Shown here: in pieces, positions 1-64,000 of the stretch | Layout: each line of letters starts with the position of its first letter | How positions within the stretch are numbered: position 1 is the stretch's first letter | Source of the DNA: an uncultured Muribaculaceae bacterium | GTDB lineage: Bacteria > Bacillota_I > Bacilli_A > RF39 > UBA660 | NCBI GenBank assembly: GCA_964616485.1 | Contig: CAZTRB010000001.1 | Coordinates: 5,247 to 69,246 of the forward strand | Direction of reading: 5' to 3' | Length of the DNA stretch: 64,000 nt | Notes under the pieces: generated by a model | The model's input: the letters and a program-made list of their open reading frames with translations, nothing else | Database searches by the model: none | What the model was told of the DNA's origin: nothing | Program-made: the position numbers and the translations under genes

Positions 1-855
1 AATAGTTCTCTAATGTCTTTTGGTATTAAGTATGATGAGATAGATCTTCTTAATGATGACTTTGCTTATGACAAGATAAGAGAGTATTTAGAGAAGAAAA
101 GCCCCAAAGTAATAGCTATTCAAAGATCAAAAGGATATTCTACGAGAAAGAGTCTAATACTTGAAAAGTTAGAAAAAGTAATTAAGTTAATTAGAGAAAT
201 CGATAGTGAAACGATTATCATGATAGATAATTGTTATTGTGAGTTTGTCGAAGATAAGAGTCCTTTAGAAGTAGGAGCAGATGTAATAGTTGGTTCTTTA
301 ATAAAGAATCTAGGTGGTGGAATAGCTCCAAATGGTGCTTATATAGCTGGTAGAAAAGACTTAGTATATCTTGCATCAGAAAGATTAACTCTTCCTAAAG
401 AAGCTAAAGAAGTAGGACCTTCTTTAGGCATCAACAAACAATTCTTACAAGGTTTATTTATGGCTCCCAGTGCTGTTGCTAGTTCATTAAAGACAGCAGT
501 TTTAACAGCTAAAGTAATGGAAAAATTAAGTTATGAAGTAGAACCTAAATACTTTGATAAAAGATGTGATATCGTTCAAAATATAATCTTTAACGATAAA
601 GATAAACTTATAAAGTATTGCCAAGGAATTCAACAAGCATCGGCTATTGATTCAAACGTCTTACCAGAACCATCACCAATGCCAGGATATCAAGACGAAG
701 TTATTATGGCATCTGGTAGCTTTGTTCAAGGATCGACTATCGAACTATCTTGTGATGGTCCTATAAGAGAACCCTATATCGCTTATCAACAAGGTTCACT
801 TACTTATGATTATGGTAAAATAGCTATAATGTTAGCAATTTCTAAGTTAAATTAA
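1..855 (+). CDS. C-terminal part of a YnbB / aluminium-resistance-family PLP-dependent enzyme (Cys/Met-metabolism-like); the 5' end lies outside the window
   Basis: Frame 1 is open from nt 1, with no stop before the first listed Met at 13. The length and sequence pattern (GSLIKNLGGGIAPNGAYIAG...) resemble the YnbB-type family as I remember it. Confidence 0.65.
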   Translation, partial: NSSLMSFGIKYDEIDLLNDDFAYDKIREYLEKKSPKVIAIQRSKGYSTRKSLILEKLEKVIKLIREIDSETIIMIDNCYCEFVEDKSPLEVGADVIVGSLIKNLGGGIAPNGAYIAGRKDLVYLASERLTLPKEAKEVGPSLGINKQFLQGLFMAPSAVASSLKTAVLTAKVMEKLSYEVEPKYFDKRCDIVQNIIFNDKDKLIKYCQGIQQASAIDSNVLPEPSPMPGYQDEVIMASGSFVQGSTIELSCDGPIREPYIAYQQGSLTYDYGKIAIMLAISKLN

Positions 856-885
856 CCAATAAACCTAGAAATTAGCCAAAAGATA

Positions 886-914
886 TTGAATAATACTAAA
901 TAATATTGTATAAT
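886..914 (+). promoter_or_regulatory. sigma-A type promoter for tRNA-Arg
   Basis: TTGAAT (886-891), 17-nt spacer, TATAAT (909-914), about 30 nt upstream of the tRNA. Confidence 0.5.
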
Positions 915-946
915 CCTTATGTACTTTGAAAAGTACAGTTATACGA

Positions 947-1023
947 GTCCTGGTAGCTCAGCAGGATAGAGCAATGCCCTTCTAAGGCATCGGTCAGGCG
1001 TTCGAATCGCTTCCAGGACACCA
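947..1023 (+). tRNA. tRNA-Arg (anticodon TCT), CCA encoded
   Basis: Cloverleaf read by eye: acceptor GTCCTGG/CCAGGAC, anticodon stem ATGCC/GGCAT with loop CTTCTAA, T-loop TTCGAAT, discriminator A plus CCA. Confidence 0.93.
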
Positions 1024-1036
1024 TATTAAAATAAAG

Positions 1037-1066
1037 AAATGCAAGAATCTTGCATTTTTTTTATTA
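1037..1066 (+). terminator. Rho-independent terminator after tRNA-Arg
   Basis: Hairpin AAATGCAAGA-atc-TTGCATTT followed by a T-run. Confidence 0.75.
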
Positions 1067-1221
1067 TATAAAATTTTATATTATTTTTATCTTTGTAAAA
1101 CAATTATTAAAACTGTTAAAAGCTCTATTAAAAAGTGTAAATATAATGATAATTATTGAGGTTTACAAGAATATTTTTAAAAGACATGATATATTATAGA
1201 TAATAAGGAAGGTAGGAAAAA

Positions 1222-2154
1222 ATGTATAATGATATGGAAAAAAAGAAGAGTAGCTCAATCGTAATAATTATTGTAGTAATTTTATCTGTTTTAGTGTTGG
1301 GATTGGGTGGATATATTGTTTATGACAAGGTATTAAAAGGAAATGACAAACAAGAAGAAAAAGAACAAGAAGACAAGAAAGAAGAAGAGAAGGAAGACAA
1401 TAAAAATTCTGGAAAATTATCTGAAGGGAAAATTAACAAACTTCTAGTTGATTTACCATATTATTGGTTTAGTAGCGTTGAGGACGAACCGATGAAGATA
1501 GGTTTATTTACTAATTCAAAAGTTACTTTTGATAATCTTAACCAAAATGTATTATTGAGTCGTTTAACAAAAGAGACATCTTTTGATAATAAGAAAGAAT
1601 CGTCTACATCATGTAGAGCAGCTCTTAATGAGCAAGATGTGAAAAATGTACTTGGTAATTACGAAAGTGTCGTTCTTGATGCTTCACATTGTATTTCTCT
1701 AGATAATTTGAGACAAATTTCTAAAGAAATGTATAATAATGATAACTTTAATCTTAAAGAAAATGAATTGATACCAATACCTGGAGGAGCTTCTATTTTT
1801 TATAAAGGAAAAGTCTATTTCTATCATGGTGCAGGAGCAACTGCAATAAAAAAACAAACAATTGATTATAAGTACGAAGAATCTAGTGATGAACTATACG
1901 TATATGAAAAAATGGTTCTTTTTACAGATGGTCTTACTTATGAAGGGAATACCATGAAGTCACCTTGTTATTCTGATGAAGTTAGTAAATCGTTTGCTAC
2001 TATTGATATTACTTCTAACATGTGGATTGGTGATACTGATATAAACTATGATTTTTCAAAATATAACGAATCATTAAAAGAGTATAAACATACATTTAAA
2101 AAGAATTCATCAGGTAATTATTATTGGTATAGTACAGAACCATTTAGTTATTAA
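1222..2154 (+). CDS. N-terminally membrane-anchored protein with a Lys/Glu-rich linker and an extracytoplasmic domain; function unknown
   Basis: Single hydrophobic segment SSSIVIIIVVILSVLVLGLGGYIVYDK, then an EKEQEDKKEEEKED linker. SD aaggaagg lies upstream. It shares the GYxVYDK junction and a C-terminal YxFK...YY motif with the 33132-33995 product. Confidence 0.75.
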   Translation: MYNDMEKKKSSSIVIIIVVILSVLVLGLGGYIVYDKVLKGNDKQEEKEQEDKKEEEKEDNKNSGKLSEGKINKLLVDLPYYWFSSVEDEPMKIGLFTNSKVTFDNLNQNVLLSRLTKETSFDNKKESSTSCRAALNEQDVKNVLGNYESVVLDASHCISLDNLRQISKEMYNNDNFNLKENELIPIPGGASIFYKGKVYFYHGAGATAIKKQTIDYKYEESSDELYVYEKMVLFTDGLTYEGNTMKSPCYSDEVSKSFATIDITSNMWIGDTDINYDFSKYNESLKEYKHTFKKNSSGNYYWYSTEPFSY

Positions 2155-2171
2155 GAATAAAAGTAATAATA

Positions 2172-2204
2172 AATAGAACAAGATTTTTTGTTCTATTTAT
2201 TTTG
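2172..2204 (+). terminator. Rho-independent terminator
   Basis: AATAGAACA / TGTTCTATT stem followed by a T-rich tail. Confidence 0.7.
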
Positions 2205-2264
2205 TCTAAACAAAGAGAAAAATCAATTAAAATATGATAGAATAATACTATAATTGAGGTGTTT

Positions 2265-2894
2265 ATGAAAAGAATTAATAAGTTTTTAAAAGAGTATTAT
2301 AAGTTAATATTATTTTCTTTAGTTTGTATTATCTTTTTTGTTTTAATTGCCTTTCTTTTTAATAAAGAAATAGTCTCGTTAGATAGTTCTATTTATAATT
2401 ACATATTGGAACATTTTATAAGTGATAAGTTAACTTCTTTTATCAAAGTTGTTACTTTACTTGGTGGATCTTATTTTTTAATTGGCATTACTGTTGGATT
2501 CATGTTTTTTGTTAAGAATAAAAGAATTTCTTTCTTTACTTCTTTCAATCTAATGTTGGCAGCTATTCTTGGCCAGTTGTTAAAGTTTATTATTAGAAGG
2601 CCTAGACCTAACATCTTACCTTTAGTAGAAGAGAATGGTTTTAGTTTTCCTTCGGGTCATTCTTTAGTAAGTATGGCTTTTTATGGTTTTTTAATATATT
2701 TAGCTTATAAAAATATCAAGAGTAACTGGATTAAAATTCCTTTAATAATTGTTCTTATCTCATGCATCTTTCTTGTTGGCTTTAGTCGTATCTATCTAGG
2801 TGTCCATTATATTAGTGACGTCTTAGGTGGTTTTATGATCGCTTTATGTTATTTAGTCGTCTATATTTGTGTATTTAAAAGAATAAAGTTTTAA
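2265..2894 (+). CDS. PAP2-family phosphatase (BcrC-like undecaprenyl-diphosphate / lipid phosphatase)
   Basis: PAP2 motifs KFIIRRPRP, PSGH and SRIYLGVHYISDV in a polytopic membrane protein. ATG 2265 is preferred over GTG 2259 because of the GAGGTG SD. Confidence 0.85.
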   Translation: MKRINKFLKEYYKLILFSLVCIIFFVLIAFLFNKEIVSLDSSIYNYILEHFISDKLTSFIKVVTLLGGSYFLIGITVGFMFFVKNKRISFFTSFNLMLAAILGQLLKFIIRRPRPNILPLVEENGFSFPSGHSLVSMAFYGFLIYLAYKNIKSNWIKIPLIIVLISCIFLVGFSRIYLGVHYISDVLGGFMIALCYLVVYICVFKRIKF

Positions 2895-2936
2895 GATAAG
2901 TCTTTTTACTTGTGTTATAATGTTATTGAGGTGTTT

Positions 2937-3959
2937 ATGAAAAACATTTATGATTTAACTATCGAAGATTTAGAAGATTATTTTCTATCTTTAGGTGAGA
3001 AAAAGTATAAAGCTATTCAGTTATATTCTTGGTTATATTCTAAGAGAATTAATGACTTTTCTAATATAAGTGATATGAAAAAAGAGATTGTATCTAAAAT
3101 AGAATCTTCTTTTATATTTGGTGATATAAAAACAGTTAAAAAAGAAAAATCAAAAGACGTTAATAAATATCTGTTTGAACTTGAAGATGGTAACTTAGTA
3201 GAGAGTGTTTTAATGCGTCACGATTATGGTAATAGTATATGTATCTCTAGTCAGATAGGATGTAATATCGGTTGTCTTTTTTGTGCTAGTGGTAAGTTAA
3301 AGAGAGTGAGAAATCTTACGGCTGGTGAGATGGTCTTACAAATACTTAAAATAGAAGAGGATATAAAAGAGAGAATAAGTCATGTCGTTATTATGGGAAT
3401 AGGCGAACCTTTCGATAATTATGATAACTTTCTTGACTTTATAAAGATCATCAATCATCCGAAAGGACTCGCTATTGGAAGTAGACATATTACCGTATCT
3501 ACTTCTGGTATCGTTCCTAAGATAAGAGAGTTTGCTGACTTTCCTTATCAAGTGAATCTCGCTATTAGCTTACATGCTCCCAATAATAAGATAAGAGATA
3601 AGATAATGCCAATTAATAAAGTATATCCGATCGAGAAAGTAATCGACGCTATTAAATACTATTATAAAAAGACTAATAGGAGGGTTACTTTTGAATATAT
3701 AATGCTTAGAGGAATTAATGATAGTGAAGAGGTTGCCTTAGAATTAGTTAGACTTTTAAGAGGACTAAATTGCTATGTTAATCTAATACCTTACAATGAA
3801 ACTGCTAGTATTGATTTTAAAAGAAGTAAAAAAGATGACATCGATAAGTTTTATGATATAATTAAAAGGAATAATATAAACGTTACTATTAGAAGAGAGT
3901 TCGGTGCTGAGATTAGTGCAGCATGTGGGCAACTCAGAAGTAATAGGGAGGAAATATGA
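2937..3959 (+). CDS. rlmN: 23S rRNA/tRNA A2503-type radical SAM methyltransferase RlmN
   Basis: Radical SAM CNIGCLFC motif, C-terminal ACGQL, and a position upstream of prpC-prkC as in B. subtilis yloN. ATG 2937 follows a GAGGTG SD; the track ORF start at 2910 is probably an extension. Confidence 0.93.
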   Translation: MKNIYDLTIEDLEDYFLSLGEKKYKAIQLYSWLYSKRINDFSNISDMKKEIVSKIESSFIFGDIKTVKKEKSKDVNKYLFELEDGNLVESVLMRHDYGNSICISSQIGCNIGCLFCASGKLKRVRNLTAGEMVLQILKIEEDIKERISHVVIMGIGEPFDNYDNFLDFIKIINHPKGLAIGSRHITVSTSGIVPKIREFADFPYQVNLAISLHAPNNKIRDKIMPINKVYPIEKVIDAIKYYYKKTNRRVTFEYIMLRGINDSEEVALELVRLLRGLNCYVNLIPYNETASIDFKRSKKDDIDKFYDIIKRNNINVTIRREFGAEISAACGQLRSNREEI

Positions 3960-4696
3960 AGACATTTTATTTAACGGATGCCGGTAAAGTCAGGAATCAT
4001 AATGAAGATAGCGTAATTATTACGAAGAATGAGAGTGGCGATTACTTAATGGCTGTTGCCGATGGAATGGGTGGTCACTTATCGGGTGAGGTCGCTTCTT
4101 CACTTACGATAAGTCACTTGAGTAAATGTTTTAATGAGTCTTTTTGTAATATGGAAAAAGCTAAAGCCGTCAATTGGTTAAGAGAGATGGCTACGGAGAT
4201 AAATGATTTAATCTTTACTTATGTCGACGAACATCCTGAAAGTAAAGGGATGGGGACTACTTTAGTCATTGCACTAGTAACTAAAGATTATATTCTTATC
4301 GGTAATATTGGAGATTCTTCTGGTTTTGTCGTTAAGAATTCTAAATTGCATAAAGTAACTTATGACCATACTTTAGTTAATCTTTTATTAAAAGCGGGAG
4401 AATTGACTTTGGATGAAGCTAAAGAACATCCAAAGAAAAATGTCTTGATGAAAGCTTTGGGTGCTAATAATCCGATTGATATCGATATCTTTGATTGTGA
4501 TTTAGATGTTAATTCGGTCTTATTATGTAGTGATGGGCTTACTTCAGTATTAGATAAAGAACAAATAGAGAAAGTCTTAACTAGTGAGTTAAGCATTGAA
4601 GAGAAAGTAGTAAAATTAATTAGAAAAAGTAATAACCGCGGGGGGATGGACAACATATCGATAGCATATATGGATTTATTAGGAAGTGGTGATTAG
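3956..4696 (+). CDS. prpC: PP2C-family Ser/Thr protein phosphatase
   Basis: Motifs NEDS, ADGMGGH and DGLT...GG.DNIS; ATGA overlap with the rlmN stop. Confidence 0.93.
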   Translation: MKTFYLTDAGKVRNHNEDSVIITKNESGDYLMAVADGMGGHLSGEVASSLTISHLSKCFNESFCNMEKAKAVNWLREMATEINDLIFTYVDEHPESKGMGTTLVIALVTKDYILIGNIGDSSGFVVKNSKLHKVTYDHTLVNLLLKAGELTLDEAKEHPKKNVLMKALGANNPIDIDIFDCDLDVNSVLLCSDGLTSVLDKEQIEKVLTSELSIEEKVVKLIRKSNNRGGMDNISIAYMDLLGSGD

Positions 4697-4698
4697 TT

Positions 4699-6426
4699 TT
4701 GATAACGAAGGGGCAAAAGATTAGTGATAGATATGAGATAATAAAAAACATTGGCGAAGGTGGAATGGCTAATGTTTATTTGGCCTTCGATGGAATCTTA
4801 AATAGAAAAGTAGCTATTAAAATCTTAAGAGGAGACTTGGCTACTGATGATAAATTTATTAGAAGATTTCAAAGAGAAGCGATAGCGGCATCTTCTTTAT
4901 CACATCCTAATATCGTCGAGATGTATGATGTTGGTGAAGATAATGGTGATTATTATATCGTTATGGAATATGTCGAAGGAAGGACTTTAAAGCAACTTCT
5001 TAAAAGAAGAGGAACTTTAACGATGTCCGAAGTAATCGATATAATGTTACAAGTGACTGATGGAATAGCTCATGCTCATGCTAGCTATATAATTCATCGT
5101 GATTTAAAACCTCAAAATATTATGATTACTGATGATGGTTCGATTAAGATAACTGACTTTGGTATAGCTATGGCTCTTAATTCGACCCAACTTACGCAGA
5201 CTAACTCAGTAATGGGATCTGTTCATTACTTACCACCAGAACAAGCGACGGGTAAGGGTTCGACGATAAAATCCGACATTTACTCGATGGGAATATTATT
5301 TTATGAACTTTTGACTGGGAAGCTTCCTTTTAAAGGAGATAATGCTGTTGAGATAGCTCTTAAACATATGAAAGATGAGATTCCACCACTTAGAAAGACT
5401 AACCCAGAATTTCCTCAGACATTAGAAAATATAATCTTAAAATCGACGGCTAAAAACCCTAAAAATAGATATGCTGACGTTAAAGAGATGCATGAAGATT
5501 TTAAGACATGTTTAGATGATAACAAAAAGAGCGTACCTAGGTACTTATATAAATATCCTGAACAAGAGGCAGATGAGAAAGATATAAAGTTAGATAATCT
5601 AAAAGATAAAGAGTTTGTCTCAGATCAAGTGGCAAAAGAAATAGTCGAAGATACTCCTAAAGCAAATGCTTTATTATGGATACTTGGAATCGTCTTCTTG
5701 ATCGGTCTTTCCGGACTAGGATATATTTTATACACGACCTTTAAAGGTACTCCTAACATCAAGGTACCAGATGTCGTTAATTTAACGGTAGAACAAGCGG
5801 AGAGAGCGCTTTTAAATGCCGGGTTTAAAGTAGAGAACGAGACTAAAAAAGTATCTGATAACGGCATAGAAAAAGGTAAAGTAGTTAGAACTGAACCGAC
5901 GGCAGGGCGTTTAAGACCACCAGGTTCATCCGTTACTATTTATGAATCGACTGGTAAAGACGATGTTTATACTATAGAAAACTATGTTGGACAAAATTAT
6001 AACATCGTTAAGACTAGGTTAGAAGAAGTTTACTTTATGGAGGTAACGATCGAGAAGAAAGATATCGAGATCGAAGAAGGAACGGATTTGAATTTAATCG
6101 TTGAACAAAGTATTAAAGTCGGAGAAGTAGTTACTATCTCTAAAGAAAATCCGATAAAGATAACGTTGTATGTACCAGATGCATATGAACTTTATCCAGA
6201 TTTTGTTTCTGAAGGATGGACAGTCGAAGAAGTAGAAATATTTGCCGAGAAATATGATTTAACATTAGAAATCAAATATGTCGTTTCTTCAGAACTTCCT
6301 ATCGGAACGATTACCAATCAATCTAGAAGTGGAAGAATAGTTAAAGGAGCTAGTTTCTCAATCACGGTTACTAAAGAACCAGATGATATAACTGGCCCAC
6401 CAGAAGAAGAGGAAGAGAGCCCTTAA
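4699..6426 (+). CDS. prkC: Hanks-type Ser/Thr kinase with a TM segment and three PASTA-like repeats (PrkC/IreK/StkP type)
   Basis: GEGGMANVY...VAIK, HRDLKPQN and DFG kinase motifs; TM segment LLWILGIVFLIGLSGLGYILY; three roughly 65-aa extracellular repeats. TTG start. Confidence 0.93.
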   Translation: MITKGQKISDRYEIIKNIGEGGMANVYLAFDGILNRKVAIKILRGDLATDDKFIRRFQREAIAASSLSHPNIVEMYDVGEDNGDYYIVMEYVEGRTLKQLLKRRGTLTMSEVIDIMLQVTDGIAHAHASYIIHRDLKPQNIMITDDGSIKITDFGIAMALNSTQLTQTNSVMGSVHYLPPEQATGKGSTIKSDIYSMGILFYELLTGKLPFKGDNAVEIALKHMKDEIPPLRKTNPEFPQTLENIILKSTAKNPKNRYADVKEMHEDFKTCLDDNKKSVPRYLYKYPEQEADEKDIKLDNLKDKEFVSDQVAKEIVEDTPKANALLWILGIVFLIGLSGLGYILYTTFKGTPNIKVPDVVNLTVEQAERALLNAGFKVENETKKVSDNGIEKGKVVRTEPTAGRLRPPGSSVTIYESTGKDDVYTIENYVGQNYNIVKTRLEEVYFMEVTIEKKDIEIEEGTDLNLIVEQSIKVGEVVTISKENPIKITLYVPDAYELYPDFVSEGWTVEEVEIFAEKYDLTLEIKYVVSSELPIGTITNQSRSGRIVKGASFSITVTKEPDDITGPPEEEEESP

Positions 6427-6434
6427 GGAGGTTT

Positions 6435-7274
6435 ATGCAAGGACAAATAATAAAAATAATAAGTAATTTATTTTATGTTTATCAAGACGATATTGTTTAT
6501 CCTTGTAGAAGTAGAGGACTTTTTCGTAATCAAAAGATTACTCCAGTAGTAGGAGATTACTGTATAATCGATAAAAAAAATAATTATATAATGGAAATAT
6601 TGCCTAGAAAAAACTTTTTAGTTAGACCACTAATCGCTAATATCGATCAAGGTCTTATTGTGACTAGTTTAAAAGAACCAGAGTTTTCTACAAATTTATT
6701 AGATAAATTTTTAGTCTTATTAGAATACAATAGTATTAAACCGATTATATGTTTAACTAAAAGAGATTTATTGACTAATAAAGATGAATTTTTAGATATA
6801 AAGAAATATTATGAAGATTTAGGGTACGATGTCATGTATAATGACGAGATAGAACGTTTAAAGAAAATCTTTAAAGATAAGACGACTGTCTTTACTGGAC
6901 AGACTGGTAGTGGGAAGTCATCTTTATTTAATCGTTTAGAACCTACGTTAGACTTTAAGACGGGTGAGATATCGAAAGCCTTAGGAAGAGGAAAACATAC
7001 GACTAGACACGTTGAATTAGTAATGCTCTTCGGTGGTAAATTAGTCGATACTCCAGGTTTTTCTAGTATCGATCTGTCGGATATTCCGGATTTAGGAATA
7101 AGGGACGGTTTCTTAGAATTTGAACGTTTCGAATGTCAATATCGTACTTGCATGCATACTGTAGAAACTACCTCTTTTTGTGGAGTAAAAGAAGCGGTCG
7201 AAGAAAATAAGATAATGGCTTCACGATACGATAACTATTTAAAATTTTTAAAGAACAACGAAAGGAGCTTTTAA
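6435..7274 (+). CDS. rsgA: Ribosome small-subunit-dependent GTPase RsgA (CpgA/YloQ)
   Basis: Circularly permuted GTPase: TKRD precedes GQTGSGKSS. C-terminal Zn motif CQYRTCMH...C. Synteny after prkC. Confidence 0.92.
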   Translation: MQGQIIKIISNLFYVYQDDIVYPCRSRGLFRNQKITPVVGDYCIIDKKNNYIMEILPRKNFLVRPLIANIDQGLIVTSLKEPEFSTNLLDKFLVLLEYNSIKPIICLTKRDLLTNKDEFLDIKKYYEDLGYDVMYNDEIERLKKIFKDKTTVFTGQTGSGKSSLFNRLEPTLDFKTGEISKALGRGKHTTRHVELVMLFGGKLVDTPGFSSIDLSDIPDLGIRDGFLEFERFECQYRTCMHTVETTSFCGVKEAVEENKIMASRYDNYLKFLKNNERSF

Positions 7275-7277
7275 CTT

Positions 7278-7937
7278 ATGAAAAAAGTATCAGTATCTTT
7301 TTTAGGAATAAAAAACCAACAAAAAGCCGTCGAGAGACTAGAAGCTAGTAATGCTGATTATATTCATGTCGATGTCATGGATGGAAGATTCGTTAAAGGT
7401 AGAAACAACCCTTATAAATTGTTGACGAAGATGTCAAAGACGATAAGCAAGAGACTAGACGTTCATTTAATGGATAAGAATCCTTTGAAAAACATAAACT
7501 ATTATGCTTCTTTAAACACCGAGTATATATCAGTTCATGTCGAACTTCCTTTGGTAGATAAGTATTTAGACTTAATAAAAGAGTATGGAATTAAGTGCGG
7601 CTTGGCTATACGTCCAGAGACGGACATCTCGATACTATTGCCATACTTATCAAAAGTAGATTTAATTCTCGTAATGAGTGTTAATCCGGGTAAGAGTGGT
7701 CAAAGCTTTATCGAAGACACTAAAGAGAAAGTATTTAAAATTAAAAAGTTAATAACTTCTAAGAAGCTAAAGACAAAGATCAGTGTCGATGGTGGAGTAA
7801 ATGATGAGACCGTTAAACAAATAAGCGATGCCGATATGATTATTAGTGGTAGTTATGTTTTTGGAGCAGAAGACATTAATGAGAGAATAAACACCTTAAA
7901 GAAAGAAGTTAAACCAAAGAAAAAGGTAAAAGAATAA
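7278..7937 (+). CDS. rpe: Ribulose-phosphate 3-epimerase family protein
   Basis: HVDVMDGRFV and VMSVNPG..GQ.F / DGG motifs; conserved position after rsgA. The N-terminus and the Lys-rich tail are somewhat divergent. Confidence 0.82.
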   Translation: MKKVSVSFLGIKNQQKAVERLEASNADYIHVDVMDGRFVKGRNNPYKLLTKMSKTISKRLDVHLMDKNPLKNINYYASLNTEYISVHVELPLVDKYLDLIKEYGIKCGLAIRPETDISILLPYLSKVDLILVMSVNPGKSGQSFIEDTKEKVFKIKKLITSKKLKTKISVDGGVNDETVKQISDADMIISGSYVFGAEDINERINTLKKEVKPKKKVKE

Positions 7938-7940
7938 ACA

Positions 7941-7970
7941 TTAAGACTTTTAATTATTAAGAGTCTTTTT
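7941..7970 (+). terminator. Rho-independent terminator closing the rlmN-rpe block
   Basis: TTAAGACTTTTAA / TTAAGAGTCTT imperfect hairpin followed by TTTTT. Confidence 0.65.
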
Positions 7971-7984
7971 AATTTATCTAATAG

Positions 7985-8013
7985 TTGCAAAAAAAAGGAC
8001 ATAAAGTTATAAT
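7985..8013 (+). promoter_or_regulatory. sigma-A type promoter of the paralog-pair unit
   Basis: TTGCAA (7985-7990), 17-nt spacer, TATAAT (8008-8013). Confidence 0.55.
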
Positions 8014-8036
8014 ATTAAGCCATGAGGTGAAAAGTT

Positions 8037-8972
8037 ATGGAAGCTGTTGGTAGTTATAACTATTATGAGAGAAAATTTTACGAGAAAGAAGTCACGATGA
8101 CTAAAAATTTAATATTAAATTTTTTAAATGGATTAACTAAAGAAGGAATCACTAAAATTGATTATGATGAACTAGTAAATTATATTGCAGCTGTTTTAAG
8201 AGATAGTAGATTTTCTGAATTGACTAGAATTAGAATACCGCATAAAACGACTTTTGATGATGGTAATTCTTTCTCTTTTTCAAAAATGGCTGTTGCTGAC
8301 ATTGAAAAATCTTTTTATACTATTCCGATGTATAATCAAGATAAAAAAGTTTTAATGTTAAATAAAGAAGGTTTAAATCAACATGTAAATTTATTTGACG
8401 AATTCGATTCTAAGCAACAAGATATCTTAGATAAAATCGTAAACAATTGGAAAGTTTATAAAGAACAACCGAATATACGCGTTGAAAAAAGAGGAATAGA
8501 CATTCAATATTATAATACTAATCCTAATAGGACGTATGCGATTTGTACCGATAGAAGGCATGGTATATTTGGTATATTTAATGGTTTAATAGCGAAAGAT
8601 AAACCGATTCGTAGTTGGGACTTATTTACCGATGGTAATGTTGTTGCCGATAGACTCTGTTTAGAAGCGTCTGCTAATTTTCACGAGTATTCTTTTGAAA
8701 ATCCTGAAAGAGAAGGGTTGCCGGGATTCAAAGCGAAGGCTAGTCGTTTCGTTTCAGTTCGTGATTCTGATTGGGTTGGAATTTCAGGGAAAGTTAATGG
8801 TAATTTAAAGCGTTTAGATGTATATGGGCATTTGACGGATAAAGATATTGAAGAGATTTCTCATCTTGTAGAAGATCCTAGTAAATTTACTACGATAGCA
8901 GCTCATGTACCGGCTGTTAAAGTTTTAACACCACAAACGAATAAAACGAAACGCGTAGGTTTTTATAGTTAG
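8037..8972 (+). CDS. Hypothetical cytoplasmic protein, paralog A (311 aa)
   Basis: GAGGTG SD 7 nt upstream. No TM segment or signal peptide. Homologous along its length to the next gene (shared R.WDLFTDGNV and DPSK motifs). Confidence 0.8.
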   Translation: MEAVGSYNYYERKFYEKEVTMTKNLILNFLNGLTKEGITKIDYDELVNYIAAVLRDSRFSELTRIRIPHKTTFDDGNSFSFSKMAVADIEKSFYTIPMYNQDKKVLMLNKEGLNQHVNLFDEFDSKQQDILDKIVNNWKVYKEQPNIRVEKRGIDIQYYNTNPNRTYAICTDRRHGIFGIFNGLIAKDKPIRSWDLFTDGNVVADRLCLEASANFHEYSFENPEREGLPGFKAKASRFVSVRDSDWVGISGKVNGNLKRLDVYGHLTDKDIEEISHLVEDPSKFTTIAAHVPAVKVLTPQTNKTKRVGFYS

Positions 8973-9023
8973 TTTGCCTGTATTAGTTAATTATTATGTT
9001 GTATAAAACAAATGGGGGATAAA

Positions 9024-9905
9024 ATGCGAGACAATTATGTATATTTTGCTAATAATGAAAAGGTTAGAGAGTTTATCCTGAGGTTTTTAGCGACTTTAAG
9101 TAAAGAGGAAGTTCGTCGTATTAATAGAAATGAACTTACTGATTATATCGTATATCTCATGAATGATGGTCGTTATGATTATCTAATGAGATTGCTTAAA
9201 CAACCGAGTAAAAAAATCGATAATACTAATGCTTACGCTTTTACTAAAAAAGCCATAAAAGGTATAATAAAAAGTAATTATTGTCGATCAGTTAATACAA
9301 AAGAAGGCGAGGTATTAATATTAGACGAGAAAACACTCGCAAGATATCGAAGAACTGTTAAAATGTTTGCTGATGATCATCAAAATACTTATAATAAAAT
9401 AGTCGACGACTGGAAATATCATAAAAAACCTAGAGAAAGAAAGATGTCGAAAAATGGAGTATCATTAATATTAAAAGCAGCACTACCTAACGACTCATAT
9501 ACTTTGTGTACGGAGGAGAGAAAAGGTTTGTTTGGTTTTTTTCTACCACAAGATAAAACAAAAATAAAGAGATGGGATTTATTCACCGATGGTAATGTGA
9601 TTCAAGGACCAGTGAGAAGTGCTTTTGGTAAGAAAGTATTAACGCTTAATCCTAGAGATTTTACGGAAGAAGATTTAAAAGCTAGGCAAGTTAAAGACGT
9701 TATTGTAAAATCTGCTGATTTTGTTGCAATGAGAGGTTATGTCGGTGATACTTTAACGAGCGCTTATGTATATACACCTTTATCAGGAAAGAAATTAGAC
9801 AGTGCTATTTCAATAATAACTGACCCATCTAAAGAAGAGATTCAAGTTGCTGATGAAGCTCCCTATGTCAAAACTTTAGGTCCTAAAATGCCTAGGAGAT
9901 TATAA
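9024..9905 (+). CDS. Hypothetical cytoplasmic protein, paralog B (293 aa from ATG 9024)
   Basis: The GGGGGA SD favours ATG 9024 over 9012. Shares the KRWDLFTDGNV and DPSKEE motifs and the N-terminal helix pattern with 8037-8972. Confidence 0.8.
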   Translation: MRDNYVYFANNEKVREFILRFLATLSKEEVRRINRNELTDYIVYLMNDGRYDYLMRLLKQPSKKIDNTNAYAFTKKAIKGIIKSNYCRSVNTKEGEVLILDEKTLARYRRTVKMFADDHQNTYNKIVDDWKYHKKPRERKMSKNGVSLILKAALPNDSYTLCTEERKGLFGFFLPQDKTKIKRWDLFTDGNVIQGPVRSAFGKKVLTLNPRDFTEEDLKARQVKDVIVKSADFVAMRGYVGDTLTSAYVYTPLSGKKLDSAISIITDPSKEEIQVADEAPYVKTLGPKMPRRL

Positions 9906-9936
9906 TTATTTATGGTTTTATTTAATAAAAGATACT

Positions 9937-9960
9937 AAAGGTACAGAAGTACCTTTTTAT
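9937..9960 (+). terminator. Rho-independent terminator after the paralog pair
   Basis: AAAGGTAC-agaa-GTACCTTT followed by T-rich sequence. Confidence 0.7.
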
Positions 9961-9999
9961 TATTGAAAATATTTGCTAAAATATAGAAGTGGTGATAAA

Positions 10000-10470
10000 A
10001 TGAAAAAAGCTTTTTCGATTGGCGTTATGGGCGTGTTTATTGATCAGGTTACTAAGATGTTTGTACTTGCTAAATTAAAATTAAATGACAGTGTTAGTAT
10101 AATTGCTAATTTTTTTAATTTGACTTATATTAAAAACACCGGTGGAGCTTTCGGTTTGTTTAGTAATGGTACTATTATTTTAGCGGTAATTAGTATCGCT
10201 TTTATATGTTATCTAGTTTATTATTTTTATAAATATAAATTAAATAGCAATTTATATCAGTTTATCTTAGGACTACTCCTAGCAGGAGTTATAGGTAATT
10301 TGATCGATCGTCTAGTTAAAGGATATGTCATCGATTTTTTAGACTTTAAAATATTCGGATATGATTTTCCGATATTTAACGTCGCCGATATCTTTGTCGT
10401 ATGTGGAATGTTATTGTTTATATTAGTTATTATGAAAGAAGGTGACGGTCTTGAAAGTAAAAGTCAGTAA
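10000..10470 (+). CDS. lspA: Lipoprotein signal peptidase II
   Basis: NTGGAFG and FNVADIF motifs in a 4-TM protein; lspA-rluD pairing as in B. subtilis. Confidence 0.92.
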   Translation: MKKAFSIGVMGVFIDQVTKMFVLAKLKLNDSVSIIANFFNLTYIKNTGGAFGLFSNGTIILAVISIAFICYLVYYFYKYKLNSNLYQFILGLLLAGVIGNLIDRLVKGYVIDFLDFKIFGYDFPIFNVADIFVVCGMLLFILVIMKEGDGLESKSQ

Positions 10471-11326
10471 TATTAGAATAGATCAATACTTAGTTGAAGA
10501 GTTAAATTTATCTAGAAGTAAGATTCAAAAGCTTCTTAAAGAAGAGAAAATATTGGTTAATAATTCTAAAGTTAATGCTAATTATATTGTGAAGTTAGAT
10601 GATGAGATAACGATAGTTACTTTAGACTTAGAACCTCCTAAATTAGAAGCTGAGAATATCAAGTTAGATGTTTTATATGAAGATGATTATCTAATGATAA
10701 TTAATAAGAAGAGTGGTATGGTCGTTCATCCTGCTCCGGGTAATTATTCAAAGACTTTAGTCAATGCTCTTTTATATGATAAGAAGCTAAGTAAGGGAGA
10801 GGAATATCGTCCAGGTATCGTTCATCGTTTAGATAAAGATACTTCTGGATTATTAATCGTTGCTAAAGACGATAAAACTCACGATCTTTTAAGTAAGATG
10901 TTAGCGAAACATAAGATCGAGAGAATCTATCACGCTCTTCTTAGTGGAGTCATTCCACATGAGACGGGGACGATAGATGCACCTATTGGTAGAAGTCAAA
11001 AGAATAGACAAAAGATGGATGTAACAGATATCAATAGTAAAGAGGCTATTACGCATTTTAAAGTCTTAAAGAGATTTACTGAAAACACTTTAGTAGAGTG
11101 TCGTTTAGAGACTGGTAGAACCCACCAAATAAGAGTTCATTTCTCTTATATTGGCTATCCGTTAATAAATGATCCTTTATATGGTAAAAGTAGAAAGACG
11201 ACTTCTTTCGGACAATTTCTTCATTCTAAAGAACTAAGGTTTATTCATCCGATAACGAAGAGAGAAATACACGTTGATTCTTCTTTACCAAATGAATTTA
11301 AAGACTATCTATCTACCTTAGAATAA
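10442..11326 (+). CDS. rluD: 23S rRNA pseudouridine synthase, RluD subfamily (S4 domain + RluA-family core)
   Basis: N-terminal S4-like RIDQYL...SRSKIQKLL and catalytic HRLDKDTSGLL. The start is ambiguous (GTG 10442 or TTG 10451). Confidence 0.9.
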   Translation: MTVLKVKVSNIRIDQYLVEELNLSRSKIQKLLKEEKILVNNSKVNANYIVKLDDEITIVTLDLEPPKLEAENIKLDVLYEDDYLMIINKKSGMVVHPAPGNYSKTLVNALLYDKKLSKGEEYRPGIVHRLDKDTSGLLIVAKDDKTHDLLSKMLAKHKIERIYHALLSGVIPHETGTIDAPIGRSQKNRQKMDVTDINSKEAITHFKVLKRFTENTLVECRLETGRTHQIRVHFSYIGYPLINDPLYGKSRKTTSFGQFLHSKELRFIHPITKREIHVDSSLPNEFKDYLSTLE

Positions 11327-11373
11327 TAGCTTTATAAATGTTCTTTTTTATTGTATAATATCATTATAAGGAG

Positions 11374-12531
11374 TTGATAAAATTGCAAGAGACATTAGAT
11401 AGAAAAAACCAAATAGCAATGAAACTTCTTCATTATTTTATTACTGAAGAAAACTATAATCCCGTCGTTCTTCAAGGTGCTGAAGACGAGATTTGGTTAG
11501 AGAATTTAAATGGAGATTATAAGATAATTAGAATCGTTTCTAATCATATTTTAAACGACGAACAATTACAATTCGATCTCTTTAAGACTAAGCATGTCGT
11601 TAAGAAGATAAAGAAAAAGACATTGACGTTTAAGATCAAGGTCTTGAGTATATTTACTGATATCGAAGAGAATATCGAATTAGATAAAGAGAAAGATATC
11701 GATTGTATATCGATATATGATGAGAAAGATTTAGGAAAGTATAATGAAGTCAAGGAGACTTTTCCTGACTTGATGAAGAAAATAAAATTTTCAGAAGAGG
11801 GAGTATCTTTATTTATGAAAATAACTGCTGATATAAATCAGAAAAACAAGGAGGACTCAGTTAAAGTCGACGAAGTCTTTAAGAAGAAAATCCCTTTTGT
11901 TACTTATGGATTAATCGCTATAAATACGACTATCTTTATCTTGATGTATTTTTTAGGCAAGGAACATGAATTTATTCAAAAGTATTCGGTACACGCTTAC
12001 AGCATAATTGTTAAGGGCGAGTACTACCGTCTTTTTACGGGAGCTTTCTTACATGGAGGTATAGCTCACTTCTTATTTAATATGTATGCTCTCTATATTT
12101 TAGGTGCTCAACTAGAAGGGTTTATCGGTAAAGTTCGTTATACTACAGTTTATTTCTTTAGTATTTTAACGGCTAGTCTATTATCGATAATATTAAATGA
12201 TGCCGCATCAGTCGGGGCATCTGGTGCCGTTTTCGGTATCTTAGGTTCGCTTTTGTATTTCGGTTATCATTACCGAGTATACTTAGGTGGAGTTATAAAG
12301 AGCCAGATATTACCGATAATACTAATTAACTTATCTTTTGGGTTCTTAGCTGGTGGAAACATCGATAATTGGGCTCATATCGGTGGGTTAATCGGAGGAC
12401 TCTTGATAACTGTCGGTGTCGGTATAAAGTATAAGAGTAGTAACTTTGAGAGAATTAATGGAATGATCGTCTCTTTATTAGTGGTGGCTTTCTTAATATT
12501 CGTAGCACTTAATTATGTCGTTTTTAGTTGA
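11374..12531 (+). CDS. Rhomboid-family intramembrane serine protease with an N-terminal cytoplasmic domain (GluP/YqgP-like)
   Basis: HxxxN (HFLFNM), GASGAVFG catalytic Ser motif, AHIGG His motif, multiple TM segments. Confidence 0.88.
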   Translation: MIKLQETLDRKNQIAMKLLHYFITEENYNPVVLQGAEDEIWLENLNGDYKIIRIVSNHILNDEQLQFDLFKTKHVVKKIKKKTLTFKIKVLSIFTDIEENIELDKEKDIDCISIYDEKDLGKYNEVKETFPDLMKKIKFSEEGVSLFMKITADINQKNKEDSVKVDEVFKKKIPFVTYGLIAINTTIFILMYFLGKEHEFIQKYSVHAYSIIVKGEYYRLFTGAFLHGGIAHFLFNMYALYILGAQLEGFIGKVRYTTVYFFSILTASLLSIILNDAASVGASGAVFGILGSLLYFGYHYRVYLGGVIKSQILPIILINLSFGFLAGGNIDNWAHIGGLIGGLLITVGVGIKYKSSNFERINGMIVSLLVVAFLIFVALNYVVFS

Positions 12532-12582
12532 TAAGTTATTAATTTAATGTTAAAATAAACTATAGATGTTAGAGGTGATGAC

Positions 12583-12855
12583 ATGAGTGAGACTTTAGTT
12601 GATACTGAACTTGAAAAAACGAATATGTATCATGTTGAAGATTTTGAAGATTCAATCGTTGCTACGACTTTGAAAGAAGTTTCGGAAGCGTTGAAGGAAA
12701 AGGGTTATAATGATATTAATCAGTTAGTCGGTTATATTATGAGTGGTGATCCGGGATATATATCTTCACATAAAGATGCAAGAGGAAAGATTTCAAGACT
12801 TGATCGTAGTACAGTAGTCGAAGTTGTTCTAAGGAATTATATTAGCAAACTATGA
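12583..12855 (+). CDS. ireB: IreB/YrzL (UPF0297) family small regulatory phosphoprotein
   Basis: Conserved SGDPGYISSHKDAR motif, about 90 aa, located immediately upstream of ruvX. Confidence 0.88.
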   Translation: MSETLVDTELEKTNMYHVEDFEDSIVATTLKEVSEALKEKGYNDINQLVGYIMSGDPGYISSHKDARGKISRLDRSTVVEVVLRNYISKL

Positions 12856-13268
12856 GATATATAGGACTTGACTTAGGAAGTAAGACTTTAGGTATCGCGA
12901 TATCGGATCAAACGAAGACGATTGCTGGTAGTTACAAAACGATTAGACATGATGAAGAATACGATAGATTAGTCGATGAAGTAAAGAAGATTGTCGAAGA
13001 AGAAAAGATTGAGAAGATAATCTTGGGTCTACCGAAAAATATGAATAATACGATAGGTTTTAAAGGAGAACTTTCTTATAAGTTTAAGAGGATGCTCGAG
13101 GATAAAATTACTTGTGAAGTAGTGTTAGTCGATGAGCGACTTACGACGATAGAAGTAGAGAAAATGCTTATAAGAAACGATACCTCTAGAAATAAAAGAA
13201 AAAAAGTAGTAGATAGTTTGGCAGCGACTTTGATTTTACAAACATATTTAGATAGCCAAAAAAAATAA
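12852..13268 (+). CDS. ruvX: YqgF/RuvX putative pre-16S rRNA nuclease / Holliday-junction-resolvase-like protein
   Basis: N-terminal GLDLGSKTLGIAISD motif, 138 aa, conserved synteny. Confidence 0.9.
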   Translation: MRYIGLDLGSKTLGIAISDQTKTIAGSYKTIRHDEEYDRLVDEVKKIVEEEKIEKIILGLPKNMNNTIGFKGELSYKFKRMLEDKITCEVVLVDERLTTIEVEKMLIRNDTSRNKRKKVVDSLAATLILQTYLDSQKK

Positions 13269-13281
13269 AAAGGAGAAGAGT

Positions 13282-13641
13282 ATGGCGGAAACAGATTTAA
13301 ACATATCAGAAGAAGTAAATAACACATTTAAAGTAATAAACGAACACGGAGAGGAGATCATGTGCGATATCTTATTTACTTTCGATTCGGAAGAAACGAA
13401 GAAGAGCTATATCGTTTACACTGACAACTCAAAAGATCCTCAAGGAAATGTTCAAGTCTTTGCGTCGATTTACGATCCTAATGCTGAGAGTCAAAAATTA
13501 GAACCAATTACGACTGAGCAAGAATGGAAAGTAATCGAGACAATCTTGAATACATTACAAGAAGAGATTAAAAAGAAACTTGATGGAGTAACAGACGAAG
13601 ACGACGAAGATGGGGAAGACACTGAAGGAGATAACGAGTAA
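13282..13641 (+). CDS. DUF1292 / YrzB (UPF0473) family protein with an acidic tail
   Basis: Size, central pattern (F.F....K.Y.VYTDN) and position between ruvX and mltG. Confidence 0.8.
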   Translation: MAETDLNISEEVNNTFKVINEHGEEIMCDILFTFDSEETKKSYIVYTDNSKDPQGNVQVFASIYDPNAESQKLEPITTEQEWKVIETILNTLQEEIKKKLDGVTDEDDEDGEDTEGDNE

Positions 13642-13660
13642 ATTTTGCTCGTTATTATTT
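13631..13660 (+). terminator. Intra-operon hairpin (weak terminator/attenuator) between DUF1292 and mltG
   Basis: ATAACGAG-9 nt-CTCGTTAT followed by tattt. The T-tract is weak. Confidence 0.35.
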
Positions 13661-14741
13661 GCCAATGAGAATATTTAAGAATGTTGCTTTAGTGTTATTA
13701 GTTTTAGTCGGAGTGTTGTTCGTTACGATTGGTGTCGTCTTTAACGTTAATATATCACCGGTCGATAAGAACAATTCAAAAGAGATTACGGTAATTATTC
13801 CGGCTGGATCTACTAAGCAAAAAGTAGGAGAGATTCTTGAGAAAGAAGGACTTATCAGGAGTGCCAGTTTTTTCAATGTCTATCTTAAATTATTTGAAAC
13901 GAAAGACTTTAAAGCGGCAACATACAAGTTAAATAAGAGTATGGCTTTAAAAGAGATAATAAATATTTTAGAAAAAGGAAACAATGAGTCTGATAAGGAC
14001 GAAGAGATAAAGATTACTTTTAAAGAGGGAATCAATATAAGACAGCTTATAAAAGTAATTGTTAGTAACACTAACAATACGGAAGAAGATGTTTTAAACC
14101 TTATAAATGACGAGAAGTATCTGAATAGTCTAATCGAAAACTATTGGTTTATCGAAGATGATATTAAAAACTCTAAATTATATTATTCTATCGAAGGATA
14201 CTTATTCCCGGATACTTATATCTATGCTAATAAAGATGTTAAAGTAGAAGATATATTCGCTAAGATGTTAAAGGAAATGGATAAAAAATTGTCTCCTTTT
14301 AAAGAAGAGATTGAAAAGAGCGGTTATACTGTTCATGAAATCTTAACTCTAGCTTCAGTTATCGAAAAAGAGGGTAAGACGAAAGACTTTAAAATGATTT
14401 CTCAAGTGTTTCATAATCGCCTTAACAGAAGCAATAAATTAGAGAGTTGTGCTACATCTTATTATGGTATGAGAATGGATTTCGATGAGATTGGAATCGC
14501 TACTAATGAGATGATGCAAAACGTCAATGTCTATAATACGTATCTATTGTCCAAACTTCCTTTAGGTCCGATAGCGTTACCTGGACTTAAAGCAATCGAA
14601 GCCGCATTGTATCCAGAAGAAGGAGATAACTTGTTTTTCTTATCTGATGCGAGAGGAAACACGTATTTCTTCAAGACGATCAATGAGCAAACGGCTTATA
14701 AAAATCAATTGATTAAAGAAGGAAATTGGTACAGAAAATAA
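13659..14741 (+). CDS. mltG: Endolytic murein transglycosylase MltG (YceG-like)
   Basis: N-terminal TM segment and a YceG domain pattern (EG.LFPDTY, ..ASVIEKE, VFHNRL). Start is TTG 13659 or ATG 13665. Confidence 0.9.
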   Translation: MPMRIFKNVALVLLVLVGVLFVTIGVVFNVNISPVDKNNSKEITVIIPAGSTKQKVGEILEKEGLIRSASFFNVYLKLFETKDFKAATYKLNKSMALKEIINILEKGNNESDKDEEIKITFKEGINIRQLIKVIVSNTNNTEEDVLNLINDEKYLNSLIENYWFIEDDIKNSKLYYSIEGYLFPDTYIYANKDVKVEDIFAKMLKEMDKKLSPFKEEIEKSGYTVHEILTLASVIEKEGKTKDFKMISQVFHNRLNRSNKLESCATSYYGMRMDFDEIGIATNEMMQNVNVYNTYLLSKLPLGPIALPGLKAIEAALYPEEGDNLFFLSDARGNTYFFKTINEQTAYKNQLIKEGNWYRK

Positions 14742-14755
14742 AGGAGTGTTAATAA

Positions 14756-15361
14756 ATGTCTGCAAATCTTCATGCGATGATCAAGGAACTAAAAGATTAT
14801 GCCAAAGAAGAAAATATCCCGATAATGCGCGATGCTGGAATCGATTATCTTACGACTTTCATCATCAAACATCAAACTAAAAAAGTCTTAGAAGTAGGAA
14901 CAGCGATCGGTTATTCCGCTATAATGATGGCCCTTAGTAGTCCTAAGCTTAAGATCGTCACGATAGAAAAAGACGAGAAAAGATATTTAGAAGCTTTAAA
15001 AAATATAAAGAAATTTGGGTTAGAAGATAGGATTACTCTTATTTATAACGATGCTTTAGACGTTGTTTTAAATGAGAAGTTCGATCTAATTTTCTTAGAC
15101 GGAGCGAAAGCTAAAAACTTAGATTTTTTTCAACATTTTGAAAATAATCTAGACGAGTCGGGTTATGTGATTACCGATAATATTAATTTTCATGGTTATT
15201 GTCAATTACCAGAATGCGACATTAAGAGTAAAAATTTAAGAGGACTCGTTAAAAAGATTAAATGCTATATCGATTATTTAAAAGCATCATCGGTCTATTC
15301 GACGACTTTTACTGATGCTGGTGATGGACTAGCTATAACATCTAAAAAAGAAACTGGGTGA
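14756..15361 (+). CDS. trmR: Class I SAM-dependent O-methyltransferase, YrrM/TrmR type (tRNA mo5U34)
   Basis: VLEVGTAIGYS SAM motif and FDLIFLDGAK; located upstream of the two U32 genes as in the B. subtilis yrrMNO operon. Confidence 0.8.
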   Translation: MSANLHAMIKELKDYAKEENIPIMRDAGIDYLTTFIIKHQTKKVLEVGTAIGYSAIMMALSSPKLKIVTIEKDEKRYLEALKNIKKFGLEDRITLIYNDALDVVLNEKFDLIFLDGAKAKNLDFFQHFENNLDESGYVITDNINFHGYCQLPECDIKSKNLRGLVKKIKCYIDYLKASSVYSTTFTDAGDGLAITSKKETG

Positions 15362-15365
15362 TATT

Positions 15366-16223
15366 ATGAATTTGGTCGTTATTCCAAATAATTTAAACAA
15401 TATTAAAGAATATATTAAAATAGGGGCAAAAGCCTTTATTTTTGGCTTGAAAGGATTTTCGGTAAACTGTGAAGTGTCTCTGTCTTTAGAAGAGGTAGAA
15501 AAAGTAATTAACGATTACCCAGAAGGAGAGTTTTTTATTTCGATAAATAAGAATCTCTTTAACGATGAGATCGAGTTTATCGAAGAAGCTTTAGTAAGAC
15601 TTTCAAAGACTAGAGTAGCCGGTATCCTATTTTATGACTTAGCTATCTTAAGCATTAAGATAAAACATAAATTAGATTTAGATCTAGTATGGAATCAGAC
15701 ACATATGGTAACTAATTATAATACTTGTAATTATTATTATGACAAAGGTGTTAAGTATGGTATCTTAGCGAGTGAAATAACTAAAGAAGAGATAATAGAG
15801 ATTGCTAGTAAAACGAAGATGAAATTAATGGTAAATATTTTCGGTCATCAAGTAATGTCTTTATCGAAGAGAAAATTATTGACCAACTATTATAAAGCCA
15901 GTGGTTTCGAGACTGATGAGAAGAAGATTTCACTGTATCATCGTAATGAAGTCTTAGAACTTTTAGAAGAAGAAGCCGGAACGTCTATCATTTATGGTAA
16001 AGTTCAAAATGGAATCGATGCCTTAGAAGATATGAACGTCTCTTATTTAATTTTAAATGAATATAATATCGAAGAAAAACTATTTAAAAAAGTACTTAGA
16101 CTATATCGTAAATACTTGGATACAAGAGATAAAAAGATAATTTCAAAATTGGATAAATTAGTCGGAGATTACCGTGGTTTTCTCTATAATAAGACTATTT
16201 ATAAGGTGAAGAAAAATGATTGA
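15366..16223 (+). CDS. yrrN: Peptidase U32-family protein, YrrN type (tRNA ho5U34 hydroxylation partner)
   Basis: Assigned mainly by synteny (between yrrM-like and yrrO-like genes) and general U32-like N-terminal barrel features. Confidence 0.7.
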   Translation: MNLVVIPNNLNNIKEYIKIGAKAFIFGLKGFSVNCEVSLSLEEVEKVINDYPEGEFFISINKNLFNDEIEFIEEALVRLSKTRVAGILFYDLAILSIKIKHKLDLDLVWNQTHMVTNYNTCNYYYDKGVKYGILASEITKEEIIEIASKTKMKLMVNIFGHQVMSLSKRKLLTNYYKASGFETDEKKISLYHRNEVLELLEEEAGTSIIYGKVQNGIDALEDMNVSYLILNEYNIEEKLFKKVLRLYRKYLDTRDKKIISKLDKLVGDYRGFLYNKTIYKVKKND

Positions 16224-17385
16224 TAAAGTAGAACTATTATCTCCTGCCGGAGACTTAGAGAGGCTTAAGATAGCTCTTCTTTATGGAGCCGATGCCGTTT
16301 ATATCGGCGGTCAAGAATATAGTTTGCGTGCTAATGCGAATAATTTTTCTATTGAGGAGATAAAAGAAGCGACAGATTTTGCTCATAAGTTAAATAAGAA
16401 AGTCTATTTGACTTTAAATATCGTCTTTCATAATGAAGACTTGGCAGATGTCGAAGACTTTATAGAAAAAGTCGTAGCTGCCGGAATCGATGCTTTTATC
16501 GTCAGTGATCCTTTTATAATAAAATACATTAAAGATAACTTTAAAGTAGAAGTTCATCTTAGTACTCAAGCGTCTACTACCAATAAAGAAGCGGTGTCTT
16601 TCTGGAAAGAAGAAGGGATCGACCGTGTCGTCTTAGGTAGAGAAGTATCGATAAGAGAAATAAAAGAGATAGATCAATTAAACCTTCCAATCGAAGTGTT
16701 TATTCATGGAGCTATGTGTACTTTTTATAGTGGGCGTTGTTGTCTTTCTAATTACTTTACTAATAGAGATTCTAATCGTGGTGGTTGTGCTCAAATATGT
16801 CGCTTTGCTTTCGACACTGATCAAGAGCACCCTGAATTTACGATGGCTACCAAAGATTTAAATATGGCTAGAAATATCGATAAGTTAATCGAAGCTGGAG
16901 TAATGTCTTTAAAAGTCGAAGGAAGAATGAGATCGGCTTATTACTTAGCAACAGTCGTATCTTCTTATCGTAAAATAATAGATAGTTATTATAATAATAC
17001 TCTAACTGAAGAAGTGCTAGCAAGAGAAGAGAAAATTCTAGCTAGAGTCGCTAATAGAGAGACTAGTGATCATTTTTACTTAAGAGAAGCCGATGAGACG
17101 GATCAATATTATACTGGTAGACAAGAACTTTCTAATCAAGATTATCTTGGACTTATACTAGACTATGAAGATGGAATAATGATTCTTACTCAGAGAAATT
17201 ATTTTAAGTTAGGTGACCAGGTAGAAATATTTATGCCTGATGGAAGAGAAGAGTCTTTCACAATAGACAATATGTTTGATAAGAATATGAAACCGTTAGA
17301 AGTAGCAAGGCATCCCGAAGAGATAATCAAGATAAAGATTCCTTTTGAAGTCGTTAAAGATTCGATGATGAGAGTGAGGGTATAA
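16216..17385 (+). CDS. yrrO: Peptidase U32-family protein, YrrO type (prephenate-dependent tRNA ho5U34 synthesis)
   Basis: U32 signature E.FIHGAMC.FYSGRCCLSN...GGCAQ.CR. Confidence 0.85.
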   Translation: MIDKVELLSPAGDLERLKIALLYGADAVYIGGQEYSLRANANNFSIEEIKEATDFAHKLNKKVYLTLNIVFHNEDLADVEDFIEKVVAAGIDAFIVSDPFIIKYIKDNFKVEVHLSTQASTTNKEAVSFWKEEGIDRVVLGREVSIREIKEIDQLNLPIEVFIHGAMCTFYSGRCCLSNYFTNRDSNRGGCAQICRFAFDTDQEHPEFTMATKDLNMARNIDKLIEAGVMSLKVEGRMRSAYYLATVVSSYRKIIDSYYNNTLTEEVLAREEKILARVANRETSDHFYLREADETDQYYTGRQELSNQDYLGLILDYEDGIMILTQRNYFKLGDQVEIFMPDGREESFTIDNMFDKNMKPLEVARHPEEIIKIKIPFEVVKDSMMRVRV

Positions 17386-17386
17386 G

Positions 17387-18502
17387 ATGGATATATTTAT
17401 TAAAAAATTAAAAAAAGATATATTAAAGAAAGAAGATAATTTATCTGTTTATGCTACTAAGAGTAAAGACGCCTGTCGATTAATTAAGATAGAAGAAGAT
17501 ATAAGACCGGCATTCTTTCATGATATCGATACGATAATTTATAGTACTTCTTATAGTAGATATAGTGGAAAGACTCAAGTCTATTCTTTTTTAGATAACG
17601 ATCACATTACTAGTCGGATGACTCATGTTCAATTAGTTAGTAAAATATCGAGAACGATTGGTAGGGGATTAAATTTAAACGAAGACTTAATCGAAGCGAT
17701 AGCTCTTGGACACGATGTTGGGCACACTCCGATCGGACATGTCGGAGAAGCTTTTCTAGACGAATTGTCCGAAAGAGAACTAGGTATTCCATTCTTGCAT
17801 AATCTTCAAAGTGTAAGAAATTTTTTAGTATTAAAAAAGACAAATTTAACTATTCAAGTCTTAGACGGTATCATGTGTCATAACGGAGAAATATTAAGTA
17901 ACGAATATGAACCTATAGCAAAGACTAAAGCGGATTTCTTAAACGATTATAAAAATGCTTCTAAAGACAAGAACTATGCTAAGAAGATAAGACCTATGAC
18001 CTTAGAAGGCTGTGTTGTTAGAATATCAGATGTTATCGCTTATATTGGAAGAGATATAGAAGATGCCGTTAGATTAAATAAACTAAAACTTTCTGATTTG
18101 CCAAATAAAGTAACTAAAGTCTTAGGTAAGAACAATAGTGAGATAGTTAATACTCTAATTATGGATGTTTTAAAAGAGAGTTATGGTAAAAATAAAATTG
18201 TCTTGAGTAAACCCGTTTATGAAGCATTGAATACTTTAAAAAACTTTAACTATAAAAACATTTATGAAAAAGCTAATACGATAGAAGAGTTAAATTTTTA
18301 TAAAGATGGTATCGATAAGCTATATGCGAAGTTTTTAAAAGATTTAACTACTAAAAATAAAGAGAGTATTATCTATAAAGAGTTTCTCGATGACATGAGT
18401 GTCGACTATTTAGAAAATACTAATATTAAGAAAATAGTAATAGATTTCATTGCTGGTATGACGGATGAATATTTCCTAACACAAGTGAAAAGTGTTAACT
18501 AA
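17387..18502 (+). CDS. HD-domain dGTPase-like (deoxyguanosinetriphosphate triphosphohydrolase family) protein
   Basis: R.TH...V and LGHDVGHTPIGHVGE HD motifs; C-terminal DFIAGMTDEY. Confidence 0.82.
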   Translation: MDIFIKKLKKDILKKEDNLSVYATKSKDACRLIKIEEDIRPAFFHDIDTIIYSTSYSRYSGKTQVYSFLDNDHITSRMTHVQLVSKISRTIGRGLNLNEDLIEAIALGHDVGHTPIGHVGEAFLDELSERELGIPFLHNLQSVRNFLVLKKTNLTIQVLDGIMCHNGEILSNEYEPIAKTKADFLNDYKNASKDKNYAKKIRPMTLEGCVVRISDVIAYIGRDIEDAVRLNKLKLSDLPNKVTKVLGKNNSEIVNTLIMDVLKESYGKNKIVLSKPVYEALNTLKNFNYKNIYEKANTIEELNFYKDGIDKLYAKFLKDLTTKNKESIIYKEFLDDMSVDYLENTNIKKIVIDFIAGMTDEYFLTQVKSVN

Positions 18503-18508
18503 AAATCG

Positions 18509-18537
18509 TTGACAGAAAAATCTATTTGTGTTATCAT
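18509..18537 (+). promoter_or_regulatory. sigma-A promoter with extended -10 for greA
   Basis: TTGACA (18509-18514), 17-nt spacer ending in TGt, TATCAT (18532-18537). Confidence 0.55.
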
Positions 18538-18567
18538 TGAGCTTAATGAAAAAGAGGTGATAATATC

Positions 18568-19035
18568 ATGAAAGAAAAGAAAACTTTATTAACGGAAGAA
18601 GGCCTAGCAGAATTAAAAGCAGAATTAAAAGAACTAATAAATGTTAAGAGACCAATGAATTTAAAAGCAATCAAAGAAGCTCGTGCTTTAGGTGATTTAT
18701 CAGAAAACGCTGAATATGATGCGGCGAAAAACGAACAGACAGAGCTAGAGATGAGAATAAAAAAATTAGAACAAATTATCGAAAATCATGAGATAATAAA
18801 AAATAGAGCAACTGGAAAAGTAGAGCCAGGATCGACAGTCGAAGTAAAATATGTCGATGATGATGAAATGGACGAATACAAGATAGTAGGTAGTCAAGAG
18901 GCAGACCCTTTCGTTGGAAAAATATCTAACGAATCGCCTATCGCTAAAGCTATTTTAAATAAAAAAGTAGGAGACATTGTCGAAGTAGAAAGTCCAAATG
19001 GATCTTACAAGATTCAAATAACAGAAATCAAATAG
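18568..19035 (+). CDS. greA: Transcription elongation factor GreA
   Basis: N-terminal coiled coil LT.EG...LK.EL..L, the DLSENAEYDAAK motif, 155 aa. Confidence 0.93.
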   Translation: MKEKKTLLTEEGLAELKAELKELINVKRPMNLKAIKEARALGDLSENAEYDAAKNEQTELEMRIKKLEQIIENHEIIKNRATGKVEPGSTVEVKYVDDDEMDEYKIVGSQEADPFVGKISNESPIAKAILNKKVGDIVEVESPNGSYKIQITEIK

Positions 19036-19047
19036 ATTATATTAAAG

Positions 19048-19074
19048 TATTAGAATTGTATTCTAATATTTTTT
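19048..19074 (+). terminator. Rho-independent terminator after greA
   Basis: TATTAGAAT-tgt-ATTCTAATA followed by TTTTTT. Confidence 0.8.
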
Positions 19075-19185
19075 ATTTAACATTACAGTAAAGAAGGATT
19101 GGTTTTATCCTTTTTATTTGACTAAATATTTATAGTTGTGTATTATGTAAGTATATAATTGTTATTATAATGTATAAGGAGAAAT

Positions 19186-19860
19186 ATGAAAAAGAAAAAT
19201 AAAAAGAAAGAATTAAGTCTAGGTTACTTATTAGCAATCTTTGCTCTTTTGGTTACTGCTACTATCGGAGCACAAATTTTACATCAAGATTTACTAAGAG
19301 AAAATAAAAGAGCTATGGTTGAAGAAGATAATAGCGATGTTTATCGTGATGGAATGGTTTATGATGATGACGATGATTTTGAATTGTACGTTTCAGAGGA
19401 AGTTTTAGGAGATAGAGATTTAGATTTTTATAGTCTAAATAAAGTTACTGCTAAAACGATAAAAGCTTATTTAGAAGAAGTGAGTAGAGTAAACAATATC
19501 GAATTAGAGACTTTGTTGAATGATTTTAGATATATCGATTTAGTTAAAGAATCTATCTTAGAATATGATGAAGCCGCTTATTACTTGAGTTTTAATAATA
19601 GTAAAGAAGCATTTTTAAATATTTACGATGGTGATATCGAGGAAGATATTGAATATTCAACGGTTTTTATAGTTAGATCATTACTAGAAAATTCAGCTAG
19701 ATCTTATTACCGTGAAGTTATTAATTATATTGAAAAAGGCAATGTTGAGAATTTAGCTGTATCTTTATCAAACAGTGCAGATTTCTTAAATGTCGTTTCT
19801 AGTTTCGATGATGTGAAATTACTTGAAACACTAAGAGGTCTTGTTGGAGAAGAGATATAA
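19186..19860 (+). CDS. N-terminally membrane-anchored hypothetical protein (224 aa)
   Basis: Basic N-terminus, one TM segment (LGYLLAIFALLVTATIGAQIL), acidic extracytoplasmic part, AAGGAG SD. Confidence 0.7.
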   Translation: MKKKNKKKELSLGYLLAIFALLVTATIGAQILHQDLLRENKRAMVEEDNSDVYRDGMVYDDDDDFELYVSEEVLGDRDLDFYSLNKVTAKTIKAYLEEVSRVNNIELETLLNDFRYIDLVKESILEYDEAAYYLSFNNSKEAFLNIYDGDIEEDIEYSTVFIVRSLLENSARSYYREVINYIEKGNVENLAVSLSNSADFLNVVSSFDDVKLLETLRGLVGEEI

Positions 19861-19969
19861 GAGAAAAGAAAACTAAAAAGTTTTCTTTTTTTAAAATATA
19901 ATAAGAAAATGTTTTCACTTGTTAATATTAGTTATATATAATATAATATTAGAGTGAATGGAGGTAAAC

Positions 19970-21226
19970 ATGGCAAAGAATGTAAAAGAAATAAAAGTAG
20001 TAATCGAAGGTGAGGCGTGGCAAAAAGCCTTAGAGAAAGCTTTTAAAGAAAAAGTAAAAACTGTCGCTGTCGATGGTTTTAGAAAAGGTAAGGTGCCGAG
20101 AGATATATATGAAAAGAAATATGGTAAAGAGAGTCTTTATATTCCGGCTAGTGACTTTGTTGTTGAGGAAGCTTATAAGAAAGCGTTAGATGACTCTAAA
20201 TTAATACCTGTTGTGCAACCAAAGTTAGATATTAAGTCAGTCGACGATAGCAAAATTGAATTCGTATTTACGATAACGGAAAAGCCAGAAATTAAGATAA
20301 ATAAATATAAAGATCTTGGAGTTAAGAGAGAAAAAGCCGTCGTAACTAAAGAAGAGATCAAACACGAATTATCGCATATGCTAGAAAAATATATCGATAC
20401 TCGTATTAAAGACGAGGGTTCTTTGGAAACAGGAGACATTGCCGTAATCGATTTCGAAGGGTTTAAAGACTCAGTCGCTTTCGATGGTGGTAAAGCTACT
20501 AATTATGAATTAGAGATTGGAAGTAATACTTTTATTCCAGGATTTGAAGAAAAATTAATCGGAATGACAGTAGGTACGGAAAAAGACATCGAATTAAAGT
20601 TTCCTAAAGATTACCCAAGCGAAGACTTAAAGGGACAAAAAGTAATATTTAAGGTAAAACTTAACTCTATAAAACAAAAAGTAACTAGAGATTTCGATCA
20701 AGAATTGTTCGATGACTTAGCAATCGAGGGCGTTAATTCTAAAGAAGAGTTAGATAAATATGTCGAGAATCATCTTAAAGAACATAAAGAGGCGGATATC
20801 GAGAACAAACATGTCGACTTATTATTAGAAAAAATCTTAGAAAACGTCGAAATGGATATACCGGTAGAAATGATTGAAGACGAAGTAACACGACTTATCA
20901 ATAGATACGAGGAACAACTTAGAATGCAAGGTATAACTTTAGAAATGTATTATGAATTTACTAAAAGTAGTGAGAAAGACTTGAGAAAGAATATGTATGC
21001 TGAAGCTTCTAAACACGTCTCTTATCGTCTAGTCTTAGAAGAGTTACTTAAGTTAGAAAAAATCACTGTCGAAGAAAAAGAAGTAGCAGAGGAAGTAGAG
21101 AAGTTGGCACAACGTTACAATGTAACGAAAGAAGAACTGCTTAACTCTTTCGGAGACGAAGATATGATTAGGTATGATTTAGAAATGAGAAAACTAATCA
21201 ATTTACTAAAAGAGTACAACAAATAA
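19970..21226 (+). CDS. tig: Trigger factor
   Basis: GFRKGKVP ribosome-binding motif, central FKBP-type PPIase region, about 420 aa. ATG 19970 follows a GGAGG SD. Confidence 0.93.
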   Translation: MAKNVKEIKVVIEGEAWQKALEKAFKEKVKTVAVDGFRKGKVPRDIYEKKYGKESLYIPASDFVVEEAYKKALDDSKLIPVVQPKLDIKSVDDSKIEFVFTITEKPEIKINKYKDLGVKREKAVVTKEEIKHELSHMLEKYIDTRIKDEGSLETGDIAVIDFEGFKDSVAFDGGKATNYELEIGSNTFIPGFEEKLIGMTVGTEKDIELKFPKDYPSEDLKGQKVIFKVKLNSIKQKVTRDFDQELFDDLAIEGVNSKEELDKYVENHLKEHKEADIENKHVDLLLEKILENVEMDIPVEMIEDEVTRLINRYEEQLRMQGITLEMYYEFTKSSEKDLRKNMYAEASKHVSYRLVLEELLKLEKITVEEKEVAEEVEKLAQRYNVTKEELLNSFGDEDMIRYDLEMRKLINLLKEYNK

Positions 21227-21250
21227 AAGTTCATTAGAACTTTTTTTTTT
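21225..21250 (+). terminator. Rho-independent terminator after tig
   Basis: AAGTTC-atta-GAACTT followed by T10. Confidence 0.75.
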
Positions 21251-21296
21251 AGCTTAATTATGGTATCATTAATTTATTAAGATAGAGGTGTTGATT

Positions 21297-21830
21297 ATGG
21301 AAGAAGAGAAAATCATAGAAGAAGGTTTAAAGACCCATACTAAATCAGATAAAATATATTTTGCTGGTATGATAATAATGTTTATCTTTATTTTTATACC
21401 ACCAATTTTTAGAATCGTGTTTTTTGACCCAGATAAGAAGCCCGATACAATCGAAGTATCTTATCTAGAACTTACTTGTAGTAAAGCTATATATAGAGAT
21501 AATTATAGGTTTAATACGAAGATAGTTAATAATTATAAAGAAGGAGCAATCCTTGATTCTTTCGTTGAATATACTTATGAAAATGCTCCGGAAGACGTAG
21601 TAATACCCGAGATAAATGAATTGTTAGAAGTAAAAGAGGATGGTTTTGAAGCTAAGAAATTAAGTAATGGTTATAGTTTTACGATGGATTTCACGAAACC
21701 AGCTTTAAAAGAATTACCAATCTTTAAAGATGCTACTTATATTTCAGCGTTACAAAAAAATACTTATGAAAAAGATGGTATGGTTTGTGAAGCTATTACG
21801 ACTATTAAAGAGGAAAAGAGAGAAGAATGA
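21297..21830 (+). CDS. Hypothetical single-TM protein, translationally coupled to the phosphohexomutase gene
   Basis: TM segment IYFAGMIIMFIFIFIPPIF; GAGGTG SD; stop overlaps the next ATG (ATGA). Confidence 0.65.
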   Translation: MEEEKIIEEGLKTHTKSDKIYFAGMIIMFIFIFIPPIFRIVFFDPDKKPDTIEVSYLELTCSKAIYRDNYRFNTKIVNNYKEGAILDSFVEYTYENAPEDVVIPEINELLEVKEDGFEAKKLSNGYSFTMDFTKPALKELPIFKDATYISALQKNTYEKDGMVCEAITTIKEEKREE

Positions 21831-23206
21831 AATTAACGAATGATATGAATTATAATATTTTTAGGGGATATGATATTAGAGGAGTTTATCCCAGTGATTT
21901 AAATAGTGACGTAGCTTATACGATTGGGATGAGTTTTGGTAGTTATATTAAACGCTTAGGCAAGAAAGTTTGTGTCGTCGGATATGATAATAGATTCTCA
22001 TCAGTAGAGTTGAAGACGGCCTTAATAACGGGAATATTAGAAACGGGAATCGATGTCGTAGAAATAGGTTTAGTAACGACCCCTATGTATTACTACGCTT
22101 GTATAAAGTTAGGAATACCATCTGGTGTCATGGTTACCGCTAGTCATAATCCGAAAGATGACAATGGTTTCAAGTTTGCTTTTGATGAGAGAGGTAATGC
22201 TAGAGGAGAGATGATCGAAGAGTTTCGTGATTACACCAAGACTCTTGATTTTGAATCTGGTGAAGGTAAACTTAGTTCATATGATATAAGAGAAGAGTAT
22301 ATTGCTTTATTTAAAAAGACACTAGACTTCGGTAAGAAGAGAAGAAAAGTAGTAATTGATCCGGGAAATGGTACTACTGCAATCATTGCTAAGGAATTAT
22401 ATAATCTGTTTCCCTTAGATTTAGAAGTGATATTCGGTGATTCAGATCCTAGTTTTCCAAATCATCATCCCGATCCTTGTGTCGAAGAAAACTTAGTCGC
22501 TTTAAAAGAGAAAGTCTTAGCGACTGGTGCTGATATAGGAATAGGTTTTGATGGTGATGGAGATCGTGTCGGTATCGTCGATGAAAAAGGTAACTATATC
22601 GCTACTGATAAATATATGATTATTATCATCAGAGACATTATCGATAAAGTAAATAAGAGAGAATTTCTATACGATGTAAAGTGTTCTAAGTCTTTAAGTG
22701 ATGAGATCGAGAAACTAGGAGCAAAGGGAATTTGTTTTAGGACGGGAAACTCTTATACTAAATCTAAAGTCTTAGAAGATAAACTGCCTTTTGGTGGAGA
22801 ATTATCGGGACACGTTTACTTTAATGATCGCTTCCCTGGATTTGATTCGGGTCTATATGCTGGGTTACGATTAGTGGAAATACTATCTAAAACAGATAAG
22901 ACTGTTAGCGAACTGTTAGAAGGAATAAATGAGTACTATTCGACGGAAGAGATAAAGTTTAAATCTAGTGATGATAAGAAATTTGGCGTCGTCGATAAAG
23001 TCAAAGACTACGTTATTTCCAAGGGTTATGACTATATCGACATCGACGGAGTAAGAGTAAACTTCGATTACGGATGGGCTCTAGTTAGAGCTAGTAATAC
23101 CGGACCAAATATTACGGCTAGATTTGAAGCTGATAGTAGAGAACATTTAGAAGAGATACAAAGAGAGTATACTAATTTAATAAATAATTTAAATGAAGAA
23201 GAGTAA
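21827..23206 (+). CDS. Alpha-D-phosphohexomutase (phosphomannomutase/phosphoglucomutase type)
   Basis: Active-site TASHNPKDDNGFK, metal loop GFDGDGDR, sugar loop GGELSGH. Confidence 0.9.
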   Translation: MKLTNDMNYNIFRGYDIRGVYPSDLNSDVAYTIGMSFGSYIKRLGKKVCVVGYDNRFSSVELKTALITGILETGIDVVEIGLVTTPMYYYACIKLGIPSGVMVTASHNPKDDNGFKFAFDERGNARGEMIEEFRDYTKTLDFESGEGKLSSYDIREEYIALFKKTLDFGKKRRKVVIDPGNGTTAIIAKELYNLFPLDLEVIFGDSDPSFPNHHPDPCVEENLVALKEKVLATGADIGIGFDGDGDRVGIVDEKGNYIATDKYMIIIIRDIIDKVNKREFLYDVKCSKSLSDEIEKLGAKGICFRTGNSYTKSKVLEDKLPFGGELSGHVYFNDRFPGFDSGLYAGLRLVEILSKTDKTVSELLEGINEYYSTEEIKFKSSDDKKFGVVDKVKDYVISKGYDYIDIDGVRVNFDYGWALVRASNTGPNITARFEADSREHLEEIQREYTNLINNLNEEE

Positions 23207-23261
23207 ATACTCTTCTTTATTATATTAAAGTTATATGATAAAATAATAGCGAGGTGATTTA

Positions 23262-23981
23262 ATGAGTGGGCATTCAAAATGGTCGACGATTCATCGTAAG
23301 AAAGGTGAAATAGATGCCAACAGAGGGAAGGTCTTTCAAAAATTAGCAAAAGAGATATATGTCGTAGCTAAGAGTTCGAGTAAAGACTTAGATACTAACC
23401 CAGCGTTAAGAGCAGTTATAGAGAAAGCCAAAGGGCAAAATATGCCTAAGGATAACATTCAAAAGGCTCTCGATAAAGCTTGGGGATTAAATCAAACCGA
23501 AGATTATGAGACTGTCGTCTATGAAGGGTATGGTCCAAAAGGTATTGCTATCATGATCGAATGTTTAACTGATAATAAGAACAGGACAGCAGGGATGGTT
23601 AGAAGTACTTTAACTAAGAGAAATGGTAATCTTGGAACAGACGGTTCGGTAGCTTATCTCTTTGAGAGAAAAGGCGTTATCGTAATACCAGATGATTACG
23701 ATGAAGACAAAGTACTCAATGTCGCTTTAGAAGAAGAAGCTTTAGATTTTATTAAAAACGAAGGAAACTATGAGATATATACTAAACCAGAAGACTTCTT
23801 AAAGATAAAAGAAGAGTTTGAGAAAAATCAAATAACGGATTTTATAGCTAGTGAAGTTACTTTTGTCGCTAGTAATTACATTGCTCTTGAGGGCGAGGAT
23901 AAAGAGAAAGTATTCGATTTAATTAGTGCATTAGAAGAGATAGATGATGTTAATAATGTTTATCACAATTTAGAAGGATAG
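23262..23981 (+). CDS. yebC: YebC/PmpR-family protein
   Basis: MSGHSKWSTIHRKKG...ANRGK N-terminus typical of the family, about 240 aa. Confidence 0.93.
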   Translation: MSGHSKWSTIHRKKGEIDANRGKVFQKLAKEIYVVAKSSSKDLDTNPALRAVIEKAKGQNMPKDNIQKALDKAWGLNQTEDYETVVYEGYGPKGIAIMIECLTDNKNRTAGMVRSTLTKRNGNLGTDGSVAYLFERKGVIVIPDDYDEDKVLNVALEEEALDFIKNEGNYEIYTKPEDFLKIKEEFEKNQITDFIASEVTFVASNYIALEGEDKEKVFDLISALEEIDDVNNVYHNLEG

Positions 23982-24038
23982 TTTACATAGAAAAGATATT
24001 GTTATATAATGTAAACGTTTATTAGAAAGAAGGAAATT

Positions 24039-25532
24039 ATGAGAGAGTTTACGGAGCAAGAGCTTGTTAGAAGAGAAAAATTAGCTTTTTTAAAAGAGAG
24101 AGGGATAGATCCTTTTGGAAGTAGGTTCGACATTGATACGACGACAGAAGAACTTAAAGAAGTTTATAAAGATAATAACAGTGAAGAATTAGAGGTTTTA
24201 AATAAAAGTGTCTCTATCGCTGGTAGAATCATGACTAAAAGAGGTAAAGGTAAAGCGGGATTTATCAATCTTCAAGATCGTTATGGTCAGATTCAAATAT
24301 ATGTTAAAGTAGATAATCTACCAGAAGGACAATATGACATATTCGATAAGGCAGATTTAGGTGATATCGTCGGTATTAAAGGGACTGTAATGAGAACTCA
24401 TATGGGTGAATTAAGTATTAGAGCATTAGAGTTTATTCATCTTACAAAGGCTCTAAGACCTCTTCCAGATAAGTTTCACGGGTTAGTCGATGTCGAGGAG
24501 AGATATCGTCGTCGTTACGTAGACTTAATAGTCAATGAAGATGCTAGAACAAAAGCTTTTATGAGACCTAAGATAATCAGAGCTATTCAGAATTATTTAG
24601 ATGAGAGAGGGTATGTTGAAGTAGAGACTCCTATATTAGGAACGATATTAGGTGGAGCAACGGCTAGACCTTTCGTGACTCATCATAATACTTTAGATAT
24701 TCCAATGTATTTGAGAATAGCACCAGAGTTAAACTTAAAGAGGTTGATCGTTGGTGGGATGGATGCCGTCTATGAAATAGGAAGATTATTTAGAAACGAA
24801 GGAATGGATAAGAATCATAATCCGGAGTTTGATACGATCGAGTTATATAAAGCTTATAGTGATTTAGATGGAATGATGGATATTACTGAGGGAATAATTA
24901 GTCATACGGCATTTACTGTCCGTGGTACTTATGACTTTACTTGGAATGGTAAAGAAGTCTCTCTAAAGGCTCCTTATAAGAGACTAAATATGATCGAGGC
25001 TATAAAAAATATAACGAAAATTGATTTTAATGAAAACATGAGCCTAGAAGAAGCTACTAAACTGGCAAAAGAACATAATATCGAAGTAGAGAAGCACTTC
25101 TTATATGGACATATAGTCAATGCTTTCTTTGAGAAATATGTCGAGGAGACTTTAATAGAACCTACTTTTATAATTGGACATCCGATCGAGATTAGCCCCC
25201 TTGCTAAAAAAGCGAAAGACGAGCGTTTCACTGAAAGATTTGAACTTTTCATAGGTGGAACAGAGTTTGCTAATGCTTTTACGGAATTAAATGACCCCGA
25301 TGATCAATACGAACGTTTCTTAGCTCAGACTAAAGAGAAAGAATTAGGAAACGATGAAGCTAATGATATGGACTTAGATTATGTCGAGGCCTTGGAATAT
25401 GGAATGCCACCAACGGGAGGATTAGGAATCGGATTAGATCGTCTAATAATGCTTTTAACGGGAGCAGAGACAATTAGAGAAGTATTGTTGTTTCCAACGA
25501 TGAAACCTAAAGAAGAACCAAAGACACATTAA
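24039..25532 (+). CDS. lysS: Lysyl-tRNA synthetase, class II
   Basis: OB-fold N-terminus, class II motifs (FRNEG.D..HNPEF, GG.G.GIDRL), about 497 aa. Confidence 0.95.
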
Positions 25533-25596
25533 GTGTCTTTTCTTTTAAAACTTTACTTAATATTAAAAAAGTTATAAACTATATTTAGGTGAATAA

Positions 25597-26253
25597 ATGA
25601 AAAAAACAAATAAAGAATTACCAAAATATACTTTAGGTGAAGAGATAATGAACTCTATAACTCATGGAGTAGGAGCTCTTCTAGCGATCGCAGCACTCGT
25701 CTTGAGTGTTATTTTTGCCGCGATAAATAAAGATTCTATCGCCGTTATAAGTGCTATCGTTTATGGAGTCACTTTAATTATCTTATATACGATGTCGACT
25801 CTATATCATTCGATACCTAATAAGACGGCTAAGAAAGTATTTAGAATAATAGATCATTGTAGTATTTATCTTTTAATAGCCGGTACTTATACACCATATA
25901 CACTAGTTATACTACCAAGATATCCGGGATTATTAATGTTTGCTATCGTTTGGTCGGTGGCTATTTTAGGAATAGTCTTAAATGCCGTTAATATAAATAA
26001 GTTTAAGATAATATCGTTTATTAGTTATCTGTTTTTAGGGTGGGTAATAGTCTTTGCTTTTAACCCCTTAGTAGAAAACTTAGATAAAGTAGGACTGTGG
26101 TTACTTATTGCTGGAGGGTTATCTTATACGATAGGTACGATCTTTTATAAAGTGGGAAAGAAAGTAAGATATATGCATTCTGTCTTTCATTTATTTGTCT
26201 TAGCGGGATCTATTCTTCACTTCTTCTCAATATTATTATACGTTTATAGTTAG
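25597..26253 (+). CDS. Hemolysin III / PAQR (YplQ/TrhA) family membrane protein
   Basis: 7-TM protein with N..THG, STLYHS, DH..IY..IAGTYTP and H.FV motifs. Confidence 0.88.
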   Translation: MKKTNKELPKYTLGEEIMNSITHGVGALLAIAALVLSVIFAAINKDSIAVISAIVYGVTLIILYTMSTLYHSIPNKTAKKVFRIIDHCSIYLLIAGTYTPYTLVILPRYPGLLMFAIVWSVAILGIVLNAVNINKFKIISFISYLFLGWVIVFAFNPLVENLDKVGLWLLIAGGLSYTIGTIFYKVGKKVRYMHSVFHLFVLAGSILHFFSILLYVYS

Positions 26254-26259
26254 GAGGTT

Positions 26260-27729
26260 ATGATGTTAAAAAAAGAGTTAAAATTTAATATTCTAGTCAT
26301 AATAACGATTGTTTTTTTATCCATAATCTTGGTAAACAAACAGTTTCAAAACGATACTTTTTATACGATTAAAGTAGGAGAGAGCATTTTAAAAAACGGT
26401 ATCGATATGAAAGACCATTTTTCTTTTGTAAGTAATTTGTCTTATACATATCCACATTGGTTATACGATGTCTCAATTTATTTGATATATAGTATAGCGG
26501 GCTTTACCGGACTTTATATTTCCAGTATTGCTTTAGCCTTTAGTCTTCTTACTTTAATGTATCATACTTGTAAAAAGATTATTAATGATAAATATATAAG
26601 TTATTTAACTATGACTTTTTCGGCTAGTTTTCTTTTTAACTTTATAACGACTAGAGCTCAATCAGTCACTTATCTTCTGTTAATTTTATTACTTTATTCG
26701 ATAGAAAAACTCTTAGAAAAGGGGAAGAATAAATATATTGCCTATATATTTGTAATAGCTTTGTTAACGGCAAACTTCCACTTAGCAATATGGCCTTTTA
26801 TCTTTGTCCTTTTTTTACCTTACTTTGTTAGTCATATGATAGCTAAACTGAAGTTTAAAAATGATATCGTTATCATAAAAAAAGAAGTTAACATCAAGAA
26901 GTTAGTTATAGCGTTTTTCTTAGCGCTTTTAACTGGATTCTTGACTCCAAATTTCTTAGTGCCATTTACTTATCTAATTAAGACGAATATCGGTATATCG
27001 ACTCACTATATCGCTGAACATCAACCTACTACTATAAAGATGAATGTCTTTCTTTATATATTTTTCTTCTTATTTTTCATTAGTCTGTTAGTTAAAAAGA
27101 TGAAGATAAAAGCGAGTGATTTATTTATAATGTTAGGTTTATTCTTAATGTCTTTTCTATCGATAAGAAACTTTTCTTTACTAATGATCTTATCTATTTT
27201 TGTTGTAGCTAGGCTCGTTAAGACTTTTATAAGTAATAGAGAAAAGGTAAGGATTAAGGCTTATTTAAACCATAATGTCATCTATATAAGCGTGTTTTTA
27301 ATGCTTATCTTTGGTAGCGTTATAAAGATTTTGGTTAATAAAGACAAGCCATATATTAAAGAGAACTCGTATCCCGTTGCTATGACTAATTATATTAAAG
27401 ATAATTTAGATTACTCTAATATAAGACTTTATAACTCTTATACTTTTGGAAGTTATTTTATCTTAAATGATATTAAAGTTTTAATCGATTCTAGAGCCGA
27501 TTTATATACTAAAGAATTTAATGATACGACTATTCTTTATGACGTTATGAACTCTTTTAACAATTATGAGGAAGTATTTGAGAGATATAAAATAACTCAT
27601 GTTGCGATTTATAAGAGAGAGAGACTTACAAAACTATTACAGTTAGATAATAATTATGAGACGATATACGAGGATAAATACTTTATCTTATTTGAAAGAA
27701 AAGGAGTCTTTTATGAAAAAAACGATTAA
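26260..27729 (+). CDS. Large polytopic membrane protein (489 aa), possibly a GT-C-like glycosyltransferase or polymerase
   Basis: About 11-12 hydrophobic segments plus a C-terminal soluble tail. No motif I can name confidently. Confidence 0.6.
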   Translation: MMLKKELKFNILVIITIVFLSIILVNKQFQNDTFYTIKVGESILKNGIDMKDHFSFVSNLSYTYPHWLYDVSIYLIYSIAGFTGLYISSIALAFSLLTLMYHTCKKIINDKYISYLTMTFSASFLFNFITTRAQSVTYLLLILLLYSIEKLLEKGKNKYIAYIFVIALLTANFHLAIWPFIFVLFLPYFVSHMIAKLKFKNDIVIIKKEVNIKKLVIAFFLALLTGFLTPNFLVPFTYLIKTNIGISTHYIAEHQPTTIKMNVFLYIFFFLFFISLLVKKMKIKASDLFIMLGLFLMSFLSIRNFSLLMILSIFVVARLVKTFISNREKVRIKAYLNHNVIYISVFLMLIFGSVIKILVNKDKPYIKENSYPVAMTNYIKDNLDYSNIRLYNSYTFGSYFILNDIKVLIDSRADLYTKEFNDTTILYDVMNSFNNYEEVFERYKITHVAIYKRERLTKLLQLDNNYETIYEDKYFILFERKGVFYEKND

Positions 27730-27871
27730 AAATTTAATTATATTTAGTGTTACGACAATAGTAGCTATTACTCTTTTAGGATGGGCGAAGAAAAAGAATC
27801 TTTTCGCTCCGGCTAAAGATATAAAAATCTCGCAAACTAAAAAACTAACGCTTGGTACTAACGATGAATAA
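27713..27871 (+). CDS. Small single-TM protein (52 aa)
   Basis: AAGGAG SD 7 nt before ATG 27713. The longer track ORF (27656) overlaps the preceding gene in another frame. Confidence 0.45.
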   Translation: MKKTIKNLIIFSVTTIVAITLLGWAKKKNLFAPAKDIKISQTKKLTLGTNDE

Positions 27872-28685
27872 TAAAGAGATTTTAGTAGATAAAGAGATTC
27901 GACTATTCGAGTTCTTAAGGTTAGAGTTAAAACATTTATCCAAGAATAATGTTAAGTCTTTACTAGTTAAAAAGATGGTCTTTGTTAATGATGCACCTAT
28001 TAGTCAATACGATTATTCATTAAAACCAAAAGATCTCGTTAAGATTGGTTACTACGATGTAAACGAAAGAATTAAGATAGTCTTTGAAGATAAATATTTA
28101 ATCGTCGTATCAAAACCAAATAATTTATTATCGATAGCTACTGATAAAGAGAAAGATAAGACTTTATATAAGATGGTTATGAATTACTTAAAAGGAATAA
28201 ATAAGAATAATAGAGTATTTATCGTTCATCGCTTAGATAAAGATACTTCTGGTTTAGTCGTTTTTGCTAAGACGGAAGAAGTTAAGATGATACTGCAAGA
28301 TAATTGGGATAATGCTGTTAGAAAATATATTGCCAAAGTTCATGGTGTCACTAAAGAAAAGGAAGTCTTAGTCAATTACTTAGAAGAAGATAAACTATTC
28401 GTAAGAGTGTCTAAAAAAGGCAGAGAAGCGATAACTGAATATACTAAGATTAATAACAACGACAATTATTCTCTTTTAGATATTAATATTAAGACAGGAT
28501 TTAAAAATCAGATAAGAGTCCAACTTAATAATATTAAACATCCAATCGTTGGGGACGTTAAGTACGGCATTAAAGATCAGTCTAAAAGGCTTATGCTACA
28601 TGCTTATTATTTAAGGATTACTCATCCTATAACTAAGAAGGTCTTGTCGTTTGAAGACGATATTCCTAATGTTTTTAAAATTTAA
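27864..28685 (+). CDS. RluA-family pseudouridine synthase with an S4-like N-terminal domain
   Basis: Catalytic HRLDKDTSGLVVF; the start is uncertain (ATG 27864 or TTG 27852). Confidence 0.85.
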   Translation: MNNKEILVDKEIRLFEFLRLELKHLSKNNVKSLLVKKMVFVNDAPISQYDYSLKPKDLVKIGYYDVNERIKIVFEDKYLIVVSKPNNLLSIATDKEKDKTLYKMVMNYLKGINKNNRVFIVHRLDKDTSGLVVFAKTEEVKMILQDNWDNAVRKYIAKVHGVTKEKEVLVNYLEEDKLFVRVSKKGREAITEYTKINNNDNYSLLDINIKTGFKNQIRVQLNNIKHPIVGDVKYGIKDQSKRLMLHAYYLRITHPITKKVLSFEDDIPNVFKI

Positions 28686-28739
28686 GTGTGACTTTTTAAT
28701 TCATATGTAGTATAATTTTTAGTGTTTATGAGGTGAAGT

Positions 28740-29726
28740 ATGGGCATTTTATTATTAACAAAGTCAGTATTTGCCGTTATGATTGGTTTTTTAATATCAA
28801 TTGTTTTTGGTTATATACTTTTAAAGTTTTTTAGAAAGTTAAAATTAGGGCAAAGAGTTAGTATCTTTGTCGGTGATAATCATAAGAAAAAAGAAGGTAC
28901 ACCGACAATGGGTGGTTTGATTTTTATTATTCCGACTCTCATTGCAACGTTCTTATTAACTATCTTTGATAAGATTACGCTTACTCCTAATTTATTAATA
29001 ATCTTGTTCGTATTTACTAGTTATTCGATAATTGGTTTTCTTGATGATTATATTAGTTTCAAGAGTAAATCTAATGAGGGATTGACTACTTATCAAAAGC
29101 TGTTTTTTCAATTTATCGTAGCTTTAGTATTCTTTTATCTATATACGAAGAGTGGAGGAAGTACGGATCTTATCGTATCGACCTTAGGTGTTCATATTAA
29201 GATGGGTTGGTTTTACGGCTTCTTCTTGTTATTTATCTTAATAGGAGCATCTAATGCCGTTAATATTACCGATGGTTTAGATGGATTAGCTGGTGGACTT
29301 TCAGCTATCGCTTTTATCGCTTTTAGTCTTATATCGATTGTCGTTGGTTTTGAAGAGATAGGAATATTTTCTTTTATCTTAACGGGAGGACTATTCGGAT
29401 TTTTAATTTATAATACTCATCCGGCTAAGATAATTATGGGAGATACCGGTTCTTTATCTTTAGGAGCAGTAATGGCAGCGATAGCGATTCTTACTCATAG
29501 AGAAGTAACTCTATTAGTAGTCGCTAGTATCTTCGTCATCGAGACACTTACAGTAATCTTACAAATTATATGGCTTAGAGTATTTAAGAGAAAGTTGTTT
29601 TTAATGACACCACTTCATCATCATTTCGAGAAATTAGGTTGGGCAGAGACAGATATAGTTAAACTCTTTTGGGTAGTTGGGTTAATCTTAACTATGGCTG
29701 GTATTTTCTTTGGAGTTTGGTTATAA
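28740..29726 (+). CDS. mraY: Phospho-N-acetylmuramoyl-pentapeptide transferase
   Basis: NAVNITDGLDGLA, GDTGSLSLG and PLHHHFE motifs in a 10-TM protein. Confidence 0.95.
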   Translation: MGILLLTKSVFAVMIGFLISIVFGYILLKFFRKLKLGQRVSIFVGDNHKKKEGTPTMGGLIFIIPTLIATFLLTIFDKITLTPNLLIILFVFTSYSIIGFLDDYISFKSKSNEGLTTYQKLFFQFIVALVFFYLYTKSGGSTDLIVSTLGVHIKMGWFYGFFLLFILIGASNAVNITDGLDGLAGGLSAIAFIAFSLISIVVGFEEIGIFSFILTGGLFGFLIYNTHPAKIIMGDTGSLSLGAVMAAIAILTHREVTLLVVASIFVIETLTVILQIIWLRVFKRKLFLMTPLHHHFEKLGWAETDIVKLFWVVGLILTMAGIFFGVWL

Positions 29727-29743
29727 TATAAATAGGAGGACAT

Positions 29744-30061
29744 ATGGATAAAAAAACAGTTGAAGAAGACGATTTTTACGATGATAAAAAGACTCTTATT
29801 AAAGATAGGGTAGTCAGAGTCTTAAATGTTTTACTTCTATTGTTAGTCATCGCTTGGGCGGGAATCGTTTTATTTGATTACTTTAATGTAAGAGGAAAAA
29901 ATCAACCTAAATTTTGTTTTTGGAAACAGGAGACAAAAGTCTACGAAGATGGTAATGTCGAGTCTTGTATCGGTTTAGGTTATAAAGTCATTACTTATAA
30001 TCGTACTAGTTACAAAGCATTAGAATTCGGACCGTTTTGGATAACGGAAAGAATACCGTAA
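29744..30061 (+). CDS. Small N-terminally anchored membrane protein (105 aa), unknown function
   Basis: AGGAGG SD; TM segment VLNVLLLLLVIAWAGIVLF; two Cys in the external part. Confidence 0.65.
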   Translation: MDKKTVEEDDFYDDKKTLIKDRVVRVLNVLLLLLVIAWAGIVLFDYFNVRGKNQPKFCFWKQETKVYEDGNVESCIGLGYKVITYNRTSYKALEFGPFWITERIP

Positions 30062-30144
30062 TAGTTTTAATTAAATATAATAGTAATATTATATTTTTTT
30101 TGTTATAATATGGTACAATTATAGTGAGTTGTTTAGGAGGAATT

Positions 30145-31575
30145 ATGAAAAATAAAAATATAACTAGAAGAGAAGAGGATTTTGCTAATTGGTATGACGA
30201 CGTTATATCGGCGGCTAAATTAGCTAATTACTCTAATATAAAGGGTTCGATTATCTTAGAACCGAATGGTTATGCTATTTGGGAAATGATCCAGAAGAAC
30301 CTCGATAATATGTTTAAAGAAACGGGACACAAAAATGTCTATCTTCCTCTTTTAATACCCGAGAGTTTAATTAATAAAGAGCAAGATTTAATTGCGGGAT
30401 TTTCTCCGGAAATAGCGTGGGTTACTCATGGGGGTGAAAAGAAACTAGAAGAAAGACTTGGTATTAGACCTACTTCTGAGACCTTATTTAGTAATTATTA
30501 TGCTAGTGTCGTAAAGTCTTATAGAGACTTACCTCTTAAATATAATCAATGGTGTAATGTTTTTCGTTGGGAAAAAGAAACTCGTCCTTTTTTAAGAGGT
30601 AGAGAGTTTTTATGGCAAGAGGGACATACTGTTCATGAGACTAAAAAAGAAGCGGAGCAAGAGACTTTGCAAATGTTAAATATTTATAAAAGATTCTTTC
30701 ACGATTATTTAGCTATACCTGCTATTGTTGGTAAGAAGACGGAAAAAGAAAAGTTTGCTGGAGCAGTAGATACGTATACGGTAGAGGCTTTGATGTATAA
30801 TGGAGTATGTTTACAATCGGCTACTAGTCATTACTTTGGACAAAAGTTTTCTAAAGCTTACGATATTAAATTTTTAAATAGAAATAATGAGTTAGAATAT
30901 GCTTACCAGACTTCATGGGGAGCCACTACTAGAATGATCGGTGCTTTGATAATGGTTCATAGCGACGATAACGGTTTAATATTACCGCCAAAAATAGCTC
31001 CGACACCTGTAATAATAGTTCCACTTAGTGATGATAAAGAGATAGTTAAATTAGCTAATAAGTATGCTAAGACTTTAAATAAAGCCGGTATTAATACGGA
31101 GATTGATTTTTCTGATAAGACGCCAGGATTTAAGTTCGCTGAAGCTGAAGTAAAAGGATACCCTTTAAGAATAGAGATTGGTAAAAGAGATCTTGAAAAA
31201 GACAGTGTTACTTTCGTTAGAAGAGATACGCGTGAAAAAGAGTTGGAGAGTAAGGACTGTAAGTTAGTTCAAGTAGTTCAAAGTTATTTAGACGATATTC
31301 AAAATAATCTTTACTACCGTGCGTTTGGTCGTCAAGAAGAAAAGACTTTCAAGGTTACAGAGTGGGAAGAATTCGTTAGAATAATAAACGAGAATCCTGG
31401 ATTTGTAAAAGCTATGTGGTGTGGAAGTAATAAGTGTGAAGAGAAGATAAAAGAGATTAGAGGAACTAAGTCTAGATGTATACCATTTAAAGAAGAACAA
31501 GAGCATTTAAGCGATAAATGTATATGTTGTGGAGAGAAAGCGAAAGAAATGGTCGTTTGGGGAATTCAGTATTGA
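30145..31575 (+). CDS. proS: Prolyl-tRNA synthetase, archaeal/eukaryote-like type
   Basis: DFANWY N-terminus, class II motifs, C-terminal Cys-rich (C..C...C..C) Zn domain, terminal Tyr (..WGIQY). GGAGG SD before ATG 30145. Confidence 0.92.
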   Translation: MKNKNITRREEDFANWYDDVISAAKLANYSNIKGSIILEPNGYAIWEMIQKNLDNMFKETGHKNVYLPLLIPESLINKEQDLIAGFSPEIAWVTHGGEKKLEERLGIRPTSETLFSNYYASVVKSYRDLPLKYNQWCNVFRWEKETRPFLRGREFLWQEGHTVHETKKEAEQETLQMLNIYKRFFHDYLAIPAIVGKKTEKEKFAGAVDTYTVEALMYNGVCLQSATSHYFGQKFSKAYDIKFLNRNNELEYAYQTSWGATTRMIGALIMVHSDDNGLILPPKIAPTPVIIVPLSDDKEIVKLANKYAKTLNKAGINTEIDFSDKTPGFKFAEAEVKGYPLRIEIGKRDLEKDSVTFVRRDTREKELESKDCKLVQVVQSYLDDIQNNLYYRAFGRQEEKTFKVTEWEEFVRIINENPGFVKAMWCGSNKCEEKIKEIRGTKSRCIPFKEEQEHLSDKCICCGEKAKEMVVWGIQY

Positions 31576-31600
31576 TTTATTTTCTTAAATAAATTATAAT
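31572..31600 (+). promoter_or_regulatory. sigma-A promoter of the glyQS leader
   Basis: TTGATT (31572-31577), 17-nt spacer, TATAAT (31595-31600). It overlaps the proS stop. Confidence 0.5.
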
Positions 31601-31606
31601 TATTGT

Positions 31607-31727
31607 AATGATGTGATGATGGGGTTGGAATCCCGGAGCAATATAAAGAAGAGATTCGTCTACGAATAAGTAGGGTGGAACCGCGGTTACACGTCCCTAC
31701 ATTTGTAGACGTTTTTTATTTAAAGGA
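31607..31727 (+). promoter_or_regulatory. T-box riboswitch leader (glycine-specific, compact)
   Basis: T-box sequence AGTAGGGTGGAACCGCGG (31669-31686). Antiterminator helix GTAGGG/CCCTAC with a UGGA bulge. Stem III-like hairpin ATTCG-tcta-CGAAT (31654-31667). Competing terminator ACGTCCCTACA-tt-TGTAGACGT plus T6 (31691-31727). Confidence 0.85.
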
Positions 31728-31734
31728 GGAAAAA

Positions 31735-33108
31735 ATGGAAGAATTAACATTAGAAAAGTTAGTAAATTTTTGTAAACAGTATGGGTTTGTTTTTCAAGGA
31801 AGTGAAATATATGGAGGACTCGCTAATACTTGGGACTATGGTCCTTTAGGTGTAAGACTTAAGAACAATATTAAGGATGCTTGGCGTAAAAAGTTTATTC
31901 AAGAGAGAATGAATAGCTATGAATTAGACCCTAGTATCTTGATGCATCCTCGTGTTTGGGAAGCGTCTGGTCACGTAGCTAGTTTTTCCGATCCACTTAT
32001 CGATTGTAAAGAGTGTAAATCTCGTCATAGAGTAGACACTTTAATTGAGAGTTATGATAAGAATTCTGCTCCGGATAAAATGACTACCAAAGAACAAAAG
32101 GAATATATCGACGAGAAAAAGATTCCATGTCCTAAGTGTGGAAAGAGTAATTATACTGATATAAGAGATTTTAATTTGTTATTTGAGACTTATCGTGGAG
32201 CAGTCGAAGGAGAAAGACAAAAGATTTATCTAAGACCTGAAAATGCTCAAGGAGAATATGTTAACTTTTTAAATGTTCTTCGTACGATGAGAACAAAACT
32301 ACCTTTTTCAATTGGCCAAATAGGTAAGGCTTTTAGAAATGAGATTACGCCGGGAAACTTTATGTTTAGAACGATCGAGTTTGAGCAAATGGAATATCAG
32401 ACTTTCTGTAAAGAAGGAGACGATATGGAACTTTATGAATACTTTAAAAAGTTTGCTAAAGACTTTTATGTATCTCTTGGAATGAGAGAAGAGAAGTTTT
32501 CTTATAAAGATCATGATAAGTTAGCTCATTATGCTAAAGCAGCTTGTGACTTGTTTTATGATTTTCCAACACTTGGTCCGGCGGAGCTAAACGGTACTCA
32601 TAATCGTACTAATTATGACTTAGCGCGTCATCAAGAATATAGTGGTATATCTCATGAATATCTAGATCAAGAGACAAAAGAGAAGTATATTCCTTATATT
32701 GTCGAATCTACTTATGGAGTCGATCGTAGCGTCTTAGCGATAATTAGTGACGCTTACTATCAAGAAGAATTAGAAGGAGAGGTAAGAGAAGTCTTAAGAT
32801 TTCATCCGGCAATTGCACCTTATAAAGTAACGGTATTACCATTAATTAAAAAGTATCATAATGAAAAAGCATTGGAAATATACGATGAACTCTCTAAACA
32901 CTTTATGACTACTTATGACGATGCGGCAACCATCGGTAAAAGATATAGAAGAAGTGATGTTATCGGAACACCATTTTGTGTTACTATCGACGATAATACT
33001 TTAACTAATAATACGGTTACTATTAGAGATCGTGATACGATGGAACAAATAGTAATTAAAGTAGACGATATCGCTAGTTATGTCGAAGAGAGAATTAAAT
33101 TAGACTAA
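31735..33108 (+). CDS. glyQS: Glycyl-tRNA synthetase, dimeric (GlyQS) type
   Basis: GSEIYGGLANTWDYGPLG N-terminus and class II motifs. GGAGG SD before ATG 31735; the track ORF start at 31675 reads through the T-box terminator. Confidence 0.95.
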   Translation: MEELTLEKLVNFCKQYGFVFQGSEIYGGLANTWDYGPLGVRLKNNIKDAWRKKFIQERMNSYELDPSILMHPRVWEASGHVASFSDPLIDCKECKSRHRVDTLIESYDKNSAPDKMTTKEQKEYIDEKKIPCPKCGKSNYTDIRDFNLLFETYRGAVEGERQKIYLRPENAQGEYVNFLNVLRTMRTKLPFSIGQIGKAFRNEITPGNFMFRTIEFEQMEYQTFCKEGDDMELYEYFKKFAKDFYVSLGMREEKFSYKDHDKLAHYAKAACDLFYDFPTLGPAELNGTHNRTNYDLARHQEYSGISHEYLDQETKEKYIPYIVESTYGVDRSVLAIISDAYYQEELEGEVREVLRFHPAIAPYKVTVLPLIKKYHNEKALEIYDELSKHFMTTYDDAATIGKRYRRSDVIGTPFCVTIDDNTLTNNTVTIRDRDTMEQIVIKVDDIASYVEERIKLD

Positions 33109-33133
33109 AAAAAAAGACTTAGTCTTTTTTTTT
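33106..33133. terminator. Bidirectional Rho-independent terminator between convergent glyQS and 33132-33995(-)
   Basis: A8-GACT-t-AGTC-T9 symmetric hairpin. Confidence 0.8.
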
Positions 33134-33995
33134 ATTCAGATATTATTTCTATAGATACAAAGTAATAAACGTTAGTCTCTTCATTAAGTTTAAAAGTATA
33201 TTTAATTGAAGATAACTGATCGATAAAAGAATTAAAATAGTCGTCGTCTGTTATTTTATCTACATCACAATCTTCGATAACTTTATATGAAAAACTACCA
33301 CCCGTTGCACAAGAAGGAGAGAATCCTTCATGTTTAGCATAAAGATATTTATCATAGATTTCTATGGTTTTTTCATCGATTACTATTGCTTTAACAATCT
33401 TGGAATTAAATGGAGCTCCAACATCTCCAAAACCTTCGACTTCTTTTCTAATCCAAAGATCTTTCGTTTCATCGTAGACAAACTCTGAAGGCATTTCTTC
33501 TTCCATGGTATACCAAGTATCTGATTTAGGCCAACAATAAAATCCGACTTTTTTATATGTAATATCATTTCCTAAGACAGCCTTCATATGTGATTCGATA
33601 TCTTCCGGACCAAATTCTTTAGTATCACAGTTTAGATTAGTTTCTTTAAATGCTAAATCGATTTTAAAGTAGTCTTCTAAATCTTCCGCTTTAATTTTAT
33701 CGACGGTTGAATAATAATATGTCCATTCACGTCGATATGGTTTTCCATAATAATTATATGGAGAAGTTACTTTGTATAAAAGATCAGCTACTTCTTTACC
33801 ATCCACATCTAATGATCTTATTACGGGACCTTTGTCTTTTTCTACTTCTTTATTTTCTTCAGTTTCTTTTTTAGAAATAAATTTATCATAGACGACGTAA
33901 CCACTAACTGCCAATAGAGCAATTACTAGAGCGACTATTATTAAAATGTTGCTCCCTTTCTTTTCAATTTTTATCTTTTTCTCTTCTTCGTTCAT
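33132..33995 (-). CDS. N-terminally membrane-anchored protein with a Lys/Glu-rich linker, unknown function
   Basis: GGAGG SD; TM segment ILIIVALVIALLAVSGYVVYDK followed by an EENKEVEKDK linker. Same architecture and junction motif as the 1222-2154 product. Confidence 0.75.
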   Translation of the reverse strand: MNEEEKKIKIEKKGSNILIIVALVIALLAVSGYVVYDKFISKKETEENKEVEKDKGPVIRSLDVDGKEVADLLYKVTSPYNYYGKPYRREWTYYYSTVDKIKAEDLEDYFKIDLAFKETNLNCDTKEFGPEDIESHMKAVLGNDITYKKVGFYCWPKSDTWYTMEEEMPSEFVYDETKDLWIRKEVEGFGDVGAPFNSKIVKAIVIDEKTIEIYDKYLYAKHEGFSPSCATGGSFSYKVIEDCDVDKITDDDYFNSFIDQLSSIKYTFKLNEETNVYYFVSIEIISE

Positions 33996-34070
33996 AAGAC
34001 CTCCTTATTATAATATAATTATACCATGATAAAAAAATAAAAAAAGAAGATAATGTAAGTTAGATTAAGT

Positions 34071-34096
34071 AAAAAAAAAGACAGAGTCTTTTTTAA
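34071..34096 (-). terminator. Rho-independent terminator of 34116-34832(-)
   Basis: A-run GAC-aga-GTC T-run palindrome. Confidence 0.6.
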
Positions 34097-34115
34097 AAAT
34101 AAATAATGTTATTAA

Positions 34116-34832
34116 TTAAAACTTTAGGTAATCGTATTCACAATCTGGAGTGTTTATTATGACTATTTTATTATATATCGTATCATCATTTACTTGACCG
34201 ACAGCAATGTCGACTCTAGCTTTTAAATTATTATTCATTGCTATTTCATCACCTATAGGCATACCCGTTACATAAACGGTAGTATTTGGTTTATTATAAA
34301 GAGTTTTAAGTTCTTCTGTCATTAATAGTTCTGTCGTAACTAGATTTCCACTCGTCAGTCTCGTTAGTTCGATTTCTGATACTAAGTCGACACCATATCC
34401 TGAAGCGTCTTGTCCCATATAATAATAGCTATAACCATCGCCATCATATGTTATACCAACATAGTTATAATTCCACGTATCGTTGAAAGGACTTTGACCA
34501 TCTCTTTCTATCCAAACACAAGCATTCTCTTTGACATGATTAATTTTTATTAGGTAAAAAACACCTTCTTCATAAGACATAGGTTTTTCACTTCGATTGA
34601 CTTCGTTTCTAATTTCGAGTATAGATACTAAAGCAGCATTTACCAATTCATTTTTTTTAGGATCAGGCGTATTATCTGTAATAGGTGGAACATCATCTTC
34701 TTTCTCTTTTTCATTCTCATTATTTGAAGTAGTCTTATTAATGATTAAAAGACTACCAACGGTTATAGAAATTACACCGATAATTATGACAAGTATTATC
34801 GATAAATTATTTTTTTTCTTTTCTTCGTTCAT
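34116..34832 (-). CDS. N-terminally membrane-anchored hypothetical protein (238 aa)
   Basis: GGAGG SD; TM segment LSIILVIIIGVISITVGSLLII; NENEKEKEDD linker. Confidence 0.72.
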   Translation of the reverse strand: MNEEKKKNNLSIILVIIIGVISITVGSLLIINKTTSNNENEKEKEDDVPPITDNTPDPKKNELVNAALVSILEIRNEVNRSEKPMSYEEGVFYLIKINHVKENACVWIERDGQSPFNDTWNYNYVGITYDGDGYSYYYMGQDASGYGVDLVSEIELTRLTSGNLVTTELLMTEELKTLYNKPNTTVYVTGMPIGDEIAMNNNLKARVDIAVGQVNDDTIYNKIVIINTPDCEYDYLKF

Positions 34833-34923
34833 GTGACCTCCTTATTCTAAATTTAATTATAGCATAGTAAAAAAACATTTTAAATGCAAAGACTTTTTGT
34901 TTTTAACTTTACATAAAAAAAAC

Positions 34924-34952
34924 TTGCAAAAAAACGATTTATAAGGTATATT
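34924..34952 (+). promoter_or_regulatory. sigma-A promoter of rpsO
   Basis: TTGCAA (34924-34929), 17-nt spacer, TATATT (34947-34952). Confidence 0.5.
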
Positions 34953-35025
34953 GGTATTGCTGTTTTATCTAGGTCTAGGAGTTTCCGACCTCTACTTGGA
35001 TAAAATGAATTATATAGGAGGAAAA

Positions 35026-35295
35026 ATGGCATTAAATAAAGAAGTTAAAGCTGGTTTAATTAAAGATTTTGCTCGTAGTGAAAAAGATACGGGTGGAACT
35101 GAAGTTCAAATAGCAATTTTAACAGAAGAGATCAATTCTTTAACGGCACATTTAGTCGAACACAAACATGACCATCACTCTAGAAGAGGACTTTTAAAGA
35201 AAGTCGGTCAACGTAAGAAACTATTAACATATCTTTCAAAAAAAGATATCAATAGTTATAGAAATGTTATCGCTAAATTAGGGTTAAGAAAATAG
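35026..35295 (+). CDS. rpsO: 30S ribosomal protein S15
   Basis: 89 aa, [10 protein letters not shown]...[22 protein letters not shown] before ATG 35026. Confidence 0.96.
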
Positions 35296-35304
35296 TATAA
35301 AAGT

Positions 35305-35333
35305 AGACACTCTTTTTAGAGTGTCTTTCTTTT
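35305..35333 (+). terminator. Rho-independent terminator after rpsO
   Basis: AGACACTC-ttttta-GAGTGTCT followed by a T-rich tail. Confidence 0.8.
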
Positions 35334-35348
35334 AAAATTGATGTTTTG

Positions 35349-35420
35349 GTAGGTACGTGGTTGTTATTGTAATAAAGTTAATAGGTCCTGTTGGTTTTAT
35401 TACAATAATACGATACCTAC
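35349..35420 (+). promoter_or_regulatory. Long imperfect hairpin in the pnp 5' leader
   Basis: GTAGGTA (35349-35355) pairs with TACCTAC (35414-35420). TTATTGTAATAAA (35364-35376) pairs perfectly with TTTATTACAATAA (35396-35408). It ends 6 nt before the pnp SD. Confidence 0.6.
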
Positions 35421-35439
35421 TTATAGAAGGAGGTACAAA

Positions 35440-37599
35440 ATGTCAAAAAAAGTATTTAAATATGATTTTTATGGAAAAGAACTAGTCGTTGAGACTGGTG
35501 AAATGGCACGTCAAGCGACGGCATCGGTATTAGTAAGATACGGTGATACGGTCGTTCTTACGACACTGGTCTATAAGAAAGAAGCGAACTTATTGTCTGA
35601 TTTCTTTCCGCTTATGGTAATTTATCAAGAGAAGTTATATTCGGTAGGTAAGATACCTGGTGGATTTATTAAAAGAGAGGGACGTCCAACTGATGCGGCA
35701 ACACTTGCTGCTAGAATGATCGATCGTCCGATGCGTCCACTATTTAAAGAAGATTTTAAAAATGAAGTACAAATAGTCAATACTGTCTTGTCGGTAGACA
35801 CCGATAATTCTCCGGAATTAACGGCAATGTTTGCTTCGTCTCTAGTAGCTAGTTTAAGTGGGTTGCCTTTTTTAGGGCCGATAGCTGGAGTTAAGATAGG
35901 ATATATCGATAACGAGTTTGTTATTAACCCTAATCCAAAAGAGCTAGAAGAATCTTCATTAGAACTAATCGTTGCTGGTACAAAAGATGCAATTAACATG
36001 GTTGAAGCAGGAGCAAAAGAACTTAAAGAAGATGTAATGTTGGAAGCTTTAATGAAAGCTCATGAAGTCATTAAGGAGTTAGTAGCTTTCCAAGAAAATA
36101 TCACGAAAGAAATAGGACAAGAGAAAATATCTTATGAGACTTTAGAAATAGAAGAAGAGATTAGAAAAGATATATCTAAGTCGACTTCTAAGAAATTTGA
36201 TACAGCATTACGCATTTCAGATAAGCAAGAAAAATATGAAGCGATTCAAAATATTAAAGACGAAGTTATTGAAAAATATAAATTAGAAAACGAAGACTTA
36301 AAAGACGCAGATTTAAATATCTTGATTACTAAAGTAAAAACGGTCTTAGAAAGTATCGAGTATGAGACTTTTAGAAAGATAATCGTCTTAGAAAAGACTA
36401 GACCAGATGGTCGTAAGATGACGGAGATAAGAGATTTATTTACGGCAATCGACTTGTTACCTAGAACTCATGGTTCGGCTCTATTTACTAGAGGAGAGAC
36501 TCAGAGTTTAGCGGTAACTACTCTTGGTGCTTTAGGTGAACATCAAATATTAGATGGTTTAAGCTTAGAAGCCGAGAAGAGATTTATGCTTCATTATAAC
36601 TTCCCGCCATTCTCAGTTGGAGAAACAGGTAGATATGGTGCTCCTGGAAGAAGAGAGATTGGTCATGGCGCATTAGGAGAGAGAGCTCTTCTACAAGTTA
36701 TGCCTTCGGAAGAAGAGTTTCCATATACAGTTCGTATCGTCTCTGAGATATTAGAGAGTAATGGTTCTTCTAGTCAAGCGACAATTTGTGCAGGATGTCT
36801 ATCTCTTATGGCAGCTGGTGTTCCGATTAAAGCGCCGGTAGCGGGTATTGCTATGGGACTTATTACTGAAGGCGATGACTATACTATCTTGACGGATATT
36901 CAAGGTCTAGAAGATCACCTTGGTGATATGGACTTTAAAGTAGCTGGTACGAGAGAGGGAATTTGTTCTCTACAAATGGATATTAAGATAGAGGGAATTA
37001 CTAAAGAGATCTTTAAAGAGGCTTTAGAACAAGCTCGTGTGGCACGTTTAGAGATTTTAGATGTTATGGAGAAAGAGATAGCTGAGCCTCGTAAAGAAGT
37101 TAGTAAGTATGCTCCTAAGACGGCTACTTTCATGATTAAACCTGAAAAGATCAAAGACGTAATTGGTAAGGGTGGAGAAGTAATCACGAAGATTATTTTA
37201 GAAGCTAGTAATGTTACTTCAGTCAGTGATGTCAATGCCGTTAAAGTCGACTTAGAAGATGATGGAAGAGTACTAATCTATCACTCTAATCAAGAGATTA
37301 TCGATAAGACAGTTAGCATGATTCAAGATATCGTTAAAGAAGTAGAAGAAGGAAAAATCTATCCTGCTAAAGTCGTTAAAGTCGAAGAGTTCGGATGTTT
37401 TGTTCAAGTTTGGCCAGGTATGGAAGGATTAGTTCATATATCTGAACTGGCTAAAGAAAGAGTAAATAAAGTCGAAGACGTTGTTAAACTAGGAGACGAA
37501 ATCTTAGTAATGTCGATCGGTGCCGACAAAAAAGGAAGATTAAATTTCTCTAGAAAAAAAGCACTCGAACCCGAGAAAAAAACAGAAGTAAAAGAATAG
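35440..37599 (+). CDS. pnp: Polyribonucleotide nucleotidyltransferase (PNPase)
   Basis: Two RNase PH domains, KH and S1 domains (G.V..V..FG.FV), 719 aa, rpsO-pnp synteny. Confidence 0.96.
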   Translation: MSKKVFKYDFYGKELVVETGEMARQATASVLVRYGDTVVLTTLVYKKEANLLSDFFPLMVIYQEKLYSVGKIPGGFIKREGRPTDAATLAARMIDRPMRPLFKEDFKNEVQIVNTVLSVDTDNSPELTAMFASSLVASLSGLPFLGPIAGVKIGYIDNEFVINPNPKELEESSLELIVAGTKDAINMVEAGAKELKEDVMLEALMKAHEVIKELVAFQENITKEIGQEKISYETLEIEEEIRKDISKSTSKKFDTALRISDKQEKYEAIQNIKDEVIEKYKLENEDLKDADLNILITKVKTVLESIEYETFRKIIVLEKTRPDGRKMTEIRDLFTAIDLLPRTHGSALFTRGETQSLAVTTLGALGEHQILDGLSLEAEKRFMLHYNFPPFSVGETGRYGAPGRREIGHGALGERALLQVMPSEEEFPYTVRIVSEILESNGSSSQATICAGCLSLMAAGVPIKAPVAGIAMGLITEGDDYTILTDIQGLEDHLGDMDFKVAGTREGICSLQMDIKIEGITKEIFKEALEQARVARLEILDVMEKEIAEPRKEVSKYAPKTATFMIKPEKIKDVIGKGGEVITKIILEASNVTSVSDVNAVKVDLEDDGRVLIYHSNQEIIDKTVSMIQDIVKEVEEGKIYPAKVVKVEEFGCFVQVWPGMEGLVHISELAKERVNKVEDVVKLGDEILVMSIGADKKGRLNFSRKKALEPEKKTEVKE

Positions 37600-37611
37600 T
37601 AATAAAATGTA

Positions 37612-37640
37612 AAGAGATATCTTAAAGGTATCTCTTTTAT
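37612..37640 (+). terminator. Rho-independent terminator after pnp
   Basis: AAGAGATA-9 nt-TATCTCTT followed by TTAT. Confidence 0.7.
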
Positions 37641-37711
37641 AAATCTTTTAGTTGCTTTTTTTTTTGAAAAAAGTTATAATAGAAAGCATATTTTAAGGAG
37701 GCGAGCCATCG

Positions 37712-40060
37712 ATGAAAAGTAATTTACCGGCTATTTTATTAAAGAACATGGTATTGTATCCTTATAACGAAATACGACTAGAATTCGATAAGGAAAAAGA
37801 GAAAAACCTAATCTTATTAGTAGAGAAAAACTATGATAATAAGATTTTAATTATAAACCCAAAAGATACTTTAGAAACTGAACCTGAGATTGAAGATCTA
37901 CCTAGATATGGCTTGGTAGGTAAAATTAAGATGCGTATCGATATGCCAAATGGAAAGACTAGAATCATCTTGGCTGGAGAGACACGTGTCAAGATTCATG
38001 CTTATTCTAAAGAAGAAGATATTTATGAGGCATTATATAGTGTCGTTCCTAGTGAAGAGTTATCTAGTAAAGAGGAGACAGCTTATGTAAGGGCTTTAAA
38101 TAAACATATCGAGATATATGTTCGTGAAGTTCCTTATATGTCAAATACGATTCTTTCACAGACGGCTGGTATTAATAGTATCGATCGTCTAACAGATATA
38201 GTCGTCTTATATTTACCGATTAATTATGAGAGAAAATTAGAATACTTACAAGAGACTTCGGCTACTTTAAGAGTGAAGATGATCTTGGATGATTTAAATA
38301 GAGATTTAGAAATACTTAAGTTAGAGCAAAAGATAGAGGCATCAGTTGCTGAAAGTCTCGATAAGACCCAAAAAGAATTTGTCTTAAAAGAGAAAATAAA
38401 AGCTATAAGAGAAGAACTTGGTGAAGAAGAGCAAAATGAGATTGAGATACTGAAAGAACAGATTAATGCTTTAGATTGCCCTGAAAAAGTAAGAGAGAAA
38501 TTATTAATCGAATTAAATAAATACTCGATAGCTAATTCTTTTTCACCAGAGACGGGGATTATTAGAAATTATATCGACTGGATGTTAAACCTTCCTTGGA
38601 GTAAAGAGACCGCTGATCGTAAAGATTTAAACAAAGTAAGAGAAATATTAGATAGTTCTCATTATGGATTAGATACTGTTAAAAATAGAGTAATAGAGTA
38701 TTTAGCTGTCAAGCAAAATGTCGATAATTTAAGGAGTCCGATAATTTGTTTAGTAGGTCCACCAGGTGTTGGTAAAACGACTTTTGCTAAAAATATCGCT
38801 AAGAGTCTTAATCGTAAAGTAACTAAAATATCTGTTGGTGGAATAAACGATGAGGCCGAGATAATAGGGCATCGTAGAGCTTATATTGGGGCTGCTCCAG
38901 GACTTATTATTCAAGGTTTAAGAAAAGCTGGTACGAAGAATCCTGTCTTTATAATCGACGAAATAGATAAGATGACGAAAGACATCAAGGGAGACCCTGC
39001 TTCTAGTCTTTTAGAGGTACTAGATAGAGAACAAAACAAATACTTTGTCGATCATTTCATCGAAGAAGAATTTGATCTGAGTAACGTTATGTTTATAGCG
39101 ACGGCAAACTATCTTTACCAAATACCAGATGAATTAAGAGATAGGTTAGAGATAATCGAAGTATCTTCTTATACTGAATTTGAGAAACTAGATATCGCTA
39201 AGAAGCACTTAATTAAAGACCAACTTATAGAACATGGGCTTAAATCAGAGCAAGTAAAGTTTGATGATGAGACTATTTTAGTCTTGATAAGAAATTATAC
39301 TAAAGAGTCTGGTGTTAGAGAACTAGATCGTCTTGTAGCGACGATTATACGTAAGATCGTTAAGAAGATTGTCGTCGACAAGAGTAAAGAGAAGTATGTA
39401 ATTAAACCGAAAGACATAGAAGAATATTTAGGAATAAAGAAATATTTTTATACTGAAAATGAAGAGCAGGAGAGAATTGGTATCGTCAATGGACTAGCTT
39501 ATACTTCTTTTGGTGGAGACATTCTTCCGATTGAGACGACACTGTTTAAAGGTAAGGGTGAATTAGTCTTAACGGGTTCTCTTGGAGAAGTAATGAGAGA
39601 ATCGGCACTAATAGCTCTAAATTATATAAAGTCTAATTATAAAAAATTCAATGTCGATTTAACTTTATTAGAAGAGAATAATATTCATATTCACGTACCG
39701 GAAGGGGCTATTCAAAAAGAAGGTCCTTCAGCTGGTACGGCCTTAACTACGGCTTTAATTAGTCTTTTTTCTAAGAAAGCTATCTCATCTAAAATAAGTA
39801 TGACGGGAGAGATAACTCTTACCGGAAGAGTATTAGCAATCGGTGGGTTAAAAGAGAAAGTTATCGGGGCTTATAGAGCTAGAATTAACAAGATCTTTAT
39901 ACCTAAAGAAAACGAAAAAGATTTAAAAGAAATACCCAAAGATATTTCTGATAATATCGAGTTCGTACTAGTAAATGATTATTTAGAAATATATTCTAAT
40001 TTAGGAGAAAAAAATGATGAATCTAAAAAGAAAAAAACGACAATTAATAAGAAGAAGTAA
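37712..40060 (+). CDS. lon: ATP-dependent Lon protease (LonA type)
   Basis: N-terminal LON domain, Walker A GPPGVGKT, protease motif KEGPSAG, 782 aa with a Lys-rich tail. Confidence 0.95.
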   Translation: MKSNLPAILLKNMVLYPYNEIRLEFDKEKEKNLILLVEKNYDNKILIINPKDTLETEPEIEDLPRYGLVGKIKMRIDMPNGKTRIILAGETRVKIHAYSKEEDIYEALYSVVPSEELSSKEETAYVRALNKHIEIYVREVPYMSNTILSQTAGINSIDRLTDIVVLYLPINYERKLEYLQETSATLRVKMILDDLNRDLEILKLEQKIEASVAESLDKTQKEFVLKEKIKAIREELGEEEQNEIEILKEQINALDCPEKVREKLLIELNKYSIANSFSPETGIIRNYIDWMLNLPWSKETADRKDLNKVREILDSSHYGLDTVKNRVIEYLAVKQNVDNLRSPIICLVGPPGVGKTTFAKNIAKSLNRKVTKISVGGINDEAEIIGHRRAYIGAAPGLIIQGLRKAGTKNPVFIIDEIDKMTKDIKGDPASSLLEVLDREQNKYFVDHFIEEEFDLSNVMFIATANYLYQIPDELRDRLEIIEVSSYTEFEKLDIAKKHLIKDQLIEHGLKSEQVKFDDETILVLIRNYTKESGVRELDRLVATIIRKIVKKIVVDKSKEKYVIKPKDIEEYLGIKKYFYTENEEQERIGIVNGLAYTSFGGDILPIETTLFKGKGELVLTGSLGEVMRESALIALNYIKSNYKKFNVDLTLLEENNIHIHVPEGAIQKEGPSAGTALTTALISLFSKKAISSKISMTGEITLTGRVLAIGGLKEKVIGAYRARINKIFIPKENEKDLKEIPKDISDNIEFVLVNDYLEIYSNLGEKNDESKKKKTTINKKK

Positions 40061-40553
40061 TTTAAATGACTTATTAGATGAAGAACTAGTAGCTGATTAT
40101 GCAATCACTAATTTAAAAGAAAGGCAATTTATCGATAGAGTTTATAGTATTAATAAGTGGGTTTCTTTTATCGCAGATGAAGGACAAAGTCTAAGAGGAA
40201 TTAAATATTTTGCTTCTCTTATAGATGCGGATTCTTCGATCAAGACTGTAGAAGAACAAGAAGCACATATGTTACGATATGATTATTTAAAACAAATGTG
40301 TCCGAGAATGGTATATTGTAATAATCCCGAGTTCTTAGATGCAGCAAATTTCATTATTCAATCTAATTCTAATAGTCCAAGACTTCCAAAGTTCGTTACT
40401 TTTGTCGAAGGCGTGCTTGAGATTGGAGAACAAAATCCAATGACAAGAGATTTGAAATACAGCGAAGACGAAGTTAAAGAGGGAATGGCTATCGTTAAAG
40501 AAACGATAAAAACGATTGGTGGAAAAGCATTATTAAGAAAACCTAATCTTTAA
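40014..40553 (+). CDS. Hypothetical protein (179 aa), basic N-terminus, overlaps the lon 3' end by 47 nt
   Basis: AGGAG SD 6 nt before ATGATG at 40014. No recognisable motif. Confidence 0.55.
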   Translation: MMNLKRKKRQLIRRSNLNDLLDEELVADYAITNLKERQFIDRVYSINKWVSFIADEGQSLRGIKYFASLIDADSSIKTVEEQEAHMLRYDYLKQMCPRMVYCNNPEFLDAANFIIQSNSNSPRLPKFVTFVEGVLEIGEQNPMTRDLKYSEDEVKEGMAIVKETIKTIGGKALLRKPNL

Positions 40554-40625
40554 AATTATAATAGTCCTTTGAATTTTATAAGTAATTGGGTTATAATTTC
40601 TTATAGATAATAAAAGAGGTGTAAT

Positions 40626-41423
40626 ATGTTAGAAGTTATAATTTTAGCAATAGTTCAAGGAATCTCTGAGTTTTTACCAATCTCTTCCTCAGCACATTTA
40701 GTCGTGTTTAGAGAACTGTTTCACATAGGAGATCAAATAATAACTCCTGATATTGGACTTATATTTGATATCGCTCTTCATTTTGGAACAGCGTTAGCGA
40801 TAATCGTGTTCTTCTTTAAAGATTTTTTGAAGATATTTATCGAAGGAATACAAATTAAGAAAACGAAAAATAAGATGCTTTGGTATTTAGCTGTTGCTAC
40901 AATACCTGGTGCAGTTATTGGATATTTGTTAGAAGATATAATCGATACTGCTGTTAGAGGAAACTATCACCTAATAGCGATCTCTTTGATCGTTATCGGT
41001 GCACTTTTATTCGTCGTTGATTTAAAGTATAAACAAAAAAAGAAAATAGAAGCAATCGGACTTAAAGAATCTATAATTATTGGTTTTGCCCAAGTATTTG
41101 CTTTGATACCAGGGTTTTCTAGAAGTGGAACGACTCTTATAGCGTCGAGAATGTTAGAAATTAAGAGAGAAGATGCAGCAAGATTTTCCTTTTATCTTTC
41201 TGTTCCGATGGTTCTTGGGGCGTTGTTACTTAGTTTATTAAAGACGGATTTTTCGATAATAGCTAATAATTTATCGATGTTTACAGTCGGTATAGTAGTG
41301 TCTTTCTTAGTGGGAATAACATGTATAAAATATTTGTTAAAATACTTAAGGACTCATGATTTTAAAATATTTATGATTTATAGAATTATCTTTGGTATTA
41401 TAATTTTATTAATGATTTTATAA
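40626..41423 (+). CDS. uppP: Undecaprenyl-diphosphate phosphatase (BacA/UppP)
   Basis: EFLPISSSAHL and PG.SRSG.T motifs in an 8-TM protein. Confidence 0.93.
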   Translation: MLEVIILAIVQGISEFLPISSSAHLVVFRELFHIGDQIITPDIGLIFDIALHFGTALAIIVFFFKDFLKIFIEGIQIKKTKNKMLWYLAVATIPGAVIGYLLEDIIDTAVRGNYHLIAISLIVIGALLFVVDLKYKQKKKIEAIGLKESIIIGFAQVFALIPGFSRSGTTLIASRMLEIKREDAARFSFYLSVPMVLGALLLSLLKTDFSIIANNLSMFTVGIVVSFLVGITCIKYLLKYLRTHDFKIFMIYRIIFGIIILLMIL

Positions 41424-41459
41424 TAGAATAATTATATTATCATTTTTTCTTCTAAATTA

Positions 41460-41487
41460 TTGACTTATGTAAATGAAGTGCTATAAT
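41460..41487 (+). promoter_or_regulatory. Near-consensus sigma-A promoter (extended -10) for tRNA-Lys
   Basis: TTGACT (41460-41465), 16-nt spacer ending in TGc, TATAAT (41482-41487). Confidence 0.6.
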
Positions 41488-41504
41488 TAAATAGCAATTT
41501 CTCT

Positions 41505-41580
41505 GTCTTCGTAGCTCAGTTGGTAGAGCAACTGACTCTTAATCAGTGGGTCCACGGTTCGAGCCCGTGCGAGGACACCA
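41505..41580 (+). tRNA. tRNA-Lys (anticodon CTT), CCA encoded
   Basis: Acceptor GTCTTCG/CGAGGAC, anticodon stem ACTGA/TCAGT with loop CTCTTAA, T-loop TTCGAGC, discriminator A plus CCA. Confidence 0.92.
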
Positions 41581-41592
41581 AGTTTATAGATT

Positions 41593-41616
41593 AAAGATAA
41601 GTAATTATCTTTTTTT
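41593..41616 (+). terminator. Rho-independent terminator after tRNA-Lys
   Basis: AAAGATAA-gtaa-TTATCTTT followed by a T-run. Confidence 0.7.
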
Positions 41617-41707
41617 GTTATAAAGTATAAATTAATTAGAAAATAATATATACTAGTAGTAAGTGATATGTAGAAGATATATTGCAAAGTTTAAGGAGTA
41701 CTTTCAC

Positions 41708-42619
41708 ATGGAAGAAGTAATAATTAAAATATTAGAAGAGTCTTTATTAAAAATAGGTGAAATAGTCAATCTTAAAAAGATTAACATTGGTTTTACTAAT
41801 GAATTATACTTACTAGATGATAAATATATTTTAAAGATTTGTATAAAAGAGACAAATGAAGAAAACTTTTTAAGAGAGATAAACTTTTATTTAGAAAACA
41901 AAGATAATAAATATATACCTAAGTTAATTGCTTATAATATTAATAAAAAAAAGATACCATACTTATATGAAATTATCGAAAAAATAGAAGGTGGATCTTT
42001 ATATAATGTTTGGCACACTTTAAATGAAAAGGAAAGACGAGATGTAATAAGAAAAATAACGGATGTTATGAAGGACATTCATTCACACAAGAAACCTTCT
42101 TTTAACTGGATTAATTACATTAGAGAAGAGCTTCTTTATGGTCTTAAAAGATTAGAAAAAATCAATTACTTTGATGAAAGAGAAAAAGAAATGTTAAATA
42201 AAGTAATAGAAAAACTTCCTAAATATTTAGTTAGTAGTGATTTTGTTTTAATACATAACGATCTTCATTTCGACAATATATTTTATAATGATGGTAATAT
42301 AAAAATTATTGACTTTGAGAGAAGTATGATTGCTCCAAGAGACTATGAACTTGATATTTTACTTAGAATGGTTAAAAAGTCAGAAAAGTTTGCTAGTGAA
42401 GAGACGGAAGAGTATACTAATAATAAAGATTATGTTAATATACCTAATTATTTAGAAGAGTTTTATCCTGAAGTTTTTAAAGTTCCTTATTTAAAAAAGA
42501 GACTAGCAATTTACGATATACTATATTATTTAAATTCTAGTTATGAATATCCAAAGTTAAGAGAATTAAAAGATAATATAATAGAAGCAATAAGTATCGT
42601 CTTGGATAAAGAAGATTAA
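41708..42619 (+). CDS. APH/choline-kinase-family phosphotransferase
   Basis: Brenner motif HNDLHFDNIF and IIDFE. AAGGAG SD before ATG 41708. Confidence 0.8.
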   Translation: MEEVIIKILEESLLKIGEIVNLKKINIGFTNELYLLDDKYILKICIKETNEENFLREINFYLENKDNKYIPKLIAYNINKKKIPYLYEIIEKIEGGSLYNVWHTLNEKERRDVIRKITDVMKDIHSHKKPSFNWINYIREELLYGLKRLEKINYFDEREKEMLNKVIEKLPKYLVSSDFVLIHNDLHFDNIFYNDGNIKIIDFERSMIAPRDYELDILLRMVKKSEKFASEETEEYTNNKDYVNIPNYLEEFYPEVFKVPYLKKRLAIYDILYYLNSSYEYPKLRELKDNIIEAISIVLDKED

Positions 42620-42659
42620 AAAATTTAAAAATGATATAATAAACGAAATAGGAGTATTT

Positions 42660-43862
42660 ATGATGAATAAGAAAAAAATGCCACTCGTTATACTTTTTGT
42701 TAGTATCGTCTCTGTCTTTACGGGATGTGGTATTTCTAACAAAAAAGTCGAGACTTTAAGTGTTGAAGAGATGGTCTCTAATCAAATGAAGGAGATGAAC
42801 TTAGATGAAAAGATAGCGCAAATGCTAATCGTTTATTATAATGGAACGACTTTTGATGATAGTTTGAAATCTTCACTTGAGAATACTTTACCGGGTGGTT
42901 TCATCTTACAAGGAGTCAATATTACAAATTATAAAGATACGTTAGAATATGTTAAAAAAATAAAAGCTACGGCTACAATTCCCATGTTTATAGCTATTGA
43001 TCAAGAAGGTGGAATTGTTCAAAGGCTTAGAAACTTAGAAGAAGCTACTGTTATTCCTTCAATGTTAGAAGTTGGAAAGACCGATGATCCGAATCTGGCT
43101 TATGAAATAGGAGCGTTAATGGCAAGAGAGGTAAGGACTTTAGGTATTAACTTAGTCTTTGCACCTGTTATCGATATATTTACTAATGAAGAGAATACTG
43201 TTATCGGTAAAAGAGCTTTTGGGACAACGAAAGAAGAAGTAATAAAGATGGCTTTTCCACTTGCAAAGGCTCTTTCAGATAATGGCATGATTCCAGTCTT
43301 TAAACACTTTCCAGGACACGGTGATACGACAGCCGACAGCCATTATTCTTTACCAATAGTAAATAAGACATTAGAAGAGTTATACGAAGAAGAGTTGGTT
43401 CCTTTTAAAGAAGCTATTTCGATAAAAGCTCCAATGATCATGGCGGCTCATATCGCTTATCCTAAAATAACTGGTGATGATATACCAGCAACATTATCTT
43501 ATAAGATGATTACCGAAGTATTAAGAGAAGAGATGGGATATAAGGGTATCATTATAACGGATGCTTTGAATATGAAAGCGCTTACTGATGACTATACGGA
43601 TTATGAGATATATGAAAAAGCGATCAATGCGGGAGTAGATATACTATTAATGCCAAATGGTTCTTCAAAGACAATATCACAAATTAAAGAAGCAGTTATT
43701 AAAGGAAAAATAAAAGAAGAGAGAATAGATGAATCGGTAAGAAGAATCTTGACTTTAAAATATGAGAGACTTGAAGATGATAATTATTTGGACTATAGCA
43801 TGCTTGGTAAAGAGGAGCATAAAGAAATAGTGTCTAAAGTTATAGAACAAGTAGAAGAGTAA
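42660..43862 (+). CDS. Glycoside hydrolase family 3 beta-N-acetylhexosaminidase-like lipoprotein (NagZ-like)
   Basis: Lipobox VFTGC after a basic/hydrophobic leader; GH3 motifs DQEGG.V.R and KHFPGHGDT. Confidence 0.85.
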   Translation: MMNKKKMPLVILFVSIVSVFTGCGISNKKVETLSVEEMVSNQMKEMNLDEKIAQMLIVYYNGTTFDDSLKSSLENTLPGGFILQGVNITNYKDTLEYVKKIKATATIPMFIAIDQEGGIVQRLRNLEEATVIPSMLEVGKTDDPNLAYEIGALMAREVRTLGINLVFAPVIDIFTNEENTVIGKRAFGTTKEEVIKMAFPLAKALSDNGMIPVFKHFPGHGDTTADSHYSLPIVNKTLEELYEEELVPFKEAISIKAPMIMAAHIAYPKITGDDIPATLSYKMITEVLREEMGYKGIIITDALNMKALTDDYTDYEIYEKAINAGVDILLMPNGSSKTISQIKEAVIKGKIKEERIDESVRRILTLKYERLEDDNYLDYSMLGKEEHKEIVSKVIEQVEE

Positions 43863-43888
43863 TTTTATTAAAGAAAGGAAATATTAAT

Positions 43889-44458
43889 ATGACATTGAGA
43901 GAAAAGATTGAAAATTACGTCCCTTTTAATGACCAAGAAGTAAAAGATAGAGAGATGATATTAAGTTATATCGATAGTTTTCCGGATGTCTTAACTCGTG
44001 AAAATGAAATAGCCCATTTCACTTCTTCGGGGTTTGTCTTAAATAAGAATAGAGATCGCGTTCTTATGATATATCACAACATCTATGATTCTTGGAGTTG
44101 GACGGGTGGTCATGCCGATGGTGATGACGATCTCTTAGCTGTTGCTATTAGAGAAGTTCAAGAAGAAACCGGAGTAAAGAGTGTAGTCCCAATAGTAGAA
44201 GATATATTTGTTCTTGATGCTCTTTCAGTAATTGGACACTACAAGAGAGGAAAATATGTAACGTCACATATTCATATATCGGCGGCATATTTACTAGAAG
44301 CCGACGAAGAGGAAAAATTAGAGATAAAAGAAGATGAAAACAGTAATGTTGCATGGTTGCCACTAGATACTTTTCTTGATAACGTCAGTGAAAAACATAT
44401 GCACCCCATTTATACGAAAATAGTCGATAAAGCGAAGAGTTTAAAGCTTATTAAGTAA
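43889..44458 (+). CDS. NUDIX hydrolase
   Basis: Nudix box GGHADGDDDLLAVAIREVQEETGV. Confidence 0.85.
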   Translation: MTLREKIENYVPFNDQEVKDREMILSYIDSFPDVLTRENEIAHFTSSGFVLNKNRDRVLMIYHNIYDSWSWTGGHADGDDDLLAVAIREVQEETGVKSVVPIVEDIFVLDALSVIGHYKRGKYVTSHIHISAAYLLEADEEEKLEIKEDENSNVAWLPLDTFLDNVSEKHMHPIYTKIVDKAKSLKLIK

Positions 44459-44517
44459 AAACTTTTTGCTTTATTTTTAATACATGGTATAATCTATTAT
44501 AAATTAGGTGGTGTAGT

Positions 44518-45174
44518 ATGAGAAAAAGTATGCTTAAGTTAAAGAAAAAGGGTGTCCTAATCGTTATAAGCGGACCTACTAGCGTTGGCAAAGATACGAT
44601 TTTCAATAATGTCTTGAAGACAGAAAAGAATATTTATGGTTCTGTTTCCGTTACTACTAGAGATAGAAAGCCAAAAGAGACAGAAGGAATAGAGTACTAT
44701 TTTGTCGATAAAGAGACTTTTGAAAATAGAATTAAACAAGACGAGTTTATCGAGTATGCGACGGTTCATGGTAATTACTATGGAACACCTAAGAAAGAGT
44801 TGGTTGATAATTTAAATAGTGGTAAAGACGTCATGATCGTTATCGATATTCAAGGGGCGATGAAAATAAAAGAAATCGTTACCGATGCCTTATTTATCTT
44901 TATATTACCGCCGTCTATGGAAGAACTTAAAAAGCGTTTTATTGCTAGAGGTCGTGGTGAATCTAAAGAAGAGATGGTTAGTAGGTTTAAGACTGCTTAC
45001 AAAGAGATAAACGAAATAAGTAAGTATAACTATGTCGTCGTTAACGATAAACTATCGACCGCTATTAAGAAAGTAAAAGCTATTATCTTAGCTGAGAAAT
45101 CGCGAGTAGATAGAATAGATGAATTAGATTTGGATACGATTGAAGAATTAATGCATGAGACGATAGTTAAATAA
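44518..45174 (+). CDS. gmk: Guanylate kinase
   Basis: P-loop SGPTSVGKDT, TTR..R..E..G..YYFV, and the Y.Y.V.ND pattern. Confidence 0.88.
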   Translation: MRKSMLKLKKKGVLIVISGPTSVGKDTIFNNVLKTEKNIYGSVSVTTRDRKPKETEGIEYYFVDKETFENRIKQDEFIEYATVHGNYYGTPKKELVDNLNSGKDVMIVIDIQGAMKIKEIVTDALFIFILPPSMEELKKRFIARGRGESKEEMVSRFKTAYKEINEISKYNYVVVNDKLSTAIKKVKAIILAEKSRVDRIDELDLDTIEELMHETIVK

Positions 45175-45194
45175 AAGGCTTAAGGCCTTTTTTT
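45174..45194 (+). terminator. Rho-independent terminator after gmk
   Basis: AAAGGC-ttaag-GCCTTT followed by a T-run. Confidence 0.7.
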
Positions 45195-45253
45195 GTTGCT
45201 AATATTGTCTAATATTCTATATTATGGTAACATAATATCTAGTGAGGTACAGT

Positions 45254-45967
45254 ATGAGAGTCTTGATAATAATCCCGGCTTATAATGAAGAAGAGAACAT
45301 CTTAAATACTGTTAAGAGTATTGAGAAGATAAAGATAAAAAACGTTGTTTTAGATTACGTAATAATCAATGATGGTTCTAAAGATAGTACCAAAGAAGTT
45401 TGTTTAAAAAACAATCTTAATTTTGTCGATCTTCCTTTTAACTTAGGAATAGGTGGAGCTGTTCAAACTGGTTATAAATATGCTTATTATAACGATTATG
45501 ATGTCGCTATTCAAGTAGATGGTGACTCACAACATAATCCTAATTATATTAAAACTCTTATCGAAGAAATAGAAAAAGGAAACGACTTTGTAATCGGTTC
45601 CCGTTTTGTAAAGGAGTTGAGTTCCTTTAAATCATCGAAGATTAGAAGAGTAGGTATATCTTGGTTAAGTATAATTACTAAGTTAGTAACCGGGAAGAAA
45701 ATCTATGATCCAACGAGTGGTTTTAGGGCAGCAAATAAAGAGATAATAAAGCTTTTTAGCGATGATTATCCAGTTGATTATCCAGAACCAGATACTAATG
45801 CTATGTTAGCTAAAAAAGGTTTTAAAATAAGTGAAATACCAGTCGAAATGAATCCAAGAACGGCAGGTAAAAGTTCAATTTCACCGTTTAAGTCGATTCA
45901 TTATATGCTAAAAGTATCTTTTTCAATTATACTTATCGGTATTATTTATAAGGGAGGTAAAAAATGA
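45254..45967 (+). CDS. Family 2 glycosyltransferase (polyprenyl-phosphate sugar synthase, GtrB/CsbB-like)
   Basis: IIIPAYNEEENI, the DGS..DST and VDGD..H DxD-type motifs. ATG 45254. Confidence 0.88.
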   Translation: MRVLIIIPAYNEEENILNTVKSIEKIKIKNVVLDYVIINDGSKDSTKEVCLKNNLNFVDLPFNLGIGGAVQTGYKYAYYNDYDVAIQVDGDSQHNPNYIKTLIEEIEKGNDFVIGSRFVKELSSFKSSKIRRVGISWLSIITKLVTGKKIYDPTSGFRAANKEIIKLFSDDYPVDYPEPDTNAMLAKKGFKISEIPVEMNPRTAGKSSISPFKSIHYMLKVSFSIILIGIIYKGGKK

Positions 45968-46332
45968 TAACTACTAATTTATTTATTTTTTTAATGTTTA
46001 TATACTTCGTTTTTATAGCTATAATCTCTTATTTAGTATCTAATAAAAAAATAACGATAACTGATTCATTATACTGGTTCTCATTTATCTTAATGATGTT
46101 TTTAGTAACACTATTTAATGGTGTTTTCAAAGATGTAGCTTCTTTTTTAGGGGTAGAAGTCGTCTCTAATTTATTGTTTTTCTTAGGCTTTATGTTTTTA
46201 ATCTTTATTTCTATAATTACAAGCGTCTATTTATCTAGACAAAAAAATAAAGTCATAACACTGTCTCAAGAAGTAGCTATCTTAAAGAAAAAAGTAGGAG
46301 AATTAGATGATCGAAAAGATAAAAAAGTATAA
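45964..46332 (+). CDS. DUF2304-family small membrane protein
   Basis: About 120 aa, 3-4 TM segments, G.EV.SN..F motif and a C-terminal L..EVA.LKKK coil; typically paired with GT2 genes. Confidence 0.75.
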   Translation: MITTNLFIFLMFIYFVFIAIISYLVSNKKITITDSLYWFSFILMMFLVTLFNGVFKDVASFLGVEVVSNLLFFLGFMFLIFISIITSVYLSRQKNKVITLSQEVAILKKKVGELDDRKDKKV

Positions 46333-46714
46333 TGTTTTTTTAAAATACTTATTTTCAGCAGGATTAAGCTTTATTCTTGATCAACTTCTTTTTTTTGTCT
46401 TTAATAGTATTTTAAAGACAAAGATAGGATCTTTAGCAATAATAATTTCGAGCGTCTTAGCGAGAACCATTAGCTCGTTATTTAATTACTTTGTTAATAA
46501 GAGAATCGTCTTTGATAATAAGGGAATTAATACTTTAGTCAAATATTTCTCATTAGTAGTTATTCAATTAGTATTTTCAACAGTTACAGTATTCGTTGTT
46601 CATACTATTACAAATATTAGGTCAGAATATATTAAGTTTTTCATTGACATAATTATTTTTATTATAAATTATCTCGTTCAGAAATATATTATCTTTGTTA
46701 AAAAGGAGAGTTAG
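46307..46714 (+). CDS. GtrA-family membrane protein (putative polyprenyl-P-sugar flippase)
   Basis: About 135 aa, 4 TM segments, F..NK..VF pattern, located in a glycosylation cluster. Confidence 0.78.
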   Translation: MIEKIKKYNVFLKYLFSAGLSFILDQLLFFVFNSILKTKIGSLAIIISSVLARTISSLFNYFVNKRIVFDNKGINTLVKYFSLVVIQLVFSTVTVFVVHTITNIRSEYIKFFIDIIIFIINYLVQKYIIFVKKES

Positions 46715-46715
46715 G

Positions 46716-48482
46716 ATGAAAGAAAAAGTTATTATAATTTTAATGTCTTTACTTAGTGCTTTTGCTTTTGTTAGTGAAATAGAAGTAAATCCATCTATTT
46801 TACTTATTTTAAGCGTCTCTTTTTCTTTTTTTTATAATAGATACTTATATAAATATAAAAACAACCCTCTTTTCTTAATTTTAGCTGTTATTTTTTCCTT
46901 GTTTATGGTAATTGGTGCTTCCGTTAAGTTAAGTGGTGGTTTCTTTATTCATATAAAGAAGTCTTATAACGTTACACTTATGCTTGTAGCTGTTCCAGGA
47001 TATGCAGTGTTTTTTAATGTCTTAATAAATTTAATAAATGATTTTTTTATTAATTATAAGATCACTTATAATTTTAAAGATAGTTGGTTAATTAAAAAGT
47101 TTAATGATAATCCCTTTAAATTTACTTTTATAACTCTATTGATATGCTATATACCTTGGATAATTAGTTATTATCCGGTAGTAATAAATCCCGATGCAGC
47201 TAAACAAATCAAAGAGTTTATGGGGCTTACAACCGATTATTTAGATAGAGTAAATTTAGTCGATCCAAACGTTATGATAACTAATTTTAATCCCGTTTTT
47301 CATACGTTTATCTTAGGAAGTTTTTTTAAGTTAGGTTATCATCTAGGTAGCGTTAATTTTGGTTTGTTTCTATATGCAATCTTACAAGTGAGTTTCGTTA
47401 TCTTTGTTTTTTCATATGCGATTAATTATATGAAAAAGAAAAAGATGAATAATGTATTGATAATTATCACGTTACTATTATATGCCTTTATCCCCGTATA
47501 TGGATCATATACGATGGCAGCAGTAAAAGATGTTTTCTTCGCTTCTTTTATCTATTTATACATTATTAAATTATATGATTATTTGAGGTATGATAACTCT
47601 TTTAAAAATTTAATAAAGATCGTCGTGCTTTCTATTTTCGTTATCTTATTTAGAAATAATGGATTCCATACGATTATCTTAAGTTTTCCTTTTCTGTTGT
47701 TTTTTACAAAAAAGAAGATTCATGTATTAACGGGAATACTTCTTATCTTATCTTTTTATCAATTGCATTTTAATATCGTCATTCCACATTTTAAGATTAC
47801 AAATACTTCGGTAGCTGAGAGTATGTCTGTTTTCTTCCAACAAACGGCAAGACTGGCAAAATACCGTCCGCATGCTTTTACTGAAAAAGATAAAGACGTC
47901 ATAGATAAATTAATTGGTTTTGATACTCTTAAAGACCGATACGAACCTCATAAAGCCGATAAAGTAAAGGATGAGATAAATAAAAATCATACGAATGAAG
48001 ATTTAAAGTCTTATTTAGAAGTTTGGAAAAAGGGATTGTATAAATATCCAGATATATATATCGATGCTACTTTAAGTAATACCTATGGTTATTTTTATCC
48101 AAATACTTATAACTGGTATTTATATAATACTTATAATACTTTATTAGAAGAGGCGGGATTCGATTATCATTATAGCAACATAATGACGATTCCAAGACAA
48201 GCATTGAAGACATATGGTGATAGTTTTTCTAAAGTACCTGTTTTGGGAGCTATTACGAATATTGCTTTTAACGTTTGGATAATTATGATTTTTTCTTGTT
48301 TGTTTATTTTTTCAAAGAAAAGAGAATTAATAATAATACTATTACCGTCATTTGCAATCGTCTTAGCGTCTCTTGTCGGTCCAATAAATACTTATTTTAG
48401 ATATATATTACCGATAGCTTATACGATGCCGTTTTATGTAACAGTCGTTTATCATGAATTAAATAAGCGTAATAAGCTTTAA
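46716..48482 (+). CDS. Large polytopic membrane protein (588 aa), candidate GT-C-type extracytoplasmic glycosyltransferase
   Basis: More than 10 TM segments plus a roughly 120-aa external loop region. The call rests on context (GT2 + GtrA). AAGGAG SD before ATG 46716. Confidence 0.6.
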   Translation: MKEKVIIILMSLLSAFAFVSEIEVNPSILLILSVSFSFFYNRYLYKYKNNPLFLILAVIFSLFMVIGASVKLSGGFFIHIKKSYNVTLMLVAVPGYAVFFNVLINLINDFFINYKITYNFKDSWLIKKFNDNPFKFTFITLLICYIPWIISYYPVVINPDAAKQIKEFMGLTTDYLDRVNLVDPNVMITNFNPVFHTFILGSFFKLGYHLGSVNFGLFLYAILQVSFVIFVFSYAINYMKKKKMNNVLIIITLLLYAFIPVYGSYTMAAVKDVFFASFIYLYIIKLYDYLRYDNSFKNLIKIVVLSIFVILFRNNGFHTIILSFPFLLFFTKKKIHVLTGILLILSFYQLHFNIVIPHFKITNTSVAESMSVFFQQTARLAKYRPHAFTEKDKDVIDKLIGFDTLKDRYEPHKADKVKDEINKNHTNEDLKSYLEVWKKGLYKYPDIYIDATLSNTYGYFYPNTYNWYLYNTYNTLLEEAGFDYHYSNIMTIPRQALKTYGDSFSKVPVLGAITNIAFNVWIIMIFSCLFIFSKKRELIIILLPSFAIVLASLVGPINTYFRYILPIAYTMPFYVTVVYHELNKRNKL

Positions 48483-48489
48483 TAATATG

Positions 48490-48519
48490 TTGACTATACT
48501 AATTATACTAGGGTATAAT
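48490..48519 (+). promoter_or_regulatory. sigma-A promoter for tRNA-Ser
   Basis: TTGACT (48490-48495), 18-nt spacer, TATAAT (48514-48519). Confidence 0.55.
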
Positions 48520-48537
48520 TAGTTAGTCAGCAATTAT

Positions 48538-48628
48538 GGAGACATACTCAAGAGGCTGAAGAGGCGCCCCTGCTAAGGGTGTAGATCGGGAAACTGGTGC
48601 GAGGGTTCAAATCCCTCTGTCTCCGCCA
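48538..48628 (+). tRNA. tRNA-Ser (anticodon GCT), long variable arm, CCA encoded
   Basis: Acceptor GGAGACA/TGTCTCC, anticodon loop CTGCTAA, about 19-nt variable arm, T-loop TTCAAAT, discriminator G plus CCA. Confidence 0.92.
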
Positions 48629-48637
48629 TAAGAAAAT

Positions 48638-48662
48638 AAAACCTTATTTTTAAGGTTTTTTT
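48638..48662 (+). terminator. Rho-independent terminator after tRNA-Ser
   Basis: AAAACCTTA-tttt-TAAGGTTTT followed by a T-run. Confidence 0.8.
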
Positions 48663-48766
48663 GTTTCTGTTTTTCATTTTAAAATAAATAAGAAAGACAG
48701 TAAATCACTTGATAAAAAAGTTTCTTTATTATATACTTATATTATAAATAGTAAGGAGTTAATAAT

Positions 48767-49327
48767 ATGAGTGAAGTTAGCAATTCTGATAAAGATAAGA
48801 AAAAAGAATTAAAGAAACTAATTAAAGAAGAGAAAAGAATAGATAAAAAAGACAAGCAAAAAGCCAAGAAAAAGACGAAAGAATTTAAAAGGCTAACTGC
48901 TGAAAAAGAAAAAGTTGTCGAAATAAGGAAAAAAAGACATATTTTTGAGTTTTTCGTTATTCTCGTTTTTCTCATCGTTATGTTGGTTCTTTTAGTTAAC
49001 AAAACATTCTTTAGAGAGACTTATAAAACAGATAAAATAAATATAAACATCCCACTCTTGACATATTTTATAAAAGATGACGGTAATCAAGTTGTCCTTA
49101 AAACTCTTAGAAAATCACAGTATGTAGAAGAGTATTTCGATACGTATTTATCGAATTTGACACGTTATAATTGCCAAAACACATATTTTTACTATAACGA
49201 AAATACTAAGACAGCTATATTTGATATTAAGGTAGAAAAAAAGTTCGTCGTTAAAACGGTTAAAATAAATTATAGGAATGGAAATGCCGATTGTATTTGT
49301 TCTAGTCCTACAACTGAATGCGAGTAA
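48767..49327 (+). CDS. Type II membrane protein: Lys-rich cytoplasmic N-terminus, one TM segment, about 100-aa external domain with 4 Cys; unknown function
   Basis: AAGGAG SD; KDKKKELKKLIKEEKR... region; TM segment IFEFFVILVFLIVMLVLLV; C-terminal NC...DCIC....EC. Confidence 0.7.
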   Translation: MSEVSNSDKDKKKELKKLIKEEKRIDKKDKQKAKKKTKEFKRLTAEKEKVVEIRKKRHIFEFFVILVFLIVMLVLLVNKTFFRETYKTDKININIPLLTYFIKDDGNQVVLKTLRKSQYVEEYFDTYLSNLTRYNCQNTYFYYNENTKTAIFDIKVEKKFVVKTVKINYRNGNADCICSSPTTECE

Positions 49328-49364
49328 TTAACTCGCTTTTTTCTTGCCTGTATTTGATCAATTA

Positions 49365-49393
49365 TTGACAAAAACAAAAAAATGTACTATATT
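49365..49393 (+). promoter_or_regulatory. sigma-A promoter, family copy 1
   Basis: TTGACA, 17-nt spacer, TATATT. Confidence 0.55.
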
Positions 49394-49425
49394 AATCGCA
49401 GATTTTAATGAATGGGGGATATAAA

Positions 49426-50164
49426 ATGGAAATAAAAAAATCAGTTGGACCTATTGTTCTTGCTACAGGAATTCTTTTTAGCGGTGTGCTAGACGGCCTA
49501 GTTAATTTAAACAAAGATGAAAAAGATAATAGACAAAGACAAGGAACTGTTTCTAAAATGCTGGGAATTACTACGACAAGAGCCGAAGAAGTTGAATCTT
49601 TAGAAGAGTTTGTCGAAGGATCAATTGTTGGTAATGAAGAAGAAAACGAGAGAAAAGTAAGTAAACCAGTTTCTGAACGTTATCCTGAAGTGAATTTTAC
49701 TGGAAAAGTCAATAAAAGCTTTGTAGATGAATGGTCAGAATATTTTGAACGTGAAACCCTTTATGTTTACGAAAAAGAAGTGTTGACTGCTGAGGAGAAT
49801 CCAATAACAGTTAGAATACTTAGTGGTTGGGATGATTTAGTTGAATTTAAGGATGATGAAGAGTTAACTTTTCTTGGTGAATATGTTTTTAACCCAGATG
49901 ATCTATTATTTTATCGTACCGATAAAAAAAGAGAAAAAAGGGTATCTTTTCTCTTTTGCAGAACTTTCTCATGAGTTAGATTCTAAAGATAATCTTTTTT
50001 ATAATGCGACATTTGGATTGTATCTTGACAGATTAATTTATGGTGAAAATGCGTTTAATCAAGACGAAAAAAATAGTATTTTCTCTCAAATAGAATCGGG
50101 TGATGTAGTCTTAAATTTTGATTATATTAGAGAACCAATTTTGGATCAAGGACCTACAAAATAA
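49426..50164 (+). pseudogene. Family copy 1, disrupted by a +1 frameshift inside A7/A6 homopolymers (track ORFs 49408-49974 and 49874-50164)
   Basis: Removing one A from 49924-49930 or from 49934-49939 restores ..DKKREKGYLFSFAELSHE.., colinear with copy 2 (..DKNREKGYLFSFAELSHE..). Confidence 0.85.
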
Positions 50165-50180
50165 TAAAAGGTTTAATATA

Positions 50181-50211
50181 AAATAGTATTTCTAAAGAGG
50201 TACTATTTTTT
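50181..50211 (+). terminator. Rho-independent terminator after copy 1
   Basis: AATAGTA-12 nt-TACTATT followed by a T-run. Confidence 0.65.
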
Positions 50212-50391
50212 GTGGCTAAAAAAGTATAAAAACACAAGAAATATACGTTAAAAACCGACGAGTAGCGGTCAAAAAATATTTAAGCAATAAAGGATCCAAC
50301 AATATTATCGGTGAATATTAAGCGTTGGTAAATCATTTGAGATAAAATGATTAATGTAATAATAATTTTGAAGAAAAATTACATATGAAAC

Positions 50392-50418
50392 TTGACAAAA
50401 AACAAAAAATGTTATAAT
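50392..50418 (+). promoter_or_regulatory. Promoter with consensus hexamers and extended -10, family copy 2
   Basis: TTGACA, 15-nt spacer ending in TGt, TATAAT. The spacer is shorter than optimal. Confidence 0.5.
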
Positions 50419-50450
50419 CTAGCCATATTTAATGAATGGGGGAAATTAAA

Positions 50451-51209
50451 ATGGGAATTAAAAAAACAGTTGGGACGATAACACTTGCAACAGGTATACT
50501 TTTTAGTGGCGTGCTAGATGGCCTAGTTAATTTAAACAAAGATGAAAAGGATAACAAAGTTAGACAGGGTGTGGTTTCCGAGTGGGGGATTCCTAAAGTG
50601 AGAGCTGAAGAAGTTGAGACTTTGGAAGAAATTTTGGAAAGCCAAATTGTTGGAAGTGAAAAAGAAGCGGTTGTTGAAGAGAATGTAGAAAACGAGAGGA
50701 AAGTAAGTAAGCCAGTTTCCGAACGTTATCCTGAAGTGAATTTTACTGGAAAAACTAATAAAAGTTTTGTGGATGAATGGTCAGAATATTTTGACAGCAC
50801 ACCTCTTTATGTCTACGAAAAAGAAGTGTTGAATGCTGAAGGGAATCCAATTACAGTTAGAATACTTGATGAGTGGGATGATTTAGTTGAATTTAAGGGT
50901 GATGAAGAGTTAACTTTTCTTGGCGAATACATCTTTAATCCAGATGATCTATTATTTTATCGTACTGATAAAAACAGAGAGAAAGGGTATCTTTTCTCAT
51001 TCGCAGAGCTTTCTCATGAGTTAGATCCTAAGGACACTCTTTTTGATGATTCTACATTTGCGTTGTATCTTGACAGATTAATTTACGGTGAAGGAGCCTT
51101 TAATCAAGACGAAAAATATAGTATTTTTTCTCAAATAGAATCGGGTGATATAGTCTTAAATTTTGATTATGTCAGAGAACCAATTTTAGATCAAGGACCA
51201 ACAAAATAA
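50451..51209 (+). CDS. Family copy 2: exported or N-terminally anchored protein of unknown function (252 aa)
   Basis: GGGGGA SD before ATG 50451. Hydrophobic N-terminus KKTVGTITLATGILFSGV. No recognisable domain. Confidence 0.8.
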   Translation: MGIKKTVGTITLATGILFSGVLDGLVNLNKDEKDNKVRQGVVSEWGIPKVRAEEVETLEEILESQIVGSEKEAVVEENVENERKVSKPVSERYPEVNFTGKTNKSFVDEWSEYFDSTPLYVYEKEVLNAEGNPITVRILDEWDDLVEFKGDEELTFLGEYIFNPDDLLFYRTDKNREKGYLFSFAELSHELDPKDTLFDDSTFALYLDRLIYGEGAFNQDEKYSIFSQIESGDIVLNFDYVREPILDQGPTK

Positions 51210-51226
51210 TAAAAGTTTAAATATAA

Positions 51227-51258
51227 AATAGTATTTCTAAAGAGGTGCTATTTTTTTT
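51227..51258 (+). terminator. Rho-independent terminator after copy 2
   Basis: Same hairpin as 50181-50211, with one A-to-G change that keeps pairing as a G-U wobble, followed by T8. Confidence 0.65.
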
Positions 51259-51435
51259 GTTGCTAAAAAAGAAAAAAAACAAGAAATATACGTTGAAAAC
51301 CGATGAGTAGCAGTCTACAAATATTTAGTAATAAAGGATCCAACAATATTATCGGTGAATATTAAGTGTTGGTAAATCATTTGAGATAAAATGATTAATG
51401 TAATAATAATTTTGAAGAAAAATTACATATGAAAC

Positions 51436-51462
51436 TTGACAAAAAACAAAAAATGTTATAAT
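51436..51462 (+). promoter_or_regulatory. Promoter with extended -10, family copy 3
   Basis: Identical sequence to 50392-50418. Confidence 0.5.
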
Positions 51463-51494
51463 CTAGCCATATTTAATGAATGGGGGAAATTAAA

Positions 51495-52274
51495 ATGGGA
51501 ATTAAAAAAACAATTGGGACGATAACACTTGCAACAGGTATACTTTTTAGTGGTATGCAAGACGGCCTAGTTAATTTAAACAAAGATGAAAAGGATAACA
51601 GAGTTAGACAGGGTGTGGTTTCTGAGTGGGGGATTGCTAAAGCGAGAGCTGAAGAAGTTGAGACTTTGGAGGAAATTTTGGAAAGCCAAATTGTTGGAAG
51701 TGAAGAAGAAACGATTGTTGAAGAGAACGTTGGGTTTACAAAAAAAGTAAATAAACCAGCGTCTGAACGTTATCCAGAAATTGGATTTACTGATGAGGTT
51801 AATCAATACTTTATCGATACTATGACGGAAGTTTTAAATGCTAGAAAGCACTATGTATATGAAAGAGAAATGTTAACTGAGGAGGATGTTCCTGTAAAAG
51901 TTAGAGTGATTAGTCGAAAAGATAATTTGATTTTATTAAAAGCAGACGATGACTTAACATTCCTTGGAGAGTACGTTTTCAATCCGGATGATCCAATATT
52001 TTATTATAGCGATGTTAATAGAAAAAAAGGATATATTCTTTCATTTAATGATCTTTCTCGTAAAGTTGATCCACAAAACAATCCTTTTGATAACAGTTCT
52101 GTAGCTGCTCCGTATTATGATACTTTGATATATGGTGGGAGTTCGTTTAATCAAGAAGAAAAATATAGTGTTTTTTCTCAAATAGAGTCGGGTGATTTAA
52201 CTTTTGAACTTAGTTTCGTAGGCGAACCAGAAATAGTAAATGAATATTCGTTAGAGCAAGGCCCAGCAAAATAA
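51495..52274 (+). CDS. Family copy 3: divergent paralog (259 aa)
   Basis: The first ~75 aa are nearly identical to copy 2. The central and C-terminal parts are diverged but colinear (LTFLGEYVFNPDD, FSQIESGD, EQGPAK retained). Confidence 0.8.
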   Translation: MGIKKTIGTITLATGILFSGMQDGLVNLNKDEKDNRVRQGVVSEWGIAKARAEEVETLEEILESQIVGSEEETIVEENVGFTKKVNKPASERYPEIGFTDEVNQYFIDTMTEVLNARKHYVYEREMLTEEDVPVKVRVISRKDNLILLKADDDLTFLGEYVFNPDDPIFYYSDVNRKKGYILSFNDLSRKVDPQNNPFDNSSVAAPYYDTLIYGGSSFNQEEKYSVFSQIESGDLTFELSFVGEPEIVNEYSLEQGPAK

Positions 52275-52294
52275 TTTAAAATATAATATATTAG

Positions 52295-52319
52295 AGAGTT
52301 ACATGTGTAACTCTTTTTT
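52295..52319 (+). terminator. Rho-independent terminator after copy 3
   Basis: AGAGTTACA/TGTAACTCT palindrome followed by T5. Confidence 0.8.
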
Positions 52320-52549
52320 GACGTAAATGTTTTTAATATTTTGTTACTGTAAATGAGATTGTAAAAAACAAGAATTTTTTTAGTTTGATATCAACAAGTC
52401 AAGTACATGTTCAATGAGTCCATAAAAAAATGAATAATATACTATTTGCTCTTTTTAAAAAGGTTTAAAACAATAATATGTTTAAGATAAAAAAGTTTGA
52501 AAAAAAAATGATGCTGTAGTATACTTTATATAAAGATAGGTGGAATAAA

Positions 52550-53269
52550 TTGAAAAATAAAAAGAGAAAAAAAATAATAGTATCATCATTAATAAATCTT
52601 TTAATTTTAACGGTTTTTTTTGTTTTCCCTTTTGAGGTTGAAGCCGCGAGAGAGCTTTGCACAAGCAAAATTCTTTCTGAACAAAAAAGTAAAGCACATA
52701 ATATTAATTTTGATTACGAATTAAAGTATGATGAACACAATTCATACTATTACGAAGTATCGTTTTCTAATATTAAAGAAGGAATTGAATTTTATTATGG
52801 CGGGATGGCTTATAAGTATTTAGAAGAAAAACCAACTCAAATTTTAATGCCTATGTTTGAAGGTGGAACAACTTTAGAAATGGAAGTGTTTGTTTCATAT
52901 GGATATCCTTGTGTTGGAGAAAAAGTGGGTACAAAACATTTAAAACTTCCAAAATACAATAAATACAGTGAGTTAAAAGAATGTATTGAATATGAAGAAT
53001 TCCCTTTGTGTGGAAAGCATTATGAGGGTGACATTCCTAATTTACAATATTTTACTGAAAAGCTAGAAAAATACAAAGCATCTTTAAATAAAGAAGAACC
53101 GATAGAGGTTGTTGAAAAAAACAAAAGTATTTTTGAAAAAATAATTGCTTTTTATATTAATAATTTTATAATAACTTTGCCAATTACGGTTATAATTTTT
53201 GGTTCAGGTGTTTATTATGTAATAAGAATTATAGTTAACAATAAAAGAAGAATAAAGATAAAATTTTAG
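52550..53269 (+). CDS. Exported, C-terminally tail-anchored protein (239 aa, 4 Cys), unknown function
   Basis: TTG start after an AGGTGG SD. Signal peptide ..VFFVFPFEVEA/AR. C-terminal TM segment ITLPITVIIFGSGVYYVIRII plus a basic tail. Confidence 0.72.
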   Translation: MKNKKRKKIIVSSLINLLILTVFFVFPFEVEAARELCTSKILSEQKSKAHNINFDYELKYDEHNSYYYEVSFSNIKEGIEFYYGGMAYKYLEEKPTQILMPMFEGGTTLEMEVFVSYGYPCVGEKVGTKHLKLPKYNKYSELKECIEYEEFPLCGKHYEGDIPNLQYFTEKLEKYKASLNKEEPIEVVEKNKSIFEKIIAFYINNFIITLPITVIIFGSGVYYVIRIIVNNKRRIKIKF

Positions 53270-53277
53270 GAGGTCTC

Positions 53278-56200
53278 ATGAAAAAACATATAAAATCAAT
53301 GAAATTACAATTTTTATTTGTAATTTTATTGGTAATATCACTAAATCAAGTAGTATTAGCTAATGGAACTGAAGCAAGACCTACACAAGACTCTTTAAAA
53401 GAAGCAAGCTTTCATTGGCCAGGTAGCGGTTCTGCTAATAGTTATGCAACGATAACAAATGCCGGAAAAAAGTGTGAACCAACCGACTTATGTTTTTCTG
53501 AAAATGCAATGTATGTTAAGCTTTTAAGGTATGATTACAAAACTAAAAATGTTGAAACAGTTGCAACGATTTTGTTTTATAATGGTGGAACCTTGAGCGA
53601 TGCTACTGTAGTTGATAAACCAGCAGAAGAAGCTGAACGTGTTGATTCTTGGCTTTTGAATTTTATTGGTTCAGTATTAGATTTAGCAAAAGCGGAGCTT
53701 ATGGATGGGCATACAACAGGTAAGGCAACCGTAGATAAACCTTATAAAGTTAGTCATTCTTTTTATGCGTTCGAAGAAATAACAATCTATGATAAACAGC
53801 ATATTAAAGTTTGCTCGACATCTAAAGATTGTACTAGTGGAAAAGTAAAAGTGATCTATGATCCCAATTTGCCTAAGTTAAGAAATGGGACTTTAGCTAA
53901 TTATGTTAAAGAGATTTTACAAGGTAAATATTTTGCAAGTACAGCCGCAATTAAAGAGACTTTTGGAGTAAATAACTACGATTTGAGGAATTTAGAGGAA
54001 TATTATTTTGCTTTTGAACCGGTCGCTAGGGTTGGTATTGAAAGGAAAGAAGATATTCTCAATGAAAAATATGAGCAAAAGATATCCACATTAACGCCTG
54101 ATAAAGTTGACCCTTGGTTCTACTTATATTGCCCACTAAGTCGTGAAAATAGATGGGTACGAGCGACTTCAATAGATGATGCAATCAACTCAATTACAGT
54201 TCCTTGTGGGAGTACAACTACTACCTATAGTTGTTCATTAAATTCGAATACATATAGTTCTTCATCTAATTGTAAAAGTGGTTGTAAAAAGACTACTTAT
54301 AAAGGTTATGGCTGTGCTGGAAATTCGCCGGATACAGCTATTACATATGACTCGGAAAAGAAATGTAACGATGAATGTGATACTACTTGTACATCGTCTA
54401 CAACTTCTGGAACTTGTACAGAAAACACGACCTCGAATACAGGTAGTTGGGAATATAGTTATAAAGCGGAAATGATAGGAGGAGAAATTAGATATTCAAT
54501 CTTGTTTACACGAGAATATAAAGGGGTGTCAAAATTAGTCCCTGCTAGAGAAACGGGAAAGTTGAGTTTAATTAGATCTTTGGTTTCTGATTATTATGGT
54601 GGTCCAGTTAAACACTGTATTTTAGATAGTAATAATGAGTGTACTAATAAATTTGAATATTATATTGGACCTACTTTAAATACTGCACTAGTAAGTGGTG
54701 GTGGAGACTCTAAATACCAACTTTGGGATTATGACTTAGGAGCAGCTGCTATAACTTCTGGAACTGCGTCTACTTATTCAGTTGGAGTATCATATTGGTG
54801 GCTTCCTGATGTAATACAATGTACAGACCCAGATGTTTGTGGTGGAAAGCAAGGAGATGAACTTCTTAAATGTGCTGAAAACTTTTGTGATAATGCGATT
54901 GCTTATGACTCTAGGGCAAACACAAACAAATTGAAAGAAGCTTGCATTTTAAATGATTGCGATTATAAGTATACTAGATTTAATTGTTTAAATAACAACC
55001 CATATTTAAGTGCTGCGACTCCAGATACCTCACTTTCTATTAATGCAACAAATGTGTGTAGTACTGTTGAAACAGGTAGATTGCCGAATGGACCGTCCGA
55101 AAAAAATATTAGAACGATAACTACTTGTGAGTCAGATACGAGTACAGTATTTGATCAAATGAATTTCTTAATCGTTGCTTGCAAAGAGAGTTCGTCGTTT
55201 AAATATAAAGACTTATCGACCAGAAAAATTGTTGCTGGCGAAGGCTTAGATTATTTTGCTAAACTAAAAGGTGAAAAAGAATGCTCTGTTTTTATCGATG
55301 TTGACTCTTGGAAACTCGTATACGCTTCGATTCATTCTAAAGATGAAGTAATTATTACAAAAGGTGGCGTGAAAACAGTTAAAAATTCTAGACAATTAAT
55401 GGAAGAGCTTTTAGATTATTTCAATAGTGGTTTAAAAAACGGAGTTAATGTTTCAATTGGGATAGATTTTGCAGGTAACGATGTAGCTATCTCATGGGAT
55501 CAATTAAATTATTCAATAAATAAAGTAAGTGTTAAGACCAAAGTAACAGAGATAATTAATAATAAAAAAGAACATTCAAATGAATATACTCTTGTTAGAG
55601 GAAATACGATTGAAGATGGAACACCAACAACAACTTCGACAGCAACAAATTATACTGTTGGTTATGGCAGATATGTTGGAAAGACAATGAGCATTAATAG
55701 TTATATTAATAGGAGTGTCGTAGATGTTAATTATGTATTTGATAAACATTGTGTTACGTCAGATGGAAGAGCGTCTATTTACGGAGCAGATGCACAAGGT
55801 AAGTGTAATGATGGAAATCCGGGACGAAACGTATACTATACGAGTTTAAATGCGACACCAGATAGAGACTTTATCGATGCTTTTAAACCAATTGGTGAAG
55901 GGCACTCTATAAATAAAACAGTCGCCGAAATTAAAAAGAATGTAATAGGCAATGATATATATTTAAAAGACGACGAATTTTGTCCGTATCATATTGATGG
56001 AGGCGACGATGTTAATGGAGATTTTGGATGTACAGTCGTATTAACCCCAAAACCTGGCACAGAGATGCATGGTAACAAGATTTTTGTTGGAGGAGTTATA
56101 GCAACATTAGAAATCCAAGACAATTTAAAAAATGATATAACAATTGCAAGTTATGGAATATGTCCATATGCACACCATGAAGAAAATGGATTAATAACAA

Positions 56201-57234
56201 TCGATATAGATAAACAAGATAATTATGCTGGTGAAGAAACAGTCGATATAACAGGAGTAGTTACGACTAGCAATGGTGGAATTAGGACTTGTCGTACACA
56301 AGTTGTTCTTATCTCTGATGACACAGGATGTCCAGCAAAATGTAGTGTAGAAAAAACGGCCGTAGATAACTTATATGAAATAGTCGATATATATAACAAC
56401 GCTCAGAATGTTTATACGGCAACTTCTCGTGACATTACTTTTATAAGAGTTTCAAAAAACATGGATAGGGATAGCCGTTTTAATGGGAAATATATTGTAA
56501 GAGCTGATAAGACAGAATATAGCTATTATTTATATGGAAAAGTTACTAACGTTATAGGTTCTCAACCATGTTCTAACGTTTGTTGGAATAAACTACCAGG
56601 TCCAGAATTAACCAATTGTAAAGCATTATACAAAGGTGGTGAAGTAGCTAAGATAAAAAAATATTGCGATTCATCTTGGGATAAAGATATTAATGCTTAT
56701 GAAAGCTCTAGCGATTGCGTTACTCAATGTAGTAGTGGGATATGTGAGTTGAGTGATGATTTACCAAAAGTTTCAAATGAATGTAACATAGACTTTGCCA
56801 ATTGGGGATTTGTGAATGTTTCTTCTTGTATAAATTATTGTTACAAATCACCCGGTGGTTCAGATTATCTATATCGACCTATATTAAATAAAGATCCTTT
56901 TCCTAATTCTCATATTTCAGAAGTAAAAGGAAAAAGAATAATAGGTGCTAACTGGATAGGTAAAGAGCATTATATAACAGATGATGACGATGACTTTACT
57001 AGCGCGACGGGAGCGCATGCTAATACAAATGTCGAATTTGTAATTGATTTAACCCCAAGTGATATTAGAAGAATAAGAGAAGACATTAAAAAGTATAATG
57101 ACTCAGCGAAAGGAAACGATTCATACTTAGACTATGTTTATAGGAAAGGTGTCGATGAAAAAGGGAAATATCAAAGTAAGTTTATCCATGAAACGTTTAA
57201 CGATTTATTTAAAGTAACTAATGGTGAAAGATAA
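53278..57234 (+). CDS. Very large secreted cysteine-rich protein (1318 aa), unknown family
   Basis: AGGAGG SD. Sec-type signal peptide MKKHIKSMKLQFLFVILLVISLNQVVLA/NG. About 45 Cys counted by eye. No LPXTG motif, lipobox or C-terminal anchor. Uninterrupted 3.96-kb ORF in AT-rich DNA. Confidence 0.85.
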   Translation: MKKHIKSMKLQFLFVILLVISLNQVVLANGTEARPTQDSLKEASFHWPGSGSANSYATITNAGKKCEPTDLCFSENAMYVKLLRYDYKTKNVETVATILFYNGGTLSDATVVDKPAEEAERVDSWLLNFIGSVLDLAKAELMDGHTTGKATVDKPYKVSHSFYAFEEITIYDKQHIKVCSTSKDCTSGKVKVIYDPNLPKLRNGTLANYVKEILQGKYFASTAAIKETFGVNNYDLRNLEEYYFAFEPVARVGIERKEDILNEKYEQKISTLTPDKVDPWFYLYCPLSRENRWVRATSIDDAINSITVPCGSTTTTYSCSLNSNTYSSSSNCKSGCKKTTYKGYGCAGNSPDTAITYDSEKKCNDECDTTCTSSTTSGTCTENTTSNTGSWEYSYKAEMIGGEIRYSILFTREYKGVSKLVPARETGKLSLIRSLVSDYYGGPVKHCILDSNNECTNKFEYYIGPTLNTALVSGGGDSKYQLWDYDLGAAAITSGTASTYSVGVSYWWLPDVIQCTDPDVCGGKQGDELLKCAENFCDNAIAYDSRANTNKLKEACILNDCDYKYTRFNCLNNNPYLSAATPDTSLSINATNVCSTVETGRLPNGPSEKNIRTITTCESDTSTVFDQMNFLIVACKESSSFKYKDLSTRKIVAGEGLDYFAKLKGEKECSVFIDVDSWKLVYASIHSKDEVIITKGGVKTVKNSRQLMEELLDYFNSGLKNGVNVSIGIDFAGNDVAISWDQLNYSINKVSVKTKVTEIINNKKEHSNEYTLVRGNTIEDGTPTTTSTATNYTVGYGRYVGKTMSINSYINRSVVDVNYVFDKHCVTSDGRASIYGADAQGKCNDGNPGRNVYYTSLNATPDRDFIDAFKPIGEGHSINKTVAEIKKNVIGNDIYLKDDEFCPYHIDGGDDVNGDFGCTVVLTPKPGTEMHGNKIFVGGVIATLEIQDNLKNDITIASYGICPYAHHEENGLITIDIDKQDNYAGEETVDITGVVTTSNGGIRTCRTQVVLISDDTGCPAKCSVEKTAVDNLYEIVDIYNNAQNVYTATSRDITFIRVSKNMDRDSRFNGKYIVRADKTEYSYYLYGKVTNVIGSQPCSNVCWNKLPGPELTNCKALYKGGEVAKIKKYCDSSWDKDINAYESSSDCVTQCSSGICELSDDLPKVSNECNIDFANWGFVNVSSCINYCYKSPGGSDYLYRPILNKDPFPNSHISEVKGKRIIGANWIGKEHYITDDDDDFTSATGAHANTNVEFVIDLTPSDIRRIREDIKKYNDSAKGNDSYLDYVYRKGVDEKGKYQSKFIHETFNDLFKVTNGER

Positions 57235-57242
57235 AAAGCAGT

Positions 57243-57272
57243 AAACAGTATAGAAAAATCTATACTGTTTTC
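57243..57272 (+). terminator. Rho-independent terminator after the 1318-aa gene
   Basis: AAACAGTATAG-6 nt-CTATACTGTTT followed by a T-rich tail. Confidence 0.8.
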
Positions 57273-57349
57273 TCTCTTTAAACTAAAGTGAAATAGAGGT
57301 TTTCAACTTAAATATGTAGTGTTAAGTCTGTCCTTTTTTTGGATAAATC

Positions 57350-57378
57350 TTGACTTTTTACTCTTTCTTTGCTAGAAT
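57350..57378 (+). promoter_or_regulatory. sigma-A promoter of the ankyrin-repeat gene
   Basis: TTGACT (57350-57355), 17-nt spacer, TAGAAT (57373-57378). The track ATG at 57379 abuts the -10 element and therefore cannot be on the transcript. Confidence 0.55.
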
Positions 57379-57414
57379 ATGGAATTGTCACGTGTAAAGA
57401 AGAGGTGTATTAAA

Positions 57415-58098
57415 GTGTTTTATAATGAATTAAAAACAATCAATGCTTGTGATGATGACCCGTCCCTGATTTTTCAACTACTTAGGGAAAATCATATTGA
57501 ATTAATCGATAAGATATTATCGAGAAAGACATTTGATATTAATGTAGTTGATGAAAATGGAAACAATATTTTAACGAGACTGTTAAAAAGAGGATACTAT
57601 GATATCGTATTAAACCATCTTAAAGATAAGAGATGGAATATAAACCACCAAAATAATGATGGTGATACATTTATGCATGTTTTAGTTACGATGAACTACG
57701 TTAGTGTAGTCGACATAATTAAAGCGGTTAAGAAGAATAAAGACTTGCTTCTTAATATAAAGAATAATGAAGGCGAAACGATTCTCGATAAATCTATTAA
57801 ATATGGATATATTTATACTACTTCTAAGATATTGGAAGATGAGAGATTCGATAATGTCGGAATTTTGTCTTTTAAGAATTTATATGAGACTTATATTAAG
57901 ACTAATATTTATGGAAAATATACTAAACTTAATAATTTAGAAATGATTATCGATAATTTAGAAAATAAAGACGTTAGTCCTAAAGTAAAAGAGTTAATAG
58001 AAAATTTAAAAGATAACTTTGAAGATATTAAAAATGATTTTATAAACAATAAGACTGATAATATCGATTATCTTGTAAACAAAATATTGTTTGAATAA
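57415..58098 (+). CDS. Ankyrin-repeat protein (about 227 aa, no signal peptide)
   Basis: GTG 57415 lies 7 nt after an AGAGGTG SD. About 3-4 degenerate ANK repeats (NGNNILTRLLKRGYYDIVLNHL; DGDTFMHVLV...VVDIIKAV; EGETILDKSIKYGY..T.SKIL). Confidence 0.65.
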   Translation: MFYNELKTINACDDDPSLIFQLLRENHIELIDKILSRKTFDINVVDENGNNILTRLLKRGYYDIVLNHLKDKRWNINHQNNDGDTFMHVLVTMNYVSVVDIIKAVKKNKDLLLNIKNNEGETILDKSIKYGYIYTTSKILEDERFDNVGILSFKNLYETYIKTNIYGKYTKLNNLEMIIDNLENKDVSPKVKELIENLKDNFEDIKNDFINNKTDNIDYLVNKILFE

Positions 58099-58166
58099 GA
58101 AGAAGTATCTTCTTATTTTTTTTTGTTTATGATAAAATACTATAAGACGAGAAAGAAGGTGATCAT

Positions 58167-59579
58167 ATGCAAATTCCAAATTATAAAGAAGCTCGTAAAA
58201 GAAATAATAATACTGTTGAGATAGAAACGTATACTATAGATGATAGTCTAACTAATATAGGTTTAAATAAAAAATATTATATTAAGACTTACGGTTGTCA
58301 AATGAATGAACATGATACGGAGAATATTAAAGCTCTTTTAGAAGAGATGAGTTTTACTGAAGAAGAAGACTATACTAAGGCTGATATAGTCATGATAAAC
58401 ACCTGTAGTATTAGAGAAAATGCTCATAATAAGGCTTTTGGTATGTTGGGTAGATTTAAACATTTAAAAGAAAAAAGACCTGATGTAATCGTCGGACTTT
58501 GTGGTTGTATGGCTCAAGAAGAAGGCGTAGTCAATAAAATAATCGAAAAGTATAAATGGTTAGATTTCGTTTTTGGTACTCATAATATTCATCGCTTTCC
58601 AGAAATATTGTCACGGGCATTAACAAATAAGGAGACTAATATCGAAGTCTTTAGTAAAGAGGGGAATATCGTCGAAGGAATGCCTGCTAAAAGAGCTAAT
58701 AAGTATAAGGCTTATGTAAATATTATGTATGGTTGTGATAAGTTTTGTACCTATTGTATAGTGCCTTATACTAGAGGAAAACAAAGGAGTAGGACGAAAG
58801 AAGACATTATAAAAGAAATAGAAGAATTAATTTCCAGTGGTTATAAGGAAGTTACTTTACTTGGACAAAATGTCAATGCTTATGGAAAAGATTTCTCTTA
58901 TAATTATAATTTAGAAAACTTATTAGAAGACGTTAGTAAGACTAATATTGAGAGAATCTATTTTATGACTAGTCATCCTTGGGACTTTACTGATGGAATG
59001 ATCGAAGTCATTAAAAAACATCAAAATATAATGCCCTATATCCATCTTCCAGTTCAATCCGGTTCATCTAAAATTTTAAAACTGATGGGTCGAAGATATA
59101 CTAAAGAAGACTACTTAACGCTCTTTGATAAGATAAGAATGATTCCTAATGTAACGATATCAACGGATATAATCGTTGGTTTTCCAGGAGAGACGGAAGA
59201 AGATTTCCAAGAGACAATCGATCTCGTTAAATATTGTAAATTTGATAACGGTTATTCTTTCATCTTTTCAGCAAGAGAAAATACTCCGGCTTTAAAATTG
59301 CCTGATACCGTATCATTAGAAGTAAAGAAAGAACGCTTATATAAACTAAATGAGATTTTAAACAAACACTTTTTAGAGAGTAATAAGAAAATGTTAGGTA
59401 AAAAAGTAAAGGTTTTAGTCGAGGGAATGAGTGAGAAAGAAGGCATGTATTTTGGATACACTGAGCAGAGGAAATTAGTTAATTTTACTCAGAAAAAAGA
59501 AAAGATTGGTGCGATAATAGACGTTGAGATAACGGCCTATAAGACTTGGAGTTTAGATGGACGAGCAGTTGAAGAGTAG
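58167..59579 (+). CDS. miaB: tRNA-i6A37 methylthiotransferase MiaB
   Basis: N-terminal YGCQMNEHD cluster, radical SAM CDKFCTYCIVP, C-terminal TRAM domain. Confidence 0.93.
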   Translation: MQIPNYKEARKRNNNTVEIETYTIDDSLTNIGLNKKYYIKTYGCQMNEHDTENIKALLEEMSFTEEEDYTKADIVMINTCSIRENAHNKAFGMLGRFKHLKEKRPDVIVGLCGCMAQEEGVVNKIIEKYKWLDFVFGTHNIHRFPEILSRALTNKETNIEVFSKEGNIVEGMPAKRANKYKAYVNIMYGCDKFCTYCIVPYTRGKQRSRTKEDIIKEIEELISSGYKEVTLLGQNVNAYGKDFSYNYNLENLLEDVSKTNIERIYFMTSHPWDFTDGMIEVIKKHQNIMPYIHLPVQSGSSKILKLMGRRYTKEDYLTLFDKIRMIPNVTISTDIIVGFPGETEEDFQETIDLVKYCKFDNGYSFIFSARENTPALKLPDTVSLEVKKERLYKLNEILNKHFLESNKKMLGKKVKVLVEGMSEKEGMYFGYTEQRKLVNFTQKKEKIGAIIDVEITAYKTWSLDGRAVEE

Positions 59580-59907
59580 TGTTTTATTAAAAACAGACGA
59601 GTTAGTCGATCTTATTAAAAATAGTCCTAACTATAAAAAATACATAGCTTTAAGAAAAGATATGTTAAAAAATAAAGAGATTAACAATTTGATTTCTAAG
59701 ATTAAAGAGAAACAAAAAGAAATAGTTAAATTAGAGTATTATGGCAAGAGTGTAGAAATAGAAGAAAAAGAATTGTCTTCATTAATTATAGAGTTAGAAG
59801 GATATCCGTTATATGTCGAATACTCATATGTACAAGAAGATTTAAATGATCTTTTTCAAGAAATAAGACTGACAATTGAAGAATATGTTAATAAAAAAAT
59901 CAAGTAA
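59557..59907 (+). CDS. ymcA: YmcA/YlbF (RicA-like) family protein
   Basis: About 116 aa, helical, located immediately after miaB as in B. subtilis ymcB-ymcA. Confidence 0.72.
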   Translation: MDEQLKSSVLLKTDELVDLIKNSPNYKKYIALRKDMLKNKEINNLISKIKEKQKEIVKLEYYGKSVEIEEKELSSLIIELEGYPLYVEYSYVQEDLNDLFQEIRLTIEEYVNKKIK

Positions 59908-59911
59908 TTAT

Positions 59912-60532
59912 TTACTTGATTTTTCTATATAAACCTATTGCTTTTCCTAGCAAAGATACATTATTTAAAAATATCGGTTCCATCGTATCATTTTCCGGTT
60001 GTAGTCTTACGCGATTGTTTTCCTTATAGAAAGTCTTTAGTGTAACTTGATTATCATCTGTCATAGCAGCTACGATTTCACCGTTATTAGCATTCTTACT
60101 CTTTTCTATTATTACTATATCCCCGTCATTTATACCTTTATTTATCATCGAAGTTCCCATAATCTTTAAGGCGAAAGCATCATTTTTAACGGGAATTAAA
60201 TTAATTGGTATTTGAAAGAATTCATCGGGGTTCTCGATTGCTTCGATCGGAGTACCAGCCGTTATCTTACCGATTAACGGAATAGTAGCAACGTCTTCGC
60301 TCTTCTCCAAATACTCATTAGGTACCAATAATTCCAAAGTCCTATTTTTAGACTTATTCTTTTTAATATAGCCTTTGCTCTCTAAACGACTTAAATGAAA
60401 ATGAACCGTAGCGGGAGAACTAAGGTTTAACTCTTTACCAATCTCTCTAACAGTGGGGGGATAACCATTTTCGGCAATGTGTTTTTTTAATGTAGTAAGT
60501 ATCTCATTTTGTTGAGTCGTTAACTTTTCCAT
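59912..60532 (-). CDS. lexA: LexA repressor
   Basis: wHTH GYPPTVREIG...S.ATV..HL..LE.KG, cleavage/peptidase S24 domain with GTSM and the K dyad. GGAGG SD before ATG 60532. Confidence 0.94.
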   Translation of the reverse strand: MEKLTTQQNEILTTLKKHIAENGYPPTVREIGKELNLSSPATVHFHLSRLESKGYIKKNKSKNRTLELLVPNEYLEKSEDVATIPLIGKITAGTPIEAIENPDEFFQIPINLIPVKNDAFALKIMGTSMINKGINDGDIVIIEKSKNANNGEIVAAMTDDNQVTLKTFYKENNRVRLQPENDTMEPIFLNNVSLLGKAIGLYRKIK

Positions 60533-60555
60533 AATATCTTCCTCCATACAACAAA

Positions 60556-60584
60556 ATATTATCATAAAGATAATTTTAAGTCAA
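60556..60584 (-). promoter_or_regulatory. sigma-A promoter of lexA
   Basis: On the minus strand: TTGACT (plus-strand coordinates 60579-60584), 17-nt spacer, TAATAT (60556-60561). Confidence 0.5.
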
Positions 60585-60594
60585 ACAATTGTTT
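60583..60594. promoter_or_regulatory. Perfect 12-nt palindrome AAACAATTGTTT, candidate LexA operator (Cheo-box variant)
   Basis: Resembles GAAC-N4-GTTC with symmetric G-to-A / C-to-T changes. It overlaps the lexA -35 by 2 nt and lies 5 nt upstream of the divergent -35. Confidence 0.45.
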
Positions 60595-60599
60595 TATTA

Positions 60600-60628
60600 T
60601 TGACTTTTTCGAGAAAATATGGTATTTT
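60600..60628 (+). promoter_or_regulatory. sigma-A promoter of the gene divergent from lexA
   Basis: TTGACT (60600-60605), 17-nt spacer ending in TGg, TATTTT (60623-60628). Confidence 0.5.
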
Positions 60629-60663
60629 AATTCCTTAACTAAATTTTAGGAGGGAAATATAGT

Positions 60664-61434
60664 ATGAGAGATACTTCATTACAATATGTGGTTTATACAG
60701 AGAACCAAGAGAAAAAAACTATCTTACTTGAAACGACTTCTTTATACTATATAGATCGCTATACTTCAAGGTTTAAAGATGAAAATGAATTTATTTCTAA
60801 TTATTCTAATAAAGATAAAATTTATGACTTTATTAGTAAGAATAATCCTCGCAGTGGTAGATTCTCTCTAATATATACGACTAGCCATAATACTAGAGAA
60901 GAGTTACCTTTAGTATTTAATCAAGAAGAGGAAGTCGTTTTAAAAGATGATTATAGCAGTAATGTTCTTTCTGAGATAGAAAAAGCTAGAAAGCTAATAC
61001 TAGATAGTAAAAATCAATTATTTGCTAAAATGTTTCTTTTAAGTAAAACTCTAGAGCCGACTATTGATTATAATCTGACGATTAGTTATTTAGAATCGTT
61101 AAAGTTAAAGAAATTGGGTATAGGTATTATCATGAATAATGACGAGTATTTCGTTAACTTTTATGATATATTAAAATACCGTGCCAATAATAAAAAACTA
61201 GGGTTTGTTAGAAATTTATTAGAAGATCTCCTAGATTTATGGAAAGAATTATTGTTTGATCGTCAGACAGAGTCGTTTTACTTTTACAGTAGACAACTTA
61301 AATTACTTATAAAACAATACGGTGAACTTTGTCGTCAAAATATATCTGTAAAGAATGTTAAGTTACATAAATTAACGAATGTTAATTATGCTTTAAATAA
61401 AACGAAGACTTATTATAATTTTAGAAAAAGATAA
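60664..61434 (+). CDS. Hypothetical cytoplasmic protein (256 aa) divergent from lexA
   Basis: AGGAGG SD. No TM segment, signal peptide or known motif. Confidence 0.72.
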   Translation: MRDTSLQYVVYTENQEKKTILLETTSLYYIDRYTSRFKDENEFISNYSNKDKIYDFISKNNPRSGRFSLIYTTSHNTREELPLVFNQEEEVVLKDDYSSNVLSEIEKARKLILDSKNQLFAKMFLLSKTLEPTIDYNLTISYLESLKLKKLGIGIIMNNDEYFVNFYDILKYRANNKKLGFVRNLLEDLLDLWKELLFDRQTESFYFYSRQLKLLIKQYGELCRQNISVKNVKLHKLTNVNYALNKTKTYYNFRKR

Positions 61435-61513
61435 TAGTCTTTTTTTTATAAAGTAGTATATATCTTTAAAAAATATTACTTTTGTTATACAATAAATGTA
61501 ATAGGATGGTTAT

Positions 61514-62395
61514 ATGAATTATTTAGAAGAGTATTTAAAATATCTAAAATATCAGAAGAATTACTCTGATGATACGATATCTAGTTATAAAAAAGATATA
61601 ACGGAATTTTTAGGTTTTTTAAGTACTGAGTCTTTAGAACTCTTGGATATTAGATATGAAGATATTCGATTTTATTTAATGTATCTAGATAAACATAATA
61701 ATAAGTCTTCGACTGTTTCCAGAAAACTTAGTTCTCTTAGAAACTTTTATAATTATTTATTAAATGAATCTAAGATTAAAGCGAATCCCTTTACATTGGT
61801 AAAGATGCCTAAGAAAGAAAAGAAGTTACCGAGATTTTTTTATTATAATGAGTTGGAAAAATTATTTGAAGCACCTGATTTGACGACTCCTTTAGGACAA
61901 AGAAATAGACTATTATTAGAAATATTATATGCTTCTGGTGTTAGAGTAAGTGAACTGGTAAATATTAAAGTTAGAGACCTAAAAGGATTAGAGATAAAGG
62001 TTTTAGGTAAGGGTAATAAAGAGAGAATAGTTATTATTGGAGAATATGCTAAAGAGATATTAGATTTATATTTAAGTAGTGGTTATAAGAGTCTAAATAT
62101 CAAAGATAGTGAATATTTGTTTTTAAATAACAATGGTAATAAACTTACTACTAGAGGAGTTAGATATATTTTAGATAAAGTCATATCTGATACTTCTATC
62201 GGGAAGAAGATTTCTCCTCATATGCTTAGGCATAGTTTTGCTACTCATTTATTAAATGAAGGCTGTGACATTTTGTCAGTTCAAGAATTACTCGGGCATT
62301 CTTCGCTCTCGGCAACATCAATTTATACTCATGTAACATCTGATCGCCTTAAAGAGGTATATTACAGAGCTCATCCTAGAGCAAAGATAAAGTAG
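61514..62395 (+). CDS. Tyrosine site-specific recombinase, XerC/XerD family
   Basis: N-terminal SAM-like core-binding domain (..YSDDTISSYKKDI..F); catalytic R...H.LRHSFATHLL..G......LGH....T..Y. Confidence 0.88.
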   Translation: MNYLEEYLKYLKYQKNYSDDTISSYKKDITEFLGFLSTESLELLDIRYEDIRFYLMYLDKHNNKSSTVSRKLSSLRNFYNYLLNESKIKANPFTLVKMPKKEKKLPRFFYYNELEKLFEAPDLTTPLGQRNRLLLEILYASGVRVSELVNIKVRDLKGLEIKVLGKGNKERIVIIGEYAKEILDLYLSSGYKSLNIKDSEYLFLNNNGNKLTTRGVRYILDKVISDTSIGKKISPHMLRHSFATHLLNEGCDILSVQELLGHSSLSATSIYTHVTSDRLKEVYYRAHPRAKIK

Positions 62396-62406
62396 AGGTA
62401 AAAGTT

Positions 62407-62979
62407 ATGGCAAGTTTATTTTTTAGATATGGAGCAATGAATAGCGGTAAGACGACGCTTTTAATGCAAACTGCTTACAATTATGAAGAGCAAGATATGA
62501 AAGTCTTAATCGTTAAACCTAGTCTAGATACTAAAGGAGAAGAGAAGGTTGTTTCTCGAATAGGTATATCGAGAAAAGTAGATTTAATTCTAAGAAGAGA
62601 GGATAGCTTATTCGATCTAGTTAAAGCTAAAAAAGGCTATGCTTGTGTATTAGTCGATGAGGCACAATTCTTAACTAGAGAGCAAGTCGATGAAGCTCTT
62701 AGGATTACTTTTGAACTAAATATCCCAGTCATCTGTTTTGGGATTAGAACAGACTTTCTTTCAAATGGTTTTGAAGGGTCGATTAGGCTTTTAGAAATCT
62801 CTCATATTCTAGAAGAAATGAAGACTATTTGTACTTGTGGAAAGAAAGCGATATTTAATGCGAGATATGTAAATGGCGTTTTAGTTACAGAAGGAGACCA
62901 AGTTGCAATAGATGGAGAAAATATCAGTTATAAATCGATGTGTGCGAAGTGTTATAATGCTCAAAAAAAATTGAAATAA
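62407..62979 (+). CDS. tdk: Thymidine kinase
   Basis: P-loop GAMNSGKT, VDEAQF, Zn ribbon C.CG....R...C..C. Confidence 0.94.
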   Translation: MASLFFRYGAMNSGKTTLLMQTAYNYEEQDMKVLIVKPSLDTKGEEKVVSRIGISRKVDLILRREDSLFDLVKAKKGYACVLVDEAQFLTREQVDEALRITFELNIPVICFGIRTDFLSNGFEGSIRLLEISHILEEMKTICTCGKKAIFNARYVNGVLVTEGDQVAIDGENISYKSMCAKCYNAQKKLK

Positions 62980-63024
62980 ACGAATATATATGGTATTATT
63001 TGTTTATTAGTAGGAGAAACGTTT

Positions 63025-64000
63025 ATGTCGACAAAAGAAGAAGAGAGAGCACTAGTAAACTCTAGTGAAGTAAGACGTCTTGAAAAAACTTTAAACAAGA
63101 TTGAGATTGAAGAACAAAAGTTAATCGACGAGTTTGATTTAAATGCAGAGAGTATTTTAGGATTAGATATAATCTTAAAACTTTCGAAAGCAAACTTGTT
63201 GCCTTTTTCATCTCCTAGAGATATTCCGGGAAAAGGTTTAGCAAGACATCCGGGTATATTGACTAACTTACATAAATCAATGATAGCTGATCTCGGTCTA
63301 AGACAAGAGTTTGAAGATATGCTAAAAGCATGGTTTAAAGTAAAGACTGAAGCTCATAAAGAATTGTTTCAAATTAGTGAGAAGTTTTTGAAAAGTCAAT
63401 TGGAAGAAACTTTTGCTTTAGCTTCATTAGGAATAACGGCATTCCATAAACTTAGCGATATGCGTTTATACGATGTTCAAAAATTAGCGGGAATAGCTAT
63501 TGCTGAGGAAAACATGGTCGAAGTAAAGACGGGTGAAGGAAAGACTTTAGCCGGAGTTTTACCGACGTTTTTATATGCCCTAACGGGTCAAGGATCTCAC
63601 GTAATAACGGCTAACCCTTATTTATCAGAAAGAGATTACAACGAATTAAAACCTATTTATGAAGGTTTAGGTTTAACTTGTGGTTATGTAATAGAAAACG
63701 AGACTGATTTAGCTATTTCTAAAGGAATGAATTTATCAAATATTGATTCTAAAGAACTAGAAGCTTTAAAAAGAGAATTAAAAGATATAAAGAGAAAAGC
63801 TTATAACGCGGATGTTACTTTTGGTTCTAAAGCGGCCTTTGCTTTTGATTATTTAAGAGATAGTGCTGCTAAAAGTGCAGAGGATTTTGTTCAAAGAGAT
63901 AAAAATCCTGGATTTGCTTATGTAGACGAAGTCGATGATGCTCTTATCGACGATGCTGAGAGTCCTTATGTCTTGGGAGATAATATCCCAGTATACAATA
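63025..64000 (+). CDS. SecA-family ATPase, N-terminal 325 aa only (the ORF runs off the window); divergent
   Basis: My own translation of frame 1 from ATG 63025 (AGGAG SD). Motifs: MRLYDVQ, Walker A KTGEGKT (63526-63546), AYNADVTFG...FAFDYLRD, DEVDDALIDD. Not listed in the ORF track because it has no stop within the window. Confidence 0.75.
   Translation, partial: MSTKEEERALVNSSEVRRLEKTLNKIEIEEQKLIDEFDLNAESILGLDIILKLSKANLLPFSSPRDIPGKGLARHPGILTNLHKSMIADLGLRQEFEDMLKAWFKVKTEAHKELFQISEKFLKSQLEETFALASLGITAFHKLSDMRLYDVQKLAGIAIAEENMVEVKTGEGKTLAGVLPTFLYALTGQGSHVITANPYLSERDYNELKPIYEGLGLTCGYVIENETDLAISKGMNLSNIDSKELEALKRELKDIKRKAYNADVTFGSKAAFAFDYLRDSAAKSAEDFVQRDKNPGFAYVDEVDDALIDDAESPYVLGDNIPVYN

What the first reader, a model, noticed from the sequence alone, without database searches (positions are those of the whole stretch)
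49363..52330. Tandem triplication of an unassignable exported-protein gene, each copy with its own strong promoter and terminator
Three colinear genes start at 49426, 50451 and 51495, a period of 1025 and 1044 nt. They encode ~250-aa proteins with several shared parts:
- a hydrophobic N-terminus (MGIKKTVGTITLATGILFSGV);
- a conserved LVNLNKDEKDN...RAEEVE.LEE segment;
- a core containing SERYPE..FT, LTFLGEY.FNPDD, KGY..SF and FSQIESGD;
- a C-terminal (D/E)QGP(T/A)K.

Each copy has TTGACA and TATAAT-class hexamers, a GGGGGA SD, and its own Rho-independent terminator, so the copies are independent transcription units rather than an operon. I recognise no domain. Tandem, individually promoted, diverging paralogs of exported proteins are a hallmark of surface-variation, immunity-protein or host-interaction loci. 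That interpretation is inference. The array lies immediately upstream of the Cys-rich operon.
Basis: partly seen in the sequence, partly recalled or inferred. Interest (0 to 1): 0.7.

Follow-up and report, generated by a model that had tools for sequence, protein, structure and literature searches.

The report
Tandem orphan exported-protein gene triplet
Three side-by-side copies (one currently broken) of a very rare gene for an acidic, probably exported protein with no recognisable fold lie just upstream of a giant cysteine-rich surface-protein operon in an uncultured gut-type Firmicute. The array is real and its origin can be reconstructed, but its function is only inferred from its neighbours.

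Summary
**Observation.** The triplication is real. The starts are at 49426, 50451 and 51495, and each copy has its own promoter, GGGGGA ribosome-binding site and terminator hairpin.
- Copy 1 is frameshifted by one extra A in an A6 run (49934-49939).
- Copy 2 is a chimera. Its 5' part matches copy 3 and its 3' part matches copy 1, with a single breakpoint at 50656-50692. This is the signature of unequal crossing-over.

**Selection.** dN/dS is 0.13-0.40 in every segment, so selection is purifying, not diversifying.

**Family.** It is an extreme orphan, with about six relatives among 15 billion proteins. It has no Pfam, NCBIfam, PHROG, PADLOC or PDB match. A confident model of the C-terminal domain (pLDDT 83) finds no fold relative in the PDB.

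**Context.** The promoter and leader sequence are conserved across species. In 4 of the 5 loci where the downstream DNA can be read, the gene sits directly upstream of a two-gene module. That module is a 239-aa membrane-anchored protein plus a ~1300-aa protein with 45 cysteines. In relatives the module lies inside Tad/type-IV-pilus-like clusters.

**Best reading (inferred).** It is an exported accessory protein of that surface module. Immunity and surface-variation readings are not excluded, but they are not supported.

The parts
49365..49393 (+). Promoter of copy 1: TTGACA, 17-nt spacer, TATATT
   Evidence: 11 of 12 matches. It aligns with the conserved promoter of the orthologous loci.
49426..50164 (+). 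Copy 1 (X1). It is frameshifted; the repaired frame gives 245 aa.
   Evidence: dN/dS against copy 2 is 0.20 upstream and 0.18 downstream of the frameshift.
49934..49939 (+). A6 homopolymer that carries the +1 insertion disrupting copy 1
   Evidence: Copy 2 has GAGAAAGGG at the equivalent place.
50180..50211 (+). Intrinsic terminator of copy 1: A-tract, hairpin, U6
   Evidence: dG -13.7, z -3.6. Also, inverted repeat I3.
50392..50418 (+). Promoter of copy 2: TTGACA, 15-nt spacer, TGtTATAAT (extended -10)
   Evidence: It is 99% identical to the copy 3 promoter region.
50451..51209 (+). Copy 2 (X2), 252 aa, intact. It is a chimera: the 5' part is like copy 3 and the 3' part is like copy 1.
50656..50692 (+). 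Recombination breakpoint inside copy 2, in the acidic linker
   Evidence: Max chi-square is 137.7, reached by 0 of 2000 permutations. Informative sites (c3-like:c1-like) are 60:4 to the left and 17:140 to the right.
51225..51258 (+). Intrinsic terminator of copy 2: hairpin plus U8
   Evidence: dG -12.4.
51436..51462 (+). Promoter of copy 3: TTGACA, 15-nt spacer, TGtTATAAT
51495..52274 (+). Copy 3 (X3), 259 aa, intact. It is the copy next to the downstream module and the one orthologous to the X fragment of L016.
   Evidence: shared EIVN..S insert before the C-terminus.
52293..52319 (+). Intrinsic terminator of copy 3: 10-bp stem plus U6
   Evidence: dG -12.3.
52550..53269 (+). Y: a 239-aa protein with a signal peptide, 4 Cys and a C-terminal TM helix. 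It is the conserved downstream neighbour of X.
   Evidence: It has its own promoter-like site at 52497-52525.
53278..57234 (+). Big: a 1318-aa secreted protein with 45 Cys, co-oriented directly after Y

Best explanation
**What it is (shown).** This is a tandem array of three paralogues of an orphan gene, here called X.

**The protein.**
- It is about 250 aa, acidic (pI 4.3) and free of cysteine in this genome.
- It has a short basic N-terminus followed by a ~15-20-residue hydrophobic segment. This is a Sec-type signal peptide or signal anchor, so the rest is probably outside the cytoplasm (inferred).
- Next comes an almost invariant ~40-residue segment (NLNKDEKDN.VRQG..SEW.GI...RAEEVE.LEE), then a variable acidic linker.
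- The C-terminal ~160 residues form an alpha/beta domain whose confident model has no detectable relative among solved structures.

**How the array arose (shown from sequence).**
- An old duplication produced copies 1 and 3 (dS about 1).
- An unequal crossing-over between them then created copy 2 as a chimera: the 5' part of copy 3 joined to the 3' part of copy 1.
- Later the promoter and 5' part of copies 2 and 3 were homogenised (dS 0.10 against 0.38 for the 3' part).
- All copies evolved under purifying selection.
- Copy 1 carries a very recent +1 frameshift in an A6 run. This may be a fresh inactivation, an assembly error or a slippage event.

**Expression (sequence signals shown; expression inferred).** Each copy is a separate transcription unit. 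Each has a near-consensus sigma-A-type promoter, a conserved leader, a strong Shine-Dalgarno and its own terminator.

**What it does (inferred from context).** X is an extracytoplasmic accessory protein of the adjacent Y-Big surface module. Y is a membrane-anchored 239-aa protein and Big is a giant 45-Cys secreted protein. In relatives this module is embedded in Tad/type-IV-pilus-like gene clusters. My proposal is that the conserved N-terminal segment docks X to a conserved partner at the membrane, while the more variable globular domain handles Big or a ligand of it. Extra copies would give dosage or sub-specialisation.
For: **Anatomy and array.**

**Chimera and breakpoint.** One search gives the identity profile. 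One search gives dS of 0.10 (c2-c3, N-terminal part), 0.38 (c1-c2, C-domain) and about 1.0 (c1-c3). One search gives max chi-square 137.7, reached by 0 of 2000 permutations.

**Purifying selection.** One search gives dN/dS of 0.13-0.40. One search gives 0.18 downstream of the frameshift.

**Independent units.**. The promoter and leader are conserved across loci whose proteins are only 31-40% identical.

**Orphan status.**
- Three outside relatives in 5.8 billion clusters.
- Two more in an exhaustive profile search of 1.84 billion representatives.
- No Pfam, NCBIfam, PHROG or PADLOC hit.
- No PDB sequence hit.

**Export.** One search shows a hydrophobic N-terminal window and an N-terminal KK.

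**Link to Y-Big.**
- X lies directly upstream of Y and Big in the window, L001, L004/L005 and L016.
- X-bearing loci carry the same Big subtype, 53-61% identical over the long alignments (P0009, L004). Loci without X have Big at 26-36%.

**Pilus context of Y-Big in relatives.** The neighbours are DUF5411, a CpaB/RcpC-like SAF protein, a T2SSE ATPase, T2SSF and a prepilin peptidase. DUF5411 has been linked to a predicted T4P/T2SS-like system in gut Clostridia (PMC9523054).
Against: - No experiment or structural prediction links X to Y or Big. The synteny could be inherited by descent within one small clade.
- Many Y-Big loci lack X altogether: L007/L008, L011-L013, L015 and L009/L010. X is therefore dispensable for the module.
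- One X-like gene (L006) is not followed by Y within 227 nt.
- The window itself has no Tad-like genes, DUF5411 or the PedC-like thioredoxin.
- X has its own terminator and Y its own promoter, so the two are not co-transcribed.
- The hydrophobic segment is weak. Its Kyte-Doolittle 19-residue mean is about 1.5-1.6, and below 1.5 in copy 3. Y and Big reach 2.3-2.5. No clean signal-peptidase site is conserved, so export is likely but not shown.
- The structural model rests on an alignment of only 7 sequences.
Confidence: 0.45

Rival explanations
1. Immunity or self-protection array. X proteins sit on the outer face of the membrane and neutralise Big, or a toxin-like activity of the Y-Big module. 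Tandem diverged copies would widen the range of variants that are neutralised.
For: - The genes are tandem, individually and strongly promoted paralogues of a small, probably extracytoplasmic protein.
- X co-occurs only with one Big subtype.
- Relatives carry a PedC-like thioredoxin next to the module, a type of accessory protein known from bacteriocin loci.
- There are birth-and-death traces: a truncated pseudocopy in L003 and a frameshifted copy 1.
Against: - Big has no recognised toxin, peptidase or nuclease domain.
- X lies upstream of Y-Big, in a separate unit. The usual arrangement places immunity genes immediately downstream of the toxin domain.
- Most Y-Big loci have no X.
- dN/dS is 0.13-0.40, with no sign of an arms race.
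- The weak SUKH_5 and DUF4926 hits came from single members, fell in non-equivalent regions and were below threshold.
Confidence: 0.15
2. Surface-variation or contingency locus. The copies are alternative surface antigens or ligand-binding variants, switched ON and OFF by slippage in homopolymeric A runs and reshuffled by recombination among copies.
For: - Copy 1 is OFF through a +1 change in an A6 run, next to an A7 run, with no other defect.
- Recombination among copies is documented.
- The C-terminal domains of copies 2 and 3 have diverged (dN 0.36).
Against: - Selection is purifying in all segments.
- A6 and A7 runs are ordinary in this 31% GC genome (89 and 43 in the window). They are shorter than typical phase-variation tracts (established knowledge).
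- The equivalent site in copies 2 and 3 is not a homopolymer (GAGAAAGGG and AAAAAAGGA).
- There are only three copies, with no silent cassettes or invertible elements.
- L004 has a single copy.
Confidence: 0.08
3. An unrelated neighbour. X is an exported protein with an independent role, for example in the envelope or in binding an environmental ligand. It lies next to Y-Big only through shared ancestry in a narrow clade.
For: - X has its own promoter and terminator.
- Y-Big exists widely without X.
- L006 shows X without Y directly downstream.
- The upstream neighbours of X differ in every locus: the 186-aa protein, a GNAT and a beta-helix protein.
Against: - In 4 of the 5 loci with readable downstream DNA, X directly precedes Y-Big. 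This holds although the wider context has been rearranged: window versus L004.
- The X proteins in these loci are only 31-40% identical. The adjacency has therefore survived considerable divergence.
Confidence: 0.27
4. Assembly artefact. The array is a mis-assembled or expanded repeat, and the real genome has one copy.
For: - Repeats of about 1 kb can be mis-assembled from short reads.
- The copy 1 frameshift lies in a homopolymer, which is a typical error site.
Against: - The copies differ by 4-40% at nucleotide level along their length, with a clean single breakpoint. An assembler would not create this from one copy.
- Each unit has distinct flanks.
- A related locus (L003) independently shows two tandem paralogues.
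- The other genes of the window show no obvious frameshifts.
Confidence: 0.03

Closest known systems
Tandem paralogue clusters of exported proteins in Firmicutes, e.g. Staphylococcus aureus tandem lipoproteins (Lpl, DUF576) and Csa proteins (from my own knowledge)
   Same: - Proteins of about 250 aa encoded by head-to-tail paralogues.
- A conserved N-terminal part and a more divergent C-terminal part.
- An export signal.
- Copy number shaped by unequal recombination.
   Different: - No sequence or profile similarity.
- X has no lipobox cysteine (0 Cys).
- X has a fixed genomic partner, the Y-Big module.
Immunity-gene arrays of polymorphic toxin and T7SS systems (e.g. DUF600/EsaG-like arrays, TipC-type membrane-anchored immunity proteins; SUKH/Imm families) (from my own knowledge)
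   Same: - Tandem diverged paralogues of a small protein next to a very large secreted protein.
- Pseudogenised members.
- Possible extracytoplasmic location.
   Different: - No match to any Imm or SUKH family at threshold.
- No PADLOC hit.
- The large neighbour has no toxin domain.
- X lies upstream, in separate transcription units.
- Selection is purifying.
flp pilin genes upstream of tad loci and Gram-positive type IV pilins (from my own knowledge)
   Same: - Strongly expressed small genes, often tandemly duplicated, encoded just upstream of pilus-related genes.
- An N-terminal hydrophobic helix followed by an alpha/beta domain.
- The Y-Big module of relatives lies in Tad-like clusters.
   Different: - The class III signal is missing. 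There is no conserved Gly at -1 and no Glu at +5 (alignment).
- X is much larger than Flp.
- A 40-residue polar conserved segment and an acidic linker follow the hydrophobic stretch.
DUF5411-containing predicted type IV pilus / T2SS-like system of gut Clostridia (Miller et al. 2022, PMC9523054)
   Same: Relatives of the window's Y-Big module lie beside DUF5411, a CpaF/T2SSE-type ATPase, T2SSF and a prepilin peptidase.
   Different: - X, Y and Big are not among the components named in the passage read from that paper.
- The window's own locus lacks DUF5411 and all pilus genes.

Membership tests
Any curated protein family (Pfam-A, NCBIfam, PHROGs, PADLOC) | Profile match at or above the curated threshold | tested here: not met
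   - Copies 2 and 3 gave 0 families at E <=0.1 in all four libraries.
- Seven family members scanned at E <=10 gave only scattered single-member hits. These were below threshold and in non-equivalent regions.
Type IV pilin / Flp pilin (class III signal peptide) | A short basic leader ending in Gly, cleaved by a prepilin peptidase, with Glu at +5 of the mature hydrophobic helix | tested here: not met
   Alignment A5. The residue before the hydrophobic core is G, K or S depending on the member. No Glu is conserved within the hydrophobic segment.
Bacterial lipoprotein (incl. tandem Lpl/DUF576 type) | A lipobox with an invariant Cys at the end of the signal peptide | tested here: not met
   Copies 2 and 3 contain no cysteine at all. 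Only P0006 has a Cys in that region.
Sortase-anchored surface protein | A C-terminal LPXTG-type motif, then a hydrophobic segment and a basic tail | tested here: not met
   The C-termini read ...ILDQGPTK and ...LEQGPAK. There is no LPXTG and no C-terminal hydrophobic segment.
Polymorphic-toxin immunity array | Location immediately downstream of a protein carrying a recognisable toxin domain | tested here: not met
   X lies upstream of Y-Big, with its own terminator. Big matches no toxin family and no PDB sequence.
Polymorphic-toxin immunity array | Direct binding to, and neutralisation of, the cognate toxin | not testable with these tools
   This needs biochemistry or genetics.
Phase-variable contingency gene | A long simple-sequence tract in the promoter or 5' coding region whose length changes switch expression | tested here: inconclusive
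   - The only candidate is an A6 run in copy 1, at codon ~170.
- Equivalent sites in copies 2 and 3 are not homopolymers.
- A6 and A7 runs are common in the window.
- Population heterogeneity cannot be tested without reads.
Sec-exported or membrane-anchored protein | An N-terminal basic n-region followed by a hydrophobic h-region | tested here: met
   - The N-terminus is MGIKK followed by TVGTITLATGILFSGVL.
- The Kyte-Doolittle 19-residue mean is 1.5-1.6 in copy 2 and just under 1.5 in copy 3.
- The feature is conserved in all members.
- Whether it is cleaved or remains an anchor was not resolved, because no dedicated predictor was available.
Divergent paralogue of its neighbours (Y, Big, 186-aa protein) | Detectable profile similarity | tested here: not met
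   An hmmsearch of the X profiles against the neighbours found nothing meaningful. hhalign of the X C-domain against the 20-member Y alignment gave probability 0.3%.

The most novel reading that the evidence does not exclude
X defines a new protein fold and a new, previously undescribed component class. It would be a membrane-tethered, highly expressed specificity factor, chaperone or immunity factor dedicated to a giant disulfide-rich secreted protein (Big). Big itself would belong to an uncharacterised cargo or adhesin module of Tad/type-IV-pilus-like machines in uncultured gut Firmicutes. The tandem copies would then represent ongoing diversification of that partner-recognition function.
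Probability: 0.2. Interest if true: 0.6.

Novelty: new variant of a known kind. Interest (0 to 1): 0.4.

Why it matters
If the inferred link holds, X is the first handle on how a very rare module is serviced at the cell surface. That module is built around a ~1300-aa, 45-cysteine secreted protein and is attached, in relatives, to poorly understood Tad/type-IV-pilus-like systems of gut Firmicutes.

The C-terminal domain is a confidently modelled fold with no relative among solved structures. That makes it a reasonable target for structural genomics.

The array is also a clean example of how unequal crossing-over plus gene conversion builds a small gene family.

Without functional data, however, it remains an orphan hypothetical-protein array. 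No long-standing question becomes testable because of it.

Tried and rejected
**Family and defence libraries.** Pfam, NCBIfam, PHROGs and PADLOC gave nothing for X. The weak SUKH_5 hit (P0005 residues 56-104, i.e. the acidic linker) and the DUF4926 hit (P0004 residues 121-152) are noise. Each came from a single member, they fell in non-equivalent regions, and both were below threshold.

**PDB by sequence profile.** Nothing below E 0.4.

**Structure.**
- The full-length model was poor (pLDDT 45) and its Foldseek hits (enolase and others) were meaningless.
- AlphaFold DB was not available.

**More loci.** Pattern-seeded scans of GTDB genomes, JGI metagenomes and IMG/VR with the X and Big alignments all returned nothing. 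These scans depend on two short peptide patterns, so the negatives are weak. For example, P0007 does not contain the patterns used.

**Plasmids and phages.** tblastn found no match.

**Genomic island at tRNA-Ser.** There is no repeat of the tRNA 3' end and no compositional anomaly, so this idea was rejected.

**Pilin idea.** Rejected on the missing class III signal.

**X as a paralogue of Y, Big or the 186-aa protein.** Rejected.

**Structured RNA.** No Rfam family other than tRNAs was found in the window. The fold of the 170-nt intergenic stretch is no better than shuffled sequence (z -0.9).

**Contig of P0009.** The 55.7-kb NCBI contig that carries P0007 and P0009 could not be retrieved.


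Full report
**1. Checking the observation**

ORF listing and direct reading confirm three colinear homologous units. Their ATG starts are at 49426, 50451 and 51495, spaced 1025 and 1044 nt. The repeat finder recovers three-copy families across the whole unit.

Copies 2 (252 aa) and 3 (259 aa) are intact. Copy 1 is not. It is split into ORFs 49408-49974 and 49874-50164 by one extra A in GAGAAAAAAGGG (49931-49942). Removing one A restores a full 245-aa protein that is 83% identical to copy 2.

The upstream in-frame ATG or TTG inside the GGGGG motif is not consistently in frame across orthologues. GGGGGA lies 7 nt before the chosen ATG.

- **Promoters.** Copy 1 has TTGACA, a 17-nt spacer and TATATT. 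Copies 2 and 3 have TTGACA and TGtTATAAT separated by only 15 nt, so the scan missed them.
- **Terminators.** Each stop codon is followed by a hairpin and a U-run. The stem is 13 bp after copies 1 and 2 and 10 bp after copy 3. dG is -12 to -14 kcal/mol and z is -2.5 to -3.6.

The observation therefore holds, apart from the broken copy 1 and the short spacers.

**2. How the array arose**

A sliding identity profile of the three units gives the following picture:
- The promoter, leader and first ~230 nt of copy 2 are 92-100% identical to copy 3. The promoter region itself is 99% identical.
- From about 50690 to beyond the stop codon, copy 2 is about 88-90% identical to copy 1 and only 50-70% identical to copy 3.

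Informative sites switch once, between 50656 and 50692. To the left, c3-like sites outnumber c1-like sites 60:4. To the right the ratio is 17:140. Max chi-square is 137.7 and none of 2000 permutations reached it.

This is the expected product of an unequal crossing-over between two older paralogues. The ancestors of copies 1 and 3 differ by dS of about 1.0. The exchange created a chimeric middle gene.

The two halves of the duplicated segment differ in age. dS is 0.38 for the 3' half and 0.10 for the 5' half. The 5' half and promoter were therefore probably homogenised later by gene conversion.

Nei-Gojobori dN/dS is 0.13-0.40 in every segment and pair. All three copies have been kept by purifying selection. 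Downstream of the copy 1 frameshift, dN/dS (0.18) equals the upstream value (0.20), and no further stops occur. The frameshift is therefore very recent, or an assembly error, or a slippage event.

**3. What the protein looks like**

- **Composition.** X is acidic (pI 4.3-4.5) and has no cysteine in this genome.
- **N-terminus.** It is MGIKK followed by a moderately hydrophobic ~17-residue stretch rich in small residues. This fits a Sec signal peptide or signal anchor. No conserved signal-peptidase site, lipobox or prepilin site is present.
- **Best-conserved part.** The following ~40 residues are the most conserved in the family (L28, N29, N35, R38, Q39, G40, S43, G46, R51-E53, E56, L58-E60 and E63 are invariant in 7 sequences).
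- **Linker and C-domain.** An acidic linker of variable length follows, then a ~160-aa domain with the motifs ERYP, YVYEKE, G.Y.FNPDD..FY and Q..SG.
- **Models.** A full-length AlphaFold model was poor (pLDDT 45). The C-domain alone, with a 7-sequence alignment, gave pLDDT 83 and pTM 0.80. Its order of elements is strand, long helix, five antiparallel strands, then a second helical part.

**4. How rare it is**

- The indexed search of 5.8 billion clusters found only three outside relatives, P0004-P0006 at 34-42% identity.
- An exhaustive profile search of 1.84 billion representatives added P0007 and a fragment, P0008.
- No curated family, defence-system model or PDB sequence matches.
- Plasmid and phage collections have no match.
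- Pattern-seeded scans of GTDB, JGI and IMG/VR were negative, but they are insensitive.
- One source sample is a swine-manure lagoon (SRR13442943; PMC8140134 and PMC9692488). I take the record names STEW19-1 and MUNK22-1 to point to rumen and sewage surveys; this is my inference from the names.

**5. Genomic context**

The window is ordinary chromosomal DNA of a 31% GC Firmicute. It carries PNPase, Lon, ProRS, MraY, a PASTA kinase, trigger factor, MiaB-YmcA, LexA, XerD-type recombinase and Tdk.

A tRNA-Ser gene lies at 48538-48628. I found no att-like repeat and no compositional anomaly, so there is no evidence for an island.

Directly downstream of the array are two genes:
- **Y (52550-53269).** It has a signal peptide, 4 Cys (all four invariant in the 20-member alignment) and a C-terminal TM helix.
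- **Big (53278-57234).** It is 1318 aa with a signal peptide and 45 Cys.

X is directly followed by Y and Big in four loci:

| Locus | What is seen |
|---|---|
| Window | X array, then Y and Big |
| L001 | Y 58% identical; the Big N-terminus shares CEPTDLCFS |
| L004/L005 | Single-copy X; Y 51% and Big 53% identical |
| L016 | Y 66% identical; the upstream fragment is a copy-3-type X C-terminus with the same EIVN..S insert |

L002 and L003 end too soon to tell. In L006 a broken X is followed by something else. L003 carries a truncated, frameshifted second X upstream of P0006. Duplication and decay therefore recur in the family.

The promoter and the leader (TAGCCATATTTAaTGAATGGGGGAA) are conserved in all seven units. 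The proteins they precede are only 31-40% identical.

**6. What the neighbours are**

The Y family has 20 clusters. The contexts seen in relatives are:

| Locus | Gene order |
|---|---|
| L007/L008 | PedC-like thioredoxin lipoprotein (opposite strand), Y, Big (1479 aa), DUF5411, CpaB/RcpC-like SAF protein, T2SSE ATPase |
| L009/L010 | Y, DUF5411, T2SSF, prepilin peptidase |
| L011-L013 | DUF5411, Y, Big |
| L015 | Thioredoxin, a Y paralogue, Y |

None of these loci has X. Their Big proteins are only 26-36% identical to the window's. In X-bearing loci the figure is 53-61% over the long alignments.

DUF5411 was reported as part of a predicted type IV pilus / T2SS-like system of gut Clostridia (PMC9523054).

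The window itself contains none of these pilus genes, nor the thioredoxin. X is not a divergent paralogue of Y, Big or the 186-aa upstream protein.

**7. Interpretation**

*Shown:*
- A real three-copy array of an orphan gene, with one copy broken.
- Its recombinational history.
- Purifying selection on all copies.
- Independent transcription signals that are conserved across species.
- A conserved position upstream of one subtype of the Y-Big module.

*Inferred:*
- X is exported or anchored on the outer face of the membrane.
- X acts as an accessory of Y-Big. The invariant juxtamembrane segment would be the docking element and the globular domain the working part.

I put about 0.45 on this package. 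The anatomy and history are near certain. The functional link is about one in three.

*Rivals:*
- An unrelated neighbour kept by descent (0.27).
- An immunity array (0.15).
- A phase-variable or variant surface locus (0.08).
- An assembly artefact (0.03).

**8. Novelty and score**

The kind of locus is familiar: a tandem array of exported paralogues built by unequal crossing-over. The family and apparently the fold are new, and the partner module is uncharacterised. There is no evidence of a new mechanism.

Interest is 0.4. It is worth a structural and genetic follow-up, but it is not a surprise to a specialist on present evidence.

Noticed in passing
window 52550-57234: The Y-Big operon is itself uncharacterised. 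Y is 239 aa with a signal peptide, 4 invariant Cys and a C-terminal TM helix. Big is 1318 aa with 45 Cys. Neither has a Pfam, NCBIfam or PDB match. Only one full-length Big homologue (P0009, 61% identical) was found in 5.8 billion clusters. In relatives the pair sits beside DUF5411, a CpaB-like protein, T2SSE, T2SSF, a prepilin peptidase and a PedC-like thioredoxin lipoprotein.
   Followed up: partly
window 57379-58098: A 239-aa ankyrin-repeat protein lies directly after Big (Ank_4 E 2.6e-11; weak similarity to the Legionella AnkG effector model). This is unusual for a free-living Firmicute chromosome. It lies between the Cys-rich operon and miaB.
   Followed up: no
window 48767-49327: A 186-aa orphan protein lies immediately upstream of the array. 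It has a Lys-rich N-terminus, one strong TM helix (residues 55-85) and a ~100-aa C-terminal part with 4 Cys. It has its own terminator (49320-49336 plus a T-run). No homologue was seen at the related loci.
   Followed up: partly
window 48538-48628: A tRNA-Ser(GCU) gene lies just upstream of the 186-aa gene and the X, Y-Big and ankyrin block. No repeat of its 3' end and no GC anomaly were found, so there is no evidence of an integrated island.
   Followed up: yes
window 50392-50418 and 51436-51462: The promoters of copies 2 and 3 carry a 2-nt deletion in the spacer: 15 nt, against 17 nt in copy 1 and in L001-L004. They keep TGnTATAAT. The two younger copies may therefore be expressed differently from copy 1 and from the orthologues.
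   Followed up: partly
window 50419-50450; L001-L004 equivalents: A ~30-nt leader (TAGCCATATTTAaTGAATGGGGGAA) lies between the -10 box and the start codon. It is almost invariant among loci whose proteins are only 31-40% identical. This is more conservation than a Shine-Dalgarno alone explains, so it may be a regulator-binding or translational element.
   Followed up: partly
L003 1-250: A truncated, frameshifted X pseudocopy of the window/P0004 type (IDGLVNLNKDENANNLRQ ... ISERY*) has its own hairpin. It lies directly upstream of the intact, divergent P0006 gene. This is independent evidence of tandem duplication and decay in the family.
   Followed up: partly
L006 24-772 and 960-999: An X-like gene is split into 97-aa and 123-aa ORFs on a very low-coverage contig. 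It is followed by the start of a different ORF (MKQQIFSDIEY...), not by Y.
   Followed up: no
window 45242-48482: A GT2 glycosyltransferase, DUF2304, a GtrA-like protein and a DUF6020 membrane protein (595 aa) form a probable cell-surface glycosylation cluster just upstream of tRNA-Ser.
   Followed up: no
L015 2799-3452: In this relative, the gene upstream of Y is a 217-aa paralogue of Y itself. The Y gene can therefore also duplicate in tandem.
   Followed up: partly
window 33132-34832 (minus strand) and 1222-2154: Three ORFs of 238-310 aa have no Pfam match at E <=1e-4. They lie among otherwise housekeeping genes.
   Followed up: no

Follow-up and report, generated by a model that had tools for sequence, protein, structure and literature searches.

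Several described systems serve as comparisons for the locus reported here. Substrates of type II secretion systems (T2SS) are likewise exported by Sec and are oxidized by DsbA before secretion, tip proteins of the PilY1 type carry a beta-propeller at the C-terminus, and polymorphic toxins pair a conserved N-terminus with a variable C-terminus. The locus studied here lies in a 64-kb stretch of DNA (referred to as a whole as "the window") from an uncultured, walled, small-genome lineage of gut and rumen Bacilli/Erysipelotrichaceae, in an organism whose peptidoglycan genes include a PASTA kinase, MltG, GlmM, and UppP. It encodes a small membrane protein (gene 1, or G1) and a very large, cysteine-rich exported protein (gene 2, or the giant). 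An original prediction proposed that the two form a surface-tethered complex acting as an adhesin, toxin, or structural element. The features are as follows.

52293..52322, plus strand: upstream intrinsic-terminator-like hairpin, 10-bp stem followed by a U-run
52497..52525, plus strand: sigma-70-like promoter candidate TTGAAA-17-TATACT, 25 nt 5' of gene 1
52550..53269, plus strand: gene 1 (G1), TTG start, 239 aa
Gene 1 aa 1-32: signal peptide (..VEA/AR)
Gene 1 aa 33-202: ectodomain, with helix, beta-sandwich, and Cys loop
Gene 1 aa 53-132: seven-strand Ig/FN3-like beta-sandwich
Gene 1 aa 133-154: conserved Cys loop LPKYNKYSE..CIEYEEFPLC
Gene 1 aa ~203-228: transmembrane (TM) segment, followed by a basic tail
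53268..53273, plus strand: AGGAGG Shine-Dalgarno sequence of gene 2, overlapping the gene 1 stop codon
53278..57234, plus strand: gene 2, ATG start, 1318 aa
53278..53361, plus strand: gene 2 Sec-type signal peptide, aa 1-28 (..VVLA/NG)
53362..54501, plus strand: gene 2 variable N-terminal region, aa 29-408
54502..55878, plus strand: gene 2 conserved alpha/beta core, aa 409-867
55879..56568, plus strand: gene 2 all-beta region ("stalk"), aa 868-1097
56569..57231, plus strand: gene 2 family-hallmark C-terminal module, aa 1098-1318
57243..57272, plus strand: downstream terminator hairpin, 12-bp stem, apparently bidirectional

Operon layout and membrane anchor

Open reading frame calls and RNA folding of the flanking hairpins support the proposed two-gene operon between terminators: the coordinates were confirmed, and both the upstream hairpin (52293-52316; dG -11 kcal/mol, z -3.2) and the downstream one (57243-57270; dG -15.1 kcal/mol, z -6.0) fold. 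A consensus terminator scan reported only the downstream hairpin because the upstream stem is too poor in G-C pairs for a simple scan. The preceding paralog gene ends at the upstream hairpin. The promoter candidate has 10 of 12 consensus matches, and such sites are no commoner in this region than in shuffles. Gene 2 does start behind the AGGAGG sequence, 8 nt past the gene 1 stop codon, and translational coupling from gene 1 to gene 2 is likely. Housekeeping genes of uniform GC content flank the pair in the window.

By hydropathy, gene 1 has hydrophobic segments at residues 7-33 and ~197-230, the second followed by NNKRRIKIKF, in agreement with helices 2-25 and 206-233 of the AF2 model (pLDDT 80.6). 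An N-terminal signal peptide that can be cleaved off, together with a TM segment near the C-terminus, makes the gene 1 product a type I bitopic membrane protein; the C-terminal TM segment and basic tail had been read correctly, and "tail-anchored" was loose wording. All four of its cysteines (residues 37, 121, 145, and 154) are invariant in an alignment of 20 homologs, and its Foldseek matches are to generic FN3/Ig domains only (best E 0.013).

Cysteines and domains of the gene 2 protein

Searches of Pfam, NCBIfam, PHROGs, and PDB sequences gave no match to either protein, and the only fold matches of gene 2 are to generic tandem Ig/cadherin-like domains, which upholds the earlier judgment that no family is recognizable. 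The gene 2 family is unannotated, yet neither protein is an orphan: a survey of homologs and gene pairs, as had been suggested, returned about 20 homologs of gene 1 and 114 representatives of gene 2 at 50% clustering, all from metagenome-assembled genomes (MAGs) of uncultured gut or rumen Bacilli/Erysipelotrichaceae, with the pairing kept in 12 loci. Family members range from 780 to 1900 aa, and every full-length gene 2 homolog has 32-61 cysteines.

Gene 2 itself contains exactly 45 cysteines where about 45 had been estimated by eye, and they are closely spaced as described (14 of 44 consecutive gaps are 6 residues or less). Its Cys fraction of 3.4% is the highest in the window and 4.7 times the mean of 0.73% in the other 58 plus-strand ORFs (binomial P = 9e-17). 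Across 58 homologs, some 30 of these 45 positions keep their cysteine in 85% or more of sequences, so the cysteines are functional and not incidental. A duplicated CPY(H/A)H...C module, also proposed, is not supported: the two segments align no better than shuffled sequences do (local score 25, with shuffles averaging 23.8; z 0.26), and just 3% of homologs share C962. The region is still predicted to form tandem beta-sandwich domains.

The sole hydrophobic segment of gene 2 (residues 4-31) and the first segment of gene 1 bear out the Sec signal peptides assigned to both proteins, and a similar signal peptide begins 57 of 57 full-length gene 2 homologs. LPxTG motifs and lipoboxes are absent from both proteins, as had been noted for gene 2. 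Because its signal peptide is of the ordinary SPase-I type, with no prepilin leader, gene 2 cannot be a pilin subunit.

The AF2 model of gene 2 is confident from residue ~408 on. Upstream of this point, mean identity to homologs is 0.06-0.23 (aa 29-408), most cysteines are unconserved except for four between aa 319 and 380, and aa ~259-408 form a Cys/Ser/Thr-rich, low-confidence tract (pLDDT <50 for aa ~259-406). The core (pLDDT about 85-95) contains a block of invariant cysteines between aa 515 and 669 (C..C..KCAENFCDN..C..C; columns 0.92-1.0 conserved) and had no PDB fold match among the best 50 from Foldseek. In the all-beta region, DSSP on the model gives predicted tandem Ig/cadherin/FN3-like sandwiches, an arrangement that would resemble adhesin stalks. 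Foldseek matches to gene 2 include protocadherins, RbmA, the MpIBP adhesin, and GhpA, with E values of 7e-6 to 1e-4 at query-normalized TM-scores of 0.09 or below; viral Ig/FN3 proteins also match the all-beta region.

The C-terminal module opens with a helical stretch rich in cysteine (10 Cys in aa 1098-1188), followed by the most conserved segment of gene 2, YRPI..(D/N)PFP..G.R.IG.NW..Y.IDL.P..I..IR.D..FIH..F. Its conservation (0.3-0.49) is the family maximum, with R, P, F, P, and W invariant, and it is the best-scoring stretch in most of the distant matches. This C-terminus is helical and coil, unlike the beta-propeller of PilY1-type tip proteins.

Tad-like clusters around related modules

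The original prediction treated the pair as an isolated oddity; comparison with related loci indicates instead that it is a stand-alone "satellite" copy of the conserved two-gene module that opens a Tad-like machine cluster. G1 and the giant lie directly 5' of a DUF5411 gene in 11 loci (L001, L006, L007, L009 to L014, and the more distant L016 and L018), with a single or double G1 gene ahead of a giant of 1195-1892 aa and 39-56 Cys. A further locus, L017, has at the corresponding place relative to DUF5411 two smaller modules in tandem, whose giants of 789 and 988 aa contain 17 and 28 Cys, respectively. A CpaB/RcpC-SAF protein and an ATPase of the T2SSE and TadA/VirB11 class then follow, except in L010, L012, and L013. 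Two TadB/C-like, platform-like membrane proteins come after these in L006, L011, L016, L017, and L018, and also in L015, which has no giant; a Flp-like pilin and/or a TadE-like protein was read in L006, L011, L016, and L015. The machine appears to be a divergent, undescribed Tad-like type IV filament system: the best NCBIfam models for its ATPase (VirB11, TadA-conjugal, and TrbB) all score far below cut-offs, CpaB scores at or below its model cut-offs, the TadB/C-like proteins have no Pfam match, and the pilin differs from canonical ones in having no G/xxxxEY motif.

One alternative, close to the original prediction, is that G1 is a permanent membrane anchor for an elongated giant, which would span the peptidoglycan and attach to surfaces of the host or of food with no filament machine, the Tad-like genes adjoining only through co-regulation or a common thioredoxin. 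Pairs that stand alone, each with a promoter-like site and terminators of its own, occur in the window and at L008, the latter in a circular 1.31-Mb MAG (OZ006981.1) that also carries a full cluster (L012); G1 has a classical stop-transfer segment and basic tail, and the giant has a predicted Ig-like stalk and no pilin-like N-terminus. However, the same-strand order G1, giant, DUF5411, and mostly CpaB and ATPase, with short gaps, exceeds loose co-regulation, and G1 without a giant lies directly 5' of DUF5411 in four more loci (L003, L004, L015, and a GCA_016648615 contig), in L003 ahead of T2SSF and prepilin peptidase genes, which ties G1 to the machine and not only to the giant. We consider this alternative unlikely, though the likeliest of those weighed here.

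Within the module, pairing is strict. The giant is directly 3' of a G1 homolog in 12 of 12 loci with spacings between -20 and +121 nt (no wider than +18 nt in 10 of them, the ORFs often overlapping), and where a module is duplicated both genes are copied together. The two proteins also diverge in step (Mantel r 0.82 between G1 and giant distances, p 5e-4), although shared phylogeny alone may cause this correlation. The proposed partnership of anchor and giant thus fits the data. Between five species, the giant is the fastest-evolving component of the cluster at 28-49% identity, versus 38-47% for G1, 45-62% for the thioredoxin, 53-84% for CpaB, 64-93% for DUF5411, and 68-84% for the ATPase, and its C-terminal 220 aa are more conserved than its N-terminal 400 aa. 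Against P0001, gene 2 is a mosaic of 23% to 100% identity: aa 29-408 range from 23 to 66% per 60-aa block, with the lowest values at aa 1-60 and 121-300, and the last ~120 aa are 93-100% identical.

These rates bear on whether G1 and the giant are structural machine parts, an envelope-spanning conduit or collar for filament passage through the wall that functionally replaces the secretin and alignment complex. Their place at the head of the operon beside DUF5411 and CpaB would suit such a part, and the conserved core and C-terminus with invariant cysteines suggest a rigid scaffold. Yet the fast rate of the giant, a copy number that varies between clusters or genomes from none to one to at least two, and its highly variable N-terminus and length make it atypical as a core structural ring, and we judge this role improbable.

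More improbable again is a product of a mobile element, be it a secreted toxin, a factor resembling a bacteriocin, or an adhesin for conjugation. The conjugation-type ATPase matches and the T4SS_pilin-like and TrbL_4 genes that follow the L015 cluster point that way, as does a bacteriocin-maturation likeness of the thioredoxin (below). However, no ligand-binding, toxin, or enzyme domain is recognizable in any member of the gene 2 family, and no relaxase or VirB4/VirD4 domain was found; the chromosomal flanks of the main cluster (ABC2 and DAGK) are conserved in four species, and those of the window pair are housekeeping genes with even GC content. The toxin role first offered also conflicts with the polarity of the giant, which is the reverse of that of polymorphic toxins.

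A putative adhesin module and its proposed oxidation

The DsbA/BdbD-type oxidoreductase for which a search had been suggested lies beside the module in related genomes: a divergently transcribed, exported thioredoxin occurs in 12 loci, with a CxxC motif in 12 of 12 and a strict lipobox pattern in 9 of 12, and in 11 related loci such a thioredoxin lipoprotein stands back-to-back with G1 and the giant. Among NCBIfam models it comes nearest to the PedC/BrcD disulfide isomerase of bacteriocin maturation (4.2e-7, below cut-off). Neither machine genes nor a thioredoxin gene occurs within the 64 kb of the window, and in this organism the thioredoxin gene would lie elsewhere.

Another alternative is secretion by a piston, a monoderm analogue of the T2SS, in which the giant would fold and form disulfides on the outside of the membrane, held by G1 as its cognate adaptor, until a short Tad-like pseudopilus drives it across the peptidoglycan and sets it free. 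Diffusion across a wall is improbable for a folded, multiply disulfide-bonded protein of 145 kDa, the Sec and DsbA route of T2SS substrates is comparable, duplicated and satellite pairs recall how other secretion systems match adaptors to effectors, and the conserved C-terminal module could be a recognition signal. Against this, we found no monoderm T2SS precedent, a real pilin and a TadE-like minor pilin are equally compatible with a true pilus, clusters with G1 and no giant exist (e.g., L015 and GCA_016648615), and the giant has no enzyme or toxin domain to make release useful; we hold the piston to be distinctly unlikely.

At roughly even confidence, we favor the reading that G1 and the giant form an exchangeable, disulfide-stabilized adhesin module serving the Tad-like filament system. 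Sec would export both proteins, their signal peptides would be removed, and the exported CxxC thioredoxin lipoprotein would oxidize their conserved cysteines outside the membrane. Gene order suggests that G1 binds the giant and that the pair contacts the filament: the C-terminal ~250 aa of the giant, its best-conserved part, would dock membrane-proximally on the G1 Cys loop and/or the filament machine, and the Ig-like stalk and fast-evolving N-terminal ~400 aa would reach out across the wall and do the binding. With a docked C-terminus and a projecting variable N-terminus, the module would therefore act as an exchangeable adhesin head, and a genome could carry several anchor-giant modules, in the cluster or elsewhere, to serve one machine.

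The two-gene unit and its protein families

The unit consists of two forward-strand genes, given here as they appear in the ORF list, which encode a membrane protein (G1, the anchor) and a cysteine-rich exoprotein (the giant).

Genes of the unit
52550-53269, + strand: gene 1 (G1), TTG start, 239 aa
53278-57234, + strand: gene 2 (the giant), ATG start, 1318 aa

Gene 2 starts 8 nt past the gene 1 stop codon and has AGGAGG ahead of it at 53268-53273. The pair lies between two hairpins that fold far better than shuffled sequence, one upstream (52293-52316; dG -11 kcal/mol, z -3.2) and one downstream (57243-57270; dG -15.1 kcal/mol, z -6.0), which agrees with the layout of the original prediction; a consensus terminator scan detected the downstream hairpin and not the upstream one. 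In hydropathy profiles, gene 2 has a single hydrophobic segment, at the N terminus, and gene 1 has N-terminal and C-terminal segments, the latter followed by NNKRRIKIKF. Gene 1 had been described as a tail-anchored exported protein; the C-terminal transmembrane (TM) segment and basic tail are there, and type I bitopic membrane protein is the better term. A regex search found neither an LPxTG motif nor a lipobox in either protein, and Pfam and NCBIfam gave no SLH-, CWB-, or LysM-type repeat domains. The 275-nt leader holds no riboswitch or other Rfam RNA at E ≤ 1, and no direct repeats of the kind left by recent insertion flank the pair, the sole repeats being tandem paralogous genes upstream.

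The roughly 20 homologs of G1 keep four cysteines invariant and have the motif LPKYNKYSE..CIEYEEF.LC in common; their signal-peptidase site is a conserved V-x-A, and at the C terminus they carry a TM segment and a basic tail. The window G1 has every one of these features and adjoins a giant gene. The AF2 model of G1 (pLDDT 80.6) runs from a signal helix and a short helix through a seven-strand beta-sandwich (residues 53-132) to a Cys loop, a linker helix, and a TM helix, and Foldseek matched it to generic FN3/Ig folds only (best E 0.013).

A word-index search with the giant returned one homolog, P0001, at 61% identity. This was a sensitivity artifact, since exhaustive HMMER with residues 119-1318 recovered 114 representatives (50% clustering), of which 57 fell below 1e-30. 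The giant's own absence from the word-index matches is probably explained by its 90% protein cluster, whose representative is a 48-aa fragment. Exact look-up found no contig for the giant or P0001 and, for G1, only Logan contigs of ~3 kb. Family members from HMMER are nearly all 1200-1500 aa long, the rest being fragments, and all 57 full-length giants begin with a signal peptide and carry 32-61 cysteines. Among shorter giants (780-1060 aa) the Cys core persists, and the C-terminal module is kept most strongly of all. The window giant itself bears the family marks: the signal peptide, the KCAENFCDN Cys core, and the C-terminal RPI..(D/N)PFP..G.R.IG.NW module. The earlier statement that the giant belongs to no recognizable family stands, given that Pfam, NCBIfam, and PHROGs returned nothing above noise for the giant or G1, PDB sequences searched with family profiles gave no match to either, and the folds matched are generic Ig, FN3, or cadherin. 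A Pfam scan of 15 further giants, picked for unusual length, likewise found no domain.

The original estimate of about 45 cysteines proved exact. At 45 (3.4%), gene 2 outranks all other ORFs of the window in Cys fraction; the mean over the remaining 58 + strand ORFs is 0.73% (binomial P = 9e-17). Alignment of 59 sequences placed about 30 of its 45 cysteines in columns conserved at ≥85%, almost all of them at residue 515 and beyond, and the cysteines of the first ~300 residues are not conserved. Given these columns and the 32-61 cysteines of every full-length member, Cys richness is a family trait, and the refuting outcome named earlier, homologs that lack conserved Cys positions, is answered in the finding's favor. 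The proposed duplicated CPY module did not hold up: similarity between the two CPY segments is not significant (z 0.26), and C962 is kept in only 3% of homologs. The count of 45 is odd, so at least one Cys of the giant lies outside intramolecular disulfides; a free Cys or an intermolecular bond, for example to the four-Cys G1, is possible.

The AF2 model of the giant covers residues 119-1318 and was built from the 59-sequence alignment (pLDDT 78.7, pTM 0.68). Its confidence is high (about 85-95) past residue ~408, as far as the C terminus, and poor in the Cys/Ser/Thr-rich stretch at ~259-408.

Predicted layout of the giant
N-terminal part: variable region
Residues 515-669: invariant Cys block, within an alpha/beta core
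Residues ~868-1097: all-beta region ("stalk"), predicted tandem beta-sandwiches
Residues 1098-1188: helical Cys-rich block
Final ~125 residues: C-terminal segment, coil-rich yet confidently placed and highly conserved

Foldseek searches of PDB and BFVD with the giant matched only tandem cadherin, Ig, and FN3 proteins (protocadherins, RbmA, the MpIBP adhesin, GhpA, and phage Ig-like proteins), at query-normalized TM-scores of 0.09 or below, and with the giant and G1 they yielded no adhesin, toxin, S-layer, PilY1, or secretin fold. Such low scores point to a generic stalk in the giant, with the rest unmatched. The stalk (aa ~868-1097) resembles Ig/cadherin-repeat adhesins (MpIBP 4p99, RbmA 4kkr, GhpA 9flw, and protocadherins; Foldseek E 7e-6 to 3e-4), but the match is generic (~10% identity) and covers <25% of the giant, the Cys core and C-terminal module have no counterpart, and, unlike the long repeat adhesins, the giant has no RTX, LPxTG, or T1SS signal.

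A Tad-like cluster in related loci

A genome scan with the G1 alignment found 14 loci, all in uncultured gut or rumen "Bacilli"/Erysipelotrichaceae MAGs from rabbit, sheep rumen, Hadza human gut, and other sources, including one circular 1.31-Mb genome with two copies. Contigs that carry G1 homologs have a recurring set of neighbors. Where a giant is present, it always lies directly downstream of a G1, and the ORFs often overlap. The gene order below is a consensus for full clusters from a BLAST map, Pfam, and NCBIfam, with no single locus read through every gene.

Consensus gene order of the cluster
Position 1, opposite strand: CxxC thioredoxin lipoprotein
After the divergent thioredoxin: G1, one or two genes
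After G1: giant, 1195-1892 aa, 39-56 Cys
After the giant: DUF5411, then a CpaB/RcpC-SAF protein, then a T2SSE-class ATPase
After the ATPase: two TadB/C-like polytopic proteins
End of cluster: small Flp-like pilin (MKEATG/ELNMTLVTIIAIAAVL...), then a TadE-like protein, then a TadZ-like protein

The ATPase, encoded downstream of the module in the related loci, matches PF00437 T2SSE above the gathering score (1.6e-25); its NCBIfam matches (VirB11 1.3e-30, TadA-conjugal 1.8e-27, and TrbB) all fall far below cut-offs and do not separate the subfamily. The CpaB-like protein, which occurs in 11 related loci, passes the gathering score for SAF (26.9 bits versus 21), falls just below it for RcpC (27.7 versus 28.8 bits), and reaches 6e-8 against TIGR03177 CpaB (32 bits versus a 71-bit cut-off). 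The polytopic proteins that follow the ATPase (~299 and ~265 aa) have no T2SSF match. A genuine T2SSF protein (PilC/GspF; 7e-46) and a Peptidase_A24 prepilin peptidase (1.7e-31) occur in one locus only, L003, after G1 and DUF5411. The Flp-like ORF, MKEATG/ELNMTLVTIIAIAAVL, was found in L006, L011, L015, and L016 and is 68-89 aa where the whole ORF was read; it resembles a pilin by length and hydrophobic helix, lacks the canonical G/xxxxEY processing motif, and has no family match. Given an ATPase whose subfamily is ambiguous, the borderline CpaB, the platforms lacking T2SSF outside L003, and the EY-less pilin, the evidence supports no name for the machine more specific than "Tad-like type IV filament".

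The layout is kept in more distant loci, where the giants are divergent. Ahead of DUF5411, L017 (53-6807) has two tandem modules (227 aa + 789 aa and 241 aa + 988 aa) whose giants are too diverged to match the family HMM. Directly after the Tad-like cluster of L015, positions 8890-11940 encode a T4SS_pilin-like protein (4.5e-5, short of the gathering score), then an exported protein of 400 aa and a TrbL_4 protein (4.7e-8), which represent either a conjugative T4SS next door or conjugation-type parts within the cluster.

The main cluster is flanked upstream by genes for an ABC ATPase, an ABC2_membrane_3 permease, and a DAGK_cat kinase in four species (L001, L006, L011, and L012) and is thus a vertically inherited chromosomal locus and not an island. 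These conserved chromosomal flanks count against a toxin or conjugation factor, a reading for which no supporting domain was found (no toxin domain in 17 family members scanned) and to which we give very little credence. In polymorphic toxins the N-terminal delivery region is conserved, the C-terminal toxin domain varies, and an immunity gene lies alongside; compared with these and with bacteriocins, the polarity of the giant is reversed, its N terminus being variable and its C terminus conserved.

Firmicutes tend to avoid cysteine in exported proteins. An exported CxxC thioredoxin, a putative oxidoreductase judging from its sequence, is encoded beside G1 and the giant in the related loci only, where it matches the Pfam thioredoxin family above the gathering score (28 versus 23.5 bits). 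CxxC is present in 12 of 12 of these thioredoxins and a strict lipobox pattern in 9 of 12. Known extracytoplasmic disulfide catalysts of Gram-positive bacteria include MdbA (for actinobacterial pilins), BdbD/DsbA, and PedC/BrcD (for bacteriocins). The likeness to these is an exported CxxC thioredoxin-fold lipoprotein that adjoins presumed Cys-rich substrates; the differences are scores below cut-offs (30 bits versus a curated 120 for the PedC/BrcD-type TIGR01295), presumed substrates comprising a 145-kDa, ~45-Cys giant and its anchor, and a gene that is not in the window. It is plausible that the dedicated exported thioredoxin next to the module is what causes the giant's Cys richness.

Identities of the components differ widely.

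Pairwise identity of components among five species
Giant: 28-49%
G1: 38-47%
Thioredoxin: 45-62%
CpaB-like protein: 53-84%
DUF5411: 64-93%
ATPase: 68-84%

Within the giant, the final 220 residues are better conserved than the initial 400. The window giant and P0001 share 23% identity in the first 60 residues and 23-41% in parts of the first 300 aa, compared with 83-95% at aa 781-900 and as much as 93-100% across the final ~120 aa. Such a mosaic suggests that the N-terminal part has recombined or is under strong diversifying selection. Distances of G1 and the giant correlate (Mantel r 0.82, p 5e-4), as shared phylogeny alone could produce. The giant's fast evolution, together with its variable copy number, disfavors a role as a structural conduit, which we consider quite improbable.

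In the best-supported reading, to which we give roughly even credence, the pair is a disulfide-stabilized adhesin module that is exchangeable and belongs to a Tad-like type IV filament system; what this reading holds beyond family, synteny, conservation, and predicted fold, we infer. Sec would export both G1 and the giant, and the cluster thioredoxin would oxidize the cysteines of both. The giant's conserved C terminus would dock membrane-proximally, onto the G1 Cys loop and/or the machine, so that the Ig-like stalk and variable N terminus would point outward.

The window pair as a probable satellite module

No homologs of the thioredoxin, DUF5411, CpaB, ATPase, platform, pilin, or peptidase were found within the 64-kb window, where the neighbors are housekeeping or unrelated (UppP, GH3, Gmk, GT2, DUF6020, an ankyrin protein, MiaB, and LexA). 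A stand-alone pair also occurs at L008, in a genome that has a full cluster (L012), and some clusters have G1 and no giant (L015 and a GCA_016648615 contig). The simplest reading of the window pair is therefore a satellite module whose machine is encoded elsewhere in the genome. Uniform GC, housekeeping genes on both flanks, and the lack of phage families led us to reject a mobile-element or prophage origin.

The window also encodes a PASTA kinase, MltG/YceG, GlmM, and UppP, from which we conclude that the organism is walled. The giant could be an autonomous adhesin that spans this wall and is anchored by G1, a possible if rather unlikely reading. Still less probable is that the giant is cargo of a T2SS-like piston. 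In a related and similarly doubtful proposal, the DUF5411/CpaB/ATPase machine is the monoderm counterpart of type II secretion and not an adhesive pilus, and satellites are extra adaptor-plus-cargo cassettes for one shared machine. Each G1 would then be a cognate adaptor holding the folded, thioredoxin-oxidized giant at the membrane, and a short Flp-like pseudopilus would drive the giant out through peptidoglycan.

Several features adjoin the satellite pairs. At L008 (15656-16054; circular MAG OZ006981.1), the pair lies just downstream of 350- and 800-aa ORFs that by eye are pheS/pheT-like, and is followed by a short ORF that by eye resembles a duplicated pheT C-terminal fragment, possibly a scar of module insertion. 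Upstream of the window pair, at 49372-52274, three tandem direct repeats of ~1045 bp encode paralogous N-terminally anchored or secreted proteins. Two are 62% identical (50436-51209, 257 aa; 51480-52274, 264 aa), and in the first copy (49408-50164) a frameshift leaves two ORFs, of 188 aa and 96 aa; these paralogs have no Pfam, NCBIfam, or PHROG match and no homolog in any related locus. A 186-aa ORF at 48767-49327 has a very Lys-rich N terminus, one TM segment, and a C-terminal Cys cluster (..NADCICSSPTTECE), with no family match. Just past the module terminator, 57379-58098 encodes an ankyrin-repeat protein (Ank_4, 2.6e-11) weakly similar to Legionella AnkG-type effectors; ankyrin repeats are unusual in Bacilli, and this protein could be tied to host interaction.

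Relation to known filament systems

PilY1/PilC proteins are non-pilin tip adhesins of type IVa pili, ~1000-1300 aa long and Sec-exported, with a C-terminal beta-propeller and often an N-terminal vWA domain. The giant is likewise large, Sec-exported by an ordinary signal peptide, and encoded with filament-machine genes, and it too combines a conserved C-terminal part (putatively for docking) with a variable N-terminal part (putatively for binding). In contrast, it has no C-terminal beta-propeller, its C-terminal 220 aa being modeled as a helical Cys-rich block and then coil; its partner is a type I membrane protein, whereas that of PilY1 is a minor-pilin complex; and the machine is Tad-like, not type IVa. 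No PilY1 chain was among the best 50 Foldseek matches, and the giant has no match to Pfam PilY1/Neisseria_PilC or VWA.

Tad systems offer a second comparison, in the exchangeable minor-pilin Tip complexes of Myxococcus Kil (PMC12075869) and in Caulobacter CpaL, a large pilin-like protein of the TadG/CpaL type in Tad pili (PMC12607857). As with these, there are alternative modules, some off the main cluster, that are proposed variable heads for one Tad machine (PMC12075869, PMC12607857). Kil Tips and CpaL, however, are pilin-like and cut by prepilin peptidase, whereas the giant and G1 have SPase-I-type signal peptides, no pilin helix, and no sequence or fold similarity to Tad Tip and CpaL-type proteins. 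A retained prepilin helix of the TadE/TadG type is absent from both, which instead have conserved cleavable A-x-A-type signal peptides and no TadE Pfam match. By analogy, the module would in its working most resemble PilY1/PilC tip adhesins and the interchangeable Myxococcus Tad Tips; having no beta-propeller, vWA domain, or pilin-type N terminus, it belongs to neither family. [quoted passage not shown]

One precedent for the machine is a language-model prediction by Miller et al. (2022) of an uncharacterized CpaF/PilC/DUF5411 pilus/T2SS-like operon in gut Clostridia (PMC9523054), which is the sole trace of DUF5411 in the literature and does not mention the G1-giant module. Shared features are DUF5411 with a secretion-type ATPase (CpaF-class there, T2SSE-class here), PilC/GspF in L003, Gram-positive gut hosts, and a putative adhesion or invasion protein alongside, and both systems are known from computation alone. 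The Clostridia operon lists an internalin-like protein, with no mention of an anchor, Cys-rich giant, or thioredoxin, and its hosts are Roseburia, Ruminococcus, and Eubacterium, compared with small-genome Bacilli/Erysipelotrichaceae for the present module (PMC9523054).

Surface or filament-associated adhesins that come with a dedicated oxidoreductase are a known general kind; neither protein family is annotated, and that one computational mention is the only description of the machine variant. The module represents a protein family with >100 cluster representatives, no annotation, and fold matches that stop at Ig-like repeats, and conserved synteny links it to an undescribed Tad-like machine of Gram-positive bacteria. 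Its conserved motifs can be turned into Pfam-style models for two new families and improve MAG annotation. Uncultured Bacilli/Erysipelotrichaceae with small genomes occur widely in human, rumen, and rabbit guts, and the finding may bear on how they attach to hosts or particles. It also opens a route to study exchangeable binding heads, and possibly folded-cargo secretion, of type IV filaments in bacteria without an outer membrane.
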